DNA of 64,000 bases from an uncultured Candidatus Saccharibacteria bacterium. GTDB lineage: Bacteria > Patescibacteriota > Andersenbacteria > UBA10190. Where the stretch lies: positions 12,401 to 76,400 of the forward strand of contig CAYMOF010000001.1 in assembly GCA_964392095.1 (NCBI GenBank). Direction: 5' to 3'. A program made the translations under genes and the position numbers. The first letter of the stretch is position 1. Each line of letters opens with the position of its first letter. Below the pieces are notes generated by a model that made no database searches, had not been told where the DNA came from, and saw only the letters and a list, made by a program, of their open reading frames with translations. Shown piece after piece: positions 1-64,000 of the stretch.

Positions 1-1249
1 GGTAAATAAACCGGCTTGAATTTTCCACTATGATGTCCCGCCCGGAAAACAAATGCGTCATCACGGCCATCCCAATCACAGCCACCACATATAATCCTAT
101 TAAGCTTTTTCTTTTGTTTAAAATAAGCAAACTAACAAGTACCGCGATAGTCGCCGGAGCCAACCTCATACTTTCAAAAGCCGCGCTATAAGAAAAACCC
201 AATCTCCCCCAGGCAGCCTCACCAGACGACATAACCAGATAAAAAATAAGCCAAACGGCCGCCAAGACTGAAAAAATAATTTTTTTTACAGCTCCGGCCC
301 TTTCGTCACTCAAAAAAGTAAAGCCGAAAAACAAAACAATTATCGCCGCCGCTACCGCCCCCAAAACAGCGTTTGATAGAATAAGGGCAATTCCTAAAAA
401 GGACACCGCTAACACCCCGAGTAACTTGTTTTTAATTTTATCTTTTTCCAGCGAATACAACAGAGCAACCAACAAGATAAACATGCCCGTCAGGAAAAAA
501 TGACTTTGAGCATATACATAACCGTCCCAGGAAAGAGCCAAAACATATAAAATCAAAAACATTTGTCCTAAAACCAGTGCCTTCTCCGACCCCACCCCAA
601 GAAGATTACAGTTCCCTTTTCTCAATTCGGACAAATAAACACGGCACCATAAATAAAACACTGGCACGGCTATTACTACTTGGACAAAAACCAAAACGGG
701 AAGTAAATAAAACATGAAATATTCTCCTCCCCAGGCACCTAAAGCATCCGCGTAAGCAGCGTGCAGTAAAACAGGATACTCCAGCTCGCCGCCTCCGTTA
801 AAAGGATTGCCCACAACCAACCCATCCACCTCTCTGGACCGGTTAAAAAGGGACAAAAATGTGGTTGTATCTCCATTATAAAAACCGCTCATTATCCAAT
901 TTCCCCCATGCCAACCGTTGACAGCCAAAATTACCGCCGCCGCTATGGCCACAATAGCTATTCCCATTAACAAAGAAGCTTCTTTAAACCACCAATTTTT
1001 TTCAAATTTAATCCAGCGAAAATTTTTTATGCCGGCCAGCCACAAGCCCAACATAACAAAAGACCCAACCAGATATACGACTGTCTTGTCCATAAACTCC
1101 TCCAGTCCCCTAGCAGCCAAAGTGGACACTAATACTTGAGCCTCAAAAAAAATACCACCAGCCGCCACAAAAGTTAAAATCGTTTTATGTCGGAACAATA
1201 TTCCGCTAGCCAAAAAAGATGCCGCGCCAATTATTATGTAAGCTAACAT
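1..1249 (-). CDS. Partial (5'-complete, runs off window start) polytopic membrane protein. Possibly Wzy/O-antigen-ligase-like, function not assignable.
   Basis: Hand translation of the reverse strand from ATG (rc of 1247-1249) gives MLAYIIIGAASFLASGILF... with many hydrophobic helices (>=10 predicted TM) and no stop before position 1. It is absent from the ORF track, presumably because it is edge-truncated. The + ORF 918..1139 is its shadow. Confidence 0.4.
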   Translation of the reverse strand, partial: MLAYIIIGAASFLASGILFRHKTILTFVAAGGIFFEAQVLVSTLAARGLEEFMDKTVVYLVGSFVMLGLWLAGIKNFRWIKFEKNWWFKEASLLMGIAIVAIAAAVILAVNGWHGGNWIMSGFYNGDTTTFLSLFNRSREVDGLVVGNPFNGGGELEYPVLLHAAYADALGAWGGEYFMFYLLPVLVFVQVVIAVPVFYLWCRVYLSELRKGNCNLLGVGSEKALVLGQMFLILYVLALSWDGYVYAQSHFFLTGMFILLVALLYSLEKDKIKNKLLGVLAVSFLGIALILSNAVLGAVAAAIIVLFFGFTFLSDERAGAVKKIIFSVLAAVWLIFYLVMSSGEAAWGRLGFSYSAAFESMRLAPATIAVLVSLLILNKRKSLIGLYVVAVIGMAVMTHLFSGRDIIVENSSRFIY

Positions 1250-1353
1250 ATATAACCATTATACATTTTTATCTTTTTCAAATTTGATCTTTTCCTTTAC
1301 TAATTAATAAATAAAGCTATTAACTCTACTCTTAATAAGCCCTTTATTATTAT

Positions 1354-2097
1354 ATGTCCAACACTAATCCAATCAGCTTACTCATTCCCGCTTACAATGA
1401 AGCTGAACGTCTAGCTCCGTTTTTGGATTCCGTTGTCGATTATAACCAAACCCACCCATCACACATACATGAAATTATTATTATTGATGACGGCAGCACC
1501 GACAGTACTTACGATCTCGCCGCTTCCTACAGCGACAAACTCCCCGTTAGACTCCTCAAACACCAAAAAAATTCCGGCAAAGGCGCGGCCATTAAAACGG
1601 GAGTTTTTTCTGCCACTGCCGAATATATTGTTTTTACCGACGCCGACGGAGCCACGCCCATAACCGAGCTTTCTAAAATGCTTAGTGCTCTGCATGATCA
1701 TCAAATTGTCGTTGGCAACAGATGGATACCCGGATCAAAAACCGACCGCCATTCCCTATTAAGAAAATTATCCGGCTGGACCTACCGACAATACATGAAA
1801 TTTTACGGCTTGGGCCAAATCGACACGATGTGCGGCTTTAAAGGATACCATCGAAATGTAGCTCTTGATCTTTTCAAAGACCTAATCGATAACCGATGGC
1901 TATTCGACACCGAAATAGCCTACAAAGCGGTTCACCTGAACTACTCTATCACCAACATACCCGTCGAATGGGAATCAAAAGAGGGCAGCAAGCTATCGGC
2001 CTTCTCTTTGATAAAATCCGCTCTTGGCATTAGGCCTCTGCTCAAAAGGGTTGACAAAACACTTTCCATGAAATCTAATAACCACCAAAACAAATAA
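1354..2097 (+). CDS. GT2 polyprenol-phosphate glycosyltransferase (DPM1/GtrB/ArnC-like)
   Basis: Motifs LLIPAYNE, IIIIDDGSTD, KNSGKGAAIKTG, FTDADG (DXD) are typical of the GT-A Dpm1-like family. Divergently oriented from the upstream membrane protein. Confidence 0.8.
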   Translation: MSNTNPISLLIPAYNEAERLAPFLDSVVDYNQTHPSHIHEIIIIDDGSTDSTYDLAASYSDKLPVRLLKHQKNSGKGAAIKTGVFSATAEYIVFTDADGATPITELSKMLSALHDHQIVVGNRWIPGSKTDRHSLLRKLSGWTYRQYMKFYGLGQIDTMCGFKGYHRNVALDLFKDLIDNRWLFDTEIAYKAVHLNYSITNIPVEWESKEGSKLSAFSLIKSALGIRPLLKRVDKTLSMKSNNHQNK

Positions 2098-3269
2098 TGA
2101 AAATAATCTTTATCACATCACAATCAGCCGGCGGATCAACTGTCATCGGCCGCATTATCCCTCTCGCTGAGGAATTTAGCCATTTCCACGAAACATATGT
2201 CTTTCTCCTTAAAAACCGTTTGTCTTCGAACAGTTCAACCGACTCCTTCAAAATTAATACTCGCTACACAGGTTTTGAGCCTTTTACTCGAAGCTCTAAA
2301 GGCAAAAAAAGACTGTCTGGTTTAAAACTGTATTCTAACCTCGCCTCAATTATTATCCGGACATTTATTGCCTTAATCTCAATTCATCCCGACTTTATAA
2401 TAATTTCAAAACCTCTCCCTCACAATGTACTTCCCGCCTGGCTCTACTCCTTAATAAACAGAAAAACCAAAATAATATCCGACGTGGATGATTATGAGCT
2501 TAGCGCCAATGTTTTAAATTCAATAACAGCCCGCATTCCAATCCATTGGTCGGAACGACAAGCTGGGCGTATTTCGGACACCATAATAACCGCTTCGCCT
2601 TTTCTGCAAAACCACTTTAAGTTTCTAACAGGAAAAAAAAACATATTTCTAATACCTACTGGTTGCTATCCCGTTACGCCGCCTGTTCCGTCAACTATCA
2701 AAAATTCATCCTCATATAACATCCTCTATATTGGTAGTTTAACATCAAGCTCCGGACACAAGATCGAGCTGTTGCCACCCATTCTAAAAAAAATTTTGGA
2801 TAAAAAAATTTCCGTCACGCTTCATATAGCCGGATCCGGAGACGATGAAGATCAACTAAAATCGCTGCTTAAACAGCTCAATATTAACAACCACTGCCAA
2901 TACCACGGCCACTTCGAAAAAAAACAATTACCGAAAATCACTAAAAACATTAACGTTATAGTTGATCCCATTGACTCTTCCGTAAACGCTCGAGCTAAAA
3001 GCAGTTTCCGGGTCTGCCTGGCTCTGGCCTACGGAATACCTGTCGTTACTAGCAACGTCGGTATTAGACCCCATTTAGTTCCCCCCTCATTTCATAACCG
3101 ATTTTTTGCCCAACCGAACGACCCCTCAGACTACGCGGAAAAAATATTCTTCCTTTTAACAAACTCCTTATCAGAACAAGAAAAGTCAGCCCTTATAAAA
3201 CATTCCCATAAATATCTCTGGCCCCAATTAGCCTCCGACTACATGAAAAAAATTAATCTGTCATCTTAA
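2097..3269 (+). CDS. GT-B glycosyltransferase, GT4-like
   Basis: C-terminal CLALAYGIPVVTSNVGIRP matches the GT4 donor-binding region. Its ATG overlaps the stop of the upstream gene (ATAATGA). Contains an A9 tract at 2633-2641. Confidence 0.6.
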   Translation: MKIIFITSQSAGGSTVIGRIIPLAEEFSHFHETYVFLLKNRLSSNSSTDSFKINTRYTGFEPFTRSSKGKKRLSGLKLYSNLASIIIRTFIALISIHPDFIIISKPLPHNVLPAWLYSLINRKTKIISDVDDYELSANVLNSITARIPIHWSERQAGRISDTIITASPFLQNHFKFLTGKKNIFLIPTGCYPVTPPVPSTIKNSSSYNILYIGSLTSSSGHKIELLPPILKKILDKKISVTLHIAGSGDDEDQLKSLLKQLNINNHCQYHGHFEKKQLPKITKNINVIVDPIDSSVNARAKSSFRVCLALAYGIPVVTSNVGIRPHLVPPSFHNRFFAQPNDPSDYAEKIFFLLTNSLSEQEKSALIKHSHKYLWPQLASDYMKKINLSS

Positions 3270-3271
3270 AT

Positions 3272-5596
3272 ATGATTTTTATTAAAGCCCTCATTGCTTG
3301 TGCTTTTCCTGTTTTTACCTTATTTTTTCCCGGCCTATTCATATTCAAACAACCACGTTCAATTAACGGTCTTTTTTCTCATCACTCGAAATCATTTATC
3401 TTTAATACCTCTTTTCTATTACTACTAACCCTCCTGTTAACCTTGCTGAAACTCCCCGTCTGGTTTTTTCTAATTACTTCTCTGCTCACCACCGCCCTTT
3501 TTCTTTTCACAAACAGAAAAGAAATTATCAATTATAAAACATTGTTTCTGCAAGCTTCGTTTCTCACCCTGTTCTTGCTAGCTTACCTGCTTTTTTCTTT
3601 TCCCTTTCTCTCCTACCATGTCGGGATGCCAACTGGCGACTCCCAGAAATCAATTTATTGGGCTGATAATATACTAGCCAACACTTCCCTGCCTAATTAT
3701 AAATCTTCCCTTGAGAAACTGAATCGAGATCCGGTGGATTTTTTCACTCCCGGTCTGCACACTGCAACCGCCTATCTAATGAGCCCCTATCGGTCAAGCG
3801 ATATTCGTTTTATGACGATAGGCTTTTACTCAATCGCCGCCTGTCTGGCTATAGCCACAGTGTGTATAAACTTAGCCAAAGAAATAATACCCGCCCCCCA
3901 CAGATTTTTGAGCCTGCTTTTAACTCCTCTTTTTCTACTTTCTAACCCGGCCTTTTTACGCTACTTGCGCGAACCTGGTTATCACTACCAGAACATAATC
4001 GGTGAGCTACTTACGTTTGGTTTGTTGCTTCTTGCAATACAAGTGTTCACCAGGCTAAATCGGACAAATCTGTTTCTTTTTGTGATTTCCTGCCTGGCTC
4101 TTATTTCCGCTCATCAATTTTCCTCTTTTATAACAATCTTTATCTTGTCCCCCCCATTGTTAATACTTGTCGCTTCTCGCCGAAAACATATATTAAAATT
4201 GATTCAACAAAACAAATTATTCTCATTCTCTGTTGCCATCTTTCTGGTAATGAGCGCCACTTTTCTTTTTAGCCTTAATCTGCACGATAAAATACCTCAT
4301 TTGTTTAATCTCAATCCCCACCTCAAAAACCTCACTCCCGGCCCAGACAAATATTTCCACGTTTTTGGAGCAGCCTGGTTTATATCAGGCGTATTTGGTC
4401 TAATTCTGCTTTCGCTTCCTCTATTCAGAAAGACCCGCCTCCCGCGATTAGCCTTTATTATCTCAACTTTTACTCTACTTCTTCTGTCTCAAGGACCGCG
4501 TTTATACATAGACATTCCTCCCGTTAGAGCGGCCTACTACCTCATTGTTCCTTTAAGTATAACCGGAGCTTATTTTTTCTCTTTCCTTTTGAATAAAACC
4601 GGATTGCTAAAAAGGAAATTTTTTTTAAGAATTTCCCTCGCCGCTATCATAATTCACCTTTCCTGTTCAGGCCTGGCCCAAGCCTACAATCTTTCTCACC
4701 AGGTCAGAACCAACTCGACTCTCATTCCTGAATATATAAACGCTATTAATTACCTCAATCAGTTTTCCGAAGGAGCCGTTTTAATCGATGATTACAACCG
4801 CAGATCAGCGTCCTGGTTGATGCTCTCCGGCTTAAACACTTATTCTAGAATTTCGGCTGATCTAAAAAGACAAATGCAGGAAGCCTCGCAGTCAGACACT
4901 CGCTATTCGCTCTATCTTAAACAACTGGACTACGAAAAGATATTTTCCCTGGGAAGCAAGCCCATATCGAAATATTTATTAGATAAACATTCTATCAACT
5001 GGATTACCGGCATAGACAATTCAAGTTCCACCAGCCTTGAATTCAATCCGGCGCTCATTAAAACCATCGAAGCGAACACGGTCAATCTTTACCATGTCAA
5101 AAAACAGGTTGACCAATCCCTCAATCAAAAAAACAAAATTTCCAACTGGCTTCTTAAAACCAGCACCTTGGTAAATGATATTGGCGACCGGGAAGATACT
5201 TACAAACACCTCCCGGCCAGCCTTCGAACAACCCGCCTTTCTGATCCTATAATTAAAGACGATCTAACCTATCGCACTTCTTCTGCTCCGATTATTCCTC
5301 TTTACTTCAACATAAATGATTACGTTTCTTTATTATGGAACAAAGAAGGCACCAGCCAACCAGATACCAGCGTCGAGCTGTATATTTCAGCCCCCAACAA
5401 CAGTTCATATCCATTAACAGTCTCAACTCCAAACAATAATGAATATGTCTTGACTTCAGAAAAACCCACCGTAAAAATTCCTCCCGCTCACGTTCCCATA
5501 AACAATCAGGGTTTTATTGTTATTAATATCTTGAACCCCCAGCAATTACCCGTATCTTTAGATCTTATAGCCCTGGGTTTAGCAAAAACCCCTTAA
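3272..5596 (+). CDS. Large polytopic membrane protein with ~250-aa C-terminal soluble domain. Candidate GT-C-fold glycosyltransferase.
   Basis: About 12 hydrophobic helices followed by a hydrophilic C-terminal domain. This architecture resembles lipid-carrier-dependent extracytoplasmic glycosyltransferases. No specific family motif recognised. Confidence 0.35.
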   Translation: MIFIKALIACAFPVFTLFFPGLFIFKQPRSINGLFSHHSKSFIFNTSFLLLLTLLLTLLKLPVWFFLITSLLTTALFLFTNRKEIINYKTLFLQASFLTLFLLAYLLFSFPFLSYHVGMPTGDSQKSIYWADNILANTSLPNYKSSLEKLNRDPVDFFTPGLHTATAYLMSPYRSSDIRFMTIGFYSIAACLAIATVCINLAKEIIPAPHRFLSLLLTPLFLLSNPAFLRYLREPGYHYQNIIGELLTFGLLLLAIQVFTRLNRTNLFLFVISCLALISAHQFSSFITIFILSPPLLILVASRRKHILKLIQQNKLFSFSVAIFLVMSATFLFSLNLHDKIPHLFNLNPHLKNLTPGPDKYFHVFGAAWFISGVFGLILLSLPLFRKTRLPRLAFIISTFTLLLLSQGPRLYIDIPPVRAAYYLIVPLSITGAYFFSFLLNKTGLLKRKFFLRISLAAIIIHLSCSGLAQAYNLSHQVRTNSTLIPEYINAINYLNQFSEGAVLIDDYNRRSASWLMLSGLNTYSRISADLKRQMQEASQSDTRYSLYLKQLDYEKIFSLGSKPISKYLLDKHSINWITGIDNSSSTSLEFNPALIKTIEANTVNLYHVKKQVDQSLNQKNKISNWLLKTSTLVNDIGDREDTYKHLPASLRTTRLSDPIIKDDLTYRTSSAPIIPLYFNINDYVSLLWNKEGTSQPDTSVELYISAPNNSSYPLTVSTPNNNEYVLTSEKPTVKIPPAHVPINNQGFIVINILNPQQLPVSLDLIALGLAKTP

Positions 5597-5611
5597 CCTC
5601 GTCCAATCCCT

Positions 5612-7066
5612 ATGCAATCTCGCGTTTCTGGAGCCGTGTCTCTCACTTTTGCCCAAGCCGTCCTTCTAATTTTGGGATGGGTTACTCACCCTTTAATAGG
5701 ACGTCTTCTAGGCACGGCCGCTTACGGCATATATGGGGTTGTTCTGTCTGTCCAAAGCATCATCGGCCTTTTTCTTACTCTGGGCGTGCCAATCGCTATA
5801 TCCAGATATGTCGCCCAAGATCCCCAGCACGCCAAAAACACGCTCCAACAGGGACTAAAAATTCAAATATCCCTGGCCTTTCTAATCTCAATCATTACCT
5901 TTTTTATTAGCCCTATTATGGCCCAGGCCCTCGGAGACCCCTCTCTCACTCCTTATTTTAGATTTATTTCTCTTGTCGTTTTCGTACAATCCGGTTATCC
6001 CGTCTTTGTTCAATATTTCAGCGGACTTCACCTTTTTAACAAACAAGCTCTTTTAACTGTAATTTATGCCATCATTAAATTAGGCGCGGCCATTTCTCTG
6101 ATCTTTGTTTTTAACATATATGGAGCCTTCAGCGGATTCGCCATCGGGGGACTGATTGCCGCTTTTTTGGGTTACTTATGGTCCAAAAATCTCGGCGGCC
6201 GATTAACCAAACGCTTGCCGTTAAACTCTTTCCTTTCTTTTGCCAGCTCTTACGTTTTTATTCTTTTTGGCCTTCAGCTTCTCATCAGCCTGGATCTATT
6301 TATGGTCAAAGCCCTTCTTAAAGACAATGTATCCGTCGGCTATTACAACGCTTCTGTCACACTGTCACGCATCCCTTACCTGCTCCTCCAGGGACTTTCC
6401 TTCGTACTATTACCCAGTGTTTCCTCGCTAACAAAACCCGGGGCTTCCCACACCAAGGCCGTTAGGTTTATAAGCAACACCCTACGCTATCTTATTGCCA
6501 TAATCGTGCCGGGAGCAATGCTGGCGGCCACCACCAGCAAAAACCTCATCATACTTTTTTTCAGCACAGATTACCTGCCCGCGGCCAGCAGCCTGACTAT
6601 CCTTATGATCGGTCTCAGTACTCTGGCTTTTTTTCTGTTGTTAGCCAATATTATTGCCGGCGCCGGCCGTCCTTTAATTGCCTTGTTTACAACATTACTC
6701 ACCTTGGTCATTAGCGGTCTCTTGGGTTACATCCTCATTCCGTCTTTTGGCATATACGGAGCCGCGTGGCAAACAACCATCGCCAGTCTTATCGGCTTGC
6801 TTATTCTTTCCATCTATACCTTCAAATCATTTAATATCCCCCTTCCTTTAAAGAGCGCCTTTAACATCACTATCGCTTCTGGACTGGCTGTAATCCCCAC
6901 CTACATATGGTCTGTCCCTCCGCTTCTCTTACCTGCTCAATACCTGGTTCTTTTTTCCTTATACGCGCTTGCCTTGCTCTTCCTCGGAGAAATAAAGAAA
7001 TCAGATATTGACCTCATAGCAAACTCTCATCCGCTTTTTAATAAATTATTATCACGCCTTAAATAA
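5612..7066 (+). CDS. Wzx-like polysaccharide flippase (MOP superfamily, polysaccharide biosynthesis protein family)
   Basis: 484 aa, about 12-14 TM. The N-terminal pattern VSLTFAQAVLLILGWVTHPLIGRLLGTAAYGIYGVV is typical of Wzx/PST family proteins. Confidence 0.7.
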   Translation: MQSRVSGAVSLTFAQAVLLILGWVTHPLIGRLLGTAAYGIYGVVLSVQSIIGLFLTLGVPIAISRYVAQDPQHAKNTLQQGLKIQISLAFLISIITFFISPIMAQALGDPSLTPYFRFISLVVFVQSGYPVFVQYFSGLHLFNKQALLTVIYAIIKLGAAISLIFVFNIYGAFSGFAIGGLIAAFLGYLWSKNLGGRLTKRLPLNSFLSFASSYVFILFGLQLLISLDLFMVKALLKDNVSVGYYNASVTLSRIPYLLLQGLSFVLLPSVSSLTKPGASHTKAVRFISNTLRYLIAIIVPGAMLAATTSKNLIILFFSTDYLPAASSLTILMIGLSTLAFFLLLANIIAGAGRPLIALFTTLLTLVISGLLGYILIPSFGIYGAAWQTTIASLIGLLILSIYTFKSFNIPLPLKSAFNITIASGLAVIPTYIWSVPPLLLPAQYLVLFSLYALALLFLGEIKKSDIDLIANSHPLFNKLLSRLK

Positions 7067-7068
7067 CC

Positions 7069-7653
7069 ATGATTAGTCGCCGACCAATAATCATATTAAG
7101 CCTAATTATAATCGCTTTCACCGTCCTCCCGCTCATCTGGTTTACCTCCAAAACATCAATCAAGGTCGGCTCATTAGAAAACATAAAAGGCATACCTTTT
7201 GCCGCTCATAACAATTCTGTACTAATAACAGAAGAATTAGCCCATACTGACATTTACTTAAACAAATCCATTTTCGCCAAACAGGCAAAAATAAAAATTA
7301 CTTTTACCCCCCTAAAAACCTCATCTATTTCAGTGGGCATACGCGAAAATCCGTTTTGGTTAAGTTATACTCAATATCCCCTTTACAATTCATCAGCTAA
7401 CAATTCCCAAAACGATAAAATCCGAGCCGAAGCCACCATACCCCTAACCGATAAACTTACCGACAAAGACGGTTTTTTAGACATGATGATTTTTTCTAAC
7501 TCGCCCAACCTCTCTATTGCCGGCCAACCACACCCGGACTTCACTTATTGGTTATTGCACGATCTTGAAATCAACGTTGAGCCTGTCGTGCCTTCACGTC
7601 TAGAAGCTAAAGATTTTATCTTATCAATATTTAAAAACGAGAAACCAATATAA
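7069..7653 (+). CDS. Hypothetical membrane-anchored protein (N-terminal TM plus extracytoplasmic domain)
   Basis: Single N-terminal hydrophobic helix (IIILSLIIIAFTVLPLIWF), no recognisable motifs. Tightly packed in the operon. Confidence 0.3.
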   Translation: MISRRPIIILSLIIIAFTVLPLIWFTSKTSIKVGSLENIKGIPFAAHNNSVLITEELAHTDIYLNKSIFAKQAKIKITFTPLKTSSISVGIRENPFWLSYTQYPLYNSSANNSQNDKIRAEATIPLTDKLTDKDGFLDMMIFSNSPNLSIAGQPHPDFTYWLLHDLEINVEPVVPSRLEAKDFILSIFKNEKPI

Positions 7654-7661
7654 ATTATTTT

Positions 7662-9170
7662 ATGAACAATAGTCTCCGCAAACTCAAAAACCCCCTCTTT
7701 TTTATAGTTGTCCTATTACTGCTGGTTGCCAGTATTCCTATCCTTAACACCAAGGTAGATAGAATATCAGCCAACCTTAAACCCGACGAAGGAATAATAA
7801 ACGGACAGGTATTAAAAAAAGCTACCAGCTACCGTCAATCATTCCTTGTTAACACTAAAAACATTTCCAAGATCGGCTTCCACCTTAGATATACCGTCAC
7901 CACCCCCCCCATTGGCAACCTTTCCATTAACATTTTAAGAAATAAACAAATCATTTTTTCCCAAACAGTTAATTCATCTCTAATTGACTCTGCCGGTCCC
8001 ACCTACGTTAAAATCAATCCTCCAATCAAAACCTCCCCCGGTGAAAAACTGTCAGCCGAGATTTTGGTTTCTAAAGAACTAAATCAGGTTTTAAGAGCCC
8101 AACACCGCCATCTGGACAAGTCTTTCAACCCCAAAACGACTACTTTTTATATAAACGACGTTCAGCAACCTAGCCCTCTTGCCTATCAAACACTTTACTC
8201 CCACACGCCTCCTCTAGCTTTGCAACTTGGCTGTCTCCTTATTTTCACATCTCTGGCCGCCCTTTTAATAAAAATATTCAAGCTTCCTCAAGAGCTTTTC
8301 ACTCATCCTTTCTCCTCCATAATTCTTAAAAAAATATCTCCCGGAAAAAGAACTGCTTTCGCCCTCCTGATTTTATCTTATGTCTTAACCGCCCCCGCTT
8401 TATTTCTTTTTTCAATAAAGGGAAACGCCAATCAACTATTAACTATTTATTTTTATTCAGTTGCCGTTCTCTCCTTATTTATCTTCATCTCCTGTAAAAA
8501 AAATCTAGCTATGGTTCCCGCGCTCTTTGGTTCTCACGCTCTCGCCTTCTCCAGCTGGTATCCCCTTCAAGTTCTTTCCAGCAAGCCCCGTCTAGCCGTT
8601 ATTACCATCGCCCTTCTCTTTATTGTCGCCCTTTTGCCTATCCGCAAAACAGCTCCTCAATTCAGTGCGCTCTCAAGCTCTCTTCTTCTTATTATTCTCT
8701 TATTGCTTATAAAACTCTCTTTTATTGAGCCCGGAGTCACCTCTAATGTCCGAGATATCTTTCTCGACCCCAACCAGTCTATCATGGCCGACAAAAAAAA
8801 CAGCTTGAGCTGGAACAATTACGGCAGTTATATAGGAATTATCCCTGCGTTTTTTGCGTTTGCCGGAATTTTTTTTCATCATAAGAAATTTCTGCCTGTT
8901 CTTACCATAGGTCTTGTCGGATTAGCCCTGGCCACCATCTCTCCCATTACCGCTTTTTTTAACCAATTTTTTCCCCTGCCCGGACAAAACTTGTCCATAC
9001 TGATAACTATGTCCTTAAGCTTTTTTGCGGCGATAGGATTACAGTCTTCTATGAATTTCTTCAACCCCGGAAAATATAAATTTCAAAGCGGCCTTATTCT
9101 TTTACTTTTTTCTCTTATCACCATAATATCTCTCCTCGATATCTGGCATGTATCAGCCACTATCCGATAA
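7662..9170 (+). CDS. Hypothetical polytopic membrane protein (N-terminal TM, ~170-aa extracytoplasmic domain, C-terminal multi-TM region)
   Basis: Topology inferred from hydrophobic segments. Could be a polymerase/ligase-type protein but no motif support. Confidence 0.3.
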   Translation: MNNSLRKLKNPLFFIVVLLLLVASIPILNTKVDRISANLKPDEGIINGQVLKKATSYRQSFLVNTKNISKIGFHLRYTVTTPPIGNLSINILRNKQIIFSQTVNSSLIDSAGPTYVKINPPIKTSPGEKLSAEILVSKELNQVLRAQHRHLDKSFNPKTTTFYINDVQQPSPLAYQTLYSHTPPLALQLGCLLIFTSLAALLIKIFKLPQELFTHPFSSIILKKISPGKRTAFALLILSYVLTAPALFLFSIKGNANQLLTIYFYSVAVLSLFIFISCKKNLAMVPALFGSHALAFSSWYPLQVLSSKPRLAVITIALLFIVALLPIRKTAPQFSALSSSLLLIILLLLIKLSFIEPGVTSNVRDIFLDPNQSIMADKKNSLSWNNYGSYIGIIPAFFAFAGIFFHHKKFLPVLTIGLVGLALATISPITAFFNQFFPLPGQNLSILITMSLSFFAAIGLQSSMNFFNPGKYKFQSGLILLLFSLITIISLLDIWHVSATIR

Positions 9171-9182
9171 ACCGCTTCTAAA

Positions 9183-10763
9183 ATGTCCGAATCTTCCCTA
9201 AAAAAAGAACAGATCCAAACTTCAAAATTTGCCGGCCTCATCGGCTTAACCGCGCTGGGAGGCGCCTTGCTTGGATTTTTCTTACAATTAGCCGTCGCTT
9301 ACTTTTTTGGTGCCTCATATAAAACGGACGCGTTTTTTATGGCCATGTCTACTTCAGAGCTTCTTTCCAAACTACTGCTGGGAGGCTCAATCACGGCCGT
9401 TTTCCTTCCTGTTTTCGTAAACAAAATATCCCGCCAACGGGATAAAGAAGCCTGGTCCCTAGCTCTAAACCTAATCCACCTTACCATCATTGTAATGTCT
9501 TTCGTTCTTGTTCTCCTGGGCGTTTTCACCCGCCCCTTTGTCAACTTTATTGCTCCCGGTTTCGACGAGCAAACCACCTCCTTAACAACAAACATGCTAC
9601 GCCTTTTACTTCCCTCATTTTTGTTCCTTTTTCTAATAGAGCTCGGTACATCCATGATGCACTCCCTTCGCAGATTCACTATACCGGCCTTCCTGCGAAT
9701 AATAGCCCCCTCTACATCCTTAATAATCCTGCTTACTTTCTACAAAATCATCGGTATTTATGCTCTGGCCGTCGGCGCTTTAACCAGCTCTGTATTACAA
9801 CTAGTCCTTCTTTATTATGGTTTGCGCAAAAACGGTCTAGCTTACCGCTTTGTATTTAATCCTCTCCACCGCGATATTAAACACATTTTTTATTTAGTTT
9901 ATCCATTTGCAATTTCCGTCCTAGTTACACAAATGGCGGGTATTGTCTATCGAATCCTCGCTTCTGAACTATCCGAAGGAAGCCTTGCTTCACTCAAATT
10001 CGCCGAGAAAATCACCCAAATGATAACCATTATCTTCTTAACATCCATTACTATGGTTATCTATCCCAACCTATCCCGAAAAGCGTCGTACAAAGATTAT
10101 AACGGGATGCGCGACACCATTGCTTACGCTATCAGGTTAATCATTCTTCTAATCTTGCCCATCACTATCGGTGTTATCATGCTTCGCCTTCCCCTGGTCT
10201 CTTTTATTTACCAACGAGGGTCTTTCACGGCTGAAGACGCTTACTTAACCAGCACTGCTCTCCTGTTTTTGGTTATTGGCCTAACCACTAACGGCATAAG
10301 CTCTGTTCTCGGCCACGCTACCCTCGCTCTTCAAAAAACGAGAGTGGCCGTGGCCGTAAGTTGCGCTTCCCAAGCAATAGCTATATTCCTATTTATAATT
10401 CTTACCCCAAAAATGTCCCTCGCCGGACTCGCTTTAGCTTCTTCTCTTGTCCCAATAGCCACCGCCATTCTTTATGCGCTTCACCTTAAAAATCACATCA
10501 GCAATCTACTCTCCGTATTCACCGGTTCTTTCTACAGCAAAACTTTATTTCTGGCAATTGTTCTCGTAATTGCGCTTCACTTTTCTTTGCTTTTCTGTAA
10601 TTTCCCCCAATTTCCCCCGCAAACAGCTCTATTCCTAAAAATTCTAATACCGTCCATTATCGGAACTTTTGTTTTCTTTGGAGGAGCATACATACTACAC
10701 ATATCAGAAATTAGAGATCTAACGACCATCCTCGGTCGCAAATTATTAAAATATCTTACTTAA
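9183..10763 (+). CDS. MurJ/MviN-family lipid-linked oligosaccharide flippase
   Basis: N-terminal LQLAVAYFFGASYKTDAFFMAMS...LLLGGSITAVFLPVF matches the conserved MurJ signature (YFGAS..DAF). 526 aa, about 14 TM. Confidence 0.7.
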   Translation: MSESSLKKEQIQTSKFAGLIGLTALGGALLGFFLQLAVAYFFGASYKTDAFFMAMSTSELLSKLLLGGSITAVFLPVFVNKISRQRDKEAWSLALNLIHLTIIVMSFVLVLLGVFTRPFVNFIAPGFDEQTTSLTTNMLRLLLPSFLFLFLIELGTSMMHSLRRFTIPAFLRIIAPSTSLIILLTFYKIIGIYALAVGALTSSVLQLVLLYYGLRKNGLAYRFVFNPLHRDIKHIFYLVYPFAISVLVTQMAGIVYRILASELSEGSLASLKFAEKITQMITIIFLTSITMVIYPNLSRKASYKDYNGMRDTIAYAIRLIILLILPITIGVIMLRLPLVSFIYQRGSFTAEDAYLTSTALLFLVIGLTTNGISSVLGHATLALQKTRVAVAVSCASQAIAIFLFIILTPKMSLAGLALASSLVPIATAILYALHLKNHISNLLSVFTGSFYSKTLFLAIVLVIALHFSLLFCNFPQFPPQTALFLKILIPSIIGTFVFFGGAYILHISEIRDLTTILGRKLLKYLT

Positions 10764-10779
10764 CTAACTAAACCTGCTT

Positions 10780-11958
10780 ATGAAATTCGCGGTTATTGAA
10801 TATTCTAGTAAATCGGGTCGCGTCTGGCGTCATACAAACCAAAAACCAAATTATCTATGCGATCCCGAAACCATTATCGACCCAACCAGCTTTGGTTGTT
10901 ATGTTTCCGCCCTTTCCGGAGAACACATCCCCCTTCTTAGTCTAATCATAGGCACAAAATCGACTTGCCCAAAAAACAAACATCATAATCCAGATGACGA
11001 CTTCCCAATCAATCCCCTAACAAAAACCTATCGTCGGGTCTTTAAAAAAGTAACCGGCTCCTGGCCAGCCGGATACTCAATAGACTACCTAAAAAAATTC
11101 GATGCTTTACTAGTTGTTCACCAGATCAGCGACGGTCACGAAATCACTTCATTTACAACCAGAGTTAAAAAAAGGTTCCCTCACATTTTTTTAGTCGGCG
11201 TGCCCACTCAACCATTCGGCATCCTTAAAGATAACTGGCCATCTTGCCCTAGCTCTTTTCAAAACCTAAAAAATTTTATCACGGCCTGCGACACCTTTAT
11301 TACCATCGTTTCCAGCACCAAAAAAGAGTGGCAAAAAATTACCAACCGTCCTGTAACCTACCTACCCCAGCCATATCCCGTTGAGTTTACCCAACGCTTT
11401 TTTTCCCCTCTAAAAAACAAGAAAAAAATTATATTTGTTGCCGGTGTAACCGAAAGAAACAATATAACTAAAGGACACATAATCGCCAATAAATTACAAC
11501 AAATTTTTCCCGATTACAAAATCCATCTCACCAAAACCCCTGGCACCTCCCTCAACGTCGCCAACCTAAAAGACACTAATTATGAAATCGTTCCCTTTCT
11601 TTCCTGGCATAAACACCTCCAATACCTTGCCCAAACGTCCTTAGTTATAAACACTGATTATACCCAAACACGCGGGCGGGTTCAGTGCGATTGCGCGGCC
11701 GTGGGAACTCCTTCTATTGGTGCCGACTCAGATGGTCAACAATTTCTTTTCCCTCAACTACCGGCATCCTCAAAAACCTCACTAAAAACCCTGATTACTC
11801 AAGGCTGTCACCTGCTATCCAGTCAATTTTATTACAAAAATATAGTTAACCAAGCAAAAAATAATCTCACCCAGTACAACTACAGTCTATCAGCCAAACG
11901 TTTCACTAATCTATATAAAAAATATCTTCGCGAAAGTCGTCAACAGCCCGAATCATGA
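10780..11958 (+). CDS. Hypothetical protein, possibly a divergent GT-B glycosyltransferase
   Basis: C-terminal TRGRVQCDCAAVGTPSIGADSDGQ loosely resembles the GT4 nucleotide-sugar binding segment. Otherwise no motifs. Confidence 0.3.
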   Translation: MKFAVIEYSSKSGRVWRHTNQKPNYLCDPETIIDPTSFGCYVSALSGEHIPLLSLIIGTKSTCPKNKHHNPDDDFPINPLTKTYRRVFKKVTGSWPAGYSIDYLKKFDALLVVHQISDGHEITSFTTRVKKRFPHIFLVGVPTQPFGILKDNWPSCPSSFQNLKNFITACDTFITIVSSTKKEWQKITNRPVTYLPQPYPVEFTQRFFSPLKNKKKIIFVAGVTERNNITKGHIIANKLQQIFPDYKIHLTKTPGTSLNVANLKDTNYEIVPFLSWHKHLQYLAQTSLVINTDYTQTRGRVQCDCAAVGTPSIGADSDGQQFLFPQLPASSKTSLKTLITQGCHLLSSQFYYKNIVNQAKNNLTQYNYSLSAKRFTNLYKKYLRESRQQPES

Positions 11959-12998
11959 AAAAAATACTGATCAAACACGTAGGCAATATGGGGGATATGG
12001 TTTTCCTAGTCCCGCCAGCTTTAGCCACCCTAAAAAAAGTTTATCCTCACTGCCAAATAACATTTCTTACCGCTTGGGGCTATAAAGACAAACACGGTCG
12101 CTGGGGAAAGCGCTCTCAGGACGGACACTGTATAGCCTTGTCTCTCAATAATCCCCACATCGACCACTTGGCCCACTGGCACGACACCAAAACTTCTCTT
12201 TCAGGCAATATCTGTCAAGAGGAGGGACACAAAATCCCCACCTGGAGTAAAGATTATTATGAAAAAATTAAAAGCTCGTCCGCTTTTGACCTGGTTTATG
12301 AACTGGACTTCGGCATTAGCGCCAATGATAATCCCATAAAGAAAATGTACCAACTGTTAAACCTGCCTGATGAAAATTATTCCGACTATAAGCTGTATTT
12401 CAATCAAAGAGACCTGTCCATAGCTGAAGAAATTATAAAAGAACACCCTTCGCCTCGGATTGTTTTACTTGAATCTCTTTTTGGAAAAACCACTCGTTCT
12501 TGGGACAAACACAAACTTCCCGCTCTTAATCAGGCCATCAAAAAACATTTTGGCGTCAAACCAATTTATTTTGGAAGCCGGTTTTCTCCTTACTATCAAG
12601 GACATCCTCTTACTCTTAACCAAAACATCGCTTTATTAAAATTCTGTCACGTTGCCGTCGGACCTTTGTCCGGCCCTTTACACTTCGCCGCCGCCTGCGG
12701 CTTACCCACCATAACCATACACTGTGATGTCCCTCTGCGTCGTACCGCCCCCGCGTATTTTTTAAATAAATATATAACCAATCCTCAACATCGTCACCGT
12801 ACTATACTAGGACCATCGCCCTGCGTTCACCACCAACTCAAAAATCCTCTTTTTTGCGACAACCTAACTCCTTACGAAGCCAAAAAACAAAACTATAAAA
12901 ACTGGGATAATCCCGGCAACCAGTCAAAAAAATCATGTCTATCTGTAATTACCGTCGATGAAATTATATCTGTTCTTTCTGATATTGTTAGGCCCTGA
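11955..12998 (+). CDS. GT9 family glycosyltransferase (heptosyltransferase-like)
   Basis: N-terminal ILIKHVGNMGDMVFLVPPALATLKKVYPHCQITFLT is the GT9 pattern (GDxx.. P.l..Lk..yP.a.i). 4-nt overlap with the upstream gene. Confidence 0.7.
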   Translation: MKKILIKHVGNMGDMVFLVPPALATLKKVYPHCQITFLTAWGYKDKHGRWGKRSQDGHCIALSLNNPHIDHLAHWHDTKTSLSGNICQEEGHKIPTWSKDYYEKIKSSSAFDLVYELDFGISANDNPIKKMYQLLNLPDENYSDYKLYFNQRDLSIAEEIIKEHPSPRIVLLESLFGKTTRSWDKHKLPALNQAIKKHFGVKPIYFGSRFSPYYQGHPLTLNQNIALLKFCHVAVGPLSGPLHFAAACGLPTITIHCDVPLRRTAPAYFLNKYITNPQHRHRTILGPSPCVHHQLKNPLFCDNLTPYEAKKQNYKNWDNPGNQSKKSCLSVITVDEIISVLSDIVRP

Positions 12999-13186
12999 TA
13001 CCCTATTCGGAACCAGCCGCTGAAGTATCAGAACCTGCCGGGCCTAGCGCCGCCTCGTTATGTGAGTAGATTCCCTATAGTCTCTTTATCAAAACCGACA
13101 AATAGGTTACAAAATATACAGCTTGAGATTAGTATTATGAAATCGGACTTTATGTAGCGTACACACCACGCCCTTAATTAATATTT

Positions 13187-13915
13187 ATGGACCAATCAAA
13201 GCCTAATAACCATTCAACCTGGATCATTATCCCCACCTACAACGAGAAGGGAAATATTTCTAAAATGATCCACCGTCTCTTTTGGTTAAATATTCCTAAT
13301 CTATCCGTTCTCATAGTGGACGACAGTTCTCCCGACGGCACCGGCTCAATCGTTCGGTCTCTGCAAAAAAAATATCAATCTCTTCACCTTGAACAAAGAT
13401 CAGGCAAAAATGGTTTAGGAACAGCCTACATCCACGGCTTTAAGTACGCCTTAGAAAAAGGAGCATCGGCACTAGTCCAAATGGACGCCGATTTTTCTCA
13501 CAGCCCCGACGACGTGTCTCGTCTTCTAAACGAACTAAAAAAATATGATCTCGTTCTGGGATCCAGATACGTCAACGGCATCAGCGTGATTAACTGGCCG
13601 CTCAAAAGGCTGCTTATAAGCATGGGCGGAAACCTTTATGCCCGCCTGGTCACCGGCCTGCCTTATAAAGATTCGACTGGCGGATTTAAGGCCTGGCGCT
13701 CACCGGCACTTAAAAAAATTAATTTGGACCAAACTAAAGGTAATGGATATGCTTTTCAAATTTCTACCACCTACGCCGCCTGGAAAAAGGGTTTTAAAAT
13801 TACTGAAGTTCCTATAGTTTTCACTGAAAGAACCGACGGGAAATCAAAGATGAGCAAGGCAATAGTATGGGAGGCTATTTGGCTTGTCTGGAAACTGCGC
13901 ATATTCGGCATATAA
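13187..13915 (+). CDS. GT2 dolichyl/undecaprenyl-phosphate hexose synthase (DPM1-like)
   Basis: WIIIPTYNEKGNI, LIVDDSSPDGTG, MDADFSHSPDD, LVLGSRY are a classic Dpm1/Ppm1 motif set. Confidence 0.85.
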   Translation: MDQSKPNNHSTWIIIPTYNEKGNISKMIHRLFWLNIPNLSVLIVDDSSPDGTGSIVRSLQKKYQSLHLEQRSGKNGLGTAYIHGFKYALEKGASALVQMDADFSHSPDDVSRLLNELKKYDLVLGSRYVNGISVINWPLKRLLISMGGNLYARLVTGLPYKDSTGGFKAWRSPALKKINLDQTKGNGYAFQISTTYAAWKKGFKITEVPIVFTERTDGKSKMSKAIVWEAIWLVWKLRIFGI

Positions 13916-16193
13916 AAATCCAATGCGTATAAATTTATATTTATTTCTCGTCATAGTTTGCATTCTTCTCGCCTTCTCCCCCTTGTTAAGGGGGTATTTT
14001 TTCTATAGCGGAGACATGCGCGACGTTTTTATCCCTCTTGAAAAGTTTTTCCGATCTCAACAACTGGTTGGCCAAATCCCCTCCTGGAACCCAAACATCG
14101 CCTGGGGTTTTCCGGTAATTGCCTCTGCCCAAATAGGCTATTTCTATCCACCTCTTTTACTCGGACGTTTTTTGCCTCTTCAAATATATCTCCCTCTAAT
14201 ATTCATGTCTCATTTAATATTTCTGACCATTGGTACCTATTTTTTTGTCCGCCGCCTAGGACAAAGCAAAACCTCCAGCTCTCTGTCAGCTCTTTCTTTT
14301 GCTTTAGGTGCTTACGTAATCCAACACGCCTCCCACCTAAACATAATCCTCACTTTATCCTGGCTGCCCTGGCAACTCTTGATCGCGCATACTCTCGCCT
14401 CCCGAAAAAAATTTAATTTTTTGAGGTTTACTCTTTTTGTCCTGACATTAAGTTTCCCCTTCCTAGCGGGACAAATCCAGATTCCTCTGCTAACAAGCGG
14501 TTTTTCCTCTCTTTTTTATTTATGGCTATCCTTAATCAACAAGAAAACATTCTTTAAGCCCACCCTTTACGTTTTGTCCGCCGCTGTCTTAGTCGTCGCC
14601 CTGGCTTCATGTCAGCTCTTGCCTACCTACGAACTGACGCAATTTTCATCCCGGGCCAACAACAATGATTTTGATATCATCCGAGCCAACCAACACAGCT
14701 TTCCCCTCTACCATTTGCCCACCCTGCTATTTCCACGCTTCTTTGGCAACGACTCAACCTATTGGGGAAAGCGTTTGCAAATAGAGTATGGAATTTATAT
14801 AGGCGCTATTCCTCTAATTCTCTCTTTATGGATTATCTTTAAACAAATCAAGTCAAATAAACCTGTTTTACCTTACGGACGATTCTGGTTATTCGCCGCG
14901 ATTGCCTCTTTTTTGCTCGCCTTGGGAAACAATTCCCCTTTTAGACTTATCGGACTTGAGCCTTCTCTTTGGATATTTTCGGCTCCCGCTCGTTGGCTAT
15001 TATTTACTTGTTTCTCTCTGTCAATCATGTCCGGGTTCGGTTTGGATATACTGTCTAATAAAAACATATCCTTAAGGTCTTTCCAGTGGTTTATCGTTAT
15101 ATTCTTTGCTTTCATTATCGGATTCAATCTTTTATTATTGCTGCCTGCCACTACCCTAGCCGATTACGCACTTGATCTAATAAAAGCAATCCGGCCGGAA
15201 ATTTTGACCGGTCGAGACCTTACCTATTACCAAAACAAACTTCTTAATCTGGTTGTCAGCGCCAAACAAGATAGCATCAGCTTATCCTCTCTCTACACCA
15301 TTATTCCTCTTGTCTCTATCTTGTCCTTTCCTTTCATATTTAACAGAAAAAGAGGACGTCAGGTTATTCTTGGTGTAACTATTTTTGAATTGATAATCTT
15401 TGCCAACAGCACCAACCCCACCACCCCCTGGACAAAAATATTAAATCCCCCCTCCTCCTTAAAACAATTACCTAATCACGTACTGGATAAATCATCAAGG
15501 CTCCACTCGCTGCGCCCTTCCGGAGGAGACACCGGAGCTCTCTTAACTAACCCTTCTTCGCGAGCCGACAAAGAAACCAGAAACGAGCTAAGAAAGCTTT
15601 TGGTACCCCTAGTCCATTCCCAATTCGATGTAGCCGGTATAGAATGGCCCGCTTCTCTTTTTCTTTCTTCTCATGTGCCCCTTTTAGACCAGCTTCGAAC
15701 CTTCAACAAAAGCAGCTACAACCTTGACTTGGCTCGCTCTTTAAATATCGGAGCCGTAACCGCCCCTGCCAGCATGCCTTTGTCCAATATCAACCCTGTC
15801 TCAAAAAGCCAAGATGTTCTAATATACGATTTAGGCGAAAACCCCCGAGCCATTCTCTGTTCCTCTGAAAATAAGTGTGGTGTCAGCGCTTCCTACTCCG
15901 AATTAAACCCCAAGAAAATCAGTATCAATACCGACTCCCCCCAAGACACGACTTTGTTAGTCAAAGACAACTGGTTTCCCGGCTGGTTGGCCACCATAGA
16001 CGGTCTGCCCGCAACCATAGAAAAATCTAATTCCATATTTAAATCAATAAAACTTCCTCCCGGCCAACACACGGTTACTATGGAATATCGCCCCCGCTCC
16101 TTAGAAACCGGTCTCTTTATATCCCTGACAACTATTACAATACTAATAACCATCAATCTCCTGTTATTGCAAACAAAATCAAAACATCCGTAA
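13884..16193 (+). CDS. YfhO-family membrane glycosyltransferase-like protein (GT-C type)
   Basis: 769 aa. The N-terminal region FYSGDMRDVFIPLEKFF...NIAWGFPVIASAQIGYFYPPLLL follows the YfhO pattern, with a multi-TM body and C-terminal domain. The likely true start is the ATG at 13923. Located immediately downstream of a DPM1-like GT2, which is the classic pairing. Confidence 0.55.
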   Translation: MSGNCAYSAYKNPMRINLYLFLVIVCILLAFSPLLRGYFFYSGDMRDVFIPLEKFFRSQQLVGQIPSWNPNIAWGFPVIASAQIGYFYPPLLLGRFLPLQIYLPLIFMSHLIFLTIGTYFFVRRLGQSKTSSSLSALSFALGAYVIQHASHLNIILTLSWLPWQLLIAHTLASRKKFNFLRFTLFVLTLSFPFLAGQIQIPLLTSGFSSLFYLWLSLINKKTFFKPTLYVLSAAVLVVALASCQLLPTYELTQFSSRANNNDFDIIRANQHSFPLYHLPTLLFPRFFGNDSTYWGKRLQIEYGIYIGAIPLILSLWIIFKQIKSNKPVLPYGRFWLFAAIASFLLALGNNSPFRLIGLEPSLWIFSAPARWLLFTCFSLSIMSGFGLDILSNKNISLRSFQWFIVIFFAFIIGFNLLLLLPATTLADYALDLIKAIRPEILTGRDLTYYQNKLLNLVVSAKQDSISLSSLYTIIPLVSILSFPFIFNRKRGRQVILGVTIFELIIFANSTNPTTPWTKILNPPSSLKQLPNHVLDKSSRLHSLRPSGGDTGALLTNPSSRADKETRNELRKLLVPLVHSQFDVAGIEWPASLFLSSHVPLLDQLRTFNKSSYNLDLARSLNIGAVTAPASMPLSNINPVSKSQDVLIYDLGENPRAILCSSENKCGVSASYSELNPKKISINTDSPQDTTLLVKDNWFPGWLATIDGLPATIEKSNSIFKSIKLPPGQHTVTMEYRPRSLETGLFISLTTITILITINLLLLQTKSKHP

Positions 16194-16236
16194 TTTTCTC
16201 CATTTACCTCATCAACCAAAATGCTATTGTTTACCC

Positions 16237-17430
16237 ATGCATATACTTTTTTCTATACCAAGTGGATTTCACTTACGAGAAATTCTTCTTCCTTTAAAGC
16301 CTCTCATCGATCAAGACACCTCAATTGAGAAAGTCACCTGCCTGTGCCCGGCAGCGCCGTTTAAAGACAAACTTTTTAAAGAATATAAAGAAAAATATCA
16401 CTTCATTAAAAACCCCACCGATGAAAAAGAAACCACAAAATTGTTAGACCAAATTAAGCCCCAGCTTGTAGTTACCAACACAAGCGGGCTTGATTCTCTC
16501 GATCTGCCCCCCTTAAAATCAGCCCAATCTTTAAAAATCCCCACTTTTACTTTCATCTCCAGCTGGGATAATGTCTGGAAAATGGAAAGGCTAAAAAATG
16601 ACAACGGCTGTCAAATCCTCGCCGATACTATTGTTGTATGGAACCCCACCATGAAAAACCTCCTCCTCAAAATTTTTCCAACAGACCCCGAAAAAATTAA
16701 AATTATCGGCGCTCCCCGCTTAGACTTCTTTCACCATCCGGAAAAAATACCAACCCGCGAACAACTTTTTTCTCACCTCGGCCTAGACGACCCGGAGCGT
16801 AAATTAATACACCTTTCCTCAACCGAACTGTATCCTTTCGACTATGTCGTCAAAACCATAAGCAAAGCAATCGATAGCGATAAAATCAACCACCATCCCT
16901 ACTTATACCTTTCCGTACATCCCGGCGGCGACATAAACCGCCACAAAAAATATACCCAAAAATACAATGTCTTAACTCGCTATTCCTTTGGCAGGTTACC
17001 GACCTCTCCTCACCCCAACTTCCTCTATAATCCCACCATTAAGGACGTATATCTACTAACGTCTCTATTCGTTCACAGTGACCTTCTAATTAATCACTCC
17101 TCAACCACTGCCATCGAATCATTTTTGGGCCACACACCGGTCATAAACATAAATTACGGACGCCCATTTGACTACTTTAATTGGCGCCGCTCAATGGTTT
17201 ACCGTGACTTTAAACAGCACTATCAACAAATCCTGAAAGCCAAAGCGACCAAAATAGTCAAAAACCCCTCTGAACTAATAAACGCGATAAAAGCCTACCT
17301 AAACAATCCGCATGCCGACGCCGACGGTCGCCAAACCGCCTTAAAAAATATCTTGGCATCGGCCGATAAGCCCTGTGCTCCTCAAATACTGTCTCTCATA
17401 AAAACCTCTGTTGGCAGGGGTGATAGGTAG
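16237..17430 (+). CDS. TagF/TagB-like CDP-alditol (glycerol/ribitol) phosphotransferase family protein
   Basis: LYLSVHPGGD and LFVHSDLLINHSSTTAIESFLGHTPVINI correspond to the Glyphos_transf motifs k.HP and aDvLITDYSS..fDF..l.kPvI. Confidence 0.5.
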   Translation: MHILFSIPSGFHLREILLPLKPLIDQDTSIEKVTCLCPAAPFKDKLFKEYKEKYHFIKNPTDEKETTKLLDQIKPQLVVTNTSGLDSLDLPPLKSAQSLKIPTFTFISSWDNVWKMERLKNDNGCQILADTIVVWNPTMKNLLLKIFPTDPEKIKIIGAPRLDFFHHPEKIPTREQLFSHLGLDDPERKLIHLSSTELYPFDYVVKTISKAIDSDKINHHPYLYLSVHPGGDINRHKKYTQKYNVLTRYSFGRLPTSPHPNFLYNPTIKDVYLLTSLFVHSDLLINHSSTTAIESFLGHTPVININYGRPFDYFNWRRSMVYRDFKQHYQQILKAKATKIVKNPSELINAIKAYLNNPHADADGRQTALKNILASADKPCAPQILSLIKTSVGRGDR

Positions 17431-17434
17431 GATA

Positions 17435-17463
17435 TTGACTTGGTTTTGCAAACAACTATTTTA
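17435..17463 (+). promoter_or_regulatory. Candidate sigma70-type promoter (TTGACT-N17-TATTTT) upstream of the ATP-grasp operon
   Basis: TTGACT at 17435-17440 and TATTTT at 17458-17463 with a 17-nt spacer. Lies in the 77-nt gap before the 17508 start. Confidence 0.25.
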
Positions 17464-17507
17464 AAACCATTGACAACTTTCCTTTCTATTACTTATCTTA
17501 CTTAACT

Positions 17508-18350
17508 ATGAAATTTCATTTCATCTGCCACCCCCAGCACAACCAAAAAACCCGAGACCGGCTAAAAGAAGCTTGCGCTAAAAGAAATCTGGACTTTGTT
17601 TCTCAACACTGGATAGCCAAAGAACAGCCCAAACCCCAACCTAAAGACTTACTTTATCGCGCCTCTATTAGCCCTAAAAATATCATTCTTGAACAACAGC
17701 TAATTAATGAATCGATTATCACTTTATACCAAAAAACCCTTTCCTCCTATGTCGATCAATTCTCCAGCCAGCCTTCTCTTTTAACCAAAGCTAACATACC
17801 CACACCAAAAACCCTTAACATCTATTCCTGTGACCGCTCCACCCTTATTGAACAAGTGAATCAACTAGGCGGCTTTCCTGTTATCTTAAAAGTGTTCGGC
17901 GGCAGTCATGGGATAGGCATTATTAAATCGGACTCAACATCCTCTCTTTTTTCAATCACCGACTATCTCCTCTCCAAAAGAGAACTAGTTATCATGCAAG
18001 AATTCATAAAAACAAACTCCTCGGCTCGCTTAGTCGTTCTTGGCAATCAGGTTATTTCCAGCTATAGCTACCAAGTTCCCGCCCACGATTTTCGATCAAA
18101 CACCGGCCCCAACCCCCAAACTAACGCTGTCAACTACTCACCAGACATACAAAAAATCGCCGTGGGAGCTGTAAAGGCCCAGCTGGTTGAGTTCGGCGGA
18201 GTGGATATACTTATTGACGACAATAACCAACCTTACGTTTCGGAAGTTAACTTTCCTTGCAACATCATTCGCGCCGAAGAAGCAACCGACATAGATGTAG
18301 CCGGCTATATTTTGGATTTTCTAATTAACAAAGCAACCCGTTATGACTAG
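17508..18350 (+). CDS. ATP-grasp ligase (RimK / cyanophycin-synthetase N-domain-like)
   Basis: ILKVFGGSHGIGIIK, ELVIMQEFIK and GGVDILIDDNNQPYVSEVNFPC match ATP-grasp B- and C-domain signatures. Confidence 0.7.
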   Translation: MKFHFICHPQHNQKTRDRLKEACAKRNLDFVSQHWIAKEQPKPQPKDLLYRASISPKNIILEQQLINESIITLYQKTLSSYVDQFSSQPSLLTKANIPTPKTLNIYSCDRSTLIEQVNQLGGFPVILKVFGGSHGIGIIKSDSTSSLFSITDYLLSKRELVIMQEFIKTNSSARLVVLGNQVISSYSYQVPAHDFRSNTGPNPQTNAVNYSPDIQKIAVGAVKAQLVEFGGVDILIDDNNQPYVSEVNFPCNIIRAEEATDIDVAGYILDFLINKATRYD

Positions 18351-18996
18351 GGGGACCTTGACTTTTATTTTTGATGACGGGTATCAATGTATTTGGAACC
18401 ACGTCTTACCCGCCTTAAACGATCTCAAAATCCCGGCCGTATTTTCTGTACCAATAAAATCAACCTCCAAAGAACATCAATCCCACTTTCCTCTAATTCC
18501 ATATACAAGGTGGCTAACCGTTAAAAAGCACGGACATGAAATTGCTGCCCACTCAATAAGCCACACGGATTTAAGTGTCCTTTCTACCCAGGAATTAAAA
18601 AATAATTTAGCCCTACCCGCCTCTTTATTAAAAGCCACTACCTTGGTTTACCCCGGCGGCGCTTATAATAAAAAAATTAAAGCCCTGGCTCGCCAACACT
18701 ACACCGCCGCCCGTTCCACCAATCACGGGCTTGAAACCAAAACGCCTGCGGATTCTTTTGCTCTACACACAATAAATTTCACTCAGAAAAACTTCAGCCT
18801 ATTAAAAGCCAACTATTATGCTTTAAAAGCCTTCTTGCTCAACCGTTGGCTCATTGAGACATATCACATAATTACCCCAGAAAAAACCAATCACCCTTAT
18901 GCTATCCCCTTGTCCACTTTTGTTTCTCACCTTAAATTTGTTAGCCACCTTCCTCTTCACTTTACCACCATAAAAGACTATAAAGGCATCCGTTAA
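18343..18996 (+). CDS. Polysaccharide deacetylase (NodB / CE4 family)
   Basis: TFIFDDGY (motif 1 TFDDG), HGHEIAAHSISH (motif 2 H-x4-H), LVYPGGAYN (motif 3). 8-nt overlap with the ATP-grasp gene. Confidence 0.75.
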   Translation: MTRGTLTFIFDDGYQCIWNHVLPALNDLKIPAVFSVPIKSTSKEHQSHFPLIPYTRWLTVKKHGHEIAAHSISHTDLSVLSTQELKNNLALPASLLKATTLVYPGGAYNKKIKALARQHYTAARSTNHGLETKTPADSFALHTINFTQKNFSLLKANYYALKAFLLNRWLIETYHIITPEKTNHPYAIPLSTFVSHLKFVSHLPLHFTTIKDYKGIR

Positions 18997-19005
18997 ATAA
19001 ATTCC

Positions 19006-20289
19006 ATGTTTCGCTCCACAGACAAAAGCCTACATCCCAAAATAATCTCCGTTACCGGCACCAAAGGCAAGACTACCATTGTCCGTCTGCTGGACCATGT
19101 TCTCGCCCGACAATTTAACAACATTCTAAGGGTAGATACAGACGGCCACTATTTAAACGGAACCCAAAAATCAAACCCTCTGGACAGCTATCAACTTTTT
19201 GGCTTGTTACCAGGATCTTCTCCCGGCAGATTTTTATGGGACCTGCGCGATAAAAAAAATTCCCTGGCCATCCTTGAAGCAACATTCTCCTGTTCAGGGC
19301 ATGCCGGTCTTGGCTATCTTTCACATGACATTGGAATTTTCACCAATGTTTATGGCGACCACTTGGGACGCGACATAAAAAATGCCAAACAAATGGCGCG
19401 ACACAAAGCCAGGTTTATTTTTTCTCGCATAAAACCATCCGGCTTTGCCGTTTTTAATGCCGACGATAAACGCGTCTGTCGTTATCTGAACATGATACCA
19501 CCCTCTCTTAACATTAAGAAAATTCCTGTCGGCATTGATTTTAAGTATTTTTCTCCCAACCAACTCAAGCATCCCCATGAATTCGCCATAACTTGTAAAG
19601 AAAACAACGTAGGCCTGCTAAATAAACACAAGTTTAATCCTTTGTTCGACGCCTCCACTATTCCGTGGACTTTTAATGGTTGTTTTCTGCCCTCCATCTC
19701 TAATCTTATGTTTGTAACCGGTGCCCTAGGCGCTCATTACAACAAGCAAATACCTGCCGAGATTATTAATCGAATTTGCTCATACCAACCCAAAGAAGCT
19801 GGCGGACGATTAATAAGTATAAAAAACGAAGCCCGCAACATCACCGTCCTCCTCGACTTCGCCCACGAAGAAAAATCGCTTCTTGAAATTGCCAAACTCG
19901 CCCGCCAGCTATCTACCAACTCGACTATCAGCGTAATTCGAATAAACCCTGATCGCACCGACGCCTTGATTAAAAAAACCGGCCGCCGGATAGCCAACGC
20001 CTTTGACACTATAATCGTTTACGACAAAATCGATGGCATACACAGAAACGAATTAAAAGTTCCTCGCTGGAAACTTACTCGCCAACCAGGCGCCACTGCT
20101 TCACTGCTGCACTCCGCCATCAAAAAACATCAAAAACCACCTCACCAAACCTTCAAAATTATTGAAGAAAGAAAGGCCGTCGCAAAAGCTATCAGCATTG
20201 CTCAACCGGGAGACGTAATTATTTATATTGTCAACGATAATCATGGAGCCAGCTTAAACATCGCCAAAGAAGCCCTAAATCAATCATGA
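19006..20289 (+). CDS. Mur-ligase-family protein (CphA C-domain / MurT / PgsB-like amide ligase)
   Basis: P-loop ISVTGTKGKTT, GIFTNVYGDHLG (Mur ligase TN..DHLD motif) and a C-terminal Mur-ligase-type domain. Does not look like MurC-F proper. Confidence 0.65.
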   Translation: MFRSTDKSLHPKIISVTGTKGKTTIVRLLDHVLARQFNNILRVDTDGHYLNGTQKSNPLDSYQLFGLLPGSSPGRFLWDLRDKKNSLAILEATFSCSGHAGLGYLSHDIGIFTNVYGDHLGRDIKNAKQMARHKARFIFSRIKPSGFAVFNADDKRVCRYLNMIPPSLNIKKIPVGIDFKYFSPNQLKHPHEFAITCKENNVGLLNKHKFNPLFDASTIPWTFNGCFLPSISNLMFVTGALGAHYNKQIPAEIINRICSYQPKEAGGRLISIKNEARNITVLLDFAHEEKSLLEIAKLARQLSTNSTISVIRINPDRTDALIKKTGRRIANAFDTIIVYDKIDGIHRNELKVPRWKLTRQPGATASLLHSAIKKHQKPPHQTFKIIEERKAVAKAISIAQPGDVIIYIVNDNHGASLNIAKEALNQS

Positions 20290-21077
20290 TCTCCGCCGTA
20301 ATCACCACCAAAAATAACGCGGACACTCTGAAAAAGTGTTTAGCCGGTCTCTCGTTCTGTAAAGAAATTATTGTCATTGATTCAGGCAGTACCGACCAAA
20401 CCCTGAAAATTGCCGCTCATCACTCCGCTCGTATTTATCACAACAATTGGCCCGGCTACGGCGCCCAAAAAAACTTTGGTCTCTCAAAAGCTAACTGCAA
20501 GTGGTTATTATTTATTGATGCTGACGAGGAAGTAACCAATAAACTAGCACGGGAAATTGTGTCTGTTGTAAATTCACCCCAATATGATTTTTACTGGCTA
20601 AAGATTACTACCGTCTTTCTCGGCAAAAAACTGAACCATCTATACGGTCACAACCTCCGCCTCTTTAAAAAAAGCAAAGGCCTTTGGAATAATTCACCCG
20701 TTCATGAACAGGTTATCGACAGCTCCGGCAATACCTTGAAACTAAAAAAATCACCTTCTGGCCTTGTTCAGGAACCACTTTTACACCATTCTCACAATAC
20801 CGTCTGCTCTTATTTAAAAAAAATGCGCCACTACACATCCCTTGACGCCCGGAAAATGCATGAACACAACACCCACCGCTCCGGCAAAAAAATTAGACCT
20901 TCCTTTTTTTTGCCCACTCGTCTTTTTGCCAGACAGCTAATTAAAATGTTATTTTATCGCCGCGGACTATTTGACGGTTTCGCTGGAATTACATGGTGTC
21001 TCCTCTCTGCCTACTACGAATACGAGCTAGGAAAAAAATACCTTACTCTCATACACCACAACAAATTACCACGCTAA
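20286..21077 (+). CDS. GT2 glycosyltransferase (LPS-core/WaaE-like subfamily)
   Basis: ISAVITTKNNADTLKKCL, IIVIDSGSTDQT, LLFIDADEEV (DXD). ATGA overlap with the upstream gene. Confidence 0.75.
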   Translation: MISAVITTKNNADTLKKCLAGLSFCKEIIVIDSGSTDQTLKIAAHHSARIYHNNWPGYGAQKNFGLSKANCKWLLFIDADEEVTNKLAREIVSVVNSPQYDFYWLKITTVFLGKKLNHLYGHNLRLFKKSKGLWNNSPVHEQVIDSSGNTLKLKKSPSGLVQEPLLHHSHNTVCSYLKKMRHYTSLDARKMHEHNTHRSGKKIRPSFFLPTRLFARQLIKMLFYRRGLFDGFAGITWCLLSAYYEYELGKKYLTLIHHNKLPR

Positions 21078-21109
21078 TTTCCACTTTCTAGTTTCTATAT
21101 TCGAATCTC

Positions 21110-22252
21110 ATGCGCATAATTCACACTTGTCTGCGCTACCCCCCTGCTCTGGGAGGAGCCGAAAACTACATTAAGAACATTGTCACCAGAACCCGAGACA
21201 TTGACACCGGCCGCGACGTGCGTGTCCTTTCCAGCAAACTCAAAACCCATTCGCCCATCTCTGTTCTGAATAACAAAGACCTGTCCAAAGATCCTGTTTA
21301 CATCCAAAGACTCCACCACCTAAAAACCCCGTTTATTTCTTACCCTCGACTACAATCTCTGCCTTATTATTTAAAACATCATCAACCTGACATAATCCAC
21401 TCCTACGGTTTTTGGTACCAGCCCGCCGATACCACTGCCCGCTTCGCTTCTAAACACAAACTGCCTTTTATCTTTCATCCTATATATTATGAAAACCGCG
21501 TCAGGAAAAAATTTATTTGGCAAACATACAAAAAAACCATAGGCTACAAAACCTTTGCCGCCGCGTCAGTTGTTGTAGTTATCTCTCCTCAAGAACAAAA
21601 ACTAATCGAAAAAAACAATTTTCCCGTGAAAAAATTCGCCTTGATACCCCCTGGCATAGATATCGCCAGATTCTCAAAAGCTACCCCCAGCTTATACCAA
21701 TCTCGAAAAATAAAAGGAGACATAATTCTCTCTGTCGGTCGTCTGGCTAAATCCAAGGGATTGGAAGACGTAATTGATATACTGCCTAGTCTCATAAAAA
21801 ACCACCCTAACCTTCACTATGTTATTGTCGGCGAAGACTTCGGGCATCAAAATATTCTTCTTAAAAAAACCGAAGGCCTTGGGTTAACCAACCACGTTCA
21901 TTTCTTGGGCAAAATAAATTCCCGAGAACTAATCAGTGCTTACCAGCATGCCAACATCCTAGTTCACCCCTCCTATTATGAAGCCTTTGGAATTGTTTTA
22001 GCTGAAAGCCTGGCGGCCGGCACTCCTGTGATCGCTCGAAATTCCTCCTCTATTCCTTTTGTCTGTCCTCACAACATTGGAGGACAGCTCTTTTCTTCCC
22101 CCAAAGAACTTCTTCATTCTTTAGATACTCTCCTCAAAGAAAAAGACCTGCGAAAAAAATATGGCGCCCAAGGACGCCATTACGTAGCCTCTAATTTCGG
22201 ATGGGATAAGTCAATCAAATCCATTATTGACCTTTACTCCTTTATCAAATAG
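21110..22252 (+). CDS. GT4 glycosyltransferase
   Basis: SYYEAFGIVLAESLAAGTPVIARNSS is the E-x7-E GT4 signature. Confidence 0.8.
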   Translation: MRIIHTCLRYPPALGGAENYIKNIVTRTRDIDTGRDVRVLSSKLKTHSPISVLNNKDLSKDPVYIQRLHHLKTPFISYPRLQSLPYYLKHHQPDIIHSYGFWYQPADTTARFASKHKLPFIFHPIYYENRVRKKFIWQTYKKTIGYKTFAAASVVVVISPQEQKLIEKNNFPVKKFALIPPGIDIARFSKATPSLYQSRKIKGDIILSVGRLAKSKGLEDVIDILPSLIKNHPNLHYVIVGEDFGHQNILLKKTEGLGLTNHVHFLGKINSRELISAYQHANILVHPSYYEAFGIVLAESLAAGTPVIARNSSSIPFVCPHNIGGQLFSSPKELLHSLDTLLKEKDLRKKYGAQGRHYVASNFGWDKSIKSIIDLYSFIK

Positions 22253-22762
22253 TCAAGTAAGCGACAAGCTCTTTTTACCCCCCAGGTTGTCTGCTAATCC
22301 CTCTCCAGACAAGAAAGCGAAGCATTCCTCCATCGGTTGTCCATCCGGATGAATTAGAACATTAGGACGAGCATTAAAATCATCAGCTAATCGCCTAACC
22401 ACCTCTTCAGCCGATGAAGCCAACAACACCACCCTGGGCATAGGCCGACAAGCGAGAAAAACATGCAACAGTCTTTCAACCTGACCGGCAAATCCAGGAT
22501 CAACATCATCAAGCAAAATCCCGTCCATGACCTCGGATAATAATGCTATAGACTCCAAGCATTCGTCCAAGTTAGTAACCTGAGCCCAGCACCTACGCCT
22601 ATTCAGCTCTCTGCACCATTCCGCGATCACGCCACTGTCGTCCGTTTCGGTAACTACCAACACCAGCCTTCGCTCATCCCTTGCCCCGTTCATGATCATC
22701 TCCCTCCCTAATGAAAGTACAAGCAAAGCACAAAAACAAGCCCAGTCTTGTCTTTCTGACAA
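22253..22762 (-). CDS. Hypothetical protein with weak CheY-like receiver-fold pattern (no conserved Lys)
   Basis: Alternating beta/alpha pattern RLVLVVTETDD / GILLDDVDP / RVVLLASS suggests a (pseudo)receiver domain. The true start is probably an internal Met (MIMNGARDE...). Opposite strand to its neighbours. Confidence 0.3.
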   Translation of the reverse strand: MSERQDWACFCALLVLSLGREMIMNGARDERRLVLVVTETDDSGVIAEWCRELNRRRCWAQVTNLDECLESIALLSEVMDGILLDDVDPGFAGQVERLLHVFLACRPMPRVVLLASSAEEVVRRLADDFNARPNVLIHPDGQPMEECFAFLSGEGLADNLGGKKSLSLT

Positions 22763-22802
22763 AATATGCTACATTCCGGATCGTAATCCCCTTCGTCTCA
22801 TC

Positions 22803-23864
22803 ATGTCAAATCAACCCTCTAAACAACCAAGAATTCTTATAGTCTCACTGTCAGGAATAGGCAACTTGGTTATGCAGTCACCCTCAACTGACCTAATAAA
22901 AAAACATTATCCCCAGTCTCTTATAACTGCCTGGTTAGCCCCCCGTTCGACTAAGCAGATCGCTCATTGCCTGCCCGCCATCGACCAAATTATAGAAGCG
23001 CCTATTAAACAGCCTCTTACTAATCACCTTTCCCTTATCAGTCAATTTAGGCGTCTGAATTTTTCTACCGGCATAATCATGTCTCCCGGCCAACTGATAA
23101 AAAGCGCTACTTATCTATTTCTTTGCGGAATACCCACCCGGGTTGGCCACAAATATCCACTGGGCAAAAACCCTCAAAGCGGTTTTCTTTTAACCCACGC
23201 CATTAAGGAAAACCCCAACCTTCATGACATCGAACAAAACCTAAAACTCCTGAAGGCCCTAAACATCCCCCTCCCCCAAGAACCAACAACTTATTCGCTA
23301 AACTTGCCCAACCAAGCCAGTCAAAAAGCGGACAATATTTTCGACAACCTAAATATAACCGCTGGTCAGAAAATAATCGGTTTTCATCCCGGATCATCGC
23401 CTGATCACGTTTGGAAAAGATGGCCCAGCCAGAATTTTATTGCCCTTGGCCAACAGCTCGGCAAAAAATTTAATGCCCACATTCTCATTTTCGGCGGCCC
23501 CCAGGAAGAAAAATTAAAAAATAAGATTGTAAGATCAATTGGTCTTACTCACGCTTCATCAATCTCATCAAGCCTGCTGATTTCCGCCGCGTTAATTAAA
23601 AAATGCGGACTCTTTATTTCTAATGATTCAGGCCTTATGCACCTGGCCGCCGCTCTAAACACACCCACCTTAGGACTGTTTGGTCCAACCAATGAAAAGC
23701 ATACCGGCCCTCGCGGCCATAAAAGCTTCACTATTCGCGCTCCGAAAACATCACCCTCTTATAACACCGAAAAAAACTATCGCCTGGGCTCAAACCCCCA
23801 TCCTGATATCAAGACCCTTAAGGTTAACCACGTACTGGAAAAAATTAATTCGATTAACTTCTAG
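22803..23864 (+). CDS. GT9 family glycosyltransferase (heptosyltransferase-like)
   Basis: ILIVSLSGIGNLVMQSPSTDLIKKHYPQSLITAW and GLFISNDSGLMHLAAALNTPTLGLFGPT are textbook GT9 motifs. Start moved to the ATG at 22803, since the track ORF begins at 22692 inside the convergent gene. Confidence 0.75.
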   Translation: MSNQPSKQPRILIVSLSGIGNLVMQSPSTDLIKKHYPQSLITAWLAPRSTKQIAHCLPAIDQIIEAPIKQPLTNHLSLISQFRRLNFSTGIIMSPGQLIKSATYLFLCGIPTRVGHKYPLGKNPQSGFLLTHAIKENPNLHDIEQNLKLLKALNIPLPQEPTTYSLNLPNQASQKADNIFDNLNITAGQKIIGFHPGSSPDHVWKRWPSQNFIALGQQLGKKFNAHILIFGGPQEEKLKNKIVRSIGLTHASSISSSLLISAALIKKCGLFISNDSGLMHLAAALNTPTLGLFGPTNEKHTGPRGHKSFTIRAPKTSPSYNTEKNYRLGSNPHPDIKTLKVNHVLEKINSINF

Positions 23865-25077
23865 ATCTTAACATCCGCTTATAAACACACTCATATTGAG
23901 CACAAACAGCCTCCTGATTAAGATTAGAAATCGCCCAATCATGGGCCTTTTTACCAATATTTTCTTTTTCTTCTTCAGTCATTTCTACGACTCGGCAAAT
24001 TTTCTCTGACAAATCACTCGCCACACCTCTTTTAAACAACCAGCCTGACACTCCGTCTTGTATCATCTCACTAGGTCCGCCCCTATCAGCGGCTACCACC
24101 ACCTTACCCCTAGCCATGGCTTCAGCAACTGTTCTCCCAAAAGGTTCTATCCATAAATGAGGGGCTACTACAGTCTCCGCCTCGTCATAAAAACTAATCA
24201 GCTTCCGGTGAGGAATCCTGCCAACAAAATTAACGTTCTTATCCAAACCCGTTTTATTTACCAAACTCACATAATCACTCTTTTGCGCCCCCTCGCCGAC
24301 TATCTTAAGACTGGCCTCCGGACACTTTTCCAGCACTTCTGTCCAAGCGCTAATCAATAACCCCACCCCTTTGTAATCTTCAACAGTGCCCACATACAAA
24401 ACTTGACCTCGTTTGCCTTTTTTACAAGGCAAGTTCAAATAATCTCTGCTCACGGGATTATAAACAACATACTTGCTGATATCAGACAAGTCCTGCTGAT
24501 CCTCTATTTCCTTCTTTTGAGCATTAGAAATAAAAACCTGGGTTTTTATTTTGCTAAAAGCTTTTTTTCTGTACAAAAAGTTGTACTTATACTGCCATAA
24601 ACGAAACGGCTTTCTTGCCAAAGAAGCTTCTCTAATTCTCTGCGTCTTTAACAAATCACCCAAACTGCAACTGCACCTGTCCCCGCTATAAATTACATTA
24701 TTAGTAGTGCCACACACCTGCGCATAATCTCTTGCCGTAACCATCGCATTTTTGCAACCTAGTTCCGACAAGGCCATAGCGCTTCGAAAGTCATGAGCAT
24801 GAATAGCATCAAAAGCATCAACATTAAACGCCCCACCTATCGCCCCTGCTATCCTCTTGCTTTCTTTCTTCTCAAACAATGGTTTAGCCGTCAACCCCAG
24901 CGGCATCATGTTTACCTCGACGCCATCAACATCAACGGTTTTTCTTGTCTCACCCTCGGTAATTACAACAACGTTATGTCCTTGATGCACTAACCCTTCC
25001 GCCAACAACCTCGTCGATATTTCGGCTCCACCTCTCACATTAGGCGGATAATAAGCCGATAAAAACAATATTTTCAT
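23854..25077 (-). CDS. GT4 glycosyltransferase
   Basis: MKILFLSAYYPPNVRGGAEI... and EPFGRTVAEAMARGKVVVAADRGGPSEM. The 3' end overlaps the convergent GT9 by 11 nt. Confidence 0.8.
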   Translation of the reverse strand: MKILFLSAYYPPNVRGGAEISTRLLAEGLVHQGHNVVVITEGETRKTVDVDGVEVNMMPLGLTAKPLFEKKESKRIAGAIGGAFNVDAFDAIHAHDFRSAMALSELGCKNAMVTARDYAQVCGTTNNVIYSGDRCSCSLGDLLKTQRIREASLARKPFRLWQYKYNFLYRKKAFSKIKTQVFISNAQKKEIEDQQDLSDISKYVVYNPVSRDYLNLPCKKGKRGQVLYVGTVEDYKGVGLLISAWTEVLEKCPEASLKIVGEGAQKSDYVSLVNKTGLDKNVNFVGRIPHRKLISFYDEAETVVAPHLWIEPFGRTVAEAMARGKVVVAADRGGPSEMIQDGVSGWLFKRGVASDLSEKICRVVEMTEEEKENIGKKAHDWAISNLNQEAVCAQYECVYKRMLRSRS

Positions 25078-25172
25078 ATAATAATTCTAATATGGTAAAA
25101 TTTCTTTCTATAACCCACAATAAGCACTTTCGCTATTTGAATTATGCACATAATATCTAAATAACCAAGCCC

Positions 25173-25940
25173 ATGGTTATTAATTCCTTTAAAAAACAAT
25201 GCAAGCGGTCAATCAACCGTTTTAAAAACAGGGTTTTACCTATAAGCTACATTAAAAATGGAATTCTTTTGTGGGAGGGTTTCGCCTTTTGTGCCCTGCT
25301 GGACCTATTTAATATAGACATGATTATCGAATCCGGCATCGCCGGTGGTCGGTCAACAGAAATATTCGCCCGTTATTTTAAAGGGCCAATCATTGCTATC
25401 GACAATGCCGATTACTATGGCCTAAAGCGCTTCAACGAAACTAAGTTACGTCTTTCGCGCTATCAAAACGTTTCCTGCTTAAACACCGATTCCATTTTTG
25501 CCATGCCCAAACTCATATCGCAAAACCCGAATAAATCCATCGCCCTTTTCATAGATGGACCTAAAGGTCTTAAGGCTATCAGATTATCACAACGATGCTT
25601 TGCCTTTTCCAATGTTAAATTTGTCGGCATCCATGACCAATGCAAAGACTCATATCACCAGATGGATCGATGGGAAAAAACCTTCTTTTACACAGACAGT
25701 CACTGGTTTATCGAAAAATATTCCCATCTGGATCGCGATTTGTCCGACCAGTCTCTACAAAAAGAATTAAATGACAATCCTAACGGACCCGGGGTGGGCT
25801 TCGCCCTTAACGATAAAGTGCCTTCAAAAAATGGAATCTTGCTCAAGGCTGATTATCAAATTCTAAAAACCCAAGCCCTAATAGATCATCAAATTGCCCA
25901 TGCCGGATCAGTTTTGCGACGTTTTTCAAAAATCGCCTAG
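25173..25940 (+). CDS. Putative SAM-dependent O-methyltransferase (TylF/MycF-like)
   Basis: IIESGIAGGRSTEIFARYF...IIAIDNADYYG and ALFIDGPKG resemble the TylF-family Rossmann and metal-binding motifs. Weak. Confidence 0.35.
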   Translation: MVINSFKKQCKRSINRFKNRVLPISYIKNGILLWEGFAFCALLDLFNIDMIIESGIAGGRSTEIFARYFKGPIIAIDNADYYGLKRFNETKLRLSRYQNVSCLNTDSIFAMPKLISQNPNKSIALFIDGPKGLKAIRLSQRCFAFSNVKFVGIHDQCKDSYHQMDRWEKTFFYTDSHWFIEKYSHLDRDLSDQSLQKELNDNPNGPGVGFALNDKVPSKNGILLKADYQILKTQALIDHQIAHAGSVLRRFSKIA

Positions 25941-25973
25941 CCTTCAAAGAATATATCTAAATTTTTTACAAAA

Positions 25974-27155
25974 CTATTTTGGCCCTAAGTCCAAAATAGA
26001 CTCATAAACCCGCTTTACCGCCTCGGCCTTATTTTTCCAGACAAACAACTTAACCCTTTCCAAGCCTCGCCTTTTATACTCATCAGCTTTTTCTTTATTC
26101 TCTAAAAATTCTCTTACTGATCCCGCCATTCCCGCTATGTCATCAGGATCAAAAGTAGCCGCCGCCTTCTTCCCATACCCACCATCGTCGCCTACCACCT
26201 CCGGCAAGGAAGTGGAGTTTGAACAAACCACCGGCGTTCCGCAAGCCATCGCCTGTAAAGGTGGCAGCCCAAACCCTTCAAAACGAGAAGGAAAAATTAA
26301 GACATCAGCCAAATTATACACCTCGTTCAATTTCTCTTGAGACACATTGCCCACAAACCTAACCTCATCTCTTATTCCTAATTTATCTATTTCTTTTAGC
26401 AGTTCCTCCCGTCCTCTTAAGATTCCCGGCTCCCCTACTTTCAGCCAAATAACATCTTTTTGTTTACTAACAACTTCGCTTACGACTCGCGCCGCGCCCA
26501 TTACATTCTTACGAGGATGATCAGACCCCACATACAAAATAATTTTGCTGTCATCTGACACCTTATACTCTGTCTTTAAAGATTGACATCCCACTGTATA
26601 TTCAAAATTATCAATTTCGTAAAAATCATCGGCTCCATTATAAACAACTTCGATTAAGCTTCGATCAACCCCGTAATAATCAGTGATTGTTTCGGCCGTA
26701 TAGTGAGACACTGCTACTAATTTATCCGTCCTAGCAATCCCGCTATACAAATATCTGTTTAGCCAATACGCTTTTTTGTCTTGCGGCTCCAGCAACTCTA
26801 TTAAGTCATGAATTGTCAGAACACTCGGCCTTAAGCCTTTCGCCATAAAACTTAATGTCTGGTTGGTAAAATGATACAAGCCATAACCTTGATCTCCTGC
26901 TTCTTTTACCAAACGTTTACCCAGTCTTACCCAGTTAACGCTTTTGTTGTTTAATAAACCAGGCCAAGCATCAATTCGTGAAATTGTCTGCCCCTGTTCA
27001 TTCTTCAAACACCTTTCTATTCCATCAATCTCATATCTTTCCAAATTCATTTCTTTTCCTTTCAACTCCCCATAAATTTTCCGCGCCCGATAACCGACCG
27101 CCGTACGGGAAGATGAATTCATCACATAAGCCAATTTTAACTTAACTTCCTTCAT
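25974..27155 (-). CDS. GT4 glycosyltransferase
   Basis: [31 protein letters not shown]. Confidence 0.8.
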
Positions 27156-27178
27156 AATAAGAACTTCGTAGATAAAAA

Positions 27179-28315
27179 TTATCTCCTTTTGCTCAAAACC
27201 TTTTTATATACCTGCACCGTTTCTTCGGCTACTTCCTGCCAAGTTCTTTTTCCAGCCTGTTTTATTCCGGCCCTAGACATATTTTTCCTCTTTTTATTAT
27301 CCGTCAAAACCAGCAACATCCTGTCGGCCAATTCGCTTTCAAACGCCTCGTCCGCAACCCGCTCGCTTACCCCGCCAACGGAAAACTTTACCACCTCTCC
27401 AGCCCCACCAACCACTTCGGGCAAAGCCCCGCCGTCACTAACAATCACCGGAACACCAGCCGACATCGCTTCTTGAGGAGGGAAGCCCCAACCCTCATAA
27501 ACAGAAGGCCACACAAATAAATCAGCTCCTTTATACAACCCCGGCAACTCCTTGTCTCTCACCAAGCCAACCTGTTTTATCCGGTCACTGAAAGCACTGC
27601 TCTTTATTTCTTTTTTTACTTCCTCTACTCCCTTGTAACCTCGCCCCGCTATCACCAATTCATGAGGGACTTTATCGGCTATCCGACTGTAAGCCCTAAC
27701 CAGAGCGGGAATGTTTTTTCTCGGCTCAATCGTTCCTAAGAACAAAATATAAGGATTTTTCTGTCTGCCCTCCTCACGACCGCCCAAATAAACACCGGGG
27801 GACAAAAAATTTGTAGCCGCTAAAGCAGTCACGGTTATCTTTTCTTCCGGCACATCAAGACGGTCTATTATGTCCTTTTTACTCTGTTCTGAAATAGTAA
27901 TTATATGATCGCTTACTCGAGCCGCCCACCTTAAAACAAAAGGCCAAACTTTTCTCTTCAACATTTTTTGGGAATCCGGAAAGAGTATCGGTATAACATC
28001 ATATATTGTTGTCACTGTGGGAAAATCAACCCTTCCGGGAGCTTGCGCTTTTGTGTAATGGACCAGATCGGGACTGGTTACCCTTAACGCTTTCGACAAC
28101 CGCACATTTATCCACCACCACAACATTAAATCTCCGCGCCTTTCAACAACCACTTCTTCAACCCCCTTAAACCCTCTTTTTCCCCTTTGAGAATCATAAA
28201 AGACACACATCTCAAAATCATGCGTCTTCAACATAGCAGGTACCAAGTTCTCTACATATCTCTTCACACCTCCACTAGAACCCGTCGCCGCCCTTGCTTC
28301 AACAGCAATCTTCAT
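27179..28315 (-). CDS. GT4 glycosyltransferase
   Basis: YEGWGFPPQEAMSAGVPVIVSDGGALPEVVG. 4-nt overlap with the downstream gene. Confidence 0.75.
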   Translation of the reverse strand: MKIAVEARAATGSSGGVKRYVENLVPAMLKTHDFEMCVFYDSQRGKRGFKGVEEVVVERRGDLMLWWWINVRLSKALRVTSPDLVHYTKAQAPGRVDFPTVTTIYDVIPILFPDSQKMLKRKVWPFVLRWAARVSDHIITISEQSKKDIIDRLDVPEEKITVTALAATNFLSPGVYLGGREEGRQKNPYILFLGTIEPRKNIPALVRAYSRIADKVPHELVIAGRGYKGVEEVKKEIKSSAFSDRIKQVGLVRDKELPGLYKGADLFVWPSVYEGWGFPPQEAMSAGVPVIVSDGGALPEVVGGAGEVVKFSVGGVSERVADEAFESELADRMLLVLTDNKKRKNMSRAGIKQAGKRTWQEVAEETVQVYKKVLSKRR

Positions 28316-29472
28316 ACACTTTTCTTCAAAACATTATTTATAACCTGCTCAAACCGACCCGTAGTTTCTCCCAAATAATACTTACCAACTTCTCTTTTAT
28401 TGTTCTCGCCCATCATTCTTCTTGCTTCTTCGTCTTTCATAATCTTTATCAGAATGTTTCTTATTCCCTTAGCATCTCCTGGAGAAACCAACAGAGCATT
28501 CTTTCCCTCTCGCAAGAAATCATTCTGACCTCCTACCCGAGTCGCTACAATTGGCAGACCCGACTCCATAGCCTCCAAAAAAACTATTCCAAAGCCTTCA
28601 TGCTTAGCCGCCGATACATACACGTCAGCAACTCCCAAAATCTGCCATTTCTTTTTCTCCGACACCCTGCCTAAAATTTTAATTCTATTCTCCAATCCTC
28701 TATTTTGTACTATTTCTTCGAGTCTTCTTTTCTCCTGCCCTCCCCCTATAATTACCAGTTCAACTCCCTCCACTCTCTCACAAGCCTCAATTAAAGTATC
28801 AAACCCTTTCCTGGGAATAAGTCTACCCACCGAAACACACAAAAACTTATCTTTCTTGAAACCCAATTCCCCTCTGGTCTTTTTTTTAAAATCTCGTCTT
28901 AACAAACCTATATGAACCACTTCGATATCTTTTTTAACCCCATGTAATCTCTGGGCTCTTATTTTAGTATCTTCTGATATAGCCGTGCGCGCGTCCGCCC
29001 CACTAGCTATCAGCCTGACTAAACACCTCATAAACCAATGTTTGTGCGGCGACGTTCCTTTGGTTGGATCATATAAATCACCCCCGATAAAACTCAAAAT
29101 AAAGGGGGTTCGAAATATCTTGGCCAAAATCAATCCTGTTAAACCGGAAGGCAAAACAAACTGCGCATTTATTACATCAAATCTGTTCTTTATACACACT
29201 TTTACCCCAGCCACCAAAGAAGCAGGAACAAAGCTAACCATAGATAAAAGAGATGCGGTAGTCAGCTTTTTCCTATTCATCACCCGTACTCTCCATATAT
29301 TTACTCCTCTTTTTTTTTCTTCGGAAAGCAGACCCTTAAACCAGGTAGTAATAACGTGCACTTCGTTGTCTTTCGCTAATTCTTCTGCCATTTGCTGTGT
29401 CGCCACTCCGCCTCCACCACCCAAGGGCGGATACTCGAAATTAATGATTAATATTTTCTTTAGTTCGCTCAT
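28312..29472 (-). CDS. GT4 glycosyltransferase
   Basis: ILIINFEYPPLGGGGGVATQ... and HEGFGIVFLEAMESGLPIVATRVGGQ. The sense strand contains an A9 tract (top-strand T9 at 29310-29318). Confidence 0.8.
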   Translation of the reverse strand: MSELKKILIINFEYPPLGGGGGVATQQMAEELAKDNEVHVITTWFKGLLSEEKKRGVNIWRVRVMNRKKLTTASLLSMVSFVPASLVAGVKVCIKNRFDVINAQFVLPSGLTGLILAKIFRTPFILSFIGGDLYDPTKGTSPHKHWFMRCLVRLIASGADARTAISEDTKIRAQRLHGVKKDIEVVHIGLLRRDFKKKTRGELGFKKDKFLCVSVGRLIPRKGFDTLIEACERVEGVELVIIGGGQEKRRLEEIVQNRGLENRIKILGRVSEKKKWQILGVADVYVSAAKHEGFGIVFLEAMESGLPIVATRVGGQNDFLREGKNALLVSPGDAKGIRNILIKIMKDEEARRMMGENNKREVGKYYLGETTGRFEQVINNVLKKSV

Positions 29473-29478
29473 TGATTT

Positions 29479-31572
29479 TTATTCGCTCATTACCTTCATT
29501 ATCGGATCTCTTATTATCGCTTTTTTTAAGCCCTTTTTAACTATTTTAATATTAGTTACTCCCGGCTTAACTAATAGCTCTATTCTTCTTCTAGAATTAT
29601 TTTTATCAGACAACAACCCGTCAGCGGCTATCGTGACATCACTCTCTACCTTTGTCCATTCCAGCACAAGTTTTTTGTTCCTATTATTCGCATTATAAAC
29701 CGTTAGCCCCACCTCGCCAGGTAGCTCGGCGAACACACAGTCTTTATCGGGATCATACCCAACATTCTTCCAACCCGAATCTCTGCTTATAAAGACACCG
29801 TCGCCATTAGTCTTACCCTCGTCTCTGTATAGTATCGCGTCCTCGTACTCTGACTTTGACCATTTCATTTTATTCATCATCAATTCCTCTACTGCCTTGT
29901 TTTGTTTTTCTGATAAAGAATCAGGATGAACAACCATCATCTTTACGTCCAGCCATCGCAAAACATCAGTCAAGGTTTCCACCATCTCCTGTTCAAAAAA
30001 CTCGTTCCTTGCCTCCAATATATGCGTTGTTCTAAGAAATAAAATTTGTCTAAGAACAGGAAAAGATCTTACCTCTTCATAAACCTCTTTTGCTTCAGCT
30101 CTTTCCAAGGCAATATTGCCCACCACATTTTTACCATGACGCAATGACGCGAATAGCGATTTGGAAGCGGCTCTATAATTAGTGACCGCCGGTAGTTCTG
30201 CTATTGCTCTTCCTTCACCGCTTTTTACCTCCTCATATACTCGCGATAATTGAGCCGACTGCGTATTAACGGGAACAAAAACAAATTCAATAGCTATCAA
30301 AATTACCATTATAGCTACGCTGACTTTCCGATTTATGTTATGAAACAAAACCAGACCCAGCATAACCGCCATGCTCATACCCACCACCACACCCGCCCGC
30401 GCCGCCGCCCTTACCACTTCAATGACTGGCCAGCTGTCAATTATTTCATAAGGCAAAACTAAATCAGTTACCACGCCAAAGACATGAAGCCTGGGACCCA
30501 GACTAATTATCAAGAACAACAAGCCTAAGCCTTGCCAAAAAATCCTTTCTTTTTTTGACACACGTTGCTGAAAAAAAACAACCGTTAGTAAAAAAAACAA
30601 ACCCAGGTAATGAGTCGCTTCATATACGTTCCCGGTAAAAACTTTTTCATACACCGGAGAAAACCAATTCCCCCAAACAGAATGCCACACAGAAGGCGTA
30701 ACAAAAGCGAATAAATCAGCTGAAAATCTCACCAGCTGCTCTTTTCCTAAAACCAAATCACTGCCTTCCCGCCAGGCCATCCCAAGAGTCGGAAAATACG
30801 GTAAAATTACGAAAATAAAACACAAAGACAAAGCTAGAACTATCACCTGCCACCCCTTCCTCGAGCCAACCAGCTTTTTCAGAGAACTTCTTTTATACAA
30901 AATAATTAAAAAAACCAACACTGACGCCCACAAAGCGTAATGATGCTCCGTCCATGACTGCGTAATTGCCAACCCGACTAAAATCAACGCCTTGCCAAAC
31001 CCCGGTTTCTCAATTATAGACAACACTGTTAAAACAATTAACGGCAGCCACTGGACTTGCATAGCCCCGAAGTGACCCATGGAGTGGGCCACGTGAAAAG
31101 GCAGAAACATATAATACAAGCCGCTCACAAAAGCCACGGCCTCAAGAAATCTTTGTCCGCCCCCAGCCCCTTCTTTCTGTCTCTTTAAAACATGCCCGAC
31201 CAATAGATACATTCCGTATCCGGCAAGAAAGTAAGACAGTAGCCAAACAAGGTTATAAGCAAACGGTTGTCCAAACAAGGCATGCAGTCCCATCCACGGC
31301 CAAACCGATAAATTAACCAATCTCGGCCCTCCTCCTCCAAAAAATTCATTTTTTTGAAACTCCGTAAAAGACCCCATCCCACCCCAAGTAACATCAAAAC
31401 TATCCACCAAAGTCCTCCACTTGCTCTCGAACCGCCAAGCCGTTTGCCAAGGATCACCCCCCTCACCCGCCAGACAGGAATCCATTTGAACTACCACCGG
31501 CCAAGTCATAGCCACCACGGCCAATATATACAAAACTGCTACCCCCAGATGCTTTTTAAAGCCCATTATCAT
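29479..31572 (-). CDS. Large polytopic membrane protein, YfhO-like / GT-C candidate
   Basis: 697 aa. N-terminal multi-TM region (NLVWLLSYFLAGYGMYLLVGH pattern similar to the YfhO-like ORF at 13884) and a C-terminal soluble domain. Confidence 0.4.
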   Translation of the reverse strand: MIMGFKKHLGVAVLYILAVVAMTWPVVVQMDSCLAGEGGDPWQTAWRFESKWRTLVDSFDVTWGGMGSFTEFQKNEFFGGGGPRLVNLSVWPWMGLHALFGQPFAYNLVWLLSYFLAGYGMYLLVGHVLKRQKEGAGGGQRFLEAVAFVSGLYYMFLPFHVAHSMGHFGAMQVQWLPLIVLTVLSIIEKPGFGKALILVGLAITQSWTEHHYALWASVLVFLIILYKRSSLKKLVGSRKGWQVIVLALSLCFIFVILPYFPTLGMAWREGSDLVLGKEQLVRFSADLFAFVTPSVWHSVWGNWFSPVYEKVFTGNVYEATHYLGLFFLLTVVFFQQRVSKKERIFWQGLGLLFLIISLGPRLHVFGVVTDLVLPYEIIDSWPVIEVVRAAARAGVVVGMSMAVMLGLVLFHNINRKVSVAIMVILIAIEFVFVPVNTQSAQLSRVYEEVKSGEGRAIAELPAVTNYRAASKSLFASLRHGKNVVGNIALERAEAKEVYEEVRSFPVLRQILFLRTTHILEARNEFFEQEMVETLTDVLRWLDVKMMVVHPDSLSEKQNKAVEELMMNKMKWSKSEYEDAILYRDEGKTNGDGVFISRDSGWKNVGYDPDKDCVFAELPGEVGLTVYNANNRNKKLVLEWTKVESDVTIAADGLLSDKNNSRRRIELLVKPGVTNIKIVKKGLKKAIIRDPIMKVMSE

Positions 31573-31680
31573 AAACCCACATTAACCTAAATCACCAACA
31601 AATTACCACCACCCGCCACACCTTGATCAAAACCCTACACCCCTGTTGCCCTAATCACAGCATATCTATACCTTTAAATT

Positions 31681-32376
31681 GTGCCTGACCAACAAAAAAG
31701 TAACATATTCGTTGTCATCCCCGCCTATAACGAAGACAAGGCTATATACTCGGTAGTAAAAAAAACTAGGTCATTAGGGCTCCAAAACATTATCGTGGTC
31801 AACGATGGCTCTACCGACAACACTCTCTCCACATCTCTCAATGCCGGCGCCCAATGCATATCCCACAAAATTAACCGGGGCAAAGGAGCCGCCACCAAAA
31901 CAGGCATAGAAGCCGCTAAAAAACTTGATGCCCAAATCGTAGTTACCATTGATGGAGACGGACAACACGACCCCGGCGATATTAATAATCTCATTAAGCC
32001 TATAATTAACTGCCAAGCTGACGTCGTTTTAGGCACCAGATCTTTTAACCTCAAAACAATGCCGCTTACCAAAATCGCGCAAAATTATACTGCTAACCTT
32101 GTCACCAAACTGCTCTACGGCTATTCGGTTTCTGACAGTCAATCCGGCTTCCGCGCCTATTCCCGACGAGCTTTGGAGGTCATAGAAACTAAATCCGACT
32201 CCTACGAATACGAAAGTGAGATTGTCAGAGAAATAAACTGGCACAAACTTTCCTATTCAGAAATTCCTATAAAAACCAAATACACCACCCATTCCACCAC
32301 CAAAACATCAAGGCAAAGCCTCAAAAACGGATTAAAAACACTATACAAAATGATTTGGAATATCATATCCTTCTAA
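31681..32376 (+). CDS. GT2 polyprenol-phosphate glycosyltransferase (DPM1/GtrB-like)
   Basis: FVVIPAYNED, IIVVNDGSTDNT, NRGKGAATKTG, TIDGDGQHDP. GTG start as in the ORF track. Confidence 0.8.
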   Translation: MPDQQKSNIFVVIPAYNEDKAIYSVVKKTRSLGLQNIIVVNDGSTDNTLSTSLNAGAQCISHKINRGKGAATKTGIEAAKKLDAQIVVTIDGDGQHDPGDINNLIKPIINCQADVVLGTRSFNLKTMPLTKIAQNYTANLVTKLLYGYSVSDSQSGFRAYSRRALEVIETKSDSYEYESEIVREINWHKLSYSEIPIKTKYTTHSTTKTSRQSLKNGLKTLYKMIWNIISF

Positions 32377-32750
32377 GACCAATGAATTTACGTTTCTATC
32401 AAATCGCCATCACTCTCATATCCTTGCTGATGATCTATTTCGGCCTGGAAAAGTATTTTCGCCGTCAACCATCACAATCCCTTCTTAAACTTTTGGTCCG
32501 CGTTTTTGTCTGGGGCGGCATGGCGCTGGTAGCCCTCTATCCTAAAGCCTCTAACTTGTTAGCCCGTTACATAGGTATTGAAGACAACATAAACGCCGTT
32601 GTTTTAACAGGTTTTCTTCTTATTTTTCTCATTATCTTCAAAATTTTATCGGTTGTGGAAAGAATTGAACAAGACATAACTACCCTCACAAGAAAAAAGG
32701 CCCTCGATTCATTCACTAAAAGCCACCAAAAAGACAAAAATCGACCATGA
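32355..32750 (+). CDS. DUF2304-like small membrane protein (GT2-associated)
   Basis: 131 aa, two or three TM helices, the ARYIGIE segment and a charged C-terminal tail. This family typically sits immediately downstream of Dpm1-like GT2 genes. Overlaps the GT2 3' end. Confidence 0.5.
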   Translation: MEYHILLRPMNLRFYQIAITLISLLMIYFGLEKYFRRQPSQSLLKLLVRVFVWGGMALVALYPKASNLLARYIGIEDNINAVVLTGFLLIFLIIFKILSVVERIEQDITTLTRKKALDSFTKSHQKDKNRP

Positions 32751-32753
32751 CTT

Positions 32754-33896
32754 ATGAAAATAGTTGCTTTTACTCCCTACTACCCACCACACACCGGGGG
32801 ACTGGAAGAATACGCTTATGAGCTTCACAAAAATCTGGCCCGAACCGGCCACCAAATAACTGTTTTTACCCCCAATATTCCCCGCCAGGCAAAATTCGAG
32901 TCTTTTAAAAACGTAACTGTTAAACCTTTTCCCGCCTGGGAAATTATCTTTAACTACCCCCTCCCTAAAATATGGCTTCCTTCCTTTTGGCTATCCTTTT
33001 TCAAACTCTTTAAAAATAAACCGGACTTAGTTGTTTCCTATACACGCTTTTTCTGCACTTCCATGCTTGCTTTCTGTTTAGCCAAAACCACCAGCACGGC
33101 GTGGGTGCACGTCGAACATGGCAGCGATTATGTTGTCTCAAATAATCCTTTTATCAAATACACCGCTCGTCTATTTGATGTAACCCTAGGAAAAATTGTT
33201 TTTAGATCATCAACTATCAACATCGCCCCCTCAAAGTCAGCTAGAAAATTTATTCGTCTCTTTGACGCCAGAGAGGTTCCCGTAATTTATCGAGGGTTAA
33301 ATTATGAAAAAATAAACAGTATCCCGACCAACGATGAAATCCGCCGCGATTTTCCTAACAAAACTATCATCGCCTATTCCGGTCGCTTCATTGACGGCAA
33401 AGGAATTCCCGACCTGATACGAGCTGTTGCTATGCTGGATAATAAAAACTGGACATTAATTTTAATTGGCGACGGTTCCCGATATTCTAAGATAAAAAAT
33501 ATGGTTAAGAGTCTTAATCTTGCTAACCGTTCCCTGTTTTTAGGCGGTCTCAAACACCCCCATGCTATTTCCTGCCTAAAGGCCGCTGACATCATTGTTA
33601 ATCCCAGCTATAATGAAGGGCTGCCCACTACTATATTAGAGGCGGCCGCTTGTTCAAAGGCCATTGTTGCTACTAATGTCGGTGGTACACCTGAAATTAT
33701 CAAACACGACAAATCGGGACTATTATATCAACCGGGAAATACTAAAGCTCTTTACCAACATCTAACCAGCCTTATTTCAAACAAAAAAAAGCTCGATTAT
33801 CTAAGCCATAATGCTTATCTGTCCGTCACCGAAAAGTTTAACTGGGAAAAGACTACCACCCAATACTCGTCAATATTTTTCCGAATAAAACATTAA
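32754..33896 (+). CDS. GT4 glycosyltransferase
   Basis: MKIVAFTPYYPPHTGGLEEY... and NPSYNEGLPTTILEAAACSKAIVATNVGGTPE. Confidence 0.8.
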   Translation: MKIVAFTPYYPPHTGGLEEYAYELHKNLARTGHQITVFTPNIPRQAKFESFKNVTVKPFPAWEIIFNYPLPKIWLPSFWLSFFKLFKNKPDLVVSYTRFFCTSMLAFCLAKTTSTAWVHVEHGSDYVVSNNPFIKYTARLFDVTLGKIVFRSSTINIAPSKSARKFIRLFDAREVPVIYRGLNYEKINSIPTNDEIRRDFPNKTIIAYSGRFIDGKGIPDLIRAVAMLDNKNWTLILIGDGSRYSKIKNMVKSLNLANRSLFLGGLKHPHAISCLKAADIIVNPSYNEGLPTTILEAAACSKAIVATNVGGTPEIIKHDKSGLLYQPGNTKALYQHLTSLISNKKKLDYLSHNAYLSVTEKFNWEKTTTQYSSIFFRIKH

Positions 33897-33906
33897 TCAC
33901 AAACCC

Positions 33907-36255
33907 ATGACCAGAAATAATATCATTATCTCTAACCTCATTACAGTCGCTCTGTACATTCTTTCTCTCGCCATAAAACATATAAATCCCGAAAATAACC
34001 TTTTTCAAGCACCCCTTATCGCCGTATCTTTTCTGCTTGTTATTACAATCGGCCTAAGTCTTGCCTATATACAACAACAACTTTTTTATCTCCGGTTAGA
34101 CAAATGGCTGTTTTTTTTAATCGCCATACTAAACACCTTCTTTTTCCTACCCGTATTATTTACCCTTATTTTTTTTATCAGCGGCACCATAAACTACATT
34201 TTAGTATTACTTACCCTACTCGCAATCTTCTTGCTCCCCGTTTTTTGGCCAAAAATCAATAATTCTATTTTCCACCGCCCAACTATCCATACGCTTTCCA
34301 TAAATAAAAAAAACGGCTGGCAATCGATATTCCATCCCGTTATCTTTGCCTTTCTCTTTATACTTACCGTCCACATAATCAATACCAACATGTATGCGTT
34401 TCTTCCTGCTCCCGACTCATACAGCTGGTTATCAGCATACAATGAAGACCTTCACCACGAAGCCACTAAATTTATCGGCGGTTATGATCGCCTCACTCTC
34501 GCCTCTTTTACTGCCATTATCAAACAATTATCGGATGTGGACCTATTTATCTTGTTTAAATATGTTTATCCTCTTTTTTCAGCATTTACCGTTTTTCCCC
34601 TTTGGTTACTCGCTCGGCGCCTGAAATCTTACCCGGCCCAACTCCTCATCCTGCTACCTTCCTTTCTCTGCCCCGCTATTATCTATGAACTGGAAATGAC
34701 CCGCCAAATAATACTATTTTTCGTCTTCTTACCCTTCTACATTTCTCTTTTATATGAAGCCAAGAATAAAAAAGACCGTTCTCTTTTTCTTTTAACCGGC
34801 TTCTTTACTGCCCTTGGTTCATTTGCCCACCCCTTATTCAATATTCTCACTATATTTTGGCTCTTGTCATTCGTTCTCTTTTACTGGCGCGCTCTTTTAA
34901 AGCCTAAAATCATCCCTCTGCTTTTGATTGCTCTAGCAGTTCTTTGGAAATTCGGACTGCGCAGCATGATAACTCGAATCAGAGACCAAGTAATAATAAT
35001 ATTTGAAAACATCGCCCAAGGCGAACACAATTTTAAATTCCCCGCCCACTTCGTCAATGTTGACAACAATGAAGTTGGCTGGGCTGGTTTGACCGGTGTT
35101 CTGAAATACTACGGATTCTATCTGGGACCCCTGGCGGCGCTAATTTTGTTAACTTTCACATTGCTCATAATTTTTAACAAAAAATCCAGGCAATCTTTTC
35201 TTAAAACACTTCTTTCTCCCTACACATTACCCGTTACCCTTTCTCTGCTTTTCTTCCTGTCGGTTGCCGAAATATTTCCCCGATTTGTTAATATTGCCTA
35301 TCTCCCGGAAAGATCTCTGCAATACTTCACCTTATCCCTTCTTTTTATAGCTTTTCTGATTCTAAAAAAAATCCACCGAGCAAAATTTTGGCGCCTTGCC
35401 TTTCCTTTAGCCGCTCTCCTAGCCATGTCTGTTAATGTCGCCGGAGCTTCTTATATAAGCTATTTAAACATATACGTCTTCCCGGAATACGAATGGCAAG
35501 CCATGAAATGGATAAAAAACAATTTGCCGCCGGACCGAATCATCTTTTCCCGCACTTCAGGAAATTTAATATCAATTCATTCTGGCTCACGCCGAAAAGC
35601 GGTTTGGCACCGTTATCTAACTAATGCCACTCCGGAAGAGCTCATCGGCTTTCTTAAAGAAGAATTAAAGCCCCCGGACTATGTTCCTCTCCTTCGTCAA
35701 AGCATGGCCTTCGCTGAATCAACCAGCCGTGTCACTGAGTTGTCTAATTTTCTCAACGACTGCCTTATGCACGACGACTATCCGCCCAACATGGAGGGCC
35801 AAGTAACCAACTGTCTGGCTTGTGAACCTACCAGTCAAGGCTACAAAACCAGTCTCAAAAGCTCTTGCGCAGGCGGCCCCCTTCACTTCCCGCAAGAGGA
35901 AATTCGCCCTTGGGCAAAAAGGGCTGAAGAATTTTCTCAGGAAATATCAAACTTCATGAACGACTACCAGAAATTCGCTTTACAACTCGAGCTTGAAACC
36001 AATGTTAACAACCAAACCACCACCGATCCTGTCTATATATACTATTCTCTGCCTCACGAAAAAAACCCTTATAGTGATCGCCCCTATCTTTCTCTAAACT
36101 TTGGAGAAGCCTCCTTCTTCCCTCCCCTTGATGAAAACCCTGGGCTTTTTACCCGCGTTTATGAAGATGAAGATAAAGTAATTATCTGGAAAGTCAGCCC
36201 CGAAGTCCTGGAAAAACCAAACATTAACCATGTTTCTGGAAGAGACCTGCTATGA
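33907..36255 (+). CDS. Large polytopic membrane protein with C-terminal soluble domain. GT-C-fold candidate.
   Basis: 782 aa. More than 12 hydrophobic helices in the first ~500 aa, then a hydrophilic domain. Same architecture as the ORF at 3272. Confidence 0.35.
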   Translation: MTRNNIIISNLITVALYILSLAIKHINPENNLFQAPLIAVSFLLVITIGLSLAYIQQQLFYLRLDKWLFFLIAILNTFFFLPVLFTLIFFISGTINYILVLLTLLAIFLLPVFWPKINNSIFHRPTIHTLSINKKNGWQSIFHPVIFAFLFILTVHIINTNMYAFLPAPDSYSWLSAYNEDLHHEATKFIGGYDRLTLASFTAIIKQLSDVDLFILFKYVYPLFSAFTVFPLWLLARRLKSYPAQLLILLPSFLCPAIIYELEMTRQIILFFVFLPFYISLLYEAKNKKDRSLFLLTGFFTALGSFAHPLFNILTIFWLLSFVLFYWRALLKPKIIPLLLIALAVLWKFGLRSMITRIRDQVIIIFENIAQGEHNFKFPAHFVNVDNNEVGWAGLTGVLKYYGFYLGPLAALILLTFTLLIIFNKKSRQSFLKTLLSPYTLPVTLSLLFFLSVAEIFPRFVNIAYLPERSLQYFTLSLLFIAFLILKKIHRAKFWRLAFPLAALLAMSVNVAGASYISYLNIYVFPEYEWQAMKWIKNNLPPDRIIFSRTSGNLISIHSGSRRKAVWHRYLTNATPEELIGFLKEELKPPDYVPLLRQSMAFAESTSRVTELSNFLNDCLMHDDYPPNMEGQVTNCLACEPTSQGYKTSLKSSCAGGPLHFPQEEIRPWAKRAEEFSQEISNFMNDYQKFALQLELETNVNNQTTTDPVYIYYSLPHEKNPYSDRPYLSLNFGEASFFPPLDENPGLFTRVYEDEDKVIIWKVSPEVLEKPNINHVSGRDLL

Positions 36256-37181
36256 TCTATTTACTGTCACCCCGTCGTGGAGGACCCTACACTCAACTAA
36301 AACTTATAGCCACCAAACTAAACGAGTTTGGCTATCCGGCCAAGCACTGCTACACGGCCTATGACTGGGCACGTCTACATTTATGCAAAAAAGACACTAT
36401 TATATCGGTTATTCCCTTCTTTTTTGTCTCCAACAAAAAAAAGTTCTTCCTCAATATACGCGGCAACTATCACAAAGAAAAAAAAATAACCAACCCCCTA
36501 TCATACTTATACGAAATCAATATTAAATACGCGGCTAAGCTTGTCTTACCCTCTCATTTTCTTAAAAACGAACTCAATTTTAAAAACGCCACAGTTATTC
36601 CCAATTCTACCGATATAAAAACAAAACCCGCCCCTCTTCCCCCAAAAGATTCAACCATTAATATCGCCACAATTACCAACTTCGACTTTCGCCCCAAAGC
36701 CCAAGGTATCAGCAAAATTATCAACATCATTAATCAGCTGGATTCCCCCTTGCCCCTAAAATTAAATATCTATGGCGGCGGGAAATGGCTCAACTTTGCC
36801 CAACACCAATACGAAACTAATAATTTCAAAAAATATCCCGTAATATTTCACGGCCTTTTCCATGACCCCTCTAACAAACTTACCCAAAATGATATTTTTG
36901 TTTATTGGTCCGTATTCGATAACATGCCCAACGTCTTAACCGAAGCAATTGCCTGCGGGTTGCCCGTGGTCGCTAACCGCTATGGCGCCTATGAAGAAAT
37001 ATTGGGACCCAGGGGTTTATTAGCCCAAAACGAAAAGCAGTTCTCAAATTATATTCTCGACTTGATAAAAAACCCCAATCTTAGAAAGCTTCACCGCCAA
37101 AGAAATCTAGCCCGGGCCAAACTATTCAACATCGACACAAACATAAATCATTGGATAAAAACAGTCGATCCCGACAAATAA
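36252..37181 (+). CDS. GT-B glycosyltransferase, GT4-like (short N-domain)
   Basis: VLTEAIACGLPVVANRYGAYEEILGPRGLL. ATGA overlap with the upstream gene. Confidence 0.55.
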   Translation: MIYLLSPRRGGPYTQLKLIATKLNEFGYPAKHCYTAYDWARLHLCKKDTIISVIPFFFVSNKKKFFLNIRGNYHKEKKITNPLSYLYEINIKYAAKLVLPSHFLKNELNFKNATVIPNSTDIKTKPAPLPPKDSTINIATITNFDFRPKAQGISKIINIINQLDSPLPLKLNIYGGGKWLNFAQHQYETNNFKKYPVIFHGLFHDPSNKLTQNDIFVYWSVFDNMPNVLTEAIACGLPVVANRYGAYEEILGPRGLLAQNEKQFSNYILDLIKNPNLRKLHRQRNLARAKLFNIDTNINHWIKTVDPDK

Positions 37182-37187
37182 AACGGC

Positions 37188-39191
37188 ATGTCCTCCGGCA
37201 ATCCAACAATCTCTATTCTTCTATCCGTTTATAACGGCCAATCATCCATTTCTTCCTGTCTAGCCAGCATAAAAGCCCAAACCCGCAAAGACTATGAAAT
37301 TATCTGCGTCAACGACGCATCAACTGACAATACCGATCAAATACTAAAAAAATGGCAAAAAATATTTTCATCCCAAAAATTCACCATTATCAAGAACCGC
37401 GATAATCTGGGCCTCACCAAATCATTAAACATCGGTCTTTCCTACTGCCAAGGAAATTATATAGCCCGCATTGACGCGGACGACACCTGGCATCCGGAAA
37501 AGCTTTCTAAGCAAACCTCTTTCCTAAAAAAACATCCCGAAACCGACATTGTTGGTTGCTATTACATCAACCGGAAAAACCACACCGACTATCATTTCAA
37601 GCTCCCGGTCACCGATAAGGAAATTAAATCCGCCATATTCAGGCAAAATCCTTTTGGCCACAGTTGTGTTTTAATAAAACACGCCCTGCTTAAAAACCTC
37701 GGCGGATATGATGACTCGATAAAATACGGCCAAGACAAAGACTTATGGTTTAGATGCTACCCCCACGCAACTTTCTACAACTTTCCCGAATATCTGTGCT
37801 TTCGCTCCGCCGATCAAGGCATCTCCGTGCGCCATAATCGTCAACAGCTCTGGCAAGGCATACTTACCCGGATAAAATACATACACCTTTATAAAGCTCC
37901 AACCCTTAATTATTTATACATCCTATACCCTTTTTTGCTTTTAATTACCCCCCATTATTTTAAAAACCTCGCCAGACCTTTCTTTGGTCAAAAAAACAAA
38001 CCGCTAGAAAAAGCTAAAAAAGAAAACATCGTCTATGTCAACGACTCTTTCTTTCCCAGTAAATACGCTAACGCCGTAGCCAGAAAAAACATGGCCCGGG
38101 CCTTTAACTCTCTTGGTTATATAAATTCAATCATCTTCGTCTATCACCAAAAAGAAGATAAAAAAAACCTGTTTCCATCGACTAAAATTTATGAAAGGCC
38201 CATTAGAGGACCGTACCTGTCCCAAAATAAAAGTTTCAGTAAAATATGGAATTCCTCTGTGTTTATTTTTAATAATATAAGGCTTATTTTTTTAAAAATC
38301 CCTAAAGAAGTGACATTAATCTATATGCGAACTGGCGCCTTGGCCGGATTAGCTCTAAGCCTTAGAAATCTATTGGCTTCAAAAAAACTTATTCTAGAAA
38401 TACATAATTACGAATTCGGTTGCTTCCCTACCGACCTAATATACAAATTTATTTTTTCTCAATGCGACGAAATTATTACCATTTCCAACCACACAAAAGA
38501 CAATTGGGCTAAGTTCGGTATTCCGGACCACAAAATAAAAGTATTGCCTAGCGGAGTCGATCCTAATTTCTTCAAAAACGTAATCGAAAATAAATCATTA
38601 CTAAGAAAAAAACTGAGTCTGCCCCTAGATAAAAAAATAGTTATTTATTTCGGTCATCTGTACCGTCATCGCGGCATCGAAGATATTATAAAAGCCGCCC
38701 AAATTATTTCACCTGTCAACAATATTCTGTTTCTAGTAATCGGCGGTCACCCAAGAGACATTTCTTTCTACACAAACTATATCAAAAACTATTATCAAAA
38801 TAACTCCAATATCAATCTTTTAGGCTACCAATCCCCGTCAATACTGAAAAACTATATTAAAGCTTCAGATGCTATACTAGTAACCTACTCTAACAAATGC
38901 CCTACTAGCCTTTCCATGAGCCCTCTGAAGCTATTAGAAGCCATGTTATCCCGAATACCAATTGTTTGTGCCAATCTACCCGCTCTCCGGCAAATTGCCG
39001 ACAACTCTATGGTCGTTTTTTATCAACCAGATAACCCTGAAGACCTAGCCGACAAAATTAAATTCGTCCTCTCTGCCAAAACTCACCGGCTCCAAATATG
39101 CGAGAAATCATACCAAGAAGCGCTCAAATACAACTGGCGACTAAGAGCCAAAGCCATAATAGAATCCGCCAGCCAGTCACATGAGTATTGA
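37188..39191 (+). CDS. Bifunctional GT2 (N-terminal) and GT4 (C-terminal) glycosyltransferase
   Basis: N-terminal ISILLSVYNGQSSISSCLASI, ICVNDASTDNT, RIDADDTWHPEK (GT2). C-terminal LKLLEAMLSRIPIVCANLPALRQIAD (GT4). Confidence 0.7.
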   Translation: MSSGNPTISILLSVYNGQSSISSCLASIKAQTRKDYEIICVNDASTDNTDQILKKWQKIFSSQKFTIIKNRDNLGLTKSLNIGLSYCQGNYIARIDADDTWHPEKLSKQTSFLKKHPETDIVGCYYINRKNHTDYHFKLPVTDKEIKSAIFRQNPFGHSCVLIKHALLKNLGGYDDSIKYGQDKDLWFRCYPHATFYNFPEYLCFRSADQGISVRHNRQQLWQGILTRIKYIHLYKAPTLNYLYILYPFLLLITPHYFKNLARPFFGQKNKPLEKAKKENIVYVNDSFFPSKYANAVARKNMARAFNSLGYINSIIFVYHQKEDKKNLFPSTKIYERPIRGPYLSQNKSFSKIWNSSVFIFNNIRLIFLKIPKEVTLIYMRTGALAGLALSLRNLLASKKLILEIHNYEFGCFPTDLIYKFIFSQCDEIITISNHTKDNWAKFGIPDHKIKVLPSGVDPNFFKNVIENKSLLRKKLSLPLDKKIVIYFGHLYRHRGIEDIIKAAQIISPVNNILFLVIGGHPRDISFYTNYIKNYYQNNSNINLLGYQSPSILKNYIKASDAILVTYSNKCPTSLSMSPLKLLEAMLSRIPIVCANLPALRQIADNSMVVFYQPDNPEDLADKIKFVLSAKTHRLQICEKSYQEALKYNWRLRAKAIIESASQSHEY

Positions 39192-39224
39192 TATTTAACT
39201 TTCCTGACATCATAATTTCTAACT

Positions 39225-40331
39225 ATGAACCGCCAAAAAAAAATTCTTCACCTAATAACCGGCCTCGAGGTTGGAGGGGCTGAAACTATGCTTCTTAAAA
39301 CTCTGCCCGCCACCAAAAATGACTTTGATCATCTTGTCTGCTCAATTGTCGGCATGGGCCCAGTCGGGGACATGCTTCAGGAAAAAGGCGTACATATCCA
39401 TCACCTAGACCTCAAAGGATTTTTAGATCTCGGCGTAGTCGGCCGCCTCAAAAAAACAATGATTGATTTTAAACCCGATGCCCTTATCACTTATTTACCG
39501 CACGCCGACATCCTGGGACGAATAATCGGCTCATTGGTTGGCGTTCCCTCAATAACCTCCTCCATCCGGGTAAAACTTAATAAGTCTAAATATATTTACT
39601 TCTTTGTTCTTGACGGATTAACCTCTCCTTTTGTTGATCATTACCACTTTAATTCCAGCACTTTGGCCGACATCCACCATCGTTTGCTTAAAATTCCCGC
39701 CTCAAAAATCAACATTATCTCCAACGCGGTTGATGTAAACAAATTTGATCTTAAAATAAATGTTCCTGAAAAAAAAGCGAAGCTAAACATCCCCCAAAAC
39801 AAAACGATAATTGGTTGCGTCGCTCGCTTAAGAAAACAAAAAGGACACAAATACTTAATACAATCTTTTGCCCAAGTCTTACGCGCGAAACCGGACACAG
39901 TTTTACTGCTTATCGGAGACGGGGAACAGAAAAAAGAAATCGTCAGGCAGGTTAACAATCTTGGCTTAAAAGAAAAAATCATCTTTCTCGGCAATCGTCA
40001 TGACGTGCCGGAAATACTTCAAATAATAGATATCTTTGTCCTCACCACCTTATTTGAAGGTATGAGCAACAGCCTCATGGAAGCCATGAGCGCCCGTCGC
40101 GCCATAGTCACTACTTCAATTCCCGAAAACAAAGAACTTATCAGTCATAATCACACTGGACTCCTGGTCCGCCCTAAAGATCCTGCCTCGACCACTAATC
40201 AGGTAATCAAATTAATTAAAAACCCCGGGTTGCGCTCCAAACTGGGCGCTTTGGCTCACCTAACAGTTAAAAGTAAATTTGATATTCCCCAAATAGTCTC
40301 CCGCTACCGCAACTTTTACAACTCCATCTAA
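39225..40331 (+). CDS. GT4 glycosyltransferase
   Basis: ILHLITGLEVGGAETM... and FEGMSNSLMEAMSARRAIVTTSIPENKE. Confidence 0.8.
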   Translation: MNRQKKILHLITGLEVGGAETMLLKTLPATKNDFDHLVCSIVGMGPVGDMLQEKGVHIHHLDLKGFLDLGVVGRLKKTMIDFKPDALITYLPHADILGRIIGSLVGVPSITSSIRVKLNKSKYIYFFVLDGLTSPFVDHYHFNSSTLADIHHRLLKIPASKINIISNAVDVNKFDLKINVPEKKAKLNIPQNKTIIGCVARLRKQKGHKYLIQSFAQVLRAKPDTVLLLIGDGEQKKEIVRQVNNLGLKEKIIFLGNRHDVPEILQIIDIFVLTTLFEGMSNSLMEAMSARRAIVTTSIPENKELISHNHTGLLVRPKDPASTTNQVIKLIKNPGLRSKLGALAHLTVKSKFDIPQIVSRYRNFYNSI

Positions 40332-40334
40332 AAA

Positions 40335-40634
40335 GTGCAGATCATCAAAGAAAAATCCATCGTCGCTAACACAAGGTTGTCCAGAAACTCTCTTTTTGTA
40401 ACTACCAAAAATTTCAAGGGTTTTAAAACCGGTATAAACAAAGAAGAAGAATACAGTTGGTTTTACATTGTCTGTCTAAAAGGAGAAGAAGGAGAAAGCA
40501 TCACCCTTAACATCAATAATCCAAATAAGAAGAACGAGCCGCTGTCTCTAAAAAATGGACTAGCCCACTACTCCTTAGATGGTTGGCAATGGCATAAAAT
40601 CAACTCCGTCCCACTAACCAGTTATGGTTTCTAA
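40335..40634 (+). CDS. Small hypothetical protein. Possibly the detached N-terminal beta-sandwich domain of the downstream M14-like peptidase.
   Basis: 99 aa with GTG start. Overlaps the next ORF by 11 nt in a different frame. The composition suggests a beta-rich domain. Confidence 0.25.
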   Translation: MQIIKEKSIVANTRLSRNSLFVTTKNFKGFKTGINKEEEYSWFYIVCLKGEEGESITLNINNPNKKNEPLSLKNGLAHYSLDGWQWHKINSVPLTSYGF

Positions 40635-41562
40635 CACCATTTTCTATGACTACGAAAAAGCAACTAATTTCATAACCCGCTATGTTACTCAAAACAAAGA
40701 CTTCTGTTCACTCACTAGCATTGGCAAATCCCTAAAACAAAAGCCTCTCCATGTTATCAATTATTCTAAAACGAGCGACCCCAAAGGAAGAATTTTTATC
40801 ACCACCGGCTGTCATCCGGCCGAACTGGATTTAGCCATATCATTAGCTATCATGAAATTTCTAACCACGCCTTTGGGCCAGAAAATACTCGAAAATTACA
40901 ATATCGACATAATGCCAATGCAAAACCCTGGCGGCTTCCTTATGGAAAGCTGTTTAACCGCCAATGGCATTAATCTTTACTGGAATTTTAGACATACCGA
41001 TAAATTTAACTGCCCTGAAGCCTTCTATCTCCAGCAATACCTCAAAAAAATCCCGCCTCTTCTCTGCCTCGACTTCCACTTTTATGTAACCCAATTTCAC
41101 CGGCCCTCCATGCCTTACCTAAAACCTCGTCACGAATATTGGGGACTAAAAACCAAAAGAGTCGTTCATCACATAAACAAAACCCTAACCAAACTATCCA
41201 ACGGTTTCTATAAAACAGGTTCTCTTTCTTCATGGCCCGCCAGTCTGTCTTACCTAATCACCGCTGAATTTAATACCATTGCTTACACCAAATACCATTT
41301 CAACCTCAAAGAAGGCCTCAAAACTTCTCAAAACCGGGCCGAAGAAATTTTTATTGCCCTAACCAACCAGCTAATAAAGCGCAATCTATCTAATTCTAAC
41401 ACTCTCAAAAATCCTTATAGAGGGACCCAGTCAGACAGTTCAAATAAGGCCCCCATCAGAATAATTTATAAACTCGAGGCACTTTACAAACAACTTTATA
41501 TATACCTTAAATCTTACTCCAACAAATACACTTTTTACTTACAAAATTTTCTCAGAAACTGA
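40624..41562 (+). CDS. M14-family zinc carboxypeptidase-like protein
   Basis: SIGKSLKQKPLHVINY...GRIFITTGCHPAELD (HxxE zinc motif) and IDIMPMQNPGGF (NPDG-like) match the M14 layout. Confidence 0.4.
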   Translation: MVSNTIFYDYEKATNFITRYVTQNKDFCSLTSIGKSLKQKPLHVINYSKTSDPKGRIFITTGCHPAELDLAISLAIMKFLTTPLGQKILENYNIDIMPMQNPGGFLMESCLTANGINLYWNFRHTDKFNCPEAFYLQQYLKKIPPLLCLDFHFYVTQFHRPSMPYLKPRHEYWGLKTKRVVHHINKTLTKLSNGFYKTGSLSSWPASLSYLITAEFNTIAYTKYHFNLKEGLKTSQNRAEEIFIALTNQLIKRNLSNSNTLKNPYRGTQSDSSNKAPIRIIYKLEALYKQLYIYLKSYSNKYTFYLQNFLRN

Positions 41563-41675
41563 ATTATTGTAAAACCATTCAAAACAATCCTAAAAATCAC
41601 TCTAATAAGCTACTGCCGTTTCTTGTTTTAATTATTAAAAAAACTACCATAAAACATTATGCGCTATTTCTTTGT

Positions 41676-42638
41676 ATGACCACACGCTCATATAAAAAAA
41701 CTATTTATCATCTTGTCAATATCCTGCGTCATGAAAAACCCACTGGTATTTTCCTTTTCATTCGCTACGCAATTAGTTATATAAGCATGAAAATCTTTTT
41801 ACCTAATAAACGATATGCCAGCAGAAAAATACACGGTTCCAGAATGATTCTCGATCTTAAAGACCCGGGCATCTCAAGGTCTTTATATCTCCTCGGTGAT
41901 CGTGAACGAGAACATTATTTTTTGCTTAAAAAAGCCATTCGCCCCCACCAAAGAATTTTAGACATCGGTGCCAATATAGGCTATTACGTACTCATAGAAC
42001 ACCGGCTCCTCCAAGAAAAAGGACACGTAATCGCTTTCGAGCCCTCCTCTAAAAACTTCACCCTCCTGAAAAAAAATATCAACTTAAACAAATTATCTAG
42101 TAAAACCACTCTTCTCCATACTGCCCTGGCCACCAAAGACGGCTTTTCGCGTCTCCATCTATCCCGCTTAGCCAATGTCCACAGTCTAATTAAAAAAAAT
42201 ACCGACTCTCCTACCGGCCACTCTATTCCCGTCCCCGCCACCTCCTTAGAAACAACCCTAGAAAAATATGGTCCTATAAATTTAATCCGAATGGATATAG
42301 AGGGCTATGAACACCTTGTTCTAAAATCGCTGATCAAGATAAACCAAACTAAAAATTTTACCCCCCACATAGTCATAGAACTTCACCCGCCCAAATACAA
42401 TAAAACTAAATTCCGGCAAACAATAAAGGAACTGTACCGCCTCGGCTATCAAGCCAAATACGTCGCCTGCTCTCACCTTGACCTGCTTCAAAAACATAAC
42501 TTAACCATAGTAAAAAGCATTCCCACGGACGGCACTGTCAGGCACATAGCCCAAAACGTTGAATTACGCCTCCTCAACAAAATCATCTTCTCCAGCCGAG
42601 CCATTCTTTTCTCCACCAAAAATTCTCTTGTTCCCTAA
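41676..42638 (+). CDS. FkbM-family SAM-dependent methyltransferase
   Basis: ILDIGANIGYYVL and MDIEGYEHLVLKS are FkbM-domain signatures. Confidence 0.75.
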   Translation: MTTRSYKKTIYHLVNILRHEKPTGIFLFIRYAISYISMKIFLPNKRYASRKIHGSRMILDLKDPGISRSLYLLGDREREHYFLLKKAIRPHQRILDIGANIGYYVLIEHRLLQEKGHVIAFEPSSKNFTLLKKNINLNKLSSKTTLLHTALATKDGFSRLHLSRLANVHSLIKKNTDSPTGHSIPVPATSLETTLEKYGPINLIRMDIEGYEHLVLKSLIKINQTKNFTPHIVIELHPPKYNKTKFRQTIKELYRLGYQAKYVACSHLDLLQKHNLTIVKSIPTDGTVRHIAQNVELRLLNKIIFSSRAILFSTKNSLVP

Positions 42639-42642
42639 TCTT

Positions 42643-43719
42643 ATGACTAATGTTTTTATCGATATTGTTCTACCCAAAGAATTAAAATGTGATCAGGCTT
42701 TTCAAAACATTTACTTCGTCACCTCCACCCATACTCGAAAACGCTCTCCGGCAGATTGGCAAAAAAAATTTAAAAAGTACTGTCGTCGCGGCCACTTCAA
42801 TTCCGAACTATTCTCCACGAAATTACTCAAGGGATTAAAAATTTTTTCTTTTTACAACCTTTCTTTTTCCCTGCCCTTTTTAGTTGTCAAAGAAAACCCC
42901 TCTTCCGTTACCATCAACCGATACGACTCCCCTAATTCAATACTGGTTTATTTCCTCACCCGCCTGCTGTGCCCTAAAGCAAAGATTTATTTCTATTCTG
43001 AAATGTGGATTTACCCCCAAAATCTGCTCTATAAAATATCATGGCCTGTAATCAGCTACCTCGCCACTCACGCCGACAAGCACTACGTTATAGGCTCGCA
43101 ACAAAAAAAATTCCTTATCAAAAAAAACGTCAGCCCCACAAAAATTATAGTCACCCGCGACGTGCCCTACGCGCCGATTCTTAAGACCTCCAACCTAGTC
43201 GCTCCTCTCAAAGAAAAGTTGGATCACAAAAAGACAATTGAACTGCTTTATATAGGAAGAATCATCCCCTATAAAGGCCTCTTTTATCTCCTCAAGGAAT
43301 ACAAAAAACTAACCGAGCTTTCCCCCAACAAATTTCATCTATCAATAGTCGGCGGCGGTAAAAATCATAACGAGTCTCAATTTTCCGGCGCCGATCCCGA
43401 CTATGAACAAAAGTGTCGTCAATATGCCAGCTTAAATCTCGCCTCTTCCGCATACGATTTCTACGGCTATCAAGAAAAAGTTGCCCCTTATTACAAAAAA
43501 GCTGATTTGTTAATTACCCCCAACATAATTGTCCTCCAAAACATAGTTCCCGCTGAAGCCTGGGGAAGAATAGTCCCTGAAGCTCTAAAAAACCATGTTC
43601 CGGTCCTGGCCACCACTGCCATCCCCTCCGCTCACGATTACATTAAGAACGACATAAACGGTTGGATTGTTAAAAAAATTAATTTCCAACCATTTATCAA
43701 ACTCATTCAAGATGTCTAA
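42643..43719 (+). CDS. GT-B glycosyltransferase, GT4-like
   Basis: C-terminal IVPEALKNHVPVLATTAIPSAHDYIKNDINGWIV. Start set to the ATG at 42643, just after the upstream stop. Confidence 0.55.
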   Translation: MTNVFIDIVLPKELKCDQAFQNIYFVTSTHTRKRSPADWQKKFKKYCRRGHFNSELFSTKLLKGLKIFSFYNLSFSLPFLVVKENPSSVTINRYDSPNSILVYFLTRLLCPKAKIYFYSEMWIYPQNLLYKISWPVISYLATHADKHYVIGSQQKKFLIKKNVSPTKIIVTRDVPYAPILKTSNLVAPLKEKLDHKKTIELLYIGRIIPYKGLFYLLKEYKKLTELSPNKFHLSIVGGGKNHNESQFSGADPDYEQKCRQYASLNLASSAYDFYGYQEKVAPYYKKADLLITPNIIVLQNIVPAEAWGRIVPEALKNHVPVLATTAIPSAHDYIKNDINGWIVKKINFQPFIKLIQDV

Positions 43720-45082
43720 ACGTCAAGCAATTATTTTTATAATTCTAGTCTTCCTAGTCACTAGGGGCCTTCTTTTTCTCCTGGAAAAAGATCTGTTTTT
43801 GTATAAATTTCCCTATCAAGACGACGCGCCCGCCTATCTTAAAATTTCCCAAATACTCCTTGGTCAAGAAAGCTACGAAAGCTCCAGCTTAAGCCCCTTT
43901 GTACGCGTCCCCGGCTACCCTCTTTTTCTTTCGGCTATTCAAAAACCAGCCGGCTTAAACAACTTCAAGACAATTTTCTTCATCCAGCAATTTATCTCTC
44001 TGGTCATTATTTTCACTTTATTCTTTTACCTCTGTAAAAAAACAAGTATCAAGATGGCCTTAACCCTGGTTCTAATTCTCGCCCTCTTCTTTGACTTCAC
44101 CTTATATGGTTTCCTTATACGTTCAGAAATACTCTTCACTTTTCTAATATTCTTTGGTACTCTAACCCACTTAAACACCGTTAATCGGCGTCAATTAAAA
44201 TGGGCGGTTTTAACCGGCCTTCTCTTTGGGTTGGCTACCCTAACTCGTCCGGTTTCTTTTTTAGCCTTTATTCCCTTATCTCTGACCATCCTGGCCACCA
44301 AACAAAAAGGCTTAAACACTATTGTCTCCTCTCTAAAACTCATTTTTGCCTTCCTTATACCTTTTGTCTTAGTTTTAACACCCTGGCTAACTAGAAACTA
44401 CTCCTTAAGCGGCCGCTTCCTTCTCCAGCAAGATTTAAGCAACATTTATTATGCCACCCTGCCAGGAGGCCACTGGCAGTCAGTCCAAATTACCGACGTA
44501 ATCGACACTGCCGACAAAGACTACCTTGCTATCGACTCCGAAATGACCGCCTTAGCTGTAAAAAACATCAAAGAAAAACCTAACGTCTGGATAAAAAACA
44601 GTCTGCGTAGTTTTCTCTATCGCCTCTGGTCGATGGGCTTCACTGATACCTATCTGCGCTACTTTGAATATACTCCTGACACCGGCGGTTATCACAAATC
44701 ATCCATCAGTCCCCTGTCTAAACTAATCAGCTCTATCAATATTTTTTCAAATCGCTATTCAATAAATCCAATCCATCACCTATACCTTGTTATTAATAAT
44801 ATAATTGGCTTTTCTTTTATCTTAATGTCTCTTTTCTGCCTAATCGTATTTCCCTACTTTAAAAGAAACGCCATCGTGATTTTCACAATATTTCTATATT
44901 TCTGGAGTATCACCTCGATTTTTGCCTTCAGCGGCTCACGTTATATGATCCCTATGGTGCCCCTCCTTTTCCTCTTGACTCCAGACATACTCGCAGGTGC
45001 CCGCTCACTATTCAGTCCCCAAAAAGAGTCCCTGTCTTACCACTCTTTTATAAAAAGATCGCTCTTAAAACCCTTTTCCTGA
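43712..45082 (+). CDS. ArnT/PMT-family (GT39/GT83-like) lipid-carrier-dependent membrane glycosyltransferase
   Basis: FVRVPGYPLFLSAIQ matches the R-x-P-x-YP-x-FL family motif, with multi-TM topology. The ATG at 43712 overlaps the upstream stop (gATGtcTAA). Confidence 0.6.
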   Translation: MSKRQAIIFIILVFLVTRGLLFLLEKDLFLYKFPYQDDAPAYLKISQILLGQESYESSSLSPFVRVPGYPLFLSAIQKPAGLNNFKTIFFIQQFISLVIIFTLFFYLCKKTSIKMALTLVLILALFFDFTLYGFLIRSEILFTFLIFFGTLTHLNTVNRRQLKWAVLTGLLFGLATLTRPVSFLAFIPLSLTILATKQKGLNTIVSSLKLIFAFLIPFVLVLTPWLTRNYSLSGRFLLQQDLSNIYYATLPGGHWQSVQITDVIDTADKDYLAIDSEMTALAVKNIKEKPNVWIKNSLRSFLYRLWSMGFTDTYLRYFEYTPDTGGYHKSSISPLSKLISSINIFSNRYSINPIHHLYLVINNIIGFSFILMSLFCLIVFPYFKRNAIVIFTIFLYFWSITSIFAFSGSRYMIPMVPLLFLLTPDILAGARSLFSPQKESLSYHSFIKRSLLKPFS

Positions 45083-45821
45083 CCCTCGCGAACCTATAGC
45101 CCATACCCAGTTTAAATAAAATCCAGAGGGACTCAAATATTAGTTTTAATCTAAAATTAGATTTTCCGCGCGCCCGATTAACAAAAACTGTCGGCACTTC
45201 TACTATCTTGTTCCCCTTAATATGCCACTGCAGTAGTTCCTGACTCAACATAATGAAACCGTCCGCGTCTAATCTGTCCAAATCTAAAGCAACCAACTGC
45301 TCCCATCCGAATACCCTGTAGCCATTAGTGTAATCCCTTATCCCCACAGACAAAACAAGCCTGGCTAAACAATTTGCTAAAGCGCTAAACACCCTTCTCC
45401 CCTCCGGCCAGCCGACAATTTTACTTCCCCTTATATAACGTGAGCCCACCACTACTTCCCCCCCACTCAACGCCGCTAGCAGTTTCGGCAAATCCTTAGG
45501 ATCATGAGAAAAATCTGCGTCAGCAACGGCTATAACCCCCTTCTCATAGTTTTTCTTTAAATACTTATAACTTTCAACAATAGCCGCTCCTCTGCCCTGC
45601 TTCCTGTCGCACTCTAAAACCATAACCCCCTTATCATTCCCAAATTGTTTTTTAACTATTTGGGCCGTACCGTCCGGAGAATCACTATCAGCCACTATTA
45701 TTTTTATTTCCCTCTCTACTTCCCTAAAACCATTAATTAACGACACTATATTGCTAGCCTCGTTAAAAGTTGGAATTATTAAAAATAGGTTTTTCTCCGC
45801 CGCAACTTTTTCATTCATCAA
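45048..45821 (-). CDS. GT2 polyprenol-phosphate glycosyltransferase (ArnC/DPM1-like)
   Basis: LFLIIPTFNEASNI, IIVADSDSPDGT, KQGRGAAIVESY, VADADFSHDPKD. The 3' end overlaps the convergent ArnT-like gene by 35 nt. Confidence 0.8.
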   Translation of the reverse strand: MMNEKVAAEKNLFLIIPTFNEASNIVSLINGFREVEREIKIIVADSDSPDGTAQIVKKQFGNDKGVMVLECDRKQGRGAAIVESYKYLKKNYEKGVIAVADADFSHDPKDLPKLLAALSGGEVVVGSRYIRGSKIVGWPEGRRVFSALANCLARLVLSVGIRDYTNGYRVFGWEQLVALDLDRLDADGFIMLSQELLQWHIKGNKIVEVPTVFVNRARGKSNFRLKLIFESLWILFKLGMGYRFARVRKRVLRAIFL

Positions 45822-47046
45822 ACAAGCTCAAAAAATCATCAAAAACAGAAACCACATACGCCAAATCACTTTCCAACAACCCCTGATGAACTCCGATGTG
45901 GTAACCAGCCCCGCCGATATATTCTGCCACCGGAAAATCACCTCGCTTATACCCTAAAAACTCATAAGCCTTGTGCTGCGTCGGCAGGCTCCCAAAAAGA
46001 CGCTTCCACTCAATGCCCGCCTCGGTTAACATTTTTTCTATCTCTGGACCCCTAAACGGTGCCCTTTCTTCAACAACAAAAGGGAAACCCTGCGGCCCAA
46101 TCACTTCATAATCTTCCACTTTGGGCAAATCAATAAAACCCCGCTCTCTTTGCAAAGTCGCCAAATTTTCCAGCAAATAATCGTAGTTATACTTTCTCTT
46201 TTTTCTTATCTCTTCATACCTCAAGCACTGATCCACGCCCAGAGCGGCTTCCAACTCATTCATTTTACTGTTAAAACCCACTCTATGAAAATCGAAATCT
46301 AATTTCCCTGGTGGACGGCCATGAGACCGCAACGACATATATATATCCCTCATTTTCTCGTCATCCGTCGTTACCACCCCTCCCTCGCCAGTGCAAATAA
46401 GATGCGCGGCATATAAACTAAACGACGTTCCAATACCCCTACTACCTATTCTAGTCCCTTTATAAAAACTGCCGTGGGCCTGGCAACCATCCTCAAAAAC
46501 CAATAGGTCATGCTTCTTTGCTATCTCACGAATTTCATCCATAGCCGCTGGTTTACCCATTATATGAACCGGAAATATGGCTCGTGTGTTTTTAGTTATC
46601 GCTTCTTCAATTTTACCCGCATCAATATTGAACGTCTCTCGTTCCACATCAACAAATTTTGGAGAAAGCCCTGCTGCCAATACGGAATTAGCGGTAGCGC
46701 TAAAAGTCAAAGCTGGCAGTATTACCTCATCCCCTCTTTTTGCTCCAAAATCATACAGGCTCGACATCATTAAAGTACAAGCATCCGTACCGGAACTAAC
46801 CGCCACCGCGTACTTGGCGCTCACAACTTCGGCAAAAAGCTTCTCAAACCTGGGAACGTAAGGACCGGTGCTAACCCGGCTAGTTTCTAAACAATCCTTT
46901 AAAAAAGCCCACGCCCTTGGACCTATATCCACAGATCCGTAACCAACTTTGCGCCCACTAACAGCTCTGGGCATTTCCTTGCTTTCTTTAAGCCCAACAG
47001 CTGTTTCCTCCTTAAAATTACCCTTTATTTTCAAATCATCGCTCAT
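45811..47046 (-). CDS. DegT/DnrJ/EryC1-family PLP/PMP-dependent sugar-modifying enzyme with His in place of the Schiff-base Lys (ColD/E1-type 3-dehydratase signature)
   Basis: Family layout is clear (FEDGCQAHGSFYKGTRIGS...GTSFSLYAAHLICTGEGG). The position aligned to ArnB Lys188 (FSFHAIKNI) is His (codon CAT, checked on the DNA). Confidence 0.7.
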   Translation of the reverse strand: MSDDLKIKGNFKEETAVGLKESKEMPRAVSGRKVGYGSVDIGPRAWAFLKDCLETSRVSTGPYVPRFEKLFAEVVSAKYAVAVSSGTDACTLMMSSLYDFGAKRGDEVILPALTFSATANSVLAAGLSPKFVDVERETFNIDAGKIEEAITKNTRAIFPVHIMGKPAAMDEIREIAKKHDLLVFEDGCQAHGSFYKGTRIGSRGIGTSFSLYAAHLICTGEGGVVTTDDEKMRDIYMSLRSHGRPPGKLDFDFHRVGFNSKMNELEAALGVDQCLRYEEIRKKRKYNYDYLLENLATLQRERGFIDLPKVEDYEVIGPQGFPFVVEERAPFRGPEIEKMLTEAGIEWKRLFGSLPTQHKAYEFLGYKRGDFPVAEYIGGAGYHIGVHQGLLESDLAYVVSVFDDFLSLFDE

Positions 47047-47207
47047 AAATATGGTTAAATTTTAGCCTACTAATAAATAAATTTCCAAACAGGGTCTTTT
47101 CTATTTCTTTCGATCATAACACTTAACAACTTATAACGCCTTCCGACAACAACTAATTCATTCTCATGCAACTAACAACTGCGCACTTGATGGTAAAATT
47201 AGTTTAT

Positions 47208-48731
47208 TCAAAACACACTCTTGACAATCAGCGCATCTTTTATGCTTTTAAAAACCCGCTTTCCTACTTCAACATCTTTTTTATTCCACACCCCAGCTTT
47301 TTTGACCATAAACAAATAAATAATCACAAAACCAACCAATGACAACAAGGACCTCATTAAATCATCTCCTTTTAATACAATCAGACCTGTTGTTCCCGCA
47401 ACTCCAACTGCAAAAGCATGTCGCCTAATACCCGACACGTCCAAGCCTACCCCATAAATCCTCCTTGTTAGAAAGTAAAAACACACTGATTGCATAATCA
47501 AGCTCAAAGCTGTAGAAAACGCCACCCCGTTAATCCCCCAAATACCCACCAAACTTATTGACAGAAAAATATTTATCAATGCAACAATTAAGTTAACAAC
47601 AAAAATCATCACTGTTCTTCCATACGCAACTAGAACATTGCTCGACAAACTCAATAGTGAGCTCACAACAATTCCTGATACCACGATAACCAACGCGGTC
47701 CTTCCTCCTATAAAACTCTCTCCAAAAACAGCCCTGATAAAAAAACGACTCCACAGGATCAAAACTACCGCCACAGGAAAAGTTAAACCGAATATCCATC
47801 TGGTTACATCACTAAATATTTCTTTCACGGCTTTGTTTTTTTTCAGAGAAGCCTGCTCTGAAACCTGGGCAATAAATAACTGCGATATAACCCGATAAAA
47901 AAAAGACACCAACAACGCCAAAGAATATGAAGCCGAATATAAACCTAAATTAGTATTGTCTAAATACCTAGCAATAATCAAATTATCACTCCAGTTCAAA
48001 ACCATCGCGAAAAAACCCGACAACAACAATGGTAGAGAAAACAAAAGCCACTCTCTGATGGGCCACGAACCTTTTTTATACCCAACACCCAAGTCTATTT
48101 TAGCAATCAAAAACAAATCAACAACCAAAGCTATAAAAACAGACAAGAATAAAATAAAGGCCATGAAGACCATATCCAACCCCTTCCAAAAACCAATCAG
48201 TACACCGATAATTAACACTATTTTTTCAACAATATGGTATGAAAAATTTCTATAGAAATACCGTTTCTCCGCTAAAAAAATATTTCTAACAATGTTCGTT
48301 AAAACAGCCAATGGTATCGCCAGAACAATAAAAACAAGTAAATCATTAAATCGGGTTGGCTGACTTAAAAAAAGTCTTAGCGCCTCCCGATTCCACCACA
48401 GCAATGACGACATTAATACGGATACCAATAGAGGTACCCCACAGACAAAGAAAAGATAGTTGCCTCCCAAAGACCCTCCCCTCGCTTTGTACCACGGCAA
48501 ATATCTGGAAATACTGTTAACCAGCCCAAAACCAGCGATAAGGACAAAAAACCTAAGCAATGTGTCCAATAATGAATAGGCGCCAAACTCACTAACTGTA
48601 TAAGCTCGGGCTAACAGAACCCTAAAAAGCCAAACCAATAGCGTACTGACCACCAAAAACGAAAAGGTAGTACCTGCCCCACGAGCCACGTTTTCCTGGG
48701 CCGAAATGTCTCTGGAGACCGACATCATCAA
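47208..48731 (-). CDS. Wzx-like polysaccharide flippase (MOP superfamily)
   Basis: 507 aa, about 14 TM, with an N-terminal GAGTTFSFLVVSTLLVWLFRVLLARAY pattern. Confidence 0.65.
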   Translation of the reverse strand: MMMSVSRDISAQENVARGAGTTFSFLVVSTLLVWLFRVLLARAYTVSEFGAYSLLDTLLRFFVLIAGFGLVNSISRYLPWYKARGGSLGGNYLFFVCGVPLLVSVLMSSLLWWNREALRLFLSQPTRFNDLLVFIVLAIPLAVLTNIVRNIFLAEKRYFYRNFSYHIVEKIVLIIGVLIGFWKGLDMVFMAFILFLSVFIALVVDLFLIAKIDLGVGYKKGSWPIREWLLFSLPLLLSGFFAMVLNWSDNLIIARYLDNTNLGLYSASYSLALLVSFFYRVISQLFIAQVSEQASLKKNKAVKEIFSDVTRWIFGLTFPVAVVLILWSRFFIRAVFGESFIGGRTALVIVVSGIVVSSLLSLSSNVLVAYGRTVMIFVVNLIVALINIFLSISLVGIWGINGVAFSTALSLIMQSVCFYFLTRRIYGVGLDVSGIRRHAFAVGVAGTTGLIVLKGDDLMRSLLSLVGFVIIYLFMVKKAGVWNKKDVEVGKRVFKSIKDALIVKSVF

Positions 48732-49500
48732 TTATTCACACTTTTACGAAAATGCTTACTTCCCCCGGATGAACAGTTTCTGTTTTTTAACCTGCTCACT
48801 AAACAATTAATAGCAGATGCCCATAAACTGTTTTTTACCGCTCTACTACCCGCGTCTCCTTCTTTCGTAATGAAACTTAACTTTCTTCGCCCTTTATAAC
48901 GACCGCTTGTATGAAAAAATCTTTCCCACTTCCACTTGTTTTTTGTAGCCACAGCCATCACATACACAGAAGCGCGCCTGTGATTATTGTATTTCAAAAG
49001 CAAAACATCCATGCCCAATTCATTAAACATTTTTTTACGGCCGAAGGACTGAAACGCCAGTAATCACCATACTCGTCGTGCATCGGCTGCAGAAAAGGAA
49101 CCACCACAATGACCACATCCCTTGATAAAGCACAGATATTCCGTAAAGCCTTCTTGTAATTGTAAATATGTTCCAGTGTTGTATGATTAAACACCACATC
49201 AAATCTGCCCTTTAACTCAGAGGATAGCCCCTTTTCCAAATCAAGGAATATTTCTCCCTCCTCTCCTTGATAACCACGTTTTTCCGCTACGTAATTACTA
49301 ACTCTATAACTACTCGCACTGCTAAAATAGTTTTTGTACTTTCCACCCTCCTTGTCTTCGTCCCTCCACGCTGAAACATTAATTACTGATCCAGTAAAAA
49401 GCCCAGAGAACTTACGAAGTTCTTCATTAGACCACAACCTTGGCAATCTATACACCCTATCCGTAAAAAGGGGATATGCTTTTCGCCTTAACATAAACAT
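48728..49500 (-). CDS. Class I SAM-dependent methyltransferase, apparently split by a frameshift (ORFs 48994..49500 and 48728..49030)
   Basis: The upstream ORF has GRFDVVFNHTTLEHIYNYKKAL and VVIVVVPF (MTase fold). The downstream ORF begins NELGMDVLLLKYNNH (typical MTase C-terminus) and ends with a 4-nt overlap onto the Wzx gene. Confidence 0.45.
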
Positions 49501-49582
49501 GTTTTAATCTTTTAAAAGACCCATCATCTCATACTTTATACTACATATAAAAAACTTCCCTTAACAAGCTGCTATAAAACCC

Positions 49583-50587
49583 ATGAAAATATTTCTGCCA
49601 ATTAACATCAAACCAACCGGCGGCAGTTCAACCTTCGCCGTCAAATTTCAACAAGGCATGGCCAAAAAGGGCCACCAGGTTTTTTTTAAATCCTCTACTG
49701 ATTACGACATTCTTTTTGTCTTAGCTTCCTGCCCCTGGCGATTCCTCTTTCAAGCTAAAAGTCAAAAGAAAAGAATAGCTCACCGCCTCGACGGAGTTTA
49801 CTATCCCACCACCACCGCCGGTTATTTATATCCTCTCATGAACGCTCCTCTAAAAATCATTCATCGTTATTTTTCAGATTTTACTATCTACCAAAGCCAA
49901 TATTCAAAAAAATGCTGCGACCTATTCCTGGGTAAAACCAAAAATCGCCAATCCACAATTATCATGAACGGAGTGGCCAATAAAACCTTCTCTCCCCAAG
50001 GACCTAAAATTTCAATAAGAGAAAACTCCAAACAAAAAATATTCATCACCCATTCCCGGTTCCGACGCCCCGACCAAATCACTCCTCTTCTCAAATCCTT
50101 ATCTGTATTCAAAAAAGAATATTCTGATAATTTCAAATTCCTAATTATTGGCGACAGCCCGGCAATAGATCTTGAATATCTTGTCAAAAAATACAATTTA
50201 TCAAAATTAACGAAAACGCTGGGCATTATTACTAACAATAAAATCCCTTCTTACTTGCGCTCCGCCGATGTTTTTTTGTTTAGCCACCTAAACCCCCCCT
50301 GCCCCAATAACGTTTTGGAAGCCATGTCTTGTGGTCTGCCTATTTGCGGCGTCGCCGACGGAGCCATGCCGGAAATTGTCACCCCTGGATTAAACGGGGA
50401 GCTCATCAACGCGCCCGGAGAAGCTTTCTACCGCTTACGTCCTTTTAACACCAACCAGTTTGCTAAAAATCTCAACAAAATCTTGTCTAACCACGAACAC
50501 TACCAAACCAAAGCTTCAAACATAGCTCAAGAGAGCTTCTCCCTAAACAACATGATAACCACTTATGAAAAAATCATCTCTCGATAA
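49583..50587 (+). CDS. GT-B glycosyltransferase, GT4-like
   Basis: NNVLEAMSCGLPICGVADGAMPEIVTPGLNGELI. Confidence 0.6.
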   Translation: MKIFLPINIKPTGGSSTFAVKFQQGMAKKGHQVFFKSSTDYDILFVLASCPWRFLFQAKSQKKRIAHRLDGVYYPTTTAGYLYPLMNAPLKIIHRYFSDFTIYQSQYSKKCCDLFLGKTKNRQSTIIMNGVANKTFSPQGPKISIRENSKQKIFITHSRFRRPDQITPLLKSLSVFKKEYSDNFKFLIIGDSPAIDLEYLVKKYNLSKLTKTLGIITNNKIPSYLRSADVFLFSHLNPPCPNNVLEAMSCGLPICGVADGAMPEIVTPGLNGELINAPGEAFYRLRPFNTNQFAKNLNKILSNHEHYQTKASNIAQESFSLNNMITTYEKIISR

Positions 50588-50821
50588 ACCCACCCCGCTA
50601 AACACTGAACTGTAAGCGTTTTATCCCAAAATGATATAAAATACCTTAACCTAACGAAAAACATAAAAGAAGCTCAAATGCGACATCAACTATATTTCAC
50701 TTACTCCGACGGCCATCTTAACAAAACCGGATCAGAAATAATCGGCCGCGCCCTAGTTAAAAAATTCACTTCCTGGCTTCAAAATAAACCCGCTCACAAA
50801 TAACTTTGTCTTTCGATTTTT

Positions 50822-51556
50822 ATGGTTTCTCTCCTCTCCTCTAACTACCTCTCCCGCTTTCCCGTGGACCAAGCCATGAAACGGTTCAGTCGCCGTTTCA
50901 ATCCTTCTCAAAAAGTCCTGGATATCGGCTGTGGTCATAAGCCCTACGCCAAATATTTCTCCTGTGAATACACGGGACTAGATCACTCAAAAAATACTTC
51001 AGCCGATATAATTGCCGACAGCTCTTCTATTCCTCTGCCCGACAACTCATTTGACGGCATAATCTTAAACCAAACCCTGGAACATACCCAAAACCTTGCC
51101 GATACAATCAACGAAATAAAACGTCTCTTAAAAAAAGACGGTCTTTGTCTTATCTCCGTACCCGCGGCTATGAAAATACATTCCCTTCCTCTGCCTGTAA
51201 AAGAAGCCCCCGCGAACAACTTTAAACCCGATCTTTTAAGCTACTGGAACATCGACTACTGGCGATTCACCAAATACGGACTCATTATCCTTTTCCGCGA
51301 TTTCTACGTTTTAAACATAAAAGAAACCTCCGGCTACTTCGGCACCCTTTTTCAGATGTCCAATTACTTCTTCGCCTCGTTTGGTTTAGGAAAATTATTT
51401 TCTCCCCTATACTTCATCAATAACGCTTTAGGAGTCTCTATTGACGCAGTAGTTATCAAAACCTGCCGAAACAGTCCTGTTGCTGTCCTTAAAAAGTTTT
51501 ACGACCTTATCTACTCAAGTTTTCCTCTCAACTATATATTGATTATTAAAAAATAG
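50822..51556 (+). CDS. Class I SAM-dependent methyltransferase
   Basis: KVLDIGCGHKPY (motif I), DGIILNQTLEH, DGLCLISVP. Confidence 0.7.
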   Translation: MVSLLSSNYLSRFPVDQAMKRFSRRFNPSQKVLDIGCGHKPYAKYFSCEYTGLDHSKNTSADIIADSSSIPLPDNSFDGIILNQTLEHTQNLADTINEIKRLLKKDGLCLISVPAAMKIHSLPLPVKEAPANNFKPDLLSYWNIDYWRFTKYGLIILFRDFYVLNIKETSGYFGTLFQMSNYFFASFGLGKLFSPLYFINNALGVSIDAVVIKTCRNSPVAVLKKFYDLIYSSFPLNYILIIKK

Positions 51557-51613
51557 CTTCTTGCTATCTCTACTCACAATCATAAAAACTGAACCCTCGC
51601 CTATAGAAAAATT

Positions 51614-52432
51614 ATGAAATACTACGACCCCAAAAACAAAAGATTATACTTCACCGGCCCGGCGGCTACCTGCTGTTACTGGGACAAACAATGGAAAGAA
51701 GACAATGACATTGTAAAGCTCCTCAAAACCGGCGGCGGCGACAATCTAGTCAGATCAATCACTCCCAAGTTTATCCAGCCCTCCCCTCAAGCCAAAGTAA
51801 TTGACGCCGGCTGCGGCAAAGGACAACACGTTGTCTCTTTAAAAAATCTGGGCTACTCGTCTTATGGGGTTGACTACGCCCCTAAAACCATCTCTCTCAT
51901 AAAAAAAATCAGGCCTGACCTGAAAGTAAGTTGTGCCGACATTACCGACCTCCCTTTTCCTAATGCCTACTTCGACGGTTACTGGTCGCTGGGAGTAATT
52001 GAACATTTCTACTCCGGCTTCGAGCCAGCGGCTAAAGAGATGGCCAGAGTAGTAAAGCCAAACGGCTACCTCTTTCTTGTTTTTCCCCACATGTCCTCCT
52101 TAAGAAAAACAAAATCGGCTTTATCTTTTTATCACACCTTCGACCCTCAAATTCACGACGCTGCCCATTTTTATCAGTTCGCGCTCCACGACAAAGACGT
52201 TATCAAAACCATGAGCCAATACGGCTTTCGCCTGATTTCCAAGAAGAAAAACAACGGACTTAAAGGACTAAAAGATGAATCGGCCTTCCTAAAGCCGCTA
52301 CTTCAACAACTATACGATCACCCTTCCCCGCCTATAAAAGCCACTAAAGTAATACTTTCAAAATTACTAACCCCGCTCACCAGCCACACTGTCGTTCTGG
52401 TTATGAAGAAGCAGGATAATAATTACGCCTAA
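51614..52432 (+). CDS. Class I SAM-dependent methyltransferase
   Basis: KVIDAGCGKGQH (motif I), FDGYWSLGVIEH, NGYLFLVFPH. Confidence 0.75.
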   Translation: MKYYDPKNKRLYFTGPAATCCYWDKQWKEDNDIVKLLKTGGGDNLVRSITPKFIQPSPQAKVIDAGCGKGQHVVSLKNLGYSSYGVDYAPKTISLIKKIRPDLKVSCADITDLPFPNAYFDGYWSLGVIEHFYSGFEPAAKEMARVVKPNGYLFLVFPHMSSLRKTKSALSFYHTFDPQIHDAAHFYQFALHDKDVIKTMSQYGFRLISKKKNNGLKGLKDESAFLKPLLQQLYDHPSPPIKATKVILSKLLTPLTSHTVVLVMKKQDNNYA

Positions 52433-53144
52433 CGTAATCATACAACTTTATATCCAAATCATTTTTCTTCCTTATTGTTTCCAGCTGTCCTTCGGTTAAC
52501 CCTCCCGTCCTAGTACGCGGTCGGTTAGCGTTATATCTTTTCTTTTCGCTATACTGTATCTCCTCGTCCTTAAAACCAAGTTTTTCTTTAACTTCCCGCA
52601 AAAACAAATCATATTTCTCCATTAGTCCCACCACCGCGAAATTATCCAGGTTTTTCTTAGCTTGTTCCAAATCACACTTATAAGGGTAAGACAGCCACTT
52701 AGTCATGTGGTTTGACTGCCGGCATAAAACCCCTCCGCTGTGCATATAATTATCCTCCTCTTCATTAAACCATTGATTAAACGGCATCTTCTCTTTTACT
52801 GCCTCGCTCACTTGATTTCTAGTCATTTTCCTGGCTTTCATAGGCGCGTCAAATAAGTACTTATAATACTCTGACAAAACCCGATCCACCGGCTCCCTTA
52901 ACAACACCACGTATTTACCGCCAGGCACGATTTCATCCTGCGCTTCCGGATTATAGGCCTGGTGAAAAGAATACACGCTGTAAGGCCTCTTGATAACACC
53001 GTCCAGCTCTTGATGATAGCTTCGATAATTATACACTTTCATTCCTCTTCGCCTGGCATACCTAACCAACAAACCATAAAAAGTGCTGCTTCCCACCCGG
53101 ACAAGCCTCACAAAGATAATCCTAGTCTGATTTTCCCTTCCCAT
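52401..53144 (-). CDS. PAPS-dependent sulfotransferase family protein
   Basis: RVGSSTF (5'-phosphosulfate-binding loop analogue of KTGTT) and LLREPVDRVLSEY (3'-phosphate-binding RDP..R..S motif). The 3' end overlaps the convergent MTase by 32 nt. Confidence 0.6.
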   Translation of the reverse strand: MGRENQTRIIFVRLVRVGSSTFYGLLVRYARRRGMKVYNYRSYHQELDGVIKRPYSVYSFHQAYNPEAQDEIVPGGKYVVLLREPVDRVLSEYYKYLFDAPMKARKMTRNQVSEAVKEKMPFNQWFNEEEDNYMHSGGVLCRQSNHMTKWLSYPYKCDLEQAKKNLDNFAVVGLMEKYDLFLREVKEKLGFKDEEIQYSEKKRYNANRPRTRTGGLTEGQLETIRKKNDLDIKLYDYVRRNYYPASS

Positions 53145-53149
53145 AATAA

Positions 53150-53995
53150 TTATTTCTTCTGCCTTAATTCCCTAAGCTTAGATGTTACTAAGAGCAAAGA
53201 TCTAACAATCTTCTCTGTAAACTTACGCGGTCCTTCTATTGGATTCAACTGTCTCTGGCAAGCTACTTTCAACACAAACTCATTGTCAACATTCCTATAT
53301 AAACCCCGCTCGTAACAGCCTCGCCCCCTAGCCTCCATTATCGGCTCTAAACCCTCTTTAATAAACTTGTCTGGCCTCGGCAGAGCCGCCGTCTCCAACA
53401 AAGCTACTCTGTATCCAGCATCAAACAATTCGCTCAAAACCCCCTTCAAAGAGCGCCCCTCGTCATATATTAATGGATGCACTTCCATTAATATATTTAC
53501 TTCATTTGTCCTTTTCAAATAATCCAGGCTTCCCCGCAACACATCCACCTCATAACCTTCTATGTCCATTTTTACAACTATGGGTCCACAAATATCTTGC
53601 TCTTTTATGAAGCTTTCAAGGGTAACATACTCTGTCTTTATTGAATCATCATAAGACTCCGCGGCAATTGCCGTGCTTAAATTCCTTTTCTTTTTATTCA
53701 AATAAAAAAAACCTTTACCGCTCTGGTCAGAAACCGCCTGGGAAAATAAATAAAAATTATCTCGACTGCCCAGAATCCTAGTTATTTTATTTCTGTTATA
53801 ACTGTCCGGCTCCAAAATATAAATCTTAATATCGTCACCATATTTTTTGAACAAGTATCTAGCCTCATAACCATCGCTCGACCCAATTTCTATAACATTC
53901 GTACCAGCTACCACCGCCTCATCCAACATGGCCATAAATATCGGCTCTCTCGGCTCTCTTTTTAAAATCTTAACAAGTTGTCGCGCCTTAATCAT
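53150..53995 (-). CDS. FkbM-family SAM-dependent methyltransferase
   Basis: NVIEIGSSDGYEARYL and VVKMDIEGYEVDVLRGS. Confidence 0.7.
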   Translation of the reverse strand: MIKARQLVKILKREPREPIFMAMLDEAVVAGTNVIEIGSSDGYEARYLFKKYGDDIKIYILEPDSYNRNKITRILGSRDNFYLFSQAVSDQSGKGFFYLNKKKRNLSTAIAAESYDDSIKTEYVTLESFIKEQDICGPIVVKMDIEGYEVDVLRGSLDYLKRTNEVNILMEVHPLIYDEGRSLKGVLSELFDAGYRVALLETAALPRPDKFIKEGLEPIMEARGRGCYERGLYRNVDNEFVLKVACQRQLNPIEGPRKFTEKIVRSLLLVTSKLRELRQKK

Positions 53996-54585
53996 CTAAC
54001 AAATCTTTTTAAAACACTCTTCAGCCACGCCCCCAGTCTCCCCTTGGCTCTGATCCTGTTTTCTAAATACTCGCTCTGATCCGTTTCCATTTTGGGAGTC
54101 TGCCAGTCTCCGTATTGATACTCTAAATACTCTTCCGGCGACGACGGACATTCATACCAGCTCCCCCGAAACAAAATCTTCCCCGTATTATTAAAAAACT
54201 TAATCGGATAACGCCAGTTCCTCCTTTTTCTGAATCTGCTCTTCTCCTCATATCCTAATAAAGAATATTTCGTTCCATACTTATGAACATTAATCTTCAT
54301 GTTGCCCTTATCGATCACTATCGACCCCGGCCTAAAACCTGAATTTCTCAACCCTTCTTTTATTGCCTCGAATTTTTCCTGCATCTGCTCCGCGTACAAA
54401 GCCAGCTCCACATCCCAGTCCCACTTAATAAAATCTTTTTCTCTCACCGCCCCCAACAAAACCCCGTCAATCAACAAAAATTTTACCCCCAAGCCATCCA
54501 ACACCCTTTTTATTTGAACCAAACCTTCATTGCGATTTTCCAACTCCTCTTTAGAAAATATTTTTAGCTTTTTATCCAACTTCAT
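53992..54585 (-). CDS. LicD-family phosphotransferase (phosphocholine/alditol-phosphate transferase family)
   Basis: KFLLIDGVLLGAVREKDFIKWDWDVELAL matches the LicD motif (LLGAVRH.GFIPWDDDIDV). Confidence 0.75.
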   Translation of the reverse strand: MKLDKKLKIFSKEELENRNEGLVQIKRVLDGLGVKFLLIDGVLLGAVREKDFIKWDWDVELALYAEQMQEKFEAIKEGLRNSGFRPGSIVIDKGNMKINVHKYGTKYSLLGYEEKSRFRKRRNWRYPIKFFNNTGKILFRGSWYECPSSPEEYLEYQYGDWQTPKMETDQSEYLENRIRAKGRLGAWLKSVLKRFVR

Positions 54586-54604
54586 ATTTTATCTTAATAT
54601 CAAA

Positions 54605-54724
54605 GCTAGTTCTTTTGGCGAATTAGAGGTCCTTTTCGGCCTGGTCCCACGCTCAGCGTGGACGAAAAGGGCCAAAGCCTCGGAGCTACCGCTGGGGCAA
54701 CGAGAATGAGCCAAAAGAACTAGC
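54605..54724. repeat. 120-bp GC-rich palindromic element. Perfect 15-bp terminal inverted repeats enclose nested hairpins. Candidate structured RNA or MITE-like element.
   Basis: GCTAGTTCTTTTGGC (54605-54619) is the exact reverse complement of GCCAAAAGAACTAGC (54710-54724). Inner stems are 54631-54638/54663-54670 (CCTTTTCG/CGAAAAGG) and 54647-54652/54656-54661 (CCACGC/GCGTGG). Confidence 0.4.
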
Positions 54725-54746
54725 CTTGATAATCCAAAACATAAAC

Positions 54747-55568
54747 TCACCATTTCCCCTTATAAAATAATCTCTGAAAAGGCACCGGAATAAAATGCTT
54801 CGGCGCCATCCCTAAATGCTTTACTTTTTCTTTCGGTAAATATTTCTTCCATAATTCCAACTTATCATAAAAGCACTTTAGCCTCTTATACCTCATATCA
54901 GACCATTTGTGCTGAAACGGCTTGCCGATAATCAGATAATATATAGGGCCTTTATAGTGCAATATATGGCATTCCTCACCCCACGGCTCATAATGCCGCG
55001 CTCTATTTAACTCACCCACATAAAAACCCTTAAACCTCACTCCATATTTAGTAAACGGCTTCGTATAATCCTCTCCCTCAACCAATGACATAAACGCGTG
55101 TTGATCAGTACCTCCTTTATCAACAATTTCCATAGTCTTTTCTTTGTACTTCCTGAAAAAATCCCTTACCGCCCGATTATTCCTACACAACATCACCCCG
55201 CTGTTTAACCACTCTTTCGGCACATGTGACAAATATCGGTAAGTAAAACCTATATCATAATCTCCAAAATACTGATCGACGGGCTTTAAAATCAGTGTAT
55301 CCGCGTCCATAAACAACACCCAATCTCCCTCAGCCTTCTCCAGACCCATCTCCCAGCAAGGTAGTTTCAAGCTTCCTGGATGGGGATGCGAATCCATCTT
55401 TTCCCGCAAAATAACATCTTCAATGGGAATATCCTTGCCTACCACAATAGGCTTAATGCCCGGATAAACCCGCCTGATGCTTTCTTTTAAAGCTTCCAAA
55501 AACAAGTCAACCTTGCTCCCAAAAGCCGCCACCACTATGTCTAAACCATTTTTTTTAATATTGGTCAT
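54747..55568 (-). CDS. GT8-like nucleotide-diphospho-sugar (GT-A) glycosyltransferase
   Basis: FMDADTLIL (DXD) and WLNSGVMLCRNN (GT8 motif resembling F.NSGVLLIN). Confidence 0.5.
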   Translation of the reverse strand: MTNIKKNGLDIVVAAFGSKVDLFLEALKESIRRVYPGIKPIVVGKDIPIEDVILREKMDSHPHPGSLKLPCWEMGLEKAEGDWVLFMDADTLILKPVDQYFGDYDIGFTYRYLSHVPKEWLNSGVMLCRNNRAVRDFFRKYKEKTMEIVDKGGTDQHAFMSLVEGEDYTKPFTKYGVRFKGFYVGELNRARHYEPWGEECHILHYKGPIYYLIIGKPFQHKWSDMRYKRLKCFYDKLELWKKYLPKEKVKHLGMAPKHFIPVPFQRLFYKGKW

Positions 55569-55577
55569 TGGCCATCA

Positions 55578-55606
55578 TTGACTAGTAGTCATCTGTCCAT
55601 TATACA
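55578..55606 (+). promoter_or_regulatory. Sigma70-type promoter candidate (TTGACT-N17-TATACA) embedded in the 13-bp palindrome TGACTAGTAGTCA
   Basis: TTGACT at 55578-55583, a 17-nt spacer, TATACA at 55601-55606, and GAAGG about 8 nt before the 55678 ATG. The palindrome at 55579-55591 overlaps the -35. Confidence 0.35.
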
Positions 55607-55677
55607 TACAAGGCCTGAACTGCCATAGTCGGCGTCAGGAAAATTCGCACCTTTCACAATTTCTGAAGGCTTTAGTC

Positions 55678-56456
55678 ATGAGTTTCAAGCTCCAAGTTCT
55701 CGGTTCTGGTATCGCTGCTCCTTTTGATAACCGCATGCCTTCCGGATACCTCGTCATCACCGGCAACACAGAGATCTTGCTCGAATGCAATCCATTCACT
55801 ATCGGAGCCCGCCTATCCGCCATTAACATCACCTCAATCTCTGGAATCCTCGTCACCCACGCCCACAACGACCACTCCGGTGGAGAAGTCGCCTTCCTGG
55901 AAGCCTTCCGCACCAGACACAAAATACTCGGAAAGCCGATTCCCCCCTTTACTTTATGCGGCCCCGCCCCAAACCGTTTCTTCAAGACATACCTTAAAAA
56001 ACAACTTCAGTGGCGCTGGCCGGAATTGCCAGAAGAAGATTGTTTTTGGAAAATCCCATCAGAATTGAATCGCTTCTCGCTGGGTGATGCCTGGATAACC
56101 GCCTTTCCTGTCAACCGCGTCCCCGAAATGCCGGCCGTCGGCTACCATATCCAGTATGGAAATCAGTCCTTAGTCTACTGCGGCGATTTTGGCACCACTC
56201 AATTCCAAAACGTCAACACCCTTGGCCAGTGGATCACCGACGCTGACCTGCTCATCCTCGACTGCGGAGCCCCCACTGAATCCCCAGCCACCTGACCATT
56301 GAGCAGGGCCACAAGATCAAACAGCGGTTCCTCGCCCGCAAACTCCTGGCCACCCACATTCCCGCTCACCGCGTAGGAAATGTCCGCGAGCGCATCGCTG
56401 CCCTCAATGACCCAGATGTCATCCTCGCTGAAGATCTCATGGTGCTTGATATCTAA
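55678..56456 (+). pseudogene. MBL-fold metallo-hydrolase, ~60% GC, interrupted by a frameshift near 56280-56293
   Basis: ILVTHAHNDHSGG (HxHxDH) and CGDFG. The ORF stops at 56295, but the C-terminal remainder (HLTIEQGHKIKQRFLARKLLATHIPAHR...MVLDI*) continues in another frame from 56280 to 56456. The shift maps to C-homopolymers (CCCCC at 56270-56274, CCCC at 56282-56285). Confidence 0.6.
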
Positions 56457-56554
56457 ACCAACTTCAGCAACTTCCCGCAACACATAGCACCCTCTTCTAC
56501 CATCCCTAGTTTACCTCGGATGGTTTTTTCTTACCAAACAATACTCGCAAGTTA

Positions 56555-57235
56555 TCATTTTCCATTTTCTCTCCTTCCCCACATTCTCTTCACCTTCCCT
56601 AAAATATTCTTCAACACCACATTTCCTCTTTTTCCAGCAAAATGATCCGCGTTATAATACTCCTCATCAATATCGGATCTCTTGGGGGTTTGCCAGTCAC
56701 CATAAACATGCTCCAAGAACTTTTCCGGCGGTGACGGCACTAAAAACTGCCTCCCCTTAAAATCGATTTTCTCTTTTTCGTTGAAAAAACGAGCCGGGTA
56801 CTTATAAGCCGGACGAGTCCTGTACTCACCATCGTCACGCAATGCCCCTAAAGCGATTTTTTGGCCGTATTTAAAAAACGCCATCTTAGGAAACCTATTA
56901 CTTTCAATCAACCGCACCACGAAACCAGCCTCTATCAACCTTTCTTTCAATTCCTTCATCACCCCGACAAACTCCTCCTCCAACATGTCCAAATCAACAT
57001 CATCGTCCCAGGCAATGAAATTATTCTCTCTAATTGCCCCCAGTAAACTTCCCCCCGTTAACCAAAACCTGACGCCGGCAGAACTCAATACGTCGCTGGC
57101 CTCCTGCAAGGCCTTCTCTCTTGCCTGTAAATCAAACGGGTAAGGTTGGACTACTCGGGGTCTTGCTTTTTTCCATCTCCTGCGCGACAGGTTGCTCAAA
57201 CGCCTGATTTCACCTTGTGAAAATTCGTAACTCAT
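56555..57235 (-). CDS. LicD-family phosphotransferase (second paralog)
   Basis: RFWLTGGSLLGAIRENNFIAWDDDVDLDM. Roughly 45% identical by eye to the LicD at 53992. Confidence 0.75.
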   Translation of the reverse strand: MSYEFSQGEIRRLSNLSRRRWKKARPRVVQPYPFDLQAREKALQEASDVLSSAGVRFWLTGGSLLGAIRENNFIAWDDDVDLDMLEEEFVGVMKELKERLIEAGFVVRLIESNRFPKMAFFKYGQKIALGALRDDGEYRTRPAYKYPARFFNEKEKIDFKGRQFLVPSPPEKFLEHVYGDWQTPKRSDIDEEYYNADHFAGKRGNVVLKNILGKVKRMWGRRENGK

Positions 57236-57912
57236 ACCATCTTCACACTATACCTCCACCTGGACTGCATATAAAACTCTAATCGATCAATATCCTCATC
57301 ATAAAATTCAACCTTTCTGCCCAACTCATCCCCGATTTTAATAAAAAATTCTTTATCATAAAACATATGGCTCGGGGTAACCTTTCCCCCGACCTTTTTT
57401 CGGCTCTCCAGCCTATCTAAATATCTTTCCCTCTTCTTTTTCTTACCCGCATCATTCACATCACCGATAATAATTCGTCCGTCCTTTTTGGCCACCCTAA
57501 CCATCTCTTTAACCGCCTGGATCGCGTACTTACAAGACGGAAAATACTGCCAAACGCTCCAAGCGCAAACCACGTCAAAACGATTGTCATCAAAAGGAAT
57601 CTTATTAGCTTCGGCTACTCTAAAATCACCCTCTATGTTTTTCCTGATAATATCAATTGAATCTTTAGCGTAATCAACCCCCGCCAAACTTCCCCACTTT
57701 TCAACCTCCATAAGAATCGCCCCCGCCCCGCAACCTACCTCCAAAACATCATCCCGAGAGCCAATCTCACACAGATCCAAAAAATAGTCGGCCAAATCCT
57801 TCCACTGTTTTCTATTTAGGGTTTCAAAACCATCCATCACGTGAAGAATATCAACATCGCCGCCAGGCCGATATTTTTTGTCCCATATTTTTAACCACTG
57901 TTTATCCCTCAT
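57232..57912 (-). CDS. Class I SAM-dependent methyltransferase
   Basis: VLEVGCGAGAIL (motif I), FDVVCAWSVWQYF, DGRIIIGDV. Confidence 0.7.
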   Translation of the reverse strand: MRDKQWLKIWDKKYRPGGDVDILHVMDGFETLNRKQWKDLADYFLDLCEIGSRDDVLEVGCGAGAILMEVEKWGSLAGVDYAKDSIDIIRKNIEGDFRVAEANKIPFDDNRFDVVCAWSVWQYFPSCKYAIQAVKEMVRVAKKDGRIIIGDVNDAGKKKKRERYLDRLESRKKVGGKVTPSHMFYDKEFFIKIGDELGRKVEFYDEDIDRLEFYMQSRWRYSVKMV

Positions 57913-59714
57913 ATGTCTATCCTGATCCTGCCCTGATCAACAGAAGAATATCCGGCAGAAAAGACGGTTCCCTCTTTCACATAATCCTTAGCCCCTTTTA
58001 CCGCCTGTTCTCTTTCCATTTCCGGTATTTTTTTTGATACTTCCTCACTGTCATCAGCCCACCCCTCCTCGCTAAGCCTGTAAGCCTCGACCCTTTTTAC
58101 ATTATCGCTATTAATCACGCCATTTTTAAACCCAAAGAAAACTATCCACTTGTAATGATCATCATATCCGGCTACTCCCACTGATCCAAGAGTCTTGTAA
58201 TCTACCGTTTCATTAATCCAATAAACACCTCCGTAAAACCTCTCGCTTACCGCCTCGTAGTATCCGGGCAACTCCCAGCCGGCCACTTCCGCCAGTAAAC
58301 CATAAACAGAAGATGTCGCACTAATAAATTTACCAGCTTTTTCTTGCCACCTGCCAGCACCTTCCCAGCCTTCTGAAGTTTTAAACATCATTGGCACCCG
58401 CAAGCGGTCCTCATAAAACTGATAACTATATCTGGTATAAGGCGGTACCGACCGGCCATGATCAGCCAATAACACAATATGACTCTGGGGAAAATACGAC
58501 TCCCCTTCCAACCAGGTCAACAGAGTTTCCAAAAACAAATCCAGCTGTTTCAAAGTCTCCCAATACCCGCTAAAAGCCGCGTTGTTTTTATCTTTTGTGC
58601 CTCTAATACTCGCGTAGGGCGGGTGGGCCCCAGGCAAATGCAAATGAACATAAGTCGGCTCCCGCCTAGCATTAGCTATAAATTGCGTCGCTGTTTTTAG
58701 GGACGGATATTTTCTTATCCGACCACTGCAAACATTTATGTACCTGTGAAAACCACGCGCGTGCCCATATTGAGGCCGCCACTTGGAAAAAAAAGTCAAG
58801 CCTAAGCTTTTGTAACCGTCACCCGAGGCCAATTCAGCCACCGTTTTTATACGAGGAGAAAGTGTCATTAATTTGTCGCTATAATGCCAAGTGTCATAGT
58901 CGTAAATCATATGCCTGGTTAAACCCAGGCCGGTCATCAAACAAGCCGAAGCGCTGCCGGTCACGCTAGCCGAACACACCGCCTTTTTAAAAACAATTGA
59001 ATTTTCGGCCATCTTATTAAACCCCTTCAGCTCCGTCCGGCCCCTTAGGTCACTAGCCGTCACCGCGTCAACAGATAATACCAACAACAGGGGGGGCTTT
59101 TGTCCTTTTTTTTTAAAACAAGCCCTAGTTAAAAAAACTTTTTTATCATTTTTTTTGCCGCTCTTATCTTTAACCTCGACGTCATCAACATAAACAGTTA
59201 AATTTCCCTCTTTACTTACTAATTGATCGGGAATCTCAACCAACAACTCCACCCACCAGTCTTCTTTATCAACATTTCTCGCAAAATCTCTGTCAAAACC
59301 GCACTTAAAACTATATTCTTCCCCCTCTTTGTTGCCGTAACCACTTCCAAAAATCATCCTGCCCTTCACCCGCAAAGACCCAATCTCTCCTACCGGCTTT
59401 CCCGTAAAAACCTCAAAAGACACTTCTCGACCCGCTTTTACCCCCTTCCTCTCATACACTTTCACTGGTCCGCTCTTGCCCCACTTTCTACAAAGCCTGC
59501 CTTCATAACTTTGATAATCACGTGTTTTTTCTTTATGAATCAAAACCACGCTCCTCTCTTTTTCAATCCCAACAACTCGACCGCGCTTGTATCTGCCAAC
59601 CTTCACGGACACCAGATACTTCACTTTCTCCCAGGCTTTCTTAATCTCTTCCCGCCAATTAAGCCTTTCTTCAAATACTAAAATCTGTTGCTTTTTATCG
59701 CTCACACTCCACAA
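57909..59714 (-). CDS. Alkaline-phosphatase-superfamily sulfatase-like protein with ~190-aa N-terminal soluble extension. Lacks the C/S-x-P-x-R FGly motif.
   Basis: LLLVLSVDAVTASDL (metal-binding Asp region), HLHLPGAHPPY, IVLLADHG (sulfatase/LtaS GDHG motif). The nucleophile region is TGSASACLMTG in place of CxPSRxxxLTG. No TM helix. The sense strand carries A9 (top T9 at 59106-59114). Confidence 0.6.
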   Translation of the reverse strand: MWSVSDKKQQILVFEERLNWREEIKKAWEKVKYLVSVKVGRYKRGRVVGIEKERSVVLIHKEKTRDYQSYEGRLCRKWGKSGPVKVYERKGVKAGREVSFEVFTGKPVGEIGSLRVKGRMIFGSGYGNKEGEEYSFKCGFDRDFARNVDKEDWWVELLVEIPDQLVSKEGNLTVYVDDVEVKDKSGKKNDKKVFLTRACFKKKGQKPPLLLVLSVDAVTASDLRGRTELKGFNKMAENSIVFKKAVCSASVTGSASACLMTGLGLTRHMIYDYDTWHYSDKLMTLSPRIKTVAELASGDGYKSLGLTFFSKWRPQYGHARGFHRYINVCSGRIRKYPSLKTATQFIANARREPTYVHLHLPGAHPPYASIRGTKDKNNAAFSGYWETLKQLDLFLETLLTWLEGESYFPQSHIVLLADHGRSVPPYTRYSYQFYEDRLRVPMMFKTSEGWEGAGRWQEKAGKFISATSSVYGLLAEVAGWELPGYYEAVSERFYGGVYWINETVDYKTLGSVGVAGYDDHYKWIVFFGFKNGVINSDNVKRVEAYRLSEEGWADDSEEVSKKIPEMEREQAVKGAKDYVKEGTVFSAGYSSVDQGRIRIDI

Positions 59715-59796
59715 CTATTAATTACATTTATTATTACATCCGGACCTGGATATTGGGATCGCCCCATATAATAATCCGCTTCTTTCACGTCACTCC

Positions 59797-62004
59797 TTAA
59801 TAAAACACTCTCTTTCCAGCCCCTACCCTTTTTCTAACCATCTCCTGAATCTCCCTCCGCATAAACCAGTCCGGCAGATCCCTGCCTTCCTGAAAAGCCT
59901 TGCGGGCCTGGGTACCGCTAATCATCTCCACTGTGCCCGCTTCACTCAAACTCACATAAGTTTTCCTTTTAGGATTAAAACCAACCGCCTCAAAGAATAC
60001 CGGCTCAACACCAATATCCCCAACCTTTTCAAATATTTCCTTTGTTTCTCTGGGCTTATAAAAATCTCCTACTCCAGTATGGTCGCGCCCGACAATAAAA
60101 TGGCTACACCCCATATTTTTCCTGCATAAGGCAGTAAATACTGCCTCCCTGGGGCCGGCGTATCTTGAATAAGTGGAAAAGCTTCCTAAAACAGCCCTGC
60201 CTTTAGGATAAGCTCCGTTTTTAATAGCCAGTTCATAGCTTCTCATTATCGGCCCCGTTAACCAGTCACCGCTTTTCTTAGGGCCTATCACCGGGCTCAA
60301 AAATAACCCGCTTGCTCCCGTCCTTTTAAGGGCCGTCAACTGCAAATACTCGTGCGCTCTATGCACCACATTTCTTGTATGAAAACCCACCACTTTACGC
60401 CACCCCTTATGGGTAAATATTTGCCGCGTCTGATGCGGATCCAGCTCATATTTCCGCCAAACAGAATCCCCTTTTTCTATCAATTCCACCTCTCCCGCTA
60501 TAAACATCTCCCCCGATTCCATAAACCTTCTCACTCCCGGATGATCCCGAGACGTTGTCTTAAACCACAGCCTGGCCGCTTCTTCCCGATCACATTCATA
60601 AACTTCGCTAACTTTCAATAAACTATGCTTTTTGCCCTTGCCATCTTTTAGAACAACTCTCATGCCCGGTTTAATTTTTTCAGCTCTTCTTCTATCTACC
60701 TGCAATATAACCGGCATAGTCCAAACGCACCCGTTCAGCAATTTCATATCATATAAAACACTAAACAGCTCGTCTTTAGTCATAAATCCAGAAACCGGTG
60801 AAAATGTGCCTAGAGCGATCTGCTCACAATCCATCAGGTCGGTATCCTCCACTGTCAAGCTCATCAAATCATCTAAATCTTCCTTTGAACCGCTATACAA
60901 ATTTTTCAAAAGTTTTCCCCCGTGAGGCTCCACCAGCATAGACACCGAAGTGGACACTATGAAGCTTTTCGTTTCTCCGACCTCCCTTTCATATTGCTTC
61001 ATTAATCTTATTATCATTTCCGCGCAAGCTACCGGATATCTGCCCACCGCCGTCTCAGCCGCTAACACCAAACCGTCAGCCCCGTCCGCTAAAGTGTTGT
61101 AAATATCATTAACTTCCGCCCTGGTAGGAACAGGCGCTTCCACCATAGATTCCAACAGATTAGTGGCCACGTAAACGCGCCTGTCCAGATTATGACACTC
61201 AGCAATTATTTTTTTCTGCAAACGAGGAAGCAGCTCTATTGAAGCCTCCCGCGACAAATCGCCTCGATCAATCAAGATATCGTTCGCGCTTGCGGCAATC
61301 TGCTTCAAATTTAACAACCCTTCTTCACATTCAATTTTCGCCGTAACCTTAAACCCTTCCCCAACAATTTCTCTCACCTCTTGTATATCTTCAACGCGAT
61401 GAGCAAAAGATAACGCCACGTTGCTTATCCCCAAACCTTTAACCTGCTTCAAAGCCTCTCTGTCTTTATCTGTTAAAGGAGATAACCTTATTTTTCTATC
61501 AACAGAAAGAGCTTTGTTCTGCTCAATTATCCCTTCTTCCAAAACCTTTAAAATCACTTTTTTCTCGTCTTTTACAATAACCCGCAACAAAACTTTTCTA
61601 TAATCAACGGTCACCAGATCCCCAACCCGCAAGCTTCTGCCTACTTCTTCTGGGTAAAAACTGAAATTAGGCCCCGCGGCTATCGCGTTACCCCCACCTT
61701 CTTTTAGATAAACCGTTAACTCCTCCTCCTCTTCCACCCAAATTTTTCTTCCTCCCTGATATCCCGTCCTGGGCTGGGCTCCTTCCGTATCAATACATAT
61801 CGGAACCGCGCTGTGTCTTCTAACCAGCCCCACCAAATTACCTAAATCATAAACATCCGTATGAGACATGTTGATTCTGAACAAATTAACCCCCAGATCC
61901 GTTAAGCTCCTTATTACCTCCGCGTTCATTGACGCCGGTCCCAAGGTGCACCAAACTTCTTTTCCCTTATTAAATTTGGATATTTCTGACATAAACTTCG
62001 TCAA
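59797..62004 (-). CDS. Fusion protein: pyruvate-kinase-like N-terminal domain (A+B domains, catalytic residues conserved) joined to a complete ATP sulfurylase (sulfate adenylyltransferase, Sat type)
   Basis: N-terminal part: TLGPAS..NLFRINMSHTD, IDTEGAQPRTG, KIECEEG, DRGDLS, ATNLLESMVEAPVPTRAEVNDIYNTLADGADGLVLAAETAVGRYP (PK signatures). C-terminal part: PUA-like segment LVEPHGGKLL..., then GFHTRNVVHRAHEYL (QTRNP.HRAHE motif) and IVGRDHTGVGDFY (GRDHAG motif). Confidence 0.75.
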   Translation of the reverse strand: MTKFMSEISKFNKGKEVWCTLGPASMNAEVIRSLTDLGVNLFRINMSHTDVYDLGNLVGLVRRHSAVPICIDTEGAQPRTGYQGGRKIWVEEEEELTVYLKEGGGNAIAAGPNFSFYPEEVGRSLRVGDLVTVDYRKVLLRVIVKDEKKVILKVLEEGIIEQNKALSVDRKIRLSPLTDKDREALKQVKGLGISNVALSFAHRVEDIQEVREIVGEGFKVTAKIECEEGLLNLKQIAASANDILIDRGDLSREASIELLPRLQKKIIAECHNLDRRVYVATNLLESMVEAPVPTRAEVNDIYNTLADGADGLVLAAETAVGRYPVACAEMIIRLMKQYEREVGETKSFIVSTSVSMLVEPHGGKLLKNLYSGSKEDLDDLMSLTVEDTDLMDCEQIALGTFSPVSGFMTKDELFSVLYDMKLLNGCVWTMPVILQVDRRRAEKIKPGMRVVLKDGKGKKHSLLKVSEVYECDREEAARLWFKTTSRDHPGVRRFMESGEMFIAGEVELIEKGDSVWRKYELDPHQTRQIFTHKGWRKVVGFHTRNVVHRAHEYLQLTALKRTGASGLFLSPVIGPKKSGDWLTGPIMRSYELAIKNGAYPKGRAVLGSFSTYSRYAGPREAVFTALCRKNMGCSHFIVGRDHTGVGDFYKPRETKEIFEKVGDIGVEPVFFEAVGFNPKRKTYVSLSEAGTVEMISGTQARKAFQEGRDLPDWFMRREIQEMVRKRVGAGKRVFY

Positions 62005-62069
62005 TTAACTACCTCTGCTTTCTAAGCATACTTTCCATGAAAACCAAATACAAACACTATTAAAACACA

Positions 62070-63860
62070 TTATCCGCCTTGCGCAGCCAGCAATCTCGCG
62101 TAGAGACCTCCTTTTTGTTTCAATTTCTCGTGAGCCCCTTCTTCCGTTATTTGGCCCCTGTCTAACACGACAATTCTGTCCGCGTCGGCTATGGTCGATA
62201 AACGGTGAGCAATAACCACACTCGTCCGCCCCGCCCCCACCCTGTCTAAAGCTTCCTGCACCAAATTCTCCGACTCGCTATCCAAAGCCGAAGTTGCCTC
62301 GTCTAGAATCAATATTTCCGGATTCCGCAAAACCGCCCTGGCAATAGCTATACGCTGTCTCTGTCCGCCCGACAGTCTTATACCCCTATCCCCCAGCATA
62401 GTATTATACCCCCCCTTAAAACTGGTGATAAATTCATGAGCGTTAGCTAATTTTGCCGCTCTTTTTATATCAGCAAACGTCGCTTTCTCATCCGCGAAAC
62501 CTATATTAGCCTTTATCGTGTCGTTAAACATAAACGTATCTTGCGTCACCACCCCAATATGCTCCCGCCAAGACTCGATTCTATAATCTCTCAAGTCCGT
62601 GCCATCAACCACAATCCTTCCCTCCTGCGGATCAAAAAACCTAAGCAGTAATCCAGCCACGGTAGATTTCCCCCCCCCTGAAGGCCCAACAATAGCCACC
62701 TTCTTTCCTTTTCTAACAACAAAAGACACGTTTCTTAAAGCATAATGATCGTCCTCACTATATGTAAAACCAATCTTTTTAAAAACGATCTCTTTTGCTA
62801 AACCGTTATAACTCTTCTCCCCATCCGGCAAATAAACCTTATTGCTTTTATTCAAAAACTCATCCAGTCCCTTAAGAGCCGGCAACACACCGGCTATACT
62901 CGCCCGCCCCTGGTTAATCATGGCTACCGGCACTATTAGCCTGAACAGAATAATCACAAAAGTTAAAAGCGCTTCCATCCACTTGTTAAGATCTCCGGCT
63001 AACAAAAAAGAGGCCACTATTAATATCAAAGCCAGCGACGTTACGCTTGTCATTTCAAACATTGGTAAAACCGATGCGTTGGCCCGCGCCCCCATGTAAG
63101 TGGCGTCAGCATTTTTGTCTATCGCCTTATACACCTCTCTTCTCACTAACTTTTCCCTGTTAAACGCTTTTATCACTCTCATTCCGCCAATAGCCGACAA
63201 TATCAGGTCATTAAGTTTTTTCATAGCTTCGTTCCCCAGTTTATTGGCCATCTCCGCTCTTTTCATTGCCCCCCTTAATGTCAGTGACGACAAAAATACC
63301 AGCACCAGCGAAACTATAGTTAATTGCCAGGATATAACAAACAGCATCATCAAAAGCACCAGTATTGTGAATAATTTCGGTATCATCGGCCCCACCGCAT
63401 TAACCAGAGTGCCCATCCAACTAGTGTAATAGGACGCGATAGTAAACAAATCTGAGCCTCTTTGCTTTTCCAGATAACCGGTGCTTACCTGCAACAACTG
63501 CGTAAAGCAGAATCGCCGAAACCTGCTCACGGTATTAGCCACTAAGCGAGCGGTAACTTTAGCGTTAAAGTAATAAACCGCCCCCTTTAACGTCGTTAAA
63601 ACCAAAAGCAGTACGGCCACCCGGCGGATACGATCCACGGCGCCTACGTCTGCAAACCAGCGCGCGAAAACATTCAGCGCCGCGGGCAGAGCGCTAACTT
63701 CACTGCCGCTCACGCCCTGAAGCAACGGAACCACCAGTGTCATTGTCAGTCCTTCCAACACCGACACCGCGACTCCTGATACCGCTAAACCGGCTACCAG
63801 CCAGGGAAACAATTTATACAGCCTGTATCCTCTTTTTATTAAATCAATATAAACCCGCAT
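62070..63860 (-). CDS. ABC exporter, fused TMD-NBD (MsbA/type I exporter-like)
   Basis: Six-helix TMD, then Walker A GPSGGGKST, signature LSGGQRQRIAIARA, Walker B ILILDEAT. The track ORF starts at TTG 63896. The first ATG is at 63858-63860 (MRVYIDL...). Confidence 0.85.
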   Translation of the reverse strand: MRVYIDLIKRGYRLYKLFPWLVAGLAVSGVAVSVLEGLTMTLVVPLLQGVSGSEVSALPAALNVFARWFADVGAVDRIRRVAVLLLVLTTLKGAVYYFNAKVTARLVANTVSRFRRFCFTQLLQVSTGYLEKQRGSDLFTIASYYTSWMGTLVNAVGPMIPKLFTILVLLMMLFVISWQLTIVSLVLVFLSSLTLRGAMKRAEMANKLGNEAMKKLNDLILSAIGGMRVIKAFNREKLVRREVYKAIDKNADATYMGARANASVLPMFEMTSVTSLALILIVASFLLAGDLNKWMEALLTFVIILFRLIVPVAMINQGRASIAGVLPALKGLDEFLNKSNKVYLPDGEKSYNGLAKEIVFKKIGFTYSEDDHYALRNVSFVVRKGKKVAIVGPSGGGKSTVAGLLLRFFDPQEGRIVVDGTDLRDYRIESWREHIGVVTQDTFMFNDTIKANIGFADEKATFADIKRAAKLANAHEFITSFKGGYNTMLGDRGIRLSGGQRQRIAIARAVLRNPEILILDEATSALDSESENLVQEALDRVGAGRTSVVIAHRLSTIADADRIVVLDRGQITEEGAHEKLKQKGGLYARLLAAQGG

Positions 63861-63879
63861 AGCTAAATGGTACTTTATA

Positions 63880-63919
63880 ACCACCGGCCAACACAAAACT
63901 CCCGAAGGGATCCTTTGGG
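63880..63919 (-). terminator. Weak hairpin followed by a U-tract on the minus strand (possible terminator for an off-window upstream gene, or 5'-leader structure of the ABC gene)
   Basis: Imperfect hairpin at 63901-63919 (CCCGAAGGGATCCTTTGGG). On the minus-strand transcript it is followed by AGUUUUGUGUU. The stem is interrupted by mismatches on that strand. Confidence 0.2.
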
Positions 63920-64000
63920 AACAGATTTGTATTTCCTTATCCTCCCGCCTACTTTGATATATATGCCTGAAAACCCCAAAAGAACGCCTGTTGATGTTGC

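Follow-up and report, generated by a model that had tools for sequence, protein, structure and literature searches.

Described systems for sulfate activation and glycan decoration

The closest described counterparts of the central enzyme of this locus are the bifunctional PAPS synthases and other Sat-APS kinase fusions, exemplified by human PAPSS1/2, the Aquifex aeolicus enzyme (2gks), and the fungal Sat with its APS-kinase-like domain. Sulfate activation is GTP-coupled in CysDN and NodPQ, the latter acting with NodH in Nod-factor sulfation. These families consist of a PP-loop CysD and a GTPase CysN, and are unrelated to the fusion protein described below. They nevertheless resemble the system proposed here in that APS/PAPS synthesis is pulled at the cost of an additional high-energy phosphate, and in that a dedicated activation system lies beside sulfotransferases for glycoconjugate sulfation; the driving reagent would be PEP in the proposed coupling, but is GTP in theirs.

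Other parts of the locus recall phosphonoglycan clusters, for which LicD-like transferases and Ppm-PF12804 fusions have been described (PMC6697681), and the cyanobacterial synechan xss unit, which comprises regulators, EPS machinery, and sulfotransferases, and for which the searched passages of the published account mention no dedicated sulfate-activation gene (PMC13125312). Both loci combine bacterial Wzx/Wzy- or ABC-type polysaccharide machinery with sulfotransferases, whereas the locus analysed here has its own activation enzyme, a fusion of a pyruvate-kinase-like (PK-like) domain to an ATP sulfurylase (Sat), hereafter PK-Sat. On the explanation that we favour, and which as a whole we rate at somewhat better than even chances, the region at 49.6–63.9 kb of the window (the entire 64-kb stretch of DNA analysed) would be a glycan-decoration block within a polysaccharide locus exceeding 60 kb, served by a PEP-driven supply of PAPS.

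Organization of the locus

The features of the block are the following.

49583..52432, plus strand: convergent GT1 (334 aa), methyltransferase (244 aa), and methyltransferase (272 aa) (Pfam)
52401..53144, minus strand: divergent Sulfotransfer_2-family sulfotransferase closing the unit (end-to-end alignment, 36.8 bits; cutoff 22)
53150..53995, minus strand: FkbM-family methyltransferase (Pfam Methyltransf_21 4e-18, TIGR01444)
53992..54585, minus strand: LicD-family paralogue b (Pfam LicD 33.7 bits)
54747..55568, minus strand: GT-A-fold putative glycosyltransferase with a DxD motif (sub-threshold Nucleotid_trans and GT2 matches)
55678..56295, plus strand: metallo-beta-lactamase-fold hydrolase interrupting the block (Pfam Lactamase_B_2 5.4e-12, Lactamase_B 9.2e-10)
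56555..57235, minus strand: paralogue a of the LicD-family phospho(no)-alcohol transferases (Pfam LicD 61 bits; cutoff 22.6)
57232..57912, minus strand: class I SAM methyltransferase (Pfam Methyltransf_11/25/31)
57909..59714, minus strand: cytoplasmic AlkP-superfamily (sulfatase-fold) enzyme (Pfam Sulfatase 1.1e-16, Phosphodiest 2e-8)
59797..62004, minus strand: PK-Sat fusion, 735 aa (Pfam PK 2.7e-59, PUA_2 6.4e-42, ATP-sulfurylase 3.7e-67)
61027..61959, minus strand: PK-like barrel domain of PK-Sat, residues 16-326 (alignment to E. coli-type PK)
59830..60453, minus strand: ATP-sulfurylase catalytic domain of PK-Sat, residues 518-725 (HTRN for QTRN, GRDHTG for GRDHAG)
62070..63896, minus strand: ABC exporter, fused TMD and NBD, HepA/MsbA/PglK-like (Pfam ABC_membrane and ABC_tran)

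Pfam searches covered all window ORFs of at least 150 aa. ORF and domain calls recovered at 52401-63896 every gene named in the original prediction, confirming that observation, and its interpretation is supported in part: a sulfate-activation enzyme and a sulfotransferase-fold enzyme do lie inside a very large glycan locus, beside LicD-type transferases and methyltransferases. The block had also been described as contiguous on the minus strand, but the plus-strand metallo-beta-lactamase-fold gene, which has no match in the related locus L169, sits in a 986-nt gap, and at least two minus-strand transcription units are therefore present. As for 54747-55568, the proposed "GT8-like" label is not established, since the Nucleotid_trans score (20.4 bits) stays below the cutoff of 22 and the PDB match, a GT77/GT8-like transferase, is weak (E 0.05). 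A promoter-like site is found at this gene (55626-55599), and no counterpart of the gene was found in L169.

Two loci, L169 and L172, have the ABC exporter, PK-Sat, AlkP-fold, class I methyltransferase, two LicD, and FkbM genes in common with the window, at 35-53% identity. The exporter, first gene of the conserved block, occupies the same position in L169 (49% identity). The class I methyltransferase gene overlaps both of its neighbours by 4 nt, and its L169 orthologue is 40% identical.

The PK-Sat fusion

PK-Sat consists of a pyruvate-kinase A+B barrel lacking the C-terminal domain, followed by a PUA-like domain and then by the ATP-sulfurylase catalytic domain. More than 120 full-length homologues, distributed over many phyla, were found at 49-54% identity, and the alignment shows invariant catalytic residues in both halves. 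The barrel keeps R43/N45/S47, D72/T73, K223/E225, D249, and T281, and its subfamily is marked by the signatures DTEGAQ, LIDRGDLSR, VATNLLES, and PTRAEVND. Like the PAPS synthases, PK-Sat joins a homologous Sat domain (PDB matches with E 1e-31 to 1e-59) to a second nucleotide-handling domain that would aid sulfate activation, and one homologue, L012, is a PK-Sat-APSK triple fusion. It differs from them in that its partner is an N-terminal pyruvate-kinase barrel, with the APS kinase encoded by a separate gene, and in its anion pocket (HTRN/GRDHTG against QTRN/GRDHAG). The latter difference extends throughout the subfamily: H[TSG]RN is found in 47/47 PK-fused Sats and GRDH[TS]G in 37/40, whereas plain Sats carry QTRN (67/69) and GRDHAG (68/70). 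The Gln and Ala positions of these motifs have sulfate-ligand roles (PMC3779200), so that both non-Arg sulfate ligands are substituted and strict sulfate specificity is not guaranteed. The RN, HRAH, GxxKxxD, and GRD elements are retained.

The most frequent neighbours of PK-Sat are sulfotransferases and APS kinase, and homologues lie within sulfotransferase clusters, as in L001 and L003. Two censuses around PK-like genes counted Sulfotransfer_3, Sulfotransfer_1, and APS_kinase 6, 5, and 4 times among 81 ORFs, and 11, 8, and 9 times among 116 ORFs. The same PK-like subfamily also occurs as stand-alone proteins adjoining APS kinase, around which the corresponding counts were 11, 7, and 12 among 109 ORFs. 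No paper or solved structure for the PK-Sat architecture was found. The original prediction did list the fusion, but gave too little weight to what is its most unusual element; the true novelty of the locus lies in a pyruvate-kinase-like partner of bacterial sulfate activation that is both widespread and uncharacterised.

The APS kinase

The original prediction noted that the 64 kb lack a recognisable APS kinase, and indeed none of the window ORFs of 150 aa or more matches Pfam APS_kinase. A custom HMM, which was built from 50+ APS-kinase sequences and applied with --max to every window ORF of 40 aa or more, matched only the ABC transporter P-loop (E 0.008). The question raised by this absence, namely the route to PAPS, arises mostly from where the window ends. 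In L169, PK-Sat is preceded some 6.5 kb upstream by the APS kinase, immediately past the ABC exporter, a position which in the present locus falls beyond base 64000. By this synteny, the APS kinase of this organism is probably encoded just outside the window, immediately upstream of the exporter. An APS kinase is found within 300 nt in 17/43 evaluable PK-Sat loci (about 40% adjacent or fused, counting the triple fusion) and in 15/30 stand-alone PK-like loci. Because of the L169 synteny and this family-wide adjacency, the puzzle of the missing kinase largely dissolves. Among the collected PK-Sat loci, 31/51, including the window, have no APS kinase in the 8-10 kb around, and no recurrent substitute gene was seen beside them. 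Nor do they form a separate subclade: PK-Sats from loci with a neighbouring kinase are interspersed with those from loci lacking one, the window protein being 49-50% identical to both kinds.

The glycan-modifying enzymes

The sulfotransferase call passed the HMM check suggested for it, as the window ORF clears the Sulfotransfer_2 cutoff. The best matches of its AF2 model (pLDDT 81.7) are the HS 2-O/6-O sulfotransferases of this family (4ndz/3f5f/5t05; E 2e-6, TM 0.5-0.58), and about the top 33 PDB matches are all sulfotransferases. Of the two motifs claimed for it, the 3'-PB motif (R-x-P-x-x-R-x-x-S) is kept, with invariant R83/P85/S91 plus the conserved His (H61) and N145; the 5'-PSB loop is non-canonical, reading VRVGSST against PKTGGTT in relatives, with the PSB Lys replaced by Arg, His13 by Arg, and Pro15 by Val. 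It is a small, soluble protein of bacterial origin, unlike the HS enzymes, to which it is about 16-18% identical, and a single relative with E <1e-30 was found among 1.8 billion representatives. The gene order LicD-FkbM-sulfotransferase recurs in L087 and L088. In L169, however, a counterpart is absent from the corresponding place, although PK-Sat and APS kinase are present. The sulfotransferase is therefore accessory to the conserved block rather than a core member, and the conserved core may use the activated anion otherwise.

The AlkP-fold enzyme had been taken as a sulfatase-like argument for sulfated glycans. It carries Thr252 at the nucleophile position, where sulfatases have formylglycine, and the C/S-x-P-x-R formylglycine motif was not found in it, so its identity as a classical sulfatase was rejected and the argument falls. 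Its metal ligands (D216, H359/H364, D418-H419) are conserved and, like the Thr, invariant. The sulfatase-type fold is shared with S1 sulfatases and with the phosphotransferases LtaS, EptA, and YejM, from which the window enzyme differs by being cytoplasmic, by lacking a membrane anchor, by a unique N-terminal region of about 200 aa, and by its genomic locking to PK-Sat, directly downstream of which its gene is found in the window as in L169 and L172, three loci in all. S1 sulfatases are the best Foldseek matches of its AF2 model (pLDDT 67.6, with a poorly predicted nucleophile loop), and LtaS and YejM score nearly equal.

Both LicD paralogues score above the Pfam threshold. The N-terminal core, which contains the DxD, can be aligned with FKRP, a CDP-alcohol phosphotransferase that is the closest solved homologue of paralogue a (E 4e-10). 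Compared with LicD/FKRP enzymes, both are short (197 aa and 226 aa). Paralogue a has the canonical WDDDVD motif and is 49% identical to its L169 orthologue, whereas paralogue b has WDWDVE (DVE for DVD) and shares 81% identity with its L088 relative and 48% with the LicD portion of a LicD-FkbM fusion in L169. The L169 genes directly upstream of the ABC exporter comprise, besides the APS kinase, a cassette for 2-aminoethylphosphonate (Ppm-PntC, Ppd, a second nucleotidyltransferase, and an aminotransferase). In having Ppd, a Ppm-PF12804 fusion, and an aminotransferase next to orthologous LicD genes, L169 resembles the PntC-LicD route of phosphonoglycan tailoring (PMC6697681), and the LicD donor in L169 is probably CMP-2-aminoethylphosphonate. 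The window differs from that route, as donor-synthesis genes (kinase, cytidylyltransferase, PEP mutase/Ppm) were not found within its 64 kb.

A proposed pathway and its alternatives

Most probably, a surface polysaccharide is decorated with sulfate, methyl, and phospho(no)-alcohol groups by the enzymes of the block. Given its conserved catalytic motifs, the Sat half of PK-Sat would convert ATP and sulfate to APS; the next step, to PAPS, would fall to an APS kinase whose gene would lie beyond the window. On chemical grounds, the PK-like half could draw on PEP to turn the ADP that this kinase releases back into ATP; a high local level of ATP and a low one of ADP would thereby be maintained, pulling an unfavourable pathway forward. 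The Sulfotransfer_2-family enzyme, to judge from its fold and motifs, would sulfate the glycan, the two LicD paralogues would use a CMP-activated donor to transfer a phospho- or phosphono-alcohol head group, and the class I and FkbM methyltransferases would methylate the head group or sugars. The AlkP-fold enzyme may perform a further phosphoryl, possibly sulfuryl, transfer or hydrolysis, and the ABC exporter would move the lipid-linked or finished product.

The substituted anion pocket raises the possibility that PK-fused Sats adenylylate another tetrahedral oxyanion, such as a phosphonate, phosphoramidate, or methyl-phosphate, that the APS-kinase homologue 3'-phosphorylates the product, and that the AlkP-fold, LicD, or methyltransferase enzymes use it. 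The Campylobacter O-methyl-phosphoramidate (MeOPN) pathway offers a parallel, and the conserved core in L169, which lacks a canonical sulfotransferase, as well as L007, where GATase/Peptidase_C26, NTP_transf_3, and a second APS-kinase homologue lie beside PK-Sat, would fit such a scheme. It is nonetheless unlikely, since Sulfotransfer_1/_3 are the commonest neighbours in all three independent censuses, a sulfotransferase-fold enzyme is present in the window itself, and the Arg, Asn, HRAH, and GxxKxxD residues are all retained; moreover, hydrogen bonds to sulfate remain available to His and Thr, and at the Ala position contact is made by a backbone NH (PMC3779200). Quite improbable is a role of the AlkP-fold enzyme as the real sulfuryl transferase, acting through a sulfo-Thr formed from APS or PAPS, with the Sulfotransfer_2 protein as an add-on. 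Its position next to PK-Sat, its invariant metal ligands and Thr, its fold, which is nearest to that of S1 carbohydrate sulfatases, and a second sulfatase-fold gene without formylglycine in the L007 PK-Sat locus are in keeping with this role. Such an enzyme would be without precedent, however, the model is of moderate quality, the phosphotransferases match almost as well, a homologue in L170 has no PK-Sat nearby, and the majority of PK-Sat loci lack such a gene.

The kinase-less loci invite another reading, one that would give a positive answer to the question left open in the original prediction: the PK-like domain would act as a PEP-dependent APS 3'-kinase, so that PK-Sat could make PAPS by itself and a CysC-type kinase would be unneeded. 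APS is an analogue of ADP and the PK nucleotide-site residues are conserved, but pyruvate kinase chemistry targets a terminal phosphate, not a ribose 3'-OH. A canonical APS kinase adjoining the PK-like subfamily in 40-50% of loci, and fused to it in L012, would be redundant, the syntenic L169 cluster has one, and the intermixing of PK-Sats with and without a neighbouring kinase also speaks against this very improbable reading. Finally, a Sat-type enzyme can supply APS reductase, and the window has no APS kinase, so PK-Sat might be an assimilatory ATP sulfurylase lying in a glycan locus by chance and serving a purpose other than sulfation. That is extremely improbable: the ABC-PK-Sat-AlkP-methyltransferase-LicD order is kept in three lineages at only 35-53% identity, and the family-wide setting is one of sulfotransferase/APS-kinase clusters, not cys operons.

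At the edges of the block, the GT1 and the two methyltransferases at 49583..52432 are part of the same conserved neighbourhood, their L169 orthologues being 45-47% identical with the arrangement kept. The ABC exporter scores 502 bits against NCBIfam HepA_fam_ABC, under its cutoff of 725, and its true start is probably an internal ATG (MRVYIDL...).

Gene organization of the block

ORF and Pfam calls place the genes of the original prediction at 52401-63896 as described, with minor corrections only. They are listed here in transcription order, followed by one plus-strand gene.

62070-63896 (-), ABC exporter, first in transcription order
59797-62004 (-), fusion of a pyruvate-kinase (PK) barrel, PUA_2 and ATP-sulfurylase (PK-Sat), 735 aa
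57909-59714 (-), AlkP-superfamily protein, 601 aa
57232-57912 (-), class I methyltransferase
56555-57235 (-), LicD, paralogue a, followed by a gap of 986 nt
54747-55568 (-), GT-A-like protein, first after the gap
53992-54585 (-), second LicD, paralogue b
53150-53995 (-), FkbM methyltransferase
52401-53144 (-), Sulfotransfer_2 protein, last of the block
55678-56295 (+), short metallo-beta-lactamase-fold gene, 205 aa, HxHxDH motif, inside the 986-nt gap

The block was presented earlier as contiguous, but it is interrupted by the plus-strand metallo-beta-lactamase-fold gene, which had gone unmentioned, and it must therefore comprise at least two minus-strand transcription units. The only informative result of a promoter and terminator scan of the window was a promoter-like site immediately 5' of the GT-A gene; no Rfam family or tRNA was matched anywhere in the window. 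A firm GT8 assignment for the GT-A-like protein was dropped, as every match was sub-threshold. No C-terminus of a preceding gene is encoded in the 100 nt before the ABC exporter, and the end of the window therefore hints at nothing beyond. The window as a whole is one very large polysaccharide locus, with more than 20 glycosyltransferases of the GT1, GT2, GT4 and GT9 types, three Wzx-like flippases, MurJ, YfhO, a RimK-type ATP-grasp protein, a Mur ligase, a deacetylase and a DegT aminotransferase.

The PK-Sat fusion protein

Both halves of PK-Sat are recognized by their families. The A and B domains of the PK barrel score 201 bits against PF00224, and the sulfurylase half scores 143 and 226 bits against PF14306 and PF01747, respectively. 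Judged by alignment to E. coli-type PK, the catalytic and metal/K+ residues are kept, namely R43/N45/S47 (R-x-N-x-S), D72/T73, K223/E225, D249 and T281, all of them invariant except for D72/T73, which are conserved. The C-terminal allosteric domain (PK_C) is absent, with Sat in its place, and the equivalog-level score against TIGR01064 is 249, below the cutoff of 306. Subfamily changes are found in several PK motifs: DTKGPE becomes DTEGAQ, ARGDLG becomes DRGDLS (LIDRGDLSR), ATQ becomes ATN, and LSGE becomes LAAE.

The Sat half conserves H548-R-A-H551, R544-N545, G574..K577..D580 and the GRD motif. Three contacts bind the sulfate of APS in known Sats and are described as strictly conserved (PMC3779200): an Arg, the Gln of the QXRN motif and, through its backbone NH, the Ala of GRDHAG. 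The window protein departs from this pattern, with HTRN for QTRN and GRDHTG for GRDHAG, and so do nearly all PK-fused Sats, whereas plain Sats from the same data set keep the canonical loops, as do all PDB Sats whose alignments were inspected (QTRN and GRDHAG). Such a remodelled pocket may reflect a tuned affinity for sulfate, or may be the sign of a different anion.

Table. Anion-pocket loops of PK-fused and plain Sats from the same data set
RN loop: PK-fused Sats, H[TSG]RN in 47/47; plain Sats, QTRN in 67/69
GRD loop: PK-fused Sats, GRDH[TS]G in 37/40; plain Sats, GRDHAG in 68/70

A widespread family that travels with APS kinases and sulfotransferases

At least 120 full-length homologues with 49-54% identity stand among the matches listed out of 5046, and every one listed shares the three-domain architecture. 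They represent Alpha-, Beta- and Gammaproteobacteria, Bacteroidota, Verrucomicrobiota, Omnitrophota, Anaerolineae, Microthrixaceae and a Pacearchaeota MAG, and current annotations call them 'pyruvate kinase' or 'ATP sulfurylase'. Among the carriers of PK-Sat are Mesorhizobium amorphae NBRC 102496, Methyloversatilis discipulorum and closed MAGs of Rhodospirillales and Nisaea. The PK-Sat architecture is found in no solved structure, and a search of the full-text literature found nothing on it or on its combinations with APS kinases and sulfotransferases.

To describe its neighbourhoods, 12 fusion loci were gathered from GTDB genomes, together with a further 80 metagenomic loci that carry the PK-like domain. 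An APS kinase lies within 300 nt of PK-Sat in 17 of 43 evaluable loci, including one locus (L012, 9998-12787) in which PK-Sat and the kinase form a triple fusion of 929 aa. The PK-like subfamily is also found without Sat, as a separate protein of about 348 aa, and an APS kinase is then directly adjacent in half of the evaluable cases (15/30). Individual loci illustrate the same company: in Methyloversatilis, genes for two sulfotransferases, TauE and an HD protein come after PK-Sat; an Omnitrophota genome has the order sulfotransferase-sulfotransferase-PK-Sat-APS kinase; and in Desulfobacula (L026, 9989-11600) a PK-like gene, an APS kinase and an ABC exporter stand in a row. Arrangements beyond the plain PK-Sat, namely the triple fusion and the stand-alone barrel directly followed by an APS kinase, are exemplified by L012, L026, L122, L124, L125, L131, L135, L136 and others.

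Table. Pfam census of neighbouring ORFs; sulfotransferase counts overlap, as one protein can match both families
PK-Sat loci, genomes (81 ORFs): Sulfotransfer_3, 6; Sulfotransfer_1, 5; APS_kinase, 4
PK-Sat loci, metagenomes (116 ORFs): Sulfotransfer_3, 11; Sulfotransfer_1, 8; APS_kinase, 9
Stand-alone PK-like loci (109 ORFs): Sulfotransfer_3, 11; Sulfotransfer_1, 7; APS_kinase, 12

From the adjacency of APS kinases and these censuses, it follows that the PK-like protein regularly accompanies Sat, APS kinase and sulfotransferases as a third partner. It travels with them in Proteobacteria, Bacteroidota, Verrucomicrobiota, Omnitrophota, Chloroflexota and Actinomycetota, and even in a Pacearchaeota MAG. 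On these data, bacterial sulfate activation would have a third component that has apparently not been described. The PK-Sat / PK-like-APSK module is a widespread, mis-annotated and apparently uncharacterized variant of this process, with a remodelled anion pocket.

Two further features of these neighbourhoods were noted. In L007 (12187-16421), the genes downstream of a sulfotransferase-PK-Sat-APS kinase array encode a GATase/Peptidase_C26 protein, an NTP_transf_3 nucleotidyltransferase, a sulfatase-fold protein lacking the formylglycine (FGly) motif, and a second APS-kinase homologue, a set that we take to be partly reminiscent of the Campylobacter O-methyl-phosphoramidate pathway. NeuB, the PEP-dependent nonulosonic-acid synthase, recurs near PK-Sat or PK-like genes, as in L005, L006 and L026 (3 of the 81 neighbouring ORFs from genome loci, plus L006 and L026), which hints at sulfated or otherwise modified nonulosonic acids as one target class.

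The missing APS kinase and the syntenic loci

The original prediction stressed that no APS kinase was recognizable in the 64 kb, leaving the route to PAPS as a puzzle. The absence itself is borne out: PF01583 matches no window ORF of at least 150 aa, and a custom APS-kinase HMM built from more than 50 sequences, run without filters on all window ORFs of at least 40 aa, matched only the ABC P-loop. Within the family, PK-Sat sequences that have an adjacent kinase intermix with those that lack one, and identity to the window protein is 49-50% for either kind. The kinase label agrees between nearest neighbours in 31 of 45 cases, against 0.53 expected by chance, and the two kinds do not separate. 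When the neighbours of 31 kinase-less PK-Sat loci were clustered, no recurrent unknown family emerged, the largest cluster covering 5 loci.

The puzzle, by contrast, looks mainly like an effect of the window edge. A 218-kb JGI contig (L169) is syntenic with the window, with identities of 49% for the ABC exporter, 50% for PK-Sat, 39% for the AlkP-fold enzyme, 40% for the methyltransferase and 49% for LicD. Its LicD-FkbM fusion is 48% and 35% identical to the window counterparts, and convergent genes for two methyltransferases and a GT1 are also common to both (45-47% identity). A second locus, L172, repeats the block in the order PK-Sat-AlkP-MTase-FkbM-LicD-LicD-FkbM. Immediately upstream of its ABC exporter, L169 encodes an APS kinase, a PEP-mutase/PF12804 fusion, a phosphonopyruvate-decarboxylase-type TPP enzyme, a second nucleotidyltransferase and an aminotransferase (772-6000). 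The position matching this kinase cassette lies beyond base 64000 of the window, on a source contig of 83.7 kb, and the simplest reading is that the APS kinase gene sits shortly past the window edge or at another place in the genome. Compared with L169, the sulfotransferase, the GT-A gene and the metallo-beta-lactamase-fold gene, which has no counterpart there, are additions to a conserved core.

The cassette of L169 corresponds to the set of genes for 2-aminoethylphosphonate (AEP) synthesis and CMP activation (PMC6697681), so that sulfate activation and phosphonate tailoring are linked in a single operon-like array.

The sulfotransferase

The product of 52401-53144 passed the HMM check that had been set beforehand for the sulfotransferase call: it scores 36.8 bits against Sulfotransfer_2 (PF03567; cutoff 22), with an end-to-end alignment of residues 6-237 to profile positions 8-251 of 252. 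The description as a PAPS-type enzyme with 5'-PSB and 3'-PB motifs stands for the second motif and less well for the first. The 3'-PB motif R-x-P-x-x-R-x-x-S is kept as LREPVDRVLS; in an alignment of 55 relatives, R83, P85 and S91 are invariant and R88 is found in 54, and the family invariants H61 and N145 are also kept. The 5'-PSB loop is atypical, reading R-L-V-R-V-G-S-S-T instead of the consensus H-I-P-K-T-G-G-T-T. Besides the changes H13 to R and P15 to V, its catalytic Lys is replaced by Arg (Lys in 47 and Arg in 8 of the 55 relatives), and the Arg may stand in for the Lys.

A search of PDB sequences gave no match; PDB matches came only from the fold search. The heparan-sulfate 2-O and 6-O sulfotransferases in their PAP-bound form are the best Foldseek matches of the AF2 model (pLDDT 81.7, pTM 0.84) in the PDB, and essentially all of the first 33 or so matches are sulfotransferases. 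Among 1.84 billion representative sequences, 971 relatives were found at E <=1e-3 and only one at E <=1e-30. The protein is thus a divergent member of the Sulfotransfer_2 family, whose fold and intact 3'-phosphate site speak for a donor with a 3'-phosphate, such as PAPS. The order LicD-FkbM-sulfotransferase is kept beside two metagenomic relatives with 73-75% identity.

The AlkP-fold enzyme

The gene at 57909-59714 had been called sulfatase-like and counted as evidence for sulfation. Its product scores 61.5 bits against PF00884 (Sulfatase), and the AlkP-type metal ligands D216, H359/H364 and D418-H419 are conserved, with D216 and D418-H419 being invariant. Where an FGly sulfatase carries C/S-x-P-x-R, the aligned stretch reads T-G-S-A-S (…SVTGSAS…), and T252 is invariant in all four members of the family (the window protein and three relatives). 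AlkP-superfamily enzymes with a Thr nucleophile are typically phosphodiesterases or phosphotransferases. Given the missing FGly motif and the Thr at the nucleophile position, an FGly sulfatase was rejected, and the gene speaks neither for sulfation nor for sulfate-ester turnover. An AF2 model of moderate quality (pLDDT 67.6), with a poorly predicted nucleophile loop, has S1 carbohydrate sulfatases as its top Foldseek matches (E 6e-13), with the LtaS and YejM phosphotransferases close behind. The protein has no obvious membrane anchor, and its conserved N-terminal region of about 200 aa matches no family.

LicD paralogues and a proposed decoration pathway

The two LicD paralogues score 61 and 33.7 bits against PF04991 (cutoff 22.6), with only the N-terminal 40 or so profile positions aligning. 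Their nearest solved homologue is FKRP, to whose WDYDVD motif the WDDDVD of paralogue a aligns; paralogue b has WDWDVE. No cytidylyltransferase, kinase or Ppm gene that would supply a CDP or CMP donor is found in the 64 kb; such genes are present in the syntenic L169.

Domain identities, conserved catalytic residues, synteny and the family-wide association with APS kinases and sulfotransferases are backed by data, and from them we infer the following steps. On the strength of its sequence motifs, the Sat half would form APS, which a CysC-type kinase would convert to PAPS; the PK-like domain would use PEP to turn the ADP of this kinase back into ATP; and the sulfotransferase would then sulfate the glycan. 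In parallel, the most likely role of the LicD paralogues is to attach a phospho- or phosphono-alcohol taken from a CMP or CDP donor, AEP being the candidate suggested by L169. The methyltransferases would modify the head group or the sugars, and export or flipping would fall to the ABC exporter. Energetically, the formation of APS is highly unfavourable, and APS kinase tends to be trapped in a dead-end E-ADP-APS complex; removing ADP and supplying ATP locally would therefore pull the pathway. A PEP-driven ATP supply can be likened to CysDN, in which GTP hydrolysis pulls the pathway.

Sulfation remains a reasonable reading, with the sulfotransferase upheld by both HMM and fold, even if the sulfatase-like gene lends it no support, and we regard the overall picture of a sulfate arm, a LicD and methyl arm and export as rather probable. 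Two less likely readings, in which the module would be no conventional PAPS synthase, can be set beside it. PK-Sat, with or without APSK, may make a different 3'-phospho-adenylyl donor, as the Gln to His and Ala to Thr changes in the pocket and the presence of a PEP-using domain would allow; or its product may go to the co-conserved FGly-less sulfatase-fold enzyme, which would then be a sulfuryl or phosphoryl transferase of a new kind acting on glycans. Both are kept alive by the altered Sat pocket, by L169, which has PK-Sat and an APS kinase yet no Pfam sulfotransferase within 10 kb on either side, and by the recurrence of FGly-less sulfatase-fold neighbours, which adjoin PK-Sat in the window, L169 and L172, with a different subfamily in L007. 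The two readings are improbable even when taken jointly. If true, either would represent new activation or transfer chemistry across many bacterial phyla.

The sulfation of bacterial glycans is poorly charted, and the value of the present finding lies in the PK-Sat / PK-like-APSK module. If the PK-like domain is a PEP-driven ATP recycler, it would be nature's answer to the thermodynamics and the product inhibition that hamper PAPS synthesis, and a component that metabolic engineers could use as it stands; should the altered anion pocket stand for a different substrate, the biochemistry would be new. The supply of PAPS is a known bottleneck for engineered sulfated polysaccharides (PMC13125312). 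In addition, plain 'pyruvate kinase' or 'ATP sulfurylase' labels can mislead metabolic reconstructions from MAGs, for example through inflated calls of glycolysis or sulfate assimilation.

Other features of the window

Within the glycan locus, a RimK-type ATP-grasp gene, a polysaccharide deacetylase and a Mur-ligase-like gene are clustered at 17508-20289 (+), which suggests an amino-acid or peptide decoration of the polymer. An ORF for a polytopic membrane protein of at least 419 aa (1-1260, -) runs off the start of the window and probably encodes a polymerase, a ligase or a GT-C-type protein. Large ORFs (392-782 aa) without any Pfam match lie at 29479-31572 (-), 33907-36255 (+), 7662-9170 (+) and 10780-11958 (+). 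Finally, the GC skew is about -0.3 in each 2-kb bin of the window (1-64000), irrespective of gene orientation, and the coding-strand GC3 skew is -0.53 for plus-strand and +0.46 for minus-strand genes, an extreme asymmetry that suggests an unusually strong strand-specific bias of mutation in the source genome.

Follow-up and report, generated by a model that had tools for sequence, protein, structure and literature searches.

Bacterial MITEs of the ERIC and Correia types are palindromic intergenic repeats of 104-157 bp (reviewed in PMC3184786), and they change the stability of the flanking mRNA (PMC3184786). The element analyzed here, found in a 64-kb window (the whole stretch of DNA under study), is of similar size (134 bp) and has long terminal inverted repeats that would form a long RNA stem-loop; it occupies a transcribed intra-operon spacer, is present or absent among relatives, and is possibly flanked by TA. 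Unlike ERIC and Correia repeats, it has no sequence similarity to repeats in the collections searched, was seen in one copy, and has neither a clear target-site duplication nor a partner transposase. Its core is also branched (helices P2 to P4), whereas ERIC and Correia repeats form a single long imperfect hairpin.

The RNA-unfolding model of translational coupling, with its long-spacing cases rpmI-rplT (+52 nt) and f1 VII-IX, is reviewed in PMC12548453. As in the RNA-unfolding couplers MS2 coat-lysis, f1 VII-IX and E. coli rpmI-rplT (PMC12548453), the downstream start at our locus is predicted to be paired with a partner that the upstream ribosome could displace. Known couplers of this type have short spacings or overlaps and no comparable clamp; here, stop and start are 161 nt apart and, in the predicted fold, are joined by a 134-nt self-folding insert. 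The ribosome termination structure (RTS; Chemla et al. 2020, PMC7518266) is likewise a stable structure directly after a stop codon, at an intergenic distance of at least 25 nt. RTS are short local hairpins, defined statistically and proposed to block re-initiation, whereas the present element is a conserved 134-nt multi-helix whose base includes the next start codon.

Integron attC sites are imperfect palindromes of 57-141 bp located between cassette ORFs, and their stem-loops are described as affecting translation of the downstream cassette (PMC8876359). The element resembles them as an imperfect palindrome of similar length that sits precisely in the gap from one ORF's stop codon to the next ORF's start. 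Unlike attC, its arms have neither core sites nor extrahelical bases, the neighboring genes are not separated by similar sites, and there is no integrase among the neighbors scanned. RNase III processing sites also occur in polycistronic mRNAs, such as the phage T7 early mRNA. Like these sites, the element places an uninterrupted helix of ~22 bp, or two turns of dsRNA, in the space separating two cistrons; its branched core is conserved, whereas RNase III sites need none.

The element separates the first two genes of a GT-LicD-FkbM-sulfotransferase operon (Table 1), with a promoter-like site upstream of GT (55626-55599, minus strand). The preliminary description placed it correctly between these genes and called the first one GT8-like, a label that finds only a sub-threshold Pfam match (Nucleotid_trans, E 5.6e-4, 20.4 bits vs. 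a cut-off of 22). The GT family comprises only 2 clusters in a database of 5.8 billion proteins. The spacer between the GT stop and the LicD start is 161 nt long; at every other junction in the operon the genes overlap or are ≤5 nt apart. Genes in the window have no Shine-Dalgarno motifs, so the accessibility of start sites should matter.

Table 1. Positions in the window of the cistrons, the spacer ORF and the predicted RNA helices; RNA sequences are given for the sense (minus) strand.
Feature	Position	Strand	Remarks
Upstream cistron, 273-aa putative nucleotide-sugar transferase (GT)	54747..55568	-	First gene of the operon
Downstream cistron, 197-aa LicD-family protein	53992..54585	-	FkbM methyltransferase and sulfotransferase genes follow without gaps
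54-aa ORF across the spacer	54589..54753	-	ATG overlaps the GT stop (ATGGTGA); TAA 3 nt ahead of the LicD ATG
Whole predicted hairpin on the operon mRNA	54577..54749	-	GT stop codon (54747-54749) through LicD codon 3
P0, 5' strand, UUUAUGUUUUG	54735..54745	-	Begins 2 nt past the GT stop codon
P0, 3' strand, UAAAAUAUGAA	54581..54591	-	Holds the LicD AUG (54583-54585)
P1, 5' arm, UAUCAAGGCUAGUUCUUUUGGC	54710..54731	-	Includes the 15-bp arm 54710-54724
P1, 3' arm, GCCAAAAGAACUAGCUUUGAUA	54598..54619	-	Includes the 15-bp arm 54605-54619
P2, hairpin GUUGCC-CCAGC-GGUAGC (54685-54701)	54678..54705	-	Predicted from the window sense strand alone
P2, possible 4-bp extension UCUC/GAGG	54702-54705 / 54678-54681	-	
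P3 domain	54631..54676	-	Two mutually exclusive pairings, P3c and P3a
P3c, UUUGGCC with GGCCGAA	54670-54676 / 54635-54641	-	U.G -> C-G in L008
P3a, CCUUUUCG with CGAAAAGG	54663-54670 / 54631-54638	-	Stem of the preliminary description; invariant
P4, variable hairpin UCCACGC-UGA-GCGUGGG	54646..54662	-	Inner hairpin of the preliminary description
Possible 3-bp mini-hairpin GGA-CCUCUAA-UUC	54620..54632	-	Weak; between P3 and P1

In the window sequence, GCTAGTTCTTTTGGC (54605-54619) recurs as an exact reverse complement at 54710-54724 after an interval of 90 nt, and CCTTTTCG (54631-54638) pairs with CGAAAAGG (54663-54670) to enclose the hairpin CCACGC-TCA-GCGTGG (54647-54661). The 15-bp repeat, inner stem and hairpin of the preliminary description are thus all in place, and the repeat is longer than described, reaching 22 bp (54598-54619 / 54710-54731) with a single A/C mismatch on the plus strand that is a G.U pair on the minus strand. 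The perfect 15 bp are the core of this helix, which closes a branched, GC-rich interior, and the 22-bp arms together with the 90-nt core account for the 134 bp. GC content is 0.57 at 54600-54699 compared to 0.27-0.37 in neighboring 100-nt windows, a contrast with the flanks already remarked upon, and 0.42 window-wide.

The element is the strongest inverted repeat of the 64-kb window. A perfect 15-mer inverted repeat (span ≤300 nt) occurs once, compared to a mean of 0.04 in dinucleotide shuffles (n = 100), three of which contained one or more. RNA folding, which had been proposed as a check, gave a stable fold of ~ -65 kcal/mol with z about -7 (-7.1 for the plus strand and -6.75 for the minus strand), and equal folding was reached in 0 of 200 shuffles. 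These z-scores, the shuffle counts and a homologue on a related contig (L008) rule out a chance palindrome. The absence of a U-tract was also noted correctly: the sequence after P1 is UUAAGAUAAAAU, and there is no terminator-like site on either strand between 53900 and 55700, which excludes an intrinsic terminator.

Three related metagenome contigs were informative and were compared by GT identity and junction (L007, the outgroup; L008; L009). L008, whose GT is 89% identical, carries at the same GT/LicD junction a 142-nt homologue of the element in the same orientation. The L009 contig (GT 89% identical) ends ~26 nt past the GT stop; up to that point the start of its spacer resembles that of the window, with a 5' arm that differs (UAGAGUGUGAGUUC vs. 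UAUCAAGGCUAGUUC). In L007 (GT 79% identical) the element is absent and the junction reads TAAgATG, with stop and start 1 nt apart; there must therefore have been an insertion or a deletion. We infer an origin by insertion from this one outgroup locus, a deletion in the L007 lineage being the alternative. No such element occurs upstream of LicD at six distant LicD loci (L023-L028).

The window and L008 carry the two complete copies on which our comparisons rest. Their elements differ at 10 of 121 aligned positions, while 116 of 273 GT third codon positions (42%) and 40 of 74 four-fold sites differ (element vs. GT neutral sites, Fisher p ~1e-12). Third-position divergence drops to 9/33 in the final 33 GT codons, and the 5' end of LicD adjoining the element is divergent (10 of 37 residues). 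Within the element there are 9 changes in 88 stem positions and 1 in ~33 unpaired nucleotides. Judged by this comparison, the element is under nucleotide-level constraint; its low divergence argues against neutral junk.

Folding in the mRNA context (431 nt for the window, 424 nt for L008) recovered the same sense-strand architecture. All 22 pairs of P1 are kept in both sequences, with one compensatory change (C-G -> U-A) and two one-sided G.U changes, and their pair probability in the mRNA context averages 0.987 (minimum 0.817). Both G.U pairs of P2 are G-C in L008, and an antisense version of this helix has two A.C mismatches. P3a and P3c lie within 1.2-1.6 kcal/mol of the minimum free energy in the window and L008 alike. 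P4 is represented in L008 by an unrelated 25-nt hairpin (CCUC-UC-GGCU-UGUAU-AGCC-UC-GGGG), its basal U.G pair being C-G there. The mini-hairpin at 54620..54632 appears in the minimum-free-energy fold of L008 with its G.U pair changed to G-C, and was chosen after L008 had been seen; P5, the P2 extension and the choice of P3c were likewise picked at that stage.

Overall, 44 of 44 sense-strand pairs are kept in both copies, with one compensatory double change and seven one-sided changes, each of the seven from G.U to Watson-Crick; the mirrored antisense helices contain 8 unpaired cells. Nine of the ten differences between the window and L008 fall in stems, where all retain sense-strand pairing, and five of the G.U pairs had been predicted from the window alone, before L008. 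Synonymous sites show a symmetric spectrum, with counts of C>T 15, T>C 14, G>A 20 and A>G 16, so mutation bias does not explain the seven of seven (p ~0.008). At the level of sequence, then, the structure exists and its substitutions preserve pairing on the sense strand only. This bears out part of an earlier suggestion, that of a structured leader RNA for LicD; the riboswitch-like character also suggested for it finds no support, as there is no Rfam match, the 22-bp helix is too stable to switch with a ligand and the element is absent at distant LicD loci.

Outside P1, a further helix (P0) is predicted between the region following the GT stop and the LicD start region; its pair probabilities run from 0.95 to 1.0 in the window and from 0.5 to 0.99 in L008. 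The LicD AUG is predicted in both sequences to pair with UAU at 54741-54743, 4-6 nt past the UGA (probability ≥0.93), and a UAU followed by a U-run is also found after the stop in L009. The P0 duplex energy is -8.7 kcal/mol compared to -3.3 ± 1.5 in shuffles (p 0.005). It is equalled by 9% of the real post-stop/start pairs in the window and P0 is A/U-rich, which counts against specificity; among the post-stop/start pairs of the window the cognate one comes 14th of 51 and 4th of 51. In the predicted fold the start region is paired with a stretch that the terminating ribosome could reach, as RNA-unfolding coupling would have it, with modest specificity.

Searches for known families and further copies of the element returned little. 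The Rfam search, proposed earlier as a check, found no family in the window or L008 at gathering thresholds; with E up to 10 there were only sub-threshold hairpin matches (8-21 bits vs. cut-offs of 30-90), and a tRNA/tmRNA scan gave none. Pattern search, nhmmer and a covariance model found no second copy in the 64-kb window, and nhmmer and the covariance model on the window and 28 fetched loci recovered just the two known copies. Collections were scanned for exact matches to the arms or conserved core blocks: 6 matches in genome contigs were all unrelated palindromes sharing only the searched 11-mer, a strict-arm scan of metagenome contigs gave 0, a core-pattern scan of the same kind of contig gave 11 chance matches (L008 is not among them, its sample lying outside the collection), and five patterns gave 0 in viral contigs. 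A blastn search against plasmids and phages found nothing relevant. The copy search suggested in the preliminary description thus came back empty for the window and these collections. That description had also held that a fortuitous palindrome or simple terminator would be favored if there were neither further copies nor a conserved structure in relatives; other copies are indeed missing, yet the structure is clearly conserved in the orthologous spacer.

By its features the element is MITE-like: it has terminal inverted repeats, a short core, no transposase gene and a length below ~200-400 bp (PMC3184786), and it is present in L008 and absent in L007 at orthologous sites. TA precedes TCAAGG... 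and follows ...CTTTGA, which is equally readable as part of the palindrome, and the empty site of L007 is too diverged to fix boundaries. Of the MITE-like remnant suggested at the outset, the long terminal repeats, the size below 200 bp and the absence at the L007 junction stand, while the multiple copies were not found. Several other classes were considered and rejected. A riboswitch is not supported, given the restriction to one narrow lineage, the absence upstream of LicD in L007 and L023-L028, and the 22 bp of P1; the same absence speaks against a general LicD leader motif. Integron attC is excluded since neither GTTRRRY nor RYYYAAC occurs in the arms on either strand (core site per PMC8876359), and an invertible promoter segment (inverton) by the single orientation in both assemblies, the lack of a promoter-like site in the core and internal hairpins that co-vary as RNA. 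On reading, no core motifs of hammerhead or twister-type ribozymes were present, nor was there an Rfam match; for retron, bridge RNA and omega RNA there is no reverse transcriptase or recombinase gene among the neighbors scanned.

The reading we favor, tentatively and at somewhat less than an even chance, is that of a MITE-like, lineage-restricted insertion that is co-transcribed, is under purifying selection for its sense-strand RNA fold, and couples LicD to GT through P0. A palindromic insertion of MITE-like origin would have separated two cistrons that abut in the outgroup L007, and would be transcribed within the GT-LicD-FkbM-sulfotransferase mRNA, its sense fold maintained by purifying selection. 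The uninterrupted P1 would close a core made up of P2, the bistable P3 and a P4 that can be freely replaced, so that the 161-nt spacer could fold as one hairpin whose outermost helix, P0, joins the 11 nt after the GT stop to the LicD start region and brings the two codons face to face. When no ribosome is at the GT end, P0 would keep the LicD AUG sequestered. On reaching the GT UGA, a terminating ribosome would melt the stop-proximal half of P0, the half that pairs with the AUG, and thereby expose a start codon kept adjacent by P1; LicD translation could then stay coupled to GT across the insertion by RNA unfolding. The predicted fold thus suggests a coupling mechanism bridged by structure. 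Several findings count against this reading. There is one true compensatory pair in two complete sequences, mere folding leaves the stronger conservation of unpaired nucleotides unexplained, and stable structures directly after stop codons are reported to insulate against re-initiation, not promote it (PMC7518266). For past mobility, a second copy, a transposase and a clear target-site duplication were looked for and not found.

The main rival to coupling is processing by RNase III or another nuclease, or an mRNA-stability element, which we regard as unlikely: P1 would be cut or would act as a barrier to 3'-exonucleases, splitting the operon transcript and giving GT and LicD-FkbM-sulfotransferase different half-lives, an effect reported for ERIC and Correia repeats that are co-transcribed. 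P1 in both sequences offers the uninterrupted dsRNA of about two turns (≥20 bp) expected of an RNase III substrate, its 22 unbulged bp being preserved by compensatory and G.U changes, and the very stable element (~ -65 kcal/mol) is inside the operon and co-oriented with it. MITE-type repeats are moreover often co-transcribed, forming long RNA stem-loops that alter mRNA stability (PMC3184786). The sequence carries no sign of cleavage, however, and processing would leave unexplained both the conserved unpaired nucleotides of the core and the complementarity between the post-stop and start regions. That the element is a purely selfish MITE with no host function, its copies similar through recent spread or recombination, seems improbable. 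The 22-bp terminal inverted repeats, the length of 134 bp, a GC content foreign to the flanks and the absence in L007 would all suit such an element, as would flanking TA dinucleotides if the repeat is read as starting with TCAAGG, and the 9/33 divergence at the end of GT could mark a recombination tract. Against this, no second copy occurs in the 64 kb, the 28 other loci or the scanned collections. The same site is occupied in two fully read lineages, and probably in L009, despite the 42% difference at GT third positions, and the insertion must therefore be old; yet its copies are only 8% divergent. The substitutions are also non-random with respect to sense-strand pairing, and the adjoining 5' end of LicD is itself divergent (10/37 residues).

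Two further alternatives, each of which we judge quite improbable, also place the function in the RNA. As a translation insulator, or ribosome-termination structure, the fold would block scanning or re-initiation, leaving LicD uncoupled from GT and made de novo only or at a lower ratio. It is extremely stable and starts at the GT stop codon, structures of this kind lower the re-initiation seen with a synthetic operon in E. coli and are over-represented at spacings of ≥25 nt (PMC7518266), and the relative that lacks the element (L007) has a coupling-type junction. However, with the LicD AUG predicted to be paired, little initiation de novo could be expected and LicD would be nearly silent, while the downstream genes tightly overlap LicD and depend on it; a simple hairpin would also suffice, yet the core is conserved. 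The other is a regulatory RNA with a specific partner, either a cis element that binds a protein or ligand by way of the bistable P3a/P3c or a small RNA processed from the operon. This would accommodate an unpaired core that is nearly invariant (1/~33) while neutral sites are near saturation, pairings in P3 that are mutually exclusive and near-isoenergetic in both sequences, and a replaceable P4 hairpin of the kind typical of functional RNA families. It is difficult to reconcile with the lack of any Rfam match even at E up to 10, the restriction to one narrow lineage (absent in the close relative L007 and at distant LicD loci), a 22-bp P1 that cannot serve as a ligand-dependent switch helix, and the lack of an own promoter or terminator. 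A site acting at the DNA level, i.e., a protein-binding palindrome, invertible segment, recombination site such as attC, or chance palindrome, is very improbable. Phase variation is common in surface-glycan loci, the long inverted repeat lies within such a locus, and the plus strand folds equally well. The wobble changes are, however, strand-asymmetric, the orientation is identical in both assemblies, the 90-nt core has no promoter-like site, and core sites of the GTTRRRY or RYYYAAC type are missing from the arms. The protein-binding palindrome proposed originally is disfavored because G.U-type changes confined to one strand would not be acceptable in a DNA site.

The candidate structured RNA fits no Rfam family and may be a new but fairly ordinary kind of element, which probably controls translation of the second gene (LicD). 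It is rather unlikely that it belongs to a class of bacterial cis-acting RNA of its own, of which it would be the first example: a self-folding clamp over a long intercistronic insert that holds the stop against a sequestered start and lets terminating ribosomes begin again across the hairpin base, as a prokaryotic counterpart of shunt-type re-initiation; the near-invariant loops and bistable P3a/P3c might add a protein- or ligand-responsive layer. If coupling through P0 is correct, the locus shows how a palindromic mobile insertion can be accommodated in a compact operon with coupled translation: stop and start are kept together by the fold of the insert itself, which is thereafter maintained by selection. 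It would then serve as a concrete example, open to testing, of a selfish repeat domesticated as an mRNA element; the lineage is uncultured and poorly sampled, and its genes lack Shine-Dalgarno sites. It adds a candidate to the structured RNAs absent from Rfam; its practical impact is modest, as it is known from few metagenomic contigs with a function inferred from two sequences.

The spacer also contains a 54-aa ORF. Six-frame peptides of the element had 0 matches in any frame among 5.8 billion proteins, a search meant to reveal further copies hidden under mis-called ORFs. As a small protein gene the ORF was rejected: the 8-nt length difference shifts the frame in L008, where a stop follows after 35 codons, and in the shared N-terminal part the window and L008 differ by 6 nonsynonymous and 2 synonymous changes.

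The element, a GC-rich palindromic insert of 134 bases, separates two genes of a minus-strand operon: GT upstream, which encodes a putative nucleotide-sugar transferase of 273 aa (its match to Pfam Nucleotid_trans is sub-threshold), and LicD downstream (197 aa). FkbM-methyltransferase and sulfotransferase genes follow LicD directly without gaps, and at the operon's remaining junctions the genes overlap or lie ≤5 nt apart. The entire window is a region of cell-envelope glycan genes, with MurJ, polysaccharide flippases, glycosyltransferases, a sulfatase and an ATP-sulfurylase. Leaders are A/T-rich, with a Shine-Dalgarno-like motif at 0 of the 51 ORF starts in the window. In the minus-strand genes the sense strand has far more G than C (GC skew ~-0.4 on the plus strand).

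A perfect 15-bp inverted repeat (54605-54619 / 54710-54724, 90 nt between arms) had been reported in the preliminary description; it is present, but the full repeat is 22 bp long (P1, the closing helix), with one A/C mismatch on the plus strand that becomes a G.U pair on the minus strand. This is the top-ranked inverted repeat in the window; in a dinucleotide shuffle of the window, the expected number of perfect 15-mer inverted repeats within 300 nt is 0.04. Also borne out were the inner CCTTTTCG/CGAAAAGG stem around a CCACGC-TCA-GCGTGG hairpin, a GC content far above the flanks (0.57 vs. 0.27-0.37) and the absence of a U-tract. Both strands are predicted to fold into a long closing helix with a branched core (plus, -66.3 kcal/mol, z = -7.1; minus, -64.9 kcal/mol, z = -6.75; 0/200 shuffles fold as well in either case). 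P3a and P3c are mutually exclusive, each at most 1.2-1.6 kcal/mol from the minimum free energy, both in the window and in the related metagenome contig L008.

Positions of the genes, predicted sense-strand RNA helices and other features in the window
Feature	Position	Strand	Description
GT	54747-55568	-	upstream gene
LicD	53992-54585	-	downstream gene
P1	54731-54710 with 54619-54598	sense (-)	22 bp
P2	54701-54685	sense (-)	loop CCAGC
P3c	54676-54670 with 54641-54635	sense (-)	alternative to P3a
P3a	54670-54663 with 54638-54631	sense (-)	stem of the preliminary description
P4	54662-54646	sense (-)	variable hairpin
Spacer ORF	54589-54753	-	54 aa
GT 3' end	54747-54845	-	last 33 codons
Metallo-beta-lactamase-fold gene	55678-56554	+	frameshifted near codon 204
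Fusion ORF	59797-62004	-	735 aa
Palindrome	53465-53496		13 bp, 6-nt loop
Gap	22253-22691		439 nt

The GT family is tiny (2 clusters among 5.8 billion proteins). Among contigs reached via the flanking proteins, L007 (GT identity 79%) has a GT-LicD junction without a spacer (...AAATAAgATGGGA...), and L008 (89%) has a 169-nt spacer holding an element of the same orientation that is clearly homologous. The mutually identical L009 and L010 (89%) end ~26 nt past the stop; their spacer start resembles that of the window, its last bases being ...GAGTTC at the onset of the inner portion of the 5' arm. At this arm position both contigs stop, L010 giving way to Nextera adaptor sequence (L010:1776-1786, CTGTCTCTTAT), which hints that assembly or library preparation was interrupted by the hairpin. 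From this distribution, either an ancestor common to three sampled lineages acquired the element or L007 lost it. The more distant LicD loci L023-L028 have no comparable GT and lack the element; a general LicD leader is rejected because of its absence there and in L007.

The GT genes of the window and L008 differ at 18.6% of their nucleotides, at 42% of their third codon positions (116/273) and at 54% of four-fold sites (40/74), while in the element 10 of the 121 positions are changed (Fisher p ~1e-12), a comparison that leaves out the inner hairpin P4, in whose place L008 has an unrelated 25-nt hairpin. Nine of these ten fall within stems of the predicted fold. All 44 pairs of the gene-sense strand are paired in both sequences, counting P5, the P2 extension and the choice of P3c, which were selected once L008 was known; the mirrored helices of the antisense strand contain 8 unpaired cells. 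Sense-strand changes comprise one compensatory change (C-G to U-A) and seven one-sided changes, all from G.U to Watson-Crick; five changed G.U pairs were already in the window-only fold, and all five are Watson-Crick in L008. Synonymous transitions in GT, polarised with L009, are symmetric (C>T 15, T>C 14, G>A 20, A>G 16), and thus a sense-strand C-to-U bias does not explain the one-sided changes (7/7, p ~0.008). From these two sequences, with their one double compensatory change, what is conserved appears to be the sense-strand RNA fold. Among the unpaired nucleotides of the core there is almost no change (1 in ~33), for which no simple structural model accounts.

The spacer is filled by an ORF that starts with an ATG overlapping the stop of GT (ATGGTGA) and ends with a TAA 3 nt ahead of the LicD ATG. 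This ORF was rejected as a small-protein gene, since in L008 it is frame-shifted and truncated, with six nonsynonymous to two synonymous changes. The last 33 GT codons show low divergence from L008 (third positions, 9/33 vs. ~40% elsewhere in the gene; four-fold sites, 1/8), perhaps because of added constraint or of a recombination tract beside the element.

The best-supported reading is that a palindromic, MITE-like element inserted between two genes that formerly abutted and has been kept as a co-transcribed RNA structure. As its specific mechanism we favour structure-bridged translational coupling, in line with the RNA-unfolding coupling model (review: PMC12548453). P1 and the core would act as a clamp that brings the GT stop opposite the LicD start, and the LicD AUG would be sequestered by an outermost helix, P0; a ribosome terminating at the UGA would cover the stop-proximal, AUG-pairing part of P0 and so free the AUG. 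Such coupling would account for selection keeping the insert folded. In a ~430-nt mRNA context the predicted fold reaches beyond P1 in the window and L008: the 11 nt past the GT stop (54745-54735, UUUAUGUUUUG) pair with 54591-54581 (UAAAAUAUGAA), LicD AUG included, with pair probabilities of 0.95-1.0 and 0.5-0.99, respectively. Weak pairing is also predicted between the stop UGA and codon 3 of LicD, which reads UUG in the window and UCG in L008 (a further G.U to G-C change), and L009 also has UAU and then a U-run past its stop. The duplex is unusual against mononucleotide shuffles (p = 0.005, window; 0.06, L008) but not against real post-stop and start regions of the window, where 9% of pairings do equally well; P0 is therefore plausible, not established.

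There are several rival readings. RNase III could cleave the 22-bp helix, or the structure could affect mRNA stability, a precedent being the ERIC and Correia repeats (PMC3184786). The element might instead insulate translation, as proposed for ribosome termination structures (PMC7518266), or be a specific protein- or ligand-binding RNA, a reading to set beside the near-invariant core. A DNA-level site would have to be squared with pairing kept on the sense strand. Confirmation that it bridges stop and start, or that it has a specific binding partner, would make the element more valuable. A selfish MITE is a further rival. For MITE status in general, including the MITE-like remnant proposed earlier, the terminal repeats, size and presence/absence pattern fit; the target duplication is ambiguous and no second copy of the arms or whole element was found within the window. 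Six matches in genome contigs were unrelated palindromes sharing only the searched 11-mer, metagenome scans gave nothing or chance matches, and five viral-contig scans, blastn against plasmids and phages, and a search with six-frame peptides, aimed at mis-called ORFs in further copies, returned no homologue. The collection scans were exact-match only, in collections that do not contain the known L008 homologue, so this absence is weak evidence.

In its working the element most resembles a co-transcribed repeat of the ERIC or Correia type joined to an inhibitory structure of the coupling kind. Rfam gave no gathering-level match (sub-threshold hairpin noise only, E up to 10), ruling out membership of its families, and a tRNA scan found none. 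A terminator is ruled out by the lack of a U-tract and of any terminator-like site in the spacer; an inverton is rejected, as no promoter-like site was found there and the L008 element has the same orientation. Nor is the element an attC site.

Arrays of a 21-nt unit, CACGGGGACGGTTCTTTTGGC, with copies in both direct and inverted orientation, occur in Lachnospiraceae and Clostridiales genomes (L001:105-209, L002:3625-3731, L005:675-776). L003 and L006 contain palindromes with 24-31-bp arms that have the same 11-mer, GTTCTTTTGGC, in common and interiors unrelated to the element. Within the window, the FkbM methyltransferase gene contains a perfect palindrome (ATATATTAATGGA / TCCATTAATATAT), and the gap between long ORFs (GC 0.50 vs. 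a window mean of 0.42) is overlapped by a 169-aa TTG ORF on the minus strand and has no Rfam match. The fusion ORF unusually joins a pyruvate-kinase barrel, a PUA_2 domain and ATP-sulfurylase, and adjoins sulfatase and sulfotransferase genes. The frameshift in the metallo-beta-lactamase-fold gene (Lactamase_B_2 / Apyc1-like), divergent from the operon, marks either a pseudogene or a sequencing error; the gene's final 57 residues, in another frame, are 82% identical to an intact 260-aa L009 protein, so the "GC-rich intergenic region" at 56296-56554 is mostly the rest of this gene.

Follow-up and report, generated by a model that had tools for sequence, protein, structure and literature searches.

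A frameshifted MBL-fold hydrolase gene in a surface-glycan biosynthesis cluster

The gene, its neighbours, and its orthologs

We analysed a stretch of 64,000 nucleotides of DNA (the window). The original prediction was that 55678-56456, on the plus strand, encodes an MBL-fold hydrolase with a broken reading frame, and this is correct (Table 1). Once the frame is restored, the protein matches Lactamase_B_2 from Pfam (PF12706) with 60.3 bits (the cut-off is 27; E = 2.6e-16). The match covers residues 50-228, crosses the frame break, and reaches the last position of the profile (200/200). The break had been placed at 56280-56293, and frame 0 does stop there, at the TGA at 56293-56295. In frame +2, an open stretch begins at 56280 and runs to the TAA at 56454-56456. 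It encodes SHLTIEQGHKIKQRFLARKLLATHIPAHR...LMVLDI; this C-terminal remainder includes LATHIPAHR, as had been noticed. Adding one C joins the two frames into a single ORF of 259 aa, in agreement with the ~259 aa that had been proposed.

Table 1. Features of the MBL locus and its immediate neighbours (positions are those of the window)
Feature	Position	Strand	Details	Basis
LicD-1	53992..54585	-	paralog of LicD-2	
Nucleotide-diphospho-sugar-transferase-like protein (the glycosyltransferase-like gene of the text)	54747..55568	-	divergent neighbour; synteny anchor	
Sigma-70-like promoter candidate	55578..55606	+	TTGACT (55578-55583), 17-nt spacer, TATACA (55601-55606)	read from the sequence
Divergent promoter-like site for the glycosyltransferase-like gene	55599..55626	-	ATGGCA-16-TATAAT	scan, 10/12 matches
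Shine-Dalgarno-like sequence	55665..55669	+	GAAGG, 8 nt before the ATG; GGAGG in both orthologs	
Frame-0 ORF	55678..56295	+	205 aa; N-terminal four fifths of the MBL hydrolase, with HAHNDH (H61-H66) and D170; premature TGA	
Codon for Arg147	56116..56118	+	CGC; CAC (His) in the orthologs; motif III metal ligand, equivalent to His140 of B. subtilis RNase Z	
Frameshift zone	56282..56290	+	CCCCAGCCA; one base short relative to the intact ortholog, CCCCAACCCA	comparison with L018
C-terminal remainder	56286..56456	+	SHLTIEQ...LMVLDI-stop, with conserved H205, motif V ligand H227, A251, and D253	frame +2
Terminator-like hairpin	56499..56530	+	7-bp stem with a loop of 12 nt, followed by TTTTTT; lies where the MBL and LicD-2 genes converge	z = -1.9
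LicD-2	56555..57235	-	convergent with the MBL gene	PF04991, E = 2.4e-16

The restored protein has motif II (HxHxDH) as H61-A-H63-N-D65-H66, and these columns are invariant or nearly so across 106 sequences. The aspartate of motif IV and the histidine of motif V are not in one frame: D170 is in frame 0, and H227 and H205 are in frame +2 only. Missing from the frame-0 product are H205, H227 (a ligand at site 2), and the final three beta-strands of the predicted fold. This 205-aa product is present in public protein collections as P0001, which comes from an NCBI contig of 83,730 nt, and is a truncated fragment of the 259-aa MBL hydrolase. We think that the entry deserves a flag as a probable pseudogene, and that the case matters little beyond annotation.

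The gene lies within a very large cluster for the biosynthesis of surface glycans, and its orientation is opposite to that of the surrounding run of minus-strand genes. The cluster encodes many glycosyltransferases, flippases, FkbM and other methyltransferases, two LicD proteins, a sulfotransferase, and a sulfatase-like protein. The MBL gene had been described as sitting between two LicD paralogs. The two LicD proteins are indeed paralogs (38% identity, E = 1e-36) and LicD-2 is adjacent to the MBL gene, but the glycosyltransferase-like gene separates it from LicD-1.

A 735-aa ORF on the minus strand (59797-62004) fuses a pyruvate-kinase barrel, a PUA_2 domain, and an ATP-sulfurylase domain, which is an unusual architecture, and this fusion adjoins the sulfotransferase and sulfatase-like genes. 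An ORF with a GT1 domain (42559-43719, plus strand) stops at position 153 of 172 in the profile and overlaps the ORF for a PMT_2-like membrane protein (43667-45082, plus strand) by 53 nt. This overlap could be natural, or it could reflect a second, subtler problem with the reading frame.

The sequence between the glycosyltransferase-like gene and LicD-1 (54586-54746, transcribed from the minus strand) folds into a hairpin of ~150 nt, with a minimum free energy of -71.3 kcal/mol (z = -5.8). Its 22-bp basal stem is built on exact 15-nt arms (GCTAGTTCTTTTGGC / GCCAAAAGAACTAGC). A counterpart is found at the same place in the related contig L017 (~1545-1715; z = -5.7); the stems are ~90% conserved, with U-A in place of C-G at one pair, and the apical loop varies. 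The hairpin is single-copy in the window and has no match in Rfam, even at E <= 1. Candidate explanations are a structured RNA, a processing site, and an old MITE-like insertion.

To find orthologs of the MBL protein, we used a word-indexed search of 5.8 billion proteins, which returned only the truncated product P0001 and one ortholog, P0002. A scan of metagenomes with the conserved neighbour as the query found L018 only. L018 is the JGI twin of the ENA contig that is the source of P0002 (L001), and it contains a complete and intact gene of 261 aa, ending in ...DLMILDI and a stop codon. A third lineage, L017, was reached via the neighbouring gene. The ortholog in L017 (1-612, reverse strand) is frameshifted as well, by a different 1-nt change near codon 50 (CTTGA-TTC), at a site that is not a homopolymer. 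Sequence of the L018 and L017 lineages is found in JGI Ga0180301, JGI 3300035158, and ENA ERZ1742239. Both L017 and L018 are short metagenome contigs of low coverage, and the frameshift in L017 could itself be an error.

The public sequences have some problems of their own. At the end of L001 (ENA ERZ1742239), positions 1717-1786 are a Nextera adapter (CTGTCTCTTATACACATCT...), and the adapter has been translated into residues 237-257 of P0002 as ...CLLYTSPSPRDLSTSRMPSSA; we took the true C-terminus from L018. In L017, the last ~50 nt of the ortholog diverge from the other two sequences, and no gene is called there.

The arrangement is constant over the three lineages: the MBL gene and the glycosyltransferase-like gene point away from each other, with the same intergenic region between them. 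The neighbour is 88-91% identical among the lineages at the protein level, and the MBL proteins are only 66-72% identical. The MBL gene has a dN/dS of 0.18-0.30, compared to 0.02-0.05 in the neighbour; dS between the lineages is ~0.8-1.4, which is near saturation. We propose that the gene has probably been at its present position, under moderate purifying selection, since before the split of the three known lineages.

The original prediction also included a well-formed sigma70-like promoter with an operator-like palindrome. The two hexamers are present and are invariant in the three lineages, whereas the spacer varies in L001 and L017. The palindrome (GACTAGTAGTC, 55580-55590) is conserved in neither relative, and we rejected it as an operator. 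Our consensus scan did not call this promoter because the sixth base of the -10 hexamer is not T. The promoter-like site on the minus strand, for the glycosyltransferase-like gene (start codon at 55568), is a better match than the plus-strand candidate. Because it uses the same conserved bases, their conservation cannot be assigned to either gene alone. At the other end of the gene, the scan missed the terminator-like hairpin because its loop is longer than 8 nt. The leader RNA folds no better than shuffled sequence does (z = -0.09). The gene has promoter-like and terminator-like sites of its own. The locus is probably a monocistronic gene for a cytoplasmic MBL-fold hydrolase of ~259 aa.

In the 5' leader and the intergenic sequence (55612-55677), two blocks, GAACT.CCATAGT and CGCACCTTTCACAA, are invariant in the three lineages despite near-saturated synonymous sites. 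The -35 element of the minus-strand promoter-like site falls on the first of these blocks.

Composition and origin

The gene had been described as ~60% GC. We found a GC content of 53.8%, versus 42.3% for the window, and the richest 60-nt lines have 62-63% rather than 68%. The anomaly itself holds up: the gene is the maximum of the window, the next best stretch of 779 nt is at 49.0%, and there is no other such peak in the 64 kb. Across the genes of the window, the GC content is 42.2 ± 2.0%, which puts the MBL gene at z = 6, and its GC3 is 0.63 versus 0.446 ± 0.031. GC1 is an outlier as well (z = 3.4), and compared to its neighbours, the protein has fewer K, S, and Y residues and more P, A, G, T, and H residues.

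The strong excess of C over G in the window had been thought to be absent from the gene. In fact the skew is -0.255 in the gene versus -0.319 in the window, and at third codon positions, the gene's skew of -0.56 is indistinguishable from that of 33 native plus-strand genes (-0.53 ± 0.08). At synonymous sites, the excess is of C only. C3 is 0.49 in the gene versus 0.34 ± 0.03 in native genes (whose maximum is 0.40), and G3 is native-like, at 0.14 versus 0.105 ± 0.02. An excess confined to C is not a straightforward mark of a GC-rich donor. The orthologs share the composition, with a GC content of 52-53% and a C3 of 0.49-0.52 over the lineages.

Throughout the window (1-64000), the strands are extremely asymmetric regardless of the orientation of the genes: the GC skew is ~-0.32 throughout, and on the coding strand of 18 minus-strand genes, the GC3 skew is +0.46.

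The gene had been proposed to be horizontally acquired cargo. This is not demonstrated: the site and the composition are the same in all three lineages, and we found neither a donor nor signs of mobility. In an exhaustive HMMER search of 1.84 billion representatives, no hit outside the gene's own cluster was below 1e-30; the best of the others had E = 1.6e-26 and 31% identity, and the closest relatives outside the clade are at most 32% identical. In a genome scan, the relatives among the matches listed have 21-37% identity and are spread over many phyla. The nearest distant hit is on a plasmid-like contig with 60% GC that also encodes Replic_Relax and ParA; this hints at mobility in the wider family but does not go beyond a hint. 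The contexts of the nearest distant homologs are unrelated to that of the MBL gene, so they do not support an inference about its function.

Within the window, we found no mobility genes and no tRNA that could be a target; the flanking genes encode LicD, glycosyltransferase-like, and methyltransferase proteins. Scans of the window for rRNAs, tRNAs, and Rfam families found none, and the direct repeats that flank the gene are of chance-level length (10-13 nt). Across the three lineages sampled, we saw neither a patchy presence nor a closer homolog in a distant lineage: the gene is at the same site in all of them.

We also asked if the gene is losing its excess of C. Of the 85 synonymous sites that can be compared, 51 vary, and the polarised changes include 27 from C and 10 to C. 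Simulations under a stationary C-rich model give 26.0 changes from C and 12.5 to C (P = 0.32). We therefore rejected the net loss of C as evidence for amelioration, as parsimony bias alone yields similar counts under stationarity. A model in which C3 starts at ~0.7 in the ancestor and decays toward that of native genes fits equally well. Because both models fit, stationary and decaying compositions are indistinguishable.

The C-rich composition is old and common to the lineages. A recent acquisition is not supported, and an ancient acquisition is possible but unproven; both an old acquisition and a gene-specific codon bias fit. As to the origin only, we tentatively consider that this may be a native accessory gene whose C-richness is a stable, gene-specific bias in codons and amino acids. 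This would account for a composition that raises C3 alone at synonymous sites, that is constant in three lineages even though so many of the comparable sites vary, and whose polarised substitution counts the stationary model reproduces. The native-like GC3 skew, the conserved synteny, and the absence of mobility signatures also argue for it. On the other hand, the GC1 and the amino acid content deviate, the gene is a lone unit on the opposite strand with promoter-like and terminator-like sites of its own, and slow amelioration from an ancestor with a C3 of ~0.7 fits equally. Also, translational selection on the codons of a highly expressed gene is not what a dN/dS of 0.2-0.3 suggests. More generally, a GC peak by itself is weak evidence for recent transfer: this one is shared by syntenic orthologs, is due to C only at synonymous sites, and has the strand skew of the host.

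The frameshift and the Arg147 substitution

Relative to the intact 261-aa ortholog in L018, the window is missing a single base. CCAG-CCACC in the window aligns to CCAACCCACC in L018 or, in a wider view, GAATCCCCAG-CCACCTGA aligns to GAATCCCCAACCCACCTAA, and the ortholog encodes APTESPTHLTIEQ in a single frame. The missing base is most parsimoniously a C of the CC at 56288-56289 (CCC in the ortholog); on this alignment, restoring it would give ...ESPAHLTIEQ.... A gap in the C4 run (ESPSHLT) would require one extra substitution. The break had been reported to lie beside runs of CCCCC and CCCC. The deletion site is just 3' of the C4 run, but the lengths of the C5 and C4 runs are unchanged in L018.

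The deletion of one base at codon 204 would lead translation to stop at the TGA at 56293-56295, and would put H205, H227, and the last three beta-strands out of frame. The out-of-frame tail has no stop in its own frame, and over 55 codons, its dN/dS relative to L018 is 0.15.

The window's copy also has a substitution at a conserved residue. We aligned the restored protein with 104 relatives from the exhaustive HMMER search. H61, H66, D170, and H227 are invariant across the alignment, and H63, D65, H147, and H205 are over 90% conserved. Position 147, the histidine of motif III, is His in 100 of the 104 distant relatives and in both L018 and L017, and it is Arg in the window. In profile alignments to structures, column 147 aligns to the viHG histidine of RNase Z from B. 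subtilis (1y44) and to the equivalent histidine of YhfI and BA1088. In the MBL family, this histidine is a ligand of the first metal site.

The ancestral enzyme would have had two metal ions, with H61, H63, and H147 at site 1, D65, H66, and H227 at site 2, and D170 as the bridge, and its reaction would be the hydrolysis of a phosphodiester or, possibly, of a sulfate ester. The change from His147 to Arg would remove a ligand from site 1. The window's copy has two more departures at conserved columns, R157H and K163Q, that are not seen in the other copies. Still, amino acid changes specific to the window are not in excess (18 versus 14 and 13 in a relative-rate test with the three lineages). Apart from R147, the window's lineage shows no sign of relaxed selection.

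We think that this is probably a real and recent inactivation of an ordinary accessory gene from a known superfamily. The original prediction had left the choice between a decaying gene and a homopolymer error; decay is favoured by the existence of an intact ortholog, by R147, by the frameshift in L017, and by the intact neighbours, and an error is less likely. About 51 other genes in the window have complete domains, and the only long non-coding gap is the MBL locus. Because these ~51 neighbours are intact and dN/dS in the tail is 0.15, the break is recent or, less likely, an assembly error. R147 is a substitution and not a homopolymer-type error, which speaks for a real mutation. And because a second lineage (L017) has a different frameshift, the gene appears to be dispensable.

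Alternatively, the gene might be intact and functional, with the missing C being an indel from assembly or sequencing in a short run of C. The break is a single base within a C run, as this would require. The tail keeps H205, H227, A251, and D253 as well as its low dN/dS, and the gene still has its promoter hexamers, its Shine-Dalgarno-like sequence, and its terminator-like hairpin; a conserved tail is equally expected from an error in a live gene. We nevertheless consider an error to be rather unlikely. The ~51 other genes are unbroken even though the other coding sequence holds 1193 runs of C or G of at least 3 bases (329 of them with at least 4 bases), the affected run is just 2-3 bases, and the same copy independently carries an Arg at the histidine ligand of motif III.

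Programmed -1 ribosomal frameshifting, or a C-tract switch for phase variation of a glycan-modifying enzyme, seems very improbable to us: the gene does lie inside a surface-glycan cluster, frameshifts are present in two of the three lineages, and tract slippage is an established on/off switch elsewhere in bacteria (at lic and LOS loci), but the C runs are 2-5 bases, which is far too short, C5 and C4 have the same length in L018, and the frameshift in L017 is elsewhere and not in a homopolymer. Programmed frameshifting in particular is unsupported because 56280-56293 has no X XXY YYZ slippery heptamer and the L018 ortholog is in a single frame.

Relationship to known enzymes

Structure prediction from the single sequence was useless (pLDDT of 34), so we used an alignment-based AlphaFold model of the restored protein instead (106 sequences; pLDDT of 94.4 and pTM of 0.92). 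This model has the alpha-beta/beta-alpha sandwich fold. It matches 288 entries in PDB at E <= 0.001, and the best 50 of the 288 are all MBL-fold entries. The ranking begins with 1zkp and YhfI (6kns/6knt), followed by an MBL arylsulfatase (8gyg), ELAC1, RNase Z, PhnP, and Apyc1, with TM scores of ~0.8. A profile search against the sequences in PDB gave the same order. From its sequence and its predicted fold, we conclude that the protein is probably from the ELAC/RNase Z-like branch and lacks the tRNA-binding arm, like YhfI and BA1088. Because it scores far below every curated equivalog cut-off, we consider it a divergent member of the branch that belongs to no named family.

The closest known proteins are YhfI from B. 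subtilis and BA1088 from B. anthracis (1zkp). YhfI-type enzymes are class II phosphodiesterases with two zinc ions (PMC9117128). Like the restored protein, they have ~250 aa and no tRNA-binding arm, and their HxHxDH, Asp, and His motifs are in the same order. The TM scores are 0.78-0.84 (Foldseek E ~5e-18), and the profile E values are 3e-49 and 1e-48. However, the identity is only 19-21%, and the gene in the window is in a glycan cluster and has R147 and the frameshift. Also, the clade differs from the family in having E36 and N38 in place of D and G. The score for the NCBIfam model of cyclic-nucleotide phosphodiesterases (NF041851) is just 26 bits, versus a cut-off of 400.

RNase Z, ELAC1, and ELAC2 are tRNA 3' endonucleases from the same branch of the MBL superfamily, and column 147 corresponds to a zinc ligand in RNase Z (His140 in the B. 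subtilis enzyme). In contrast to these enzymes, the window's protein lacks the insertion for the flexible arm: 1zkp and 6kns, which have no arm, align with its 259 aa from one end to the other. Its score for TIGR02651 is 43.3 bits, versus a cut-off of 293.

Apyc1, which is a cyclic-nucleotide phosphodiesterase that phages use against Pycsar (PF23023), has structural similarity to the protein and a weak match to its N-terminal part, but at 28.2 bits, this is below Pfam's cut-off of 50, and the context in the window is neither phage nor defence. We rejected a role in a defence system, as PADLOC found no match. PhnP (TIGR03307) is also distant, with 32 bits versus a cut-off of 272, and the neighbouring genes are for glycan biosynthesis rather than a phn operon.

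The arylsulfatase from Pseudoalteromonas atlantica (8gyg) is similar in structure (TMq of 0.80) and by profile (E = 1.1e-44), and the cluster in the window encodes a sulfotransferase and an ATP sulfurylase. But the identity is 16-17%, 8gyg is ~45 residues longer, and sulfatase chemistry is putative for the window's protein.

The family and the neighbouring genes (LicD and the sulfotransferase) are our basis for a substrate and a role: it is reasonable to infer that the intact enzyme would trim a substituent that is a phosphodiester or a sulfate. We view the clade of three lineages as a divergent, uncharacterised offshoot of the ELAC/YhfI phosphodiesterases that is linked to LicD-type decoration of glycans. 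A more elaborate scenario, which we consider improbable, is that the protein is a cytoplasmic editing esterase that removes phosphodiesters (added by LicD) or sulfates from a glycan precursor, that repeated and independent inactivation (the deletion and H147R here, another frameshift in L017) gives on/off variation of the decoration at the level of strains in an uncultivated lineage of extreme strand asymmetry, and that the excess of codons ending in C reflects a selective or mutational regime of the gene's own.

A functional parallel might be Pce (CbpE) from Streptococcus pneumoniae, which is a secreted MBL-fold phosphorylcholine esterase with choline-binding repeats and which trims the phosphocholine that LicD adds. 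Pce is not among the top structural matches and, unlike Pce, the window's protein has no signal peptide or extra domain. What the two would have in common is that Pce is also an MBL-fold phosphodiesterase that is functionally tied to LicD-type decoration of surface glycans.
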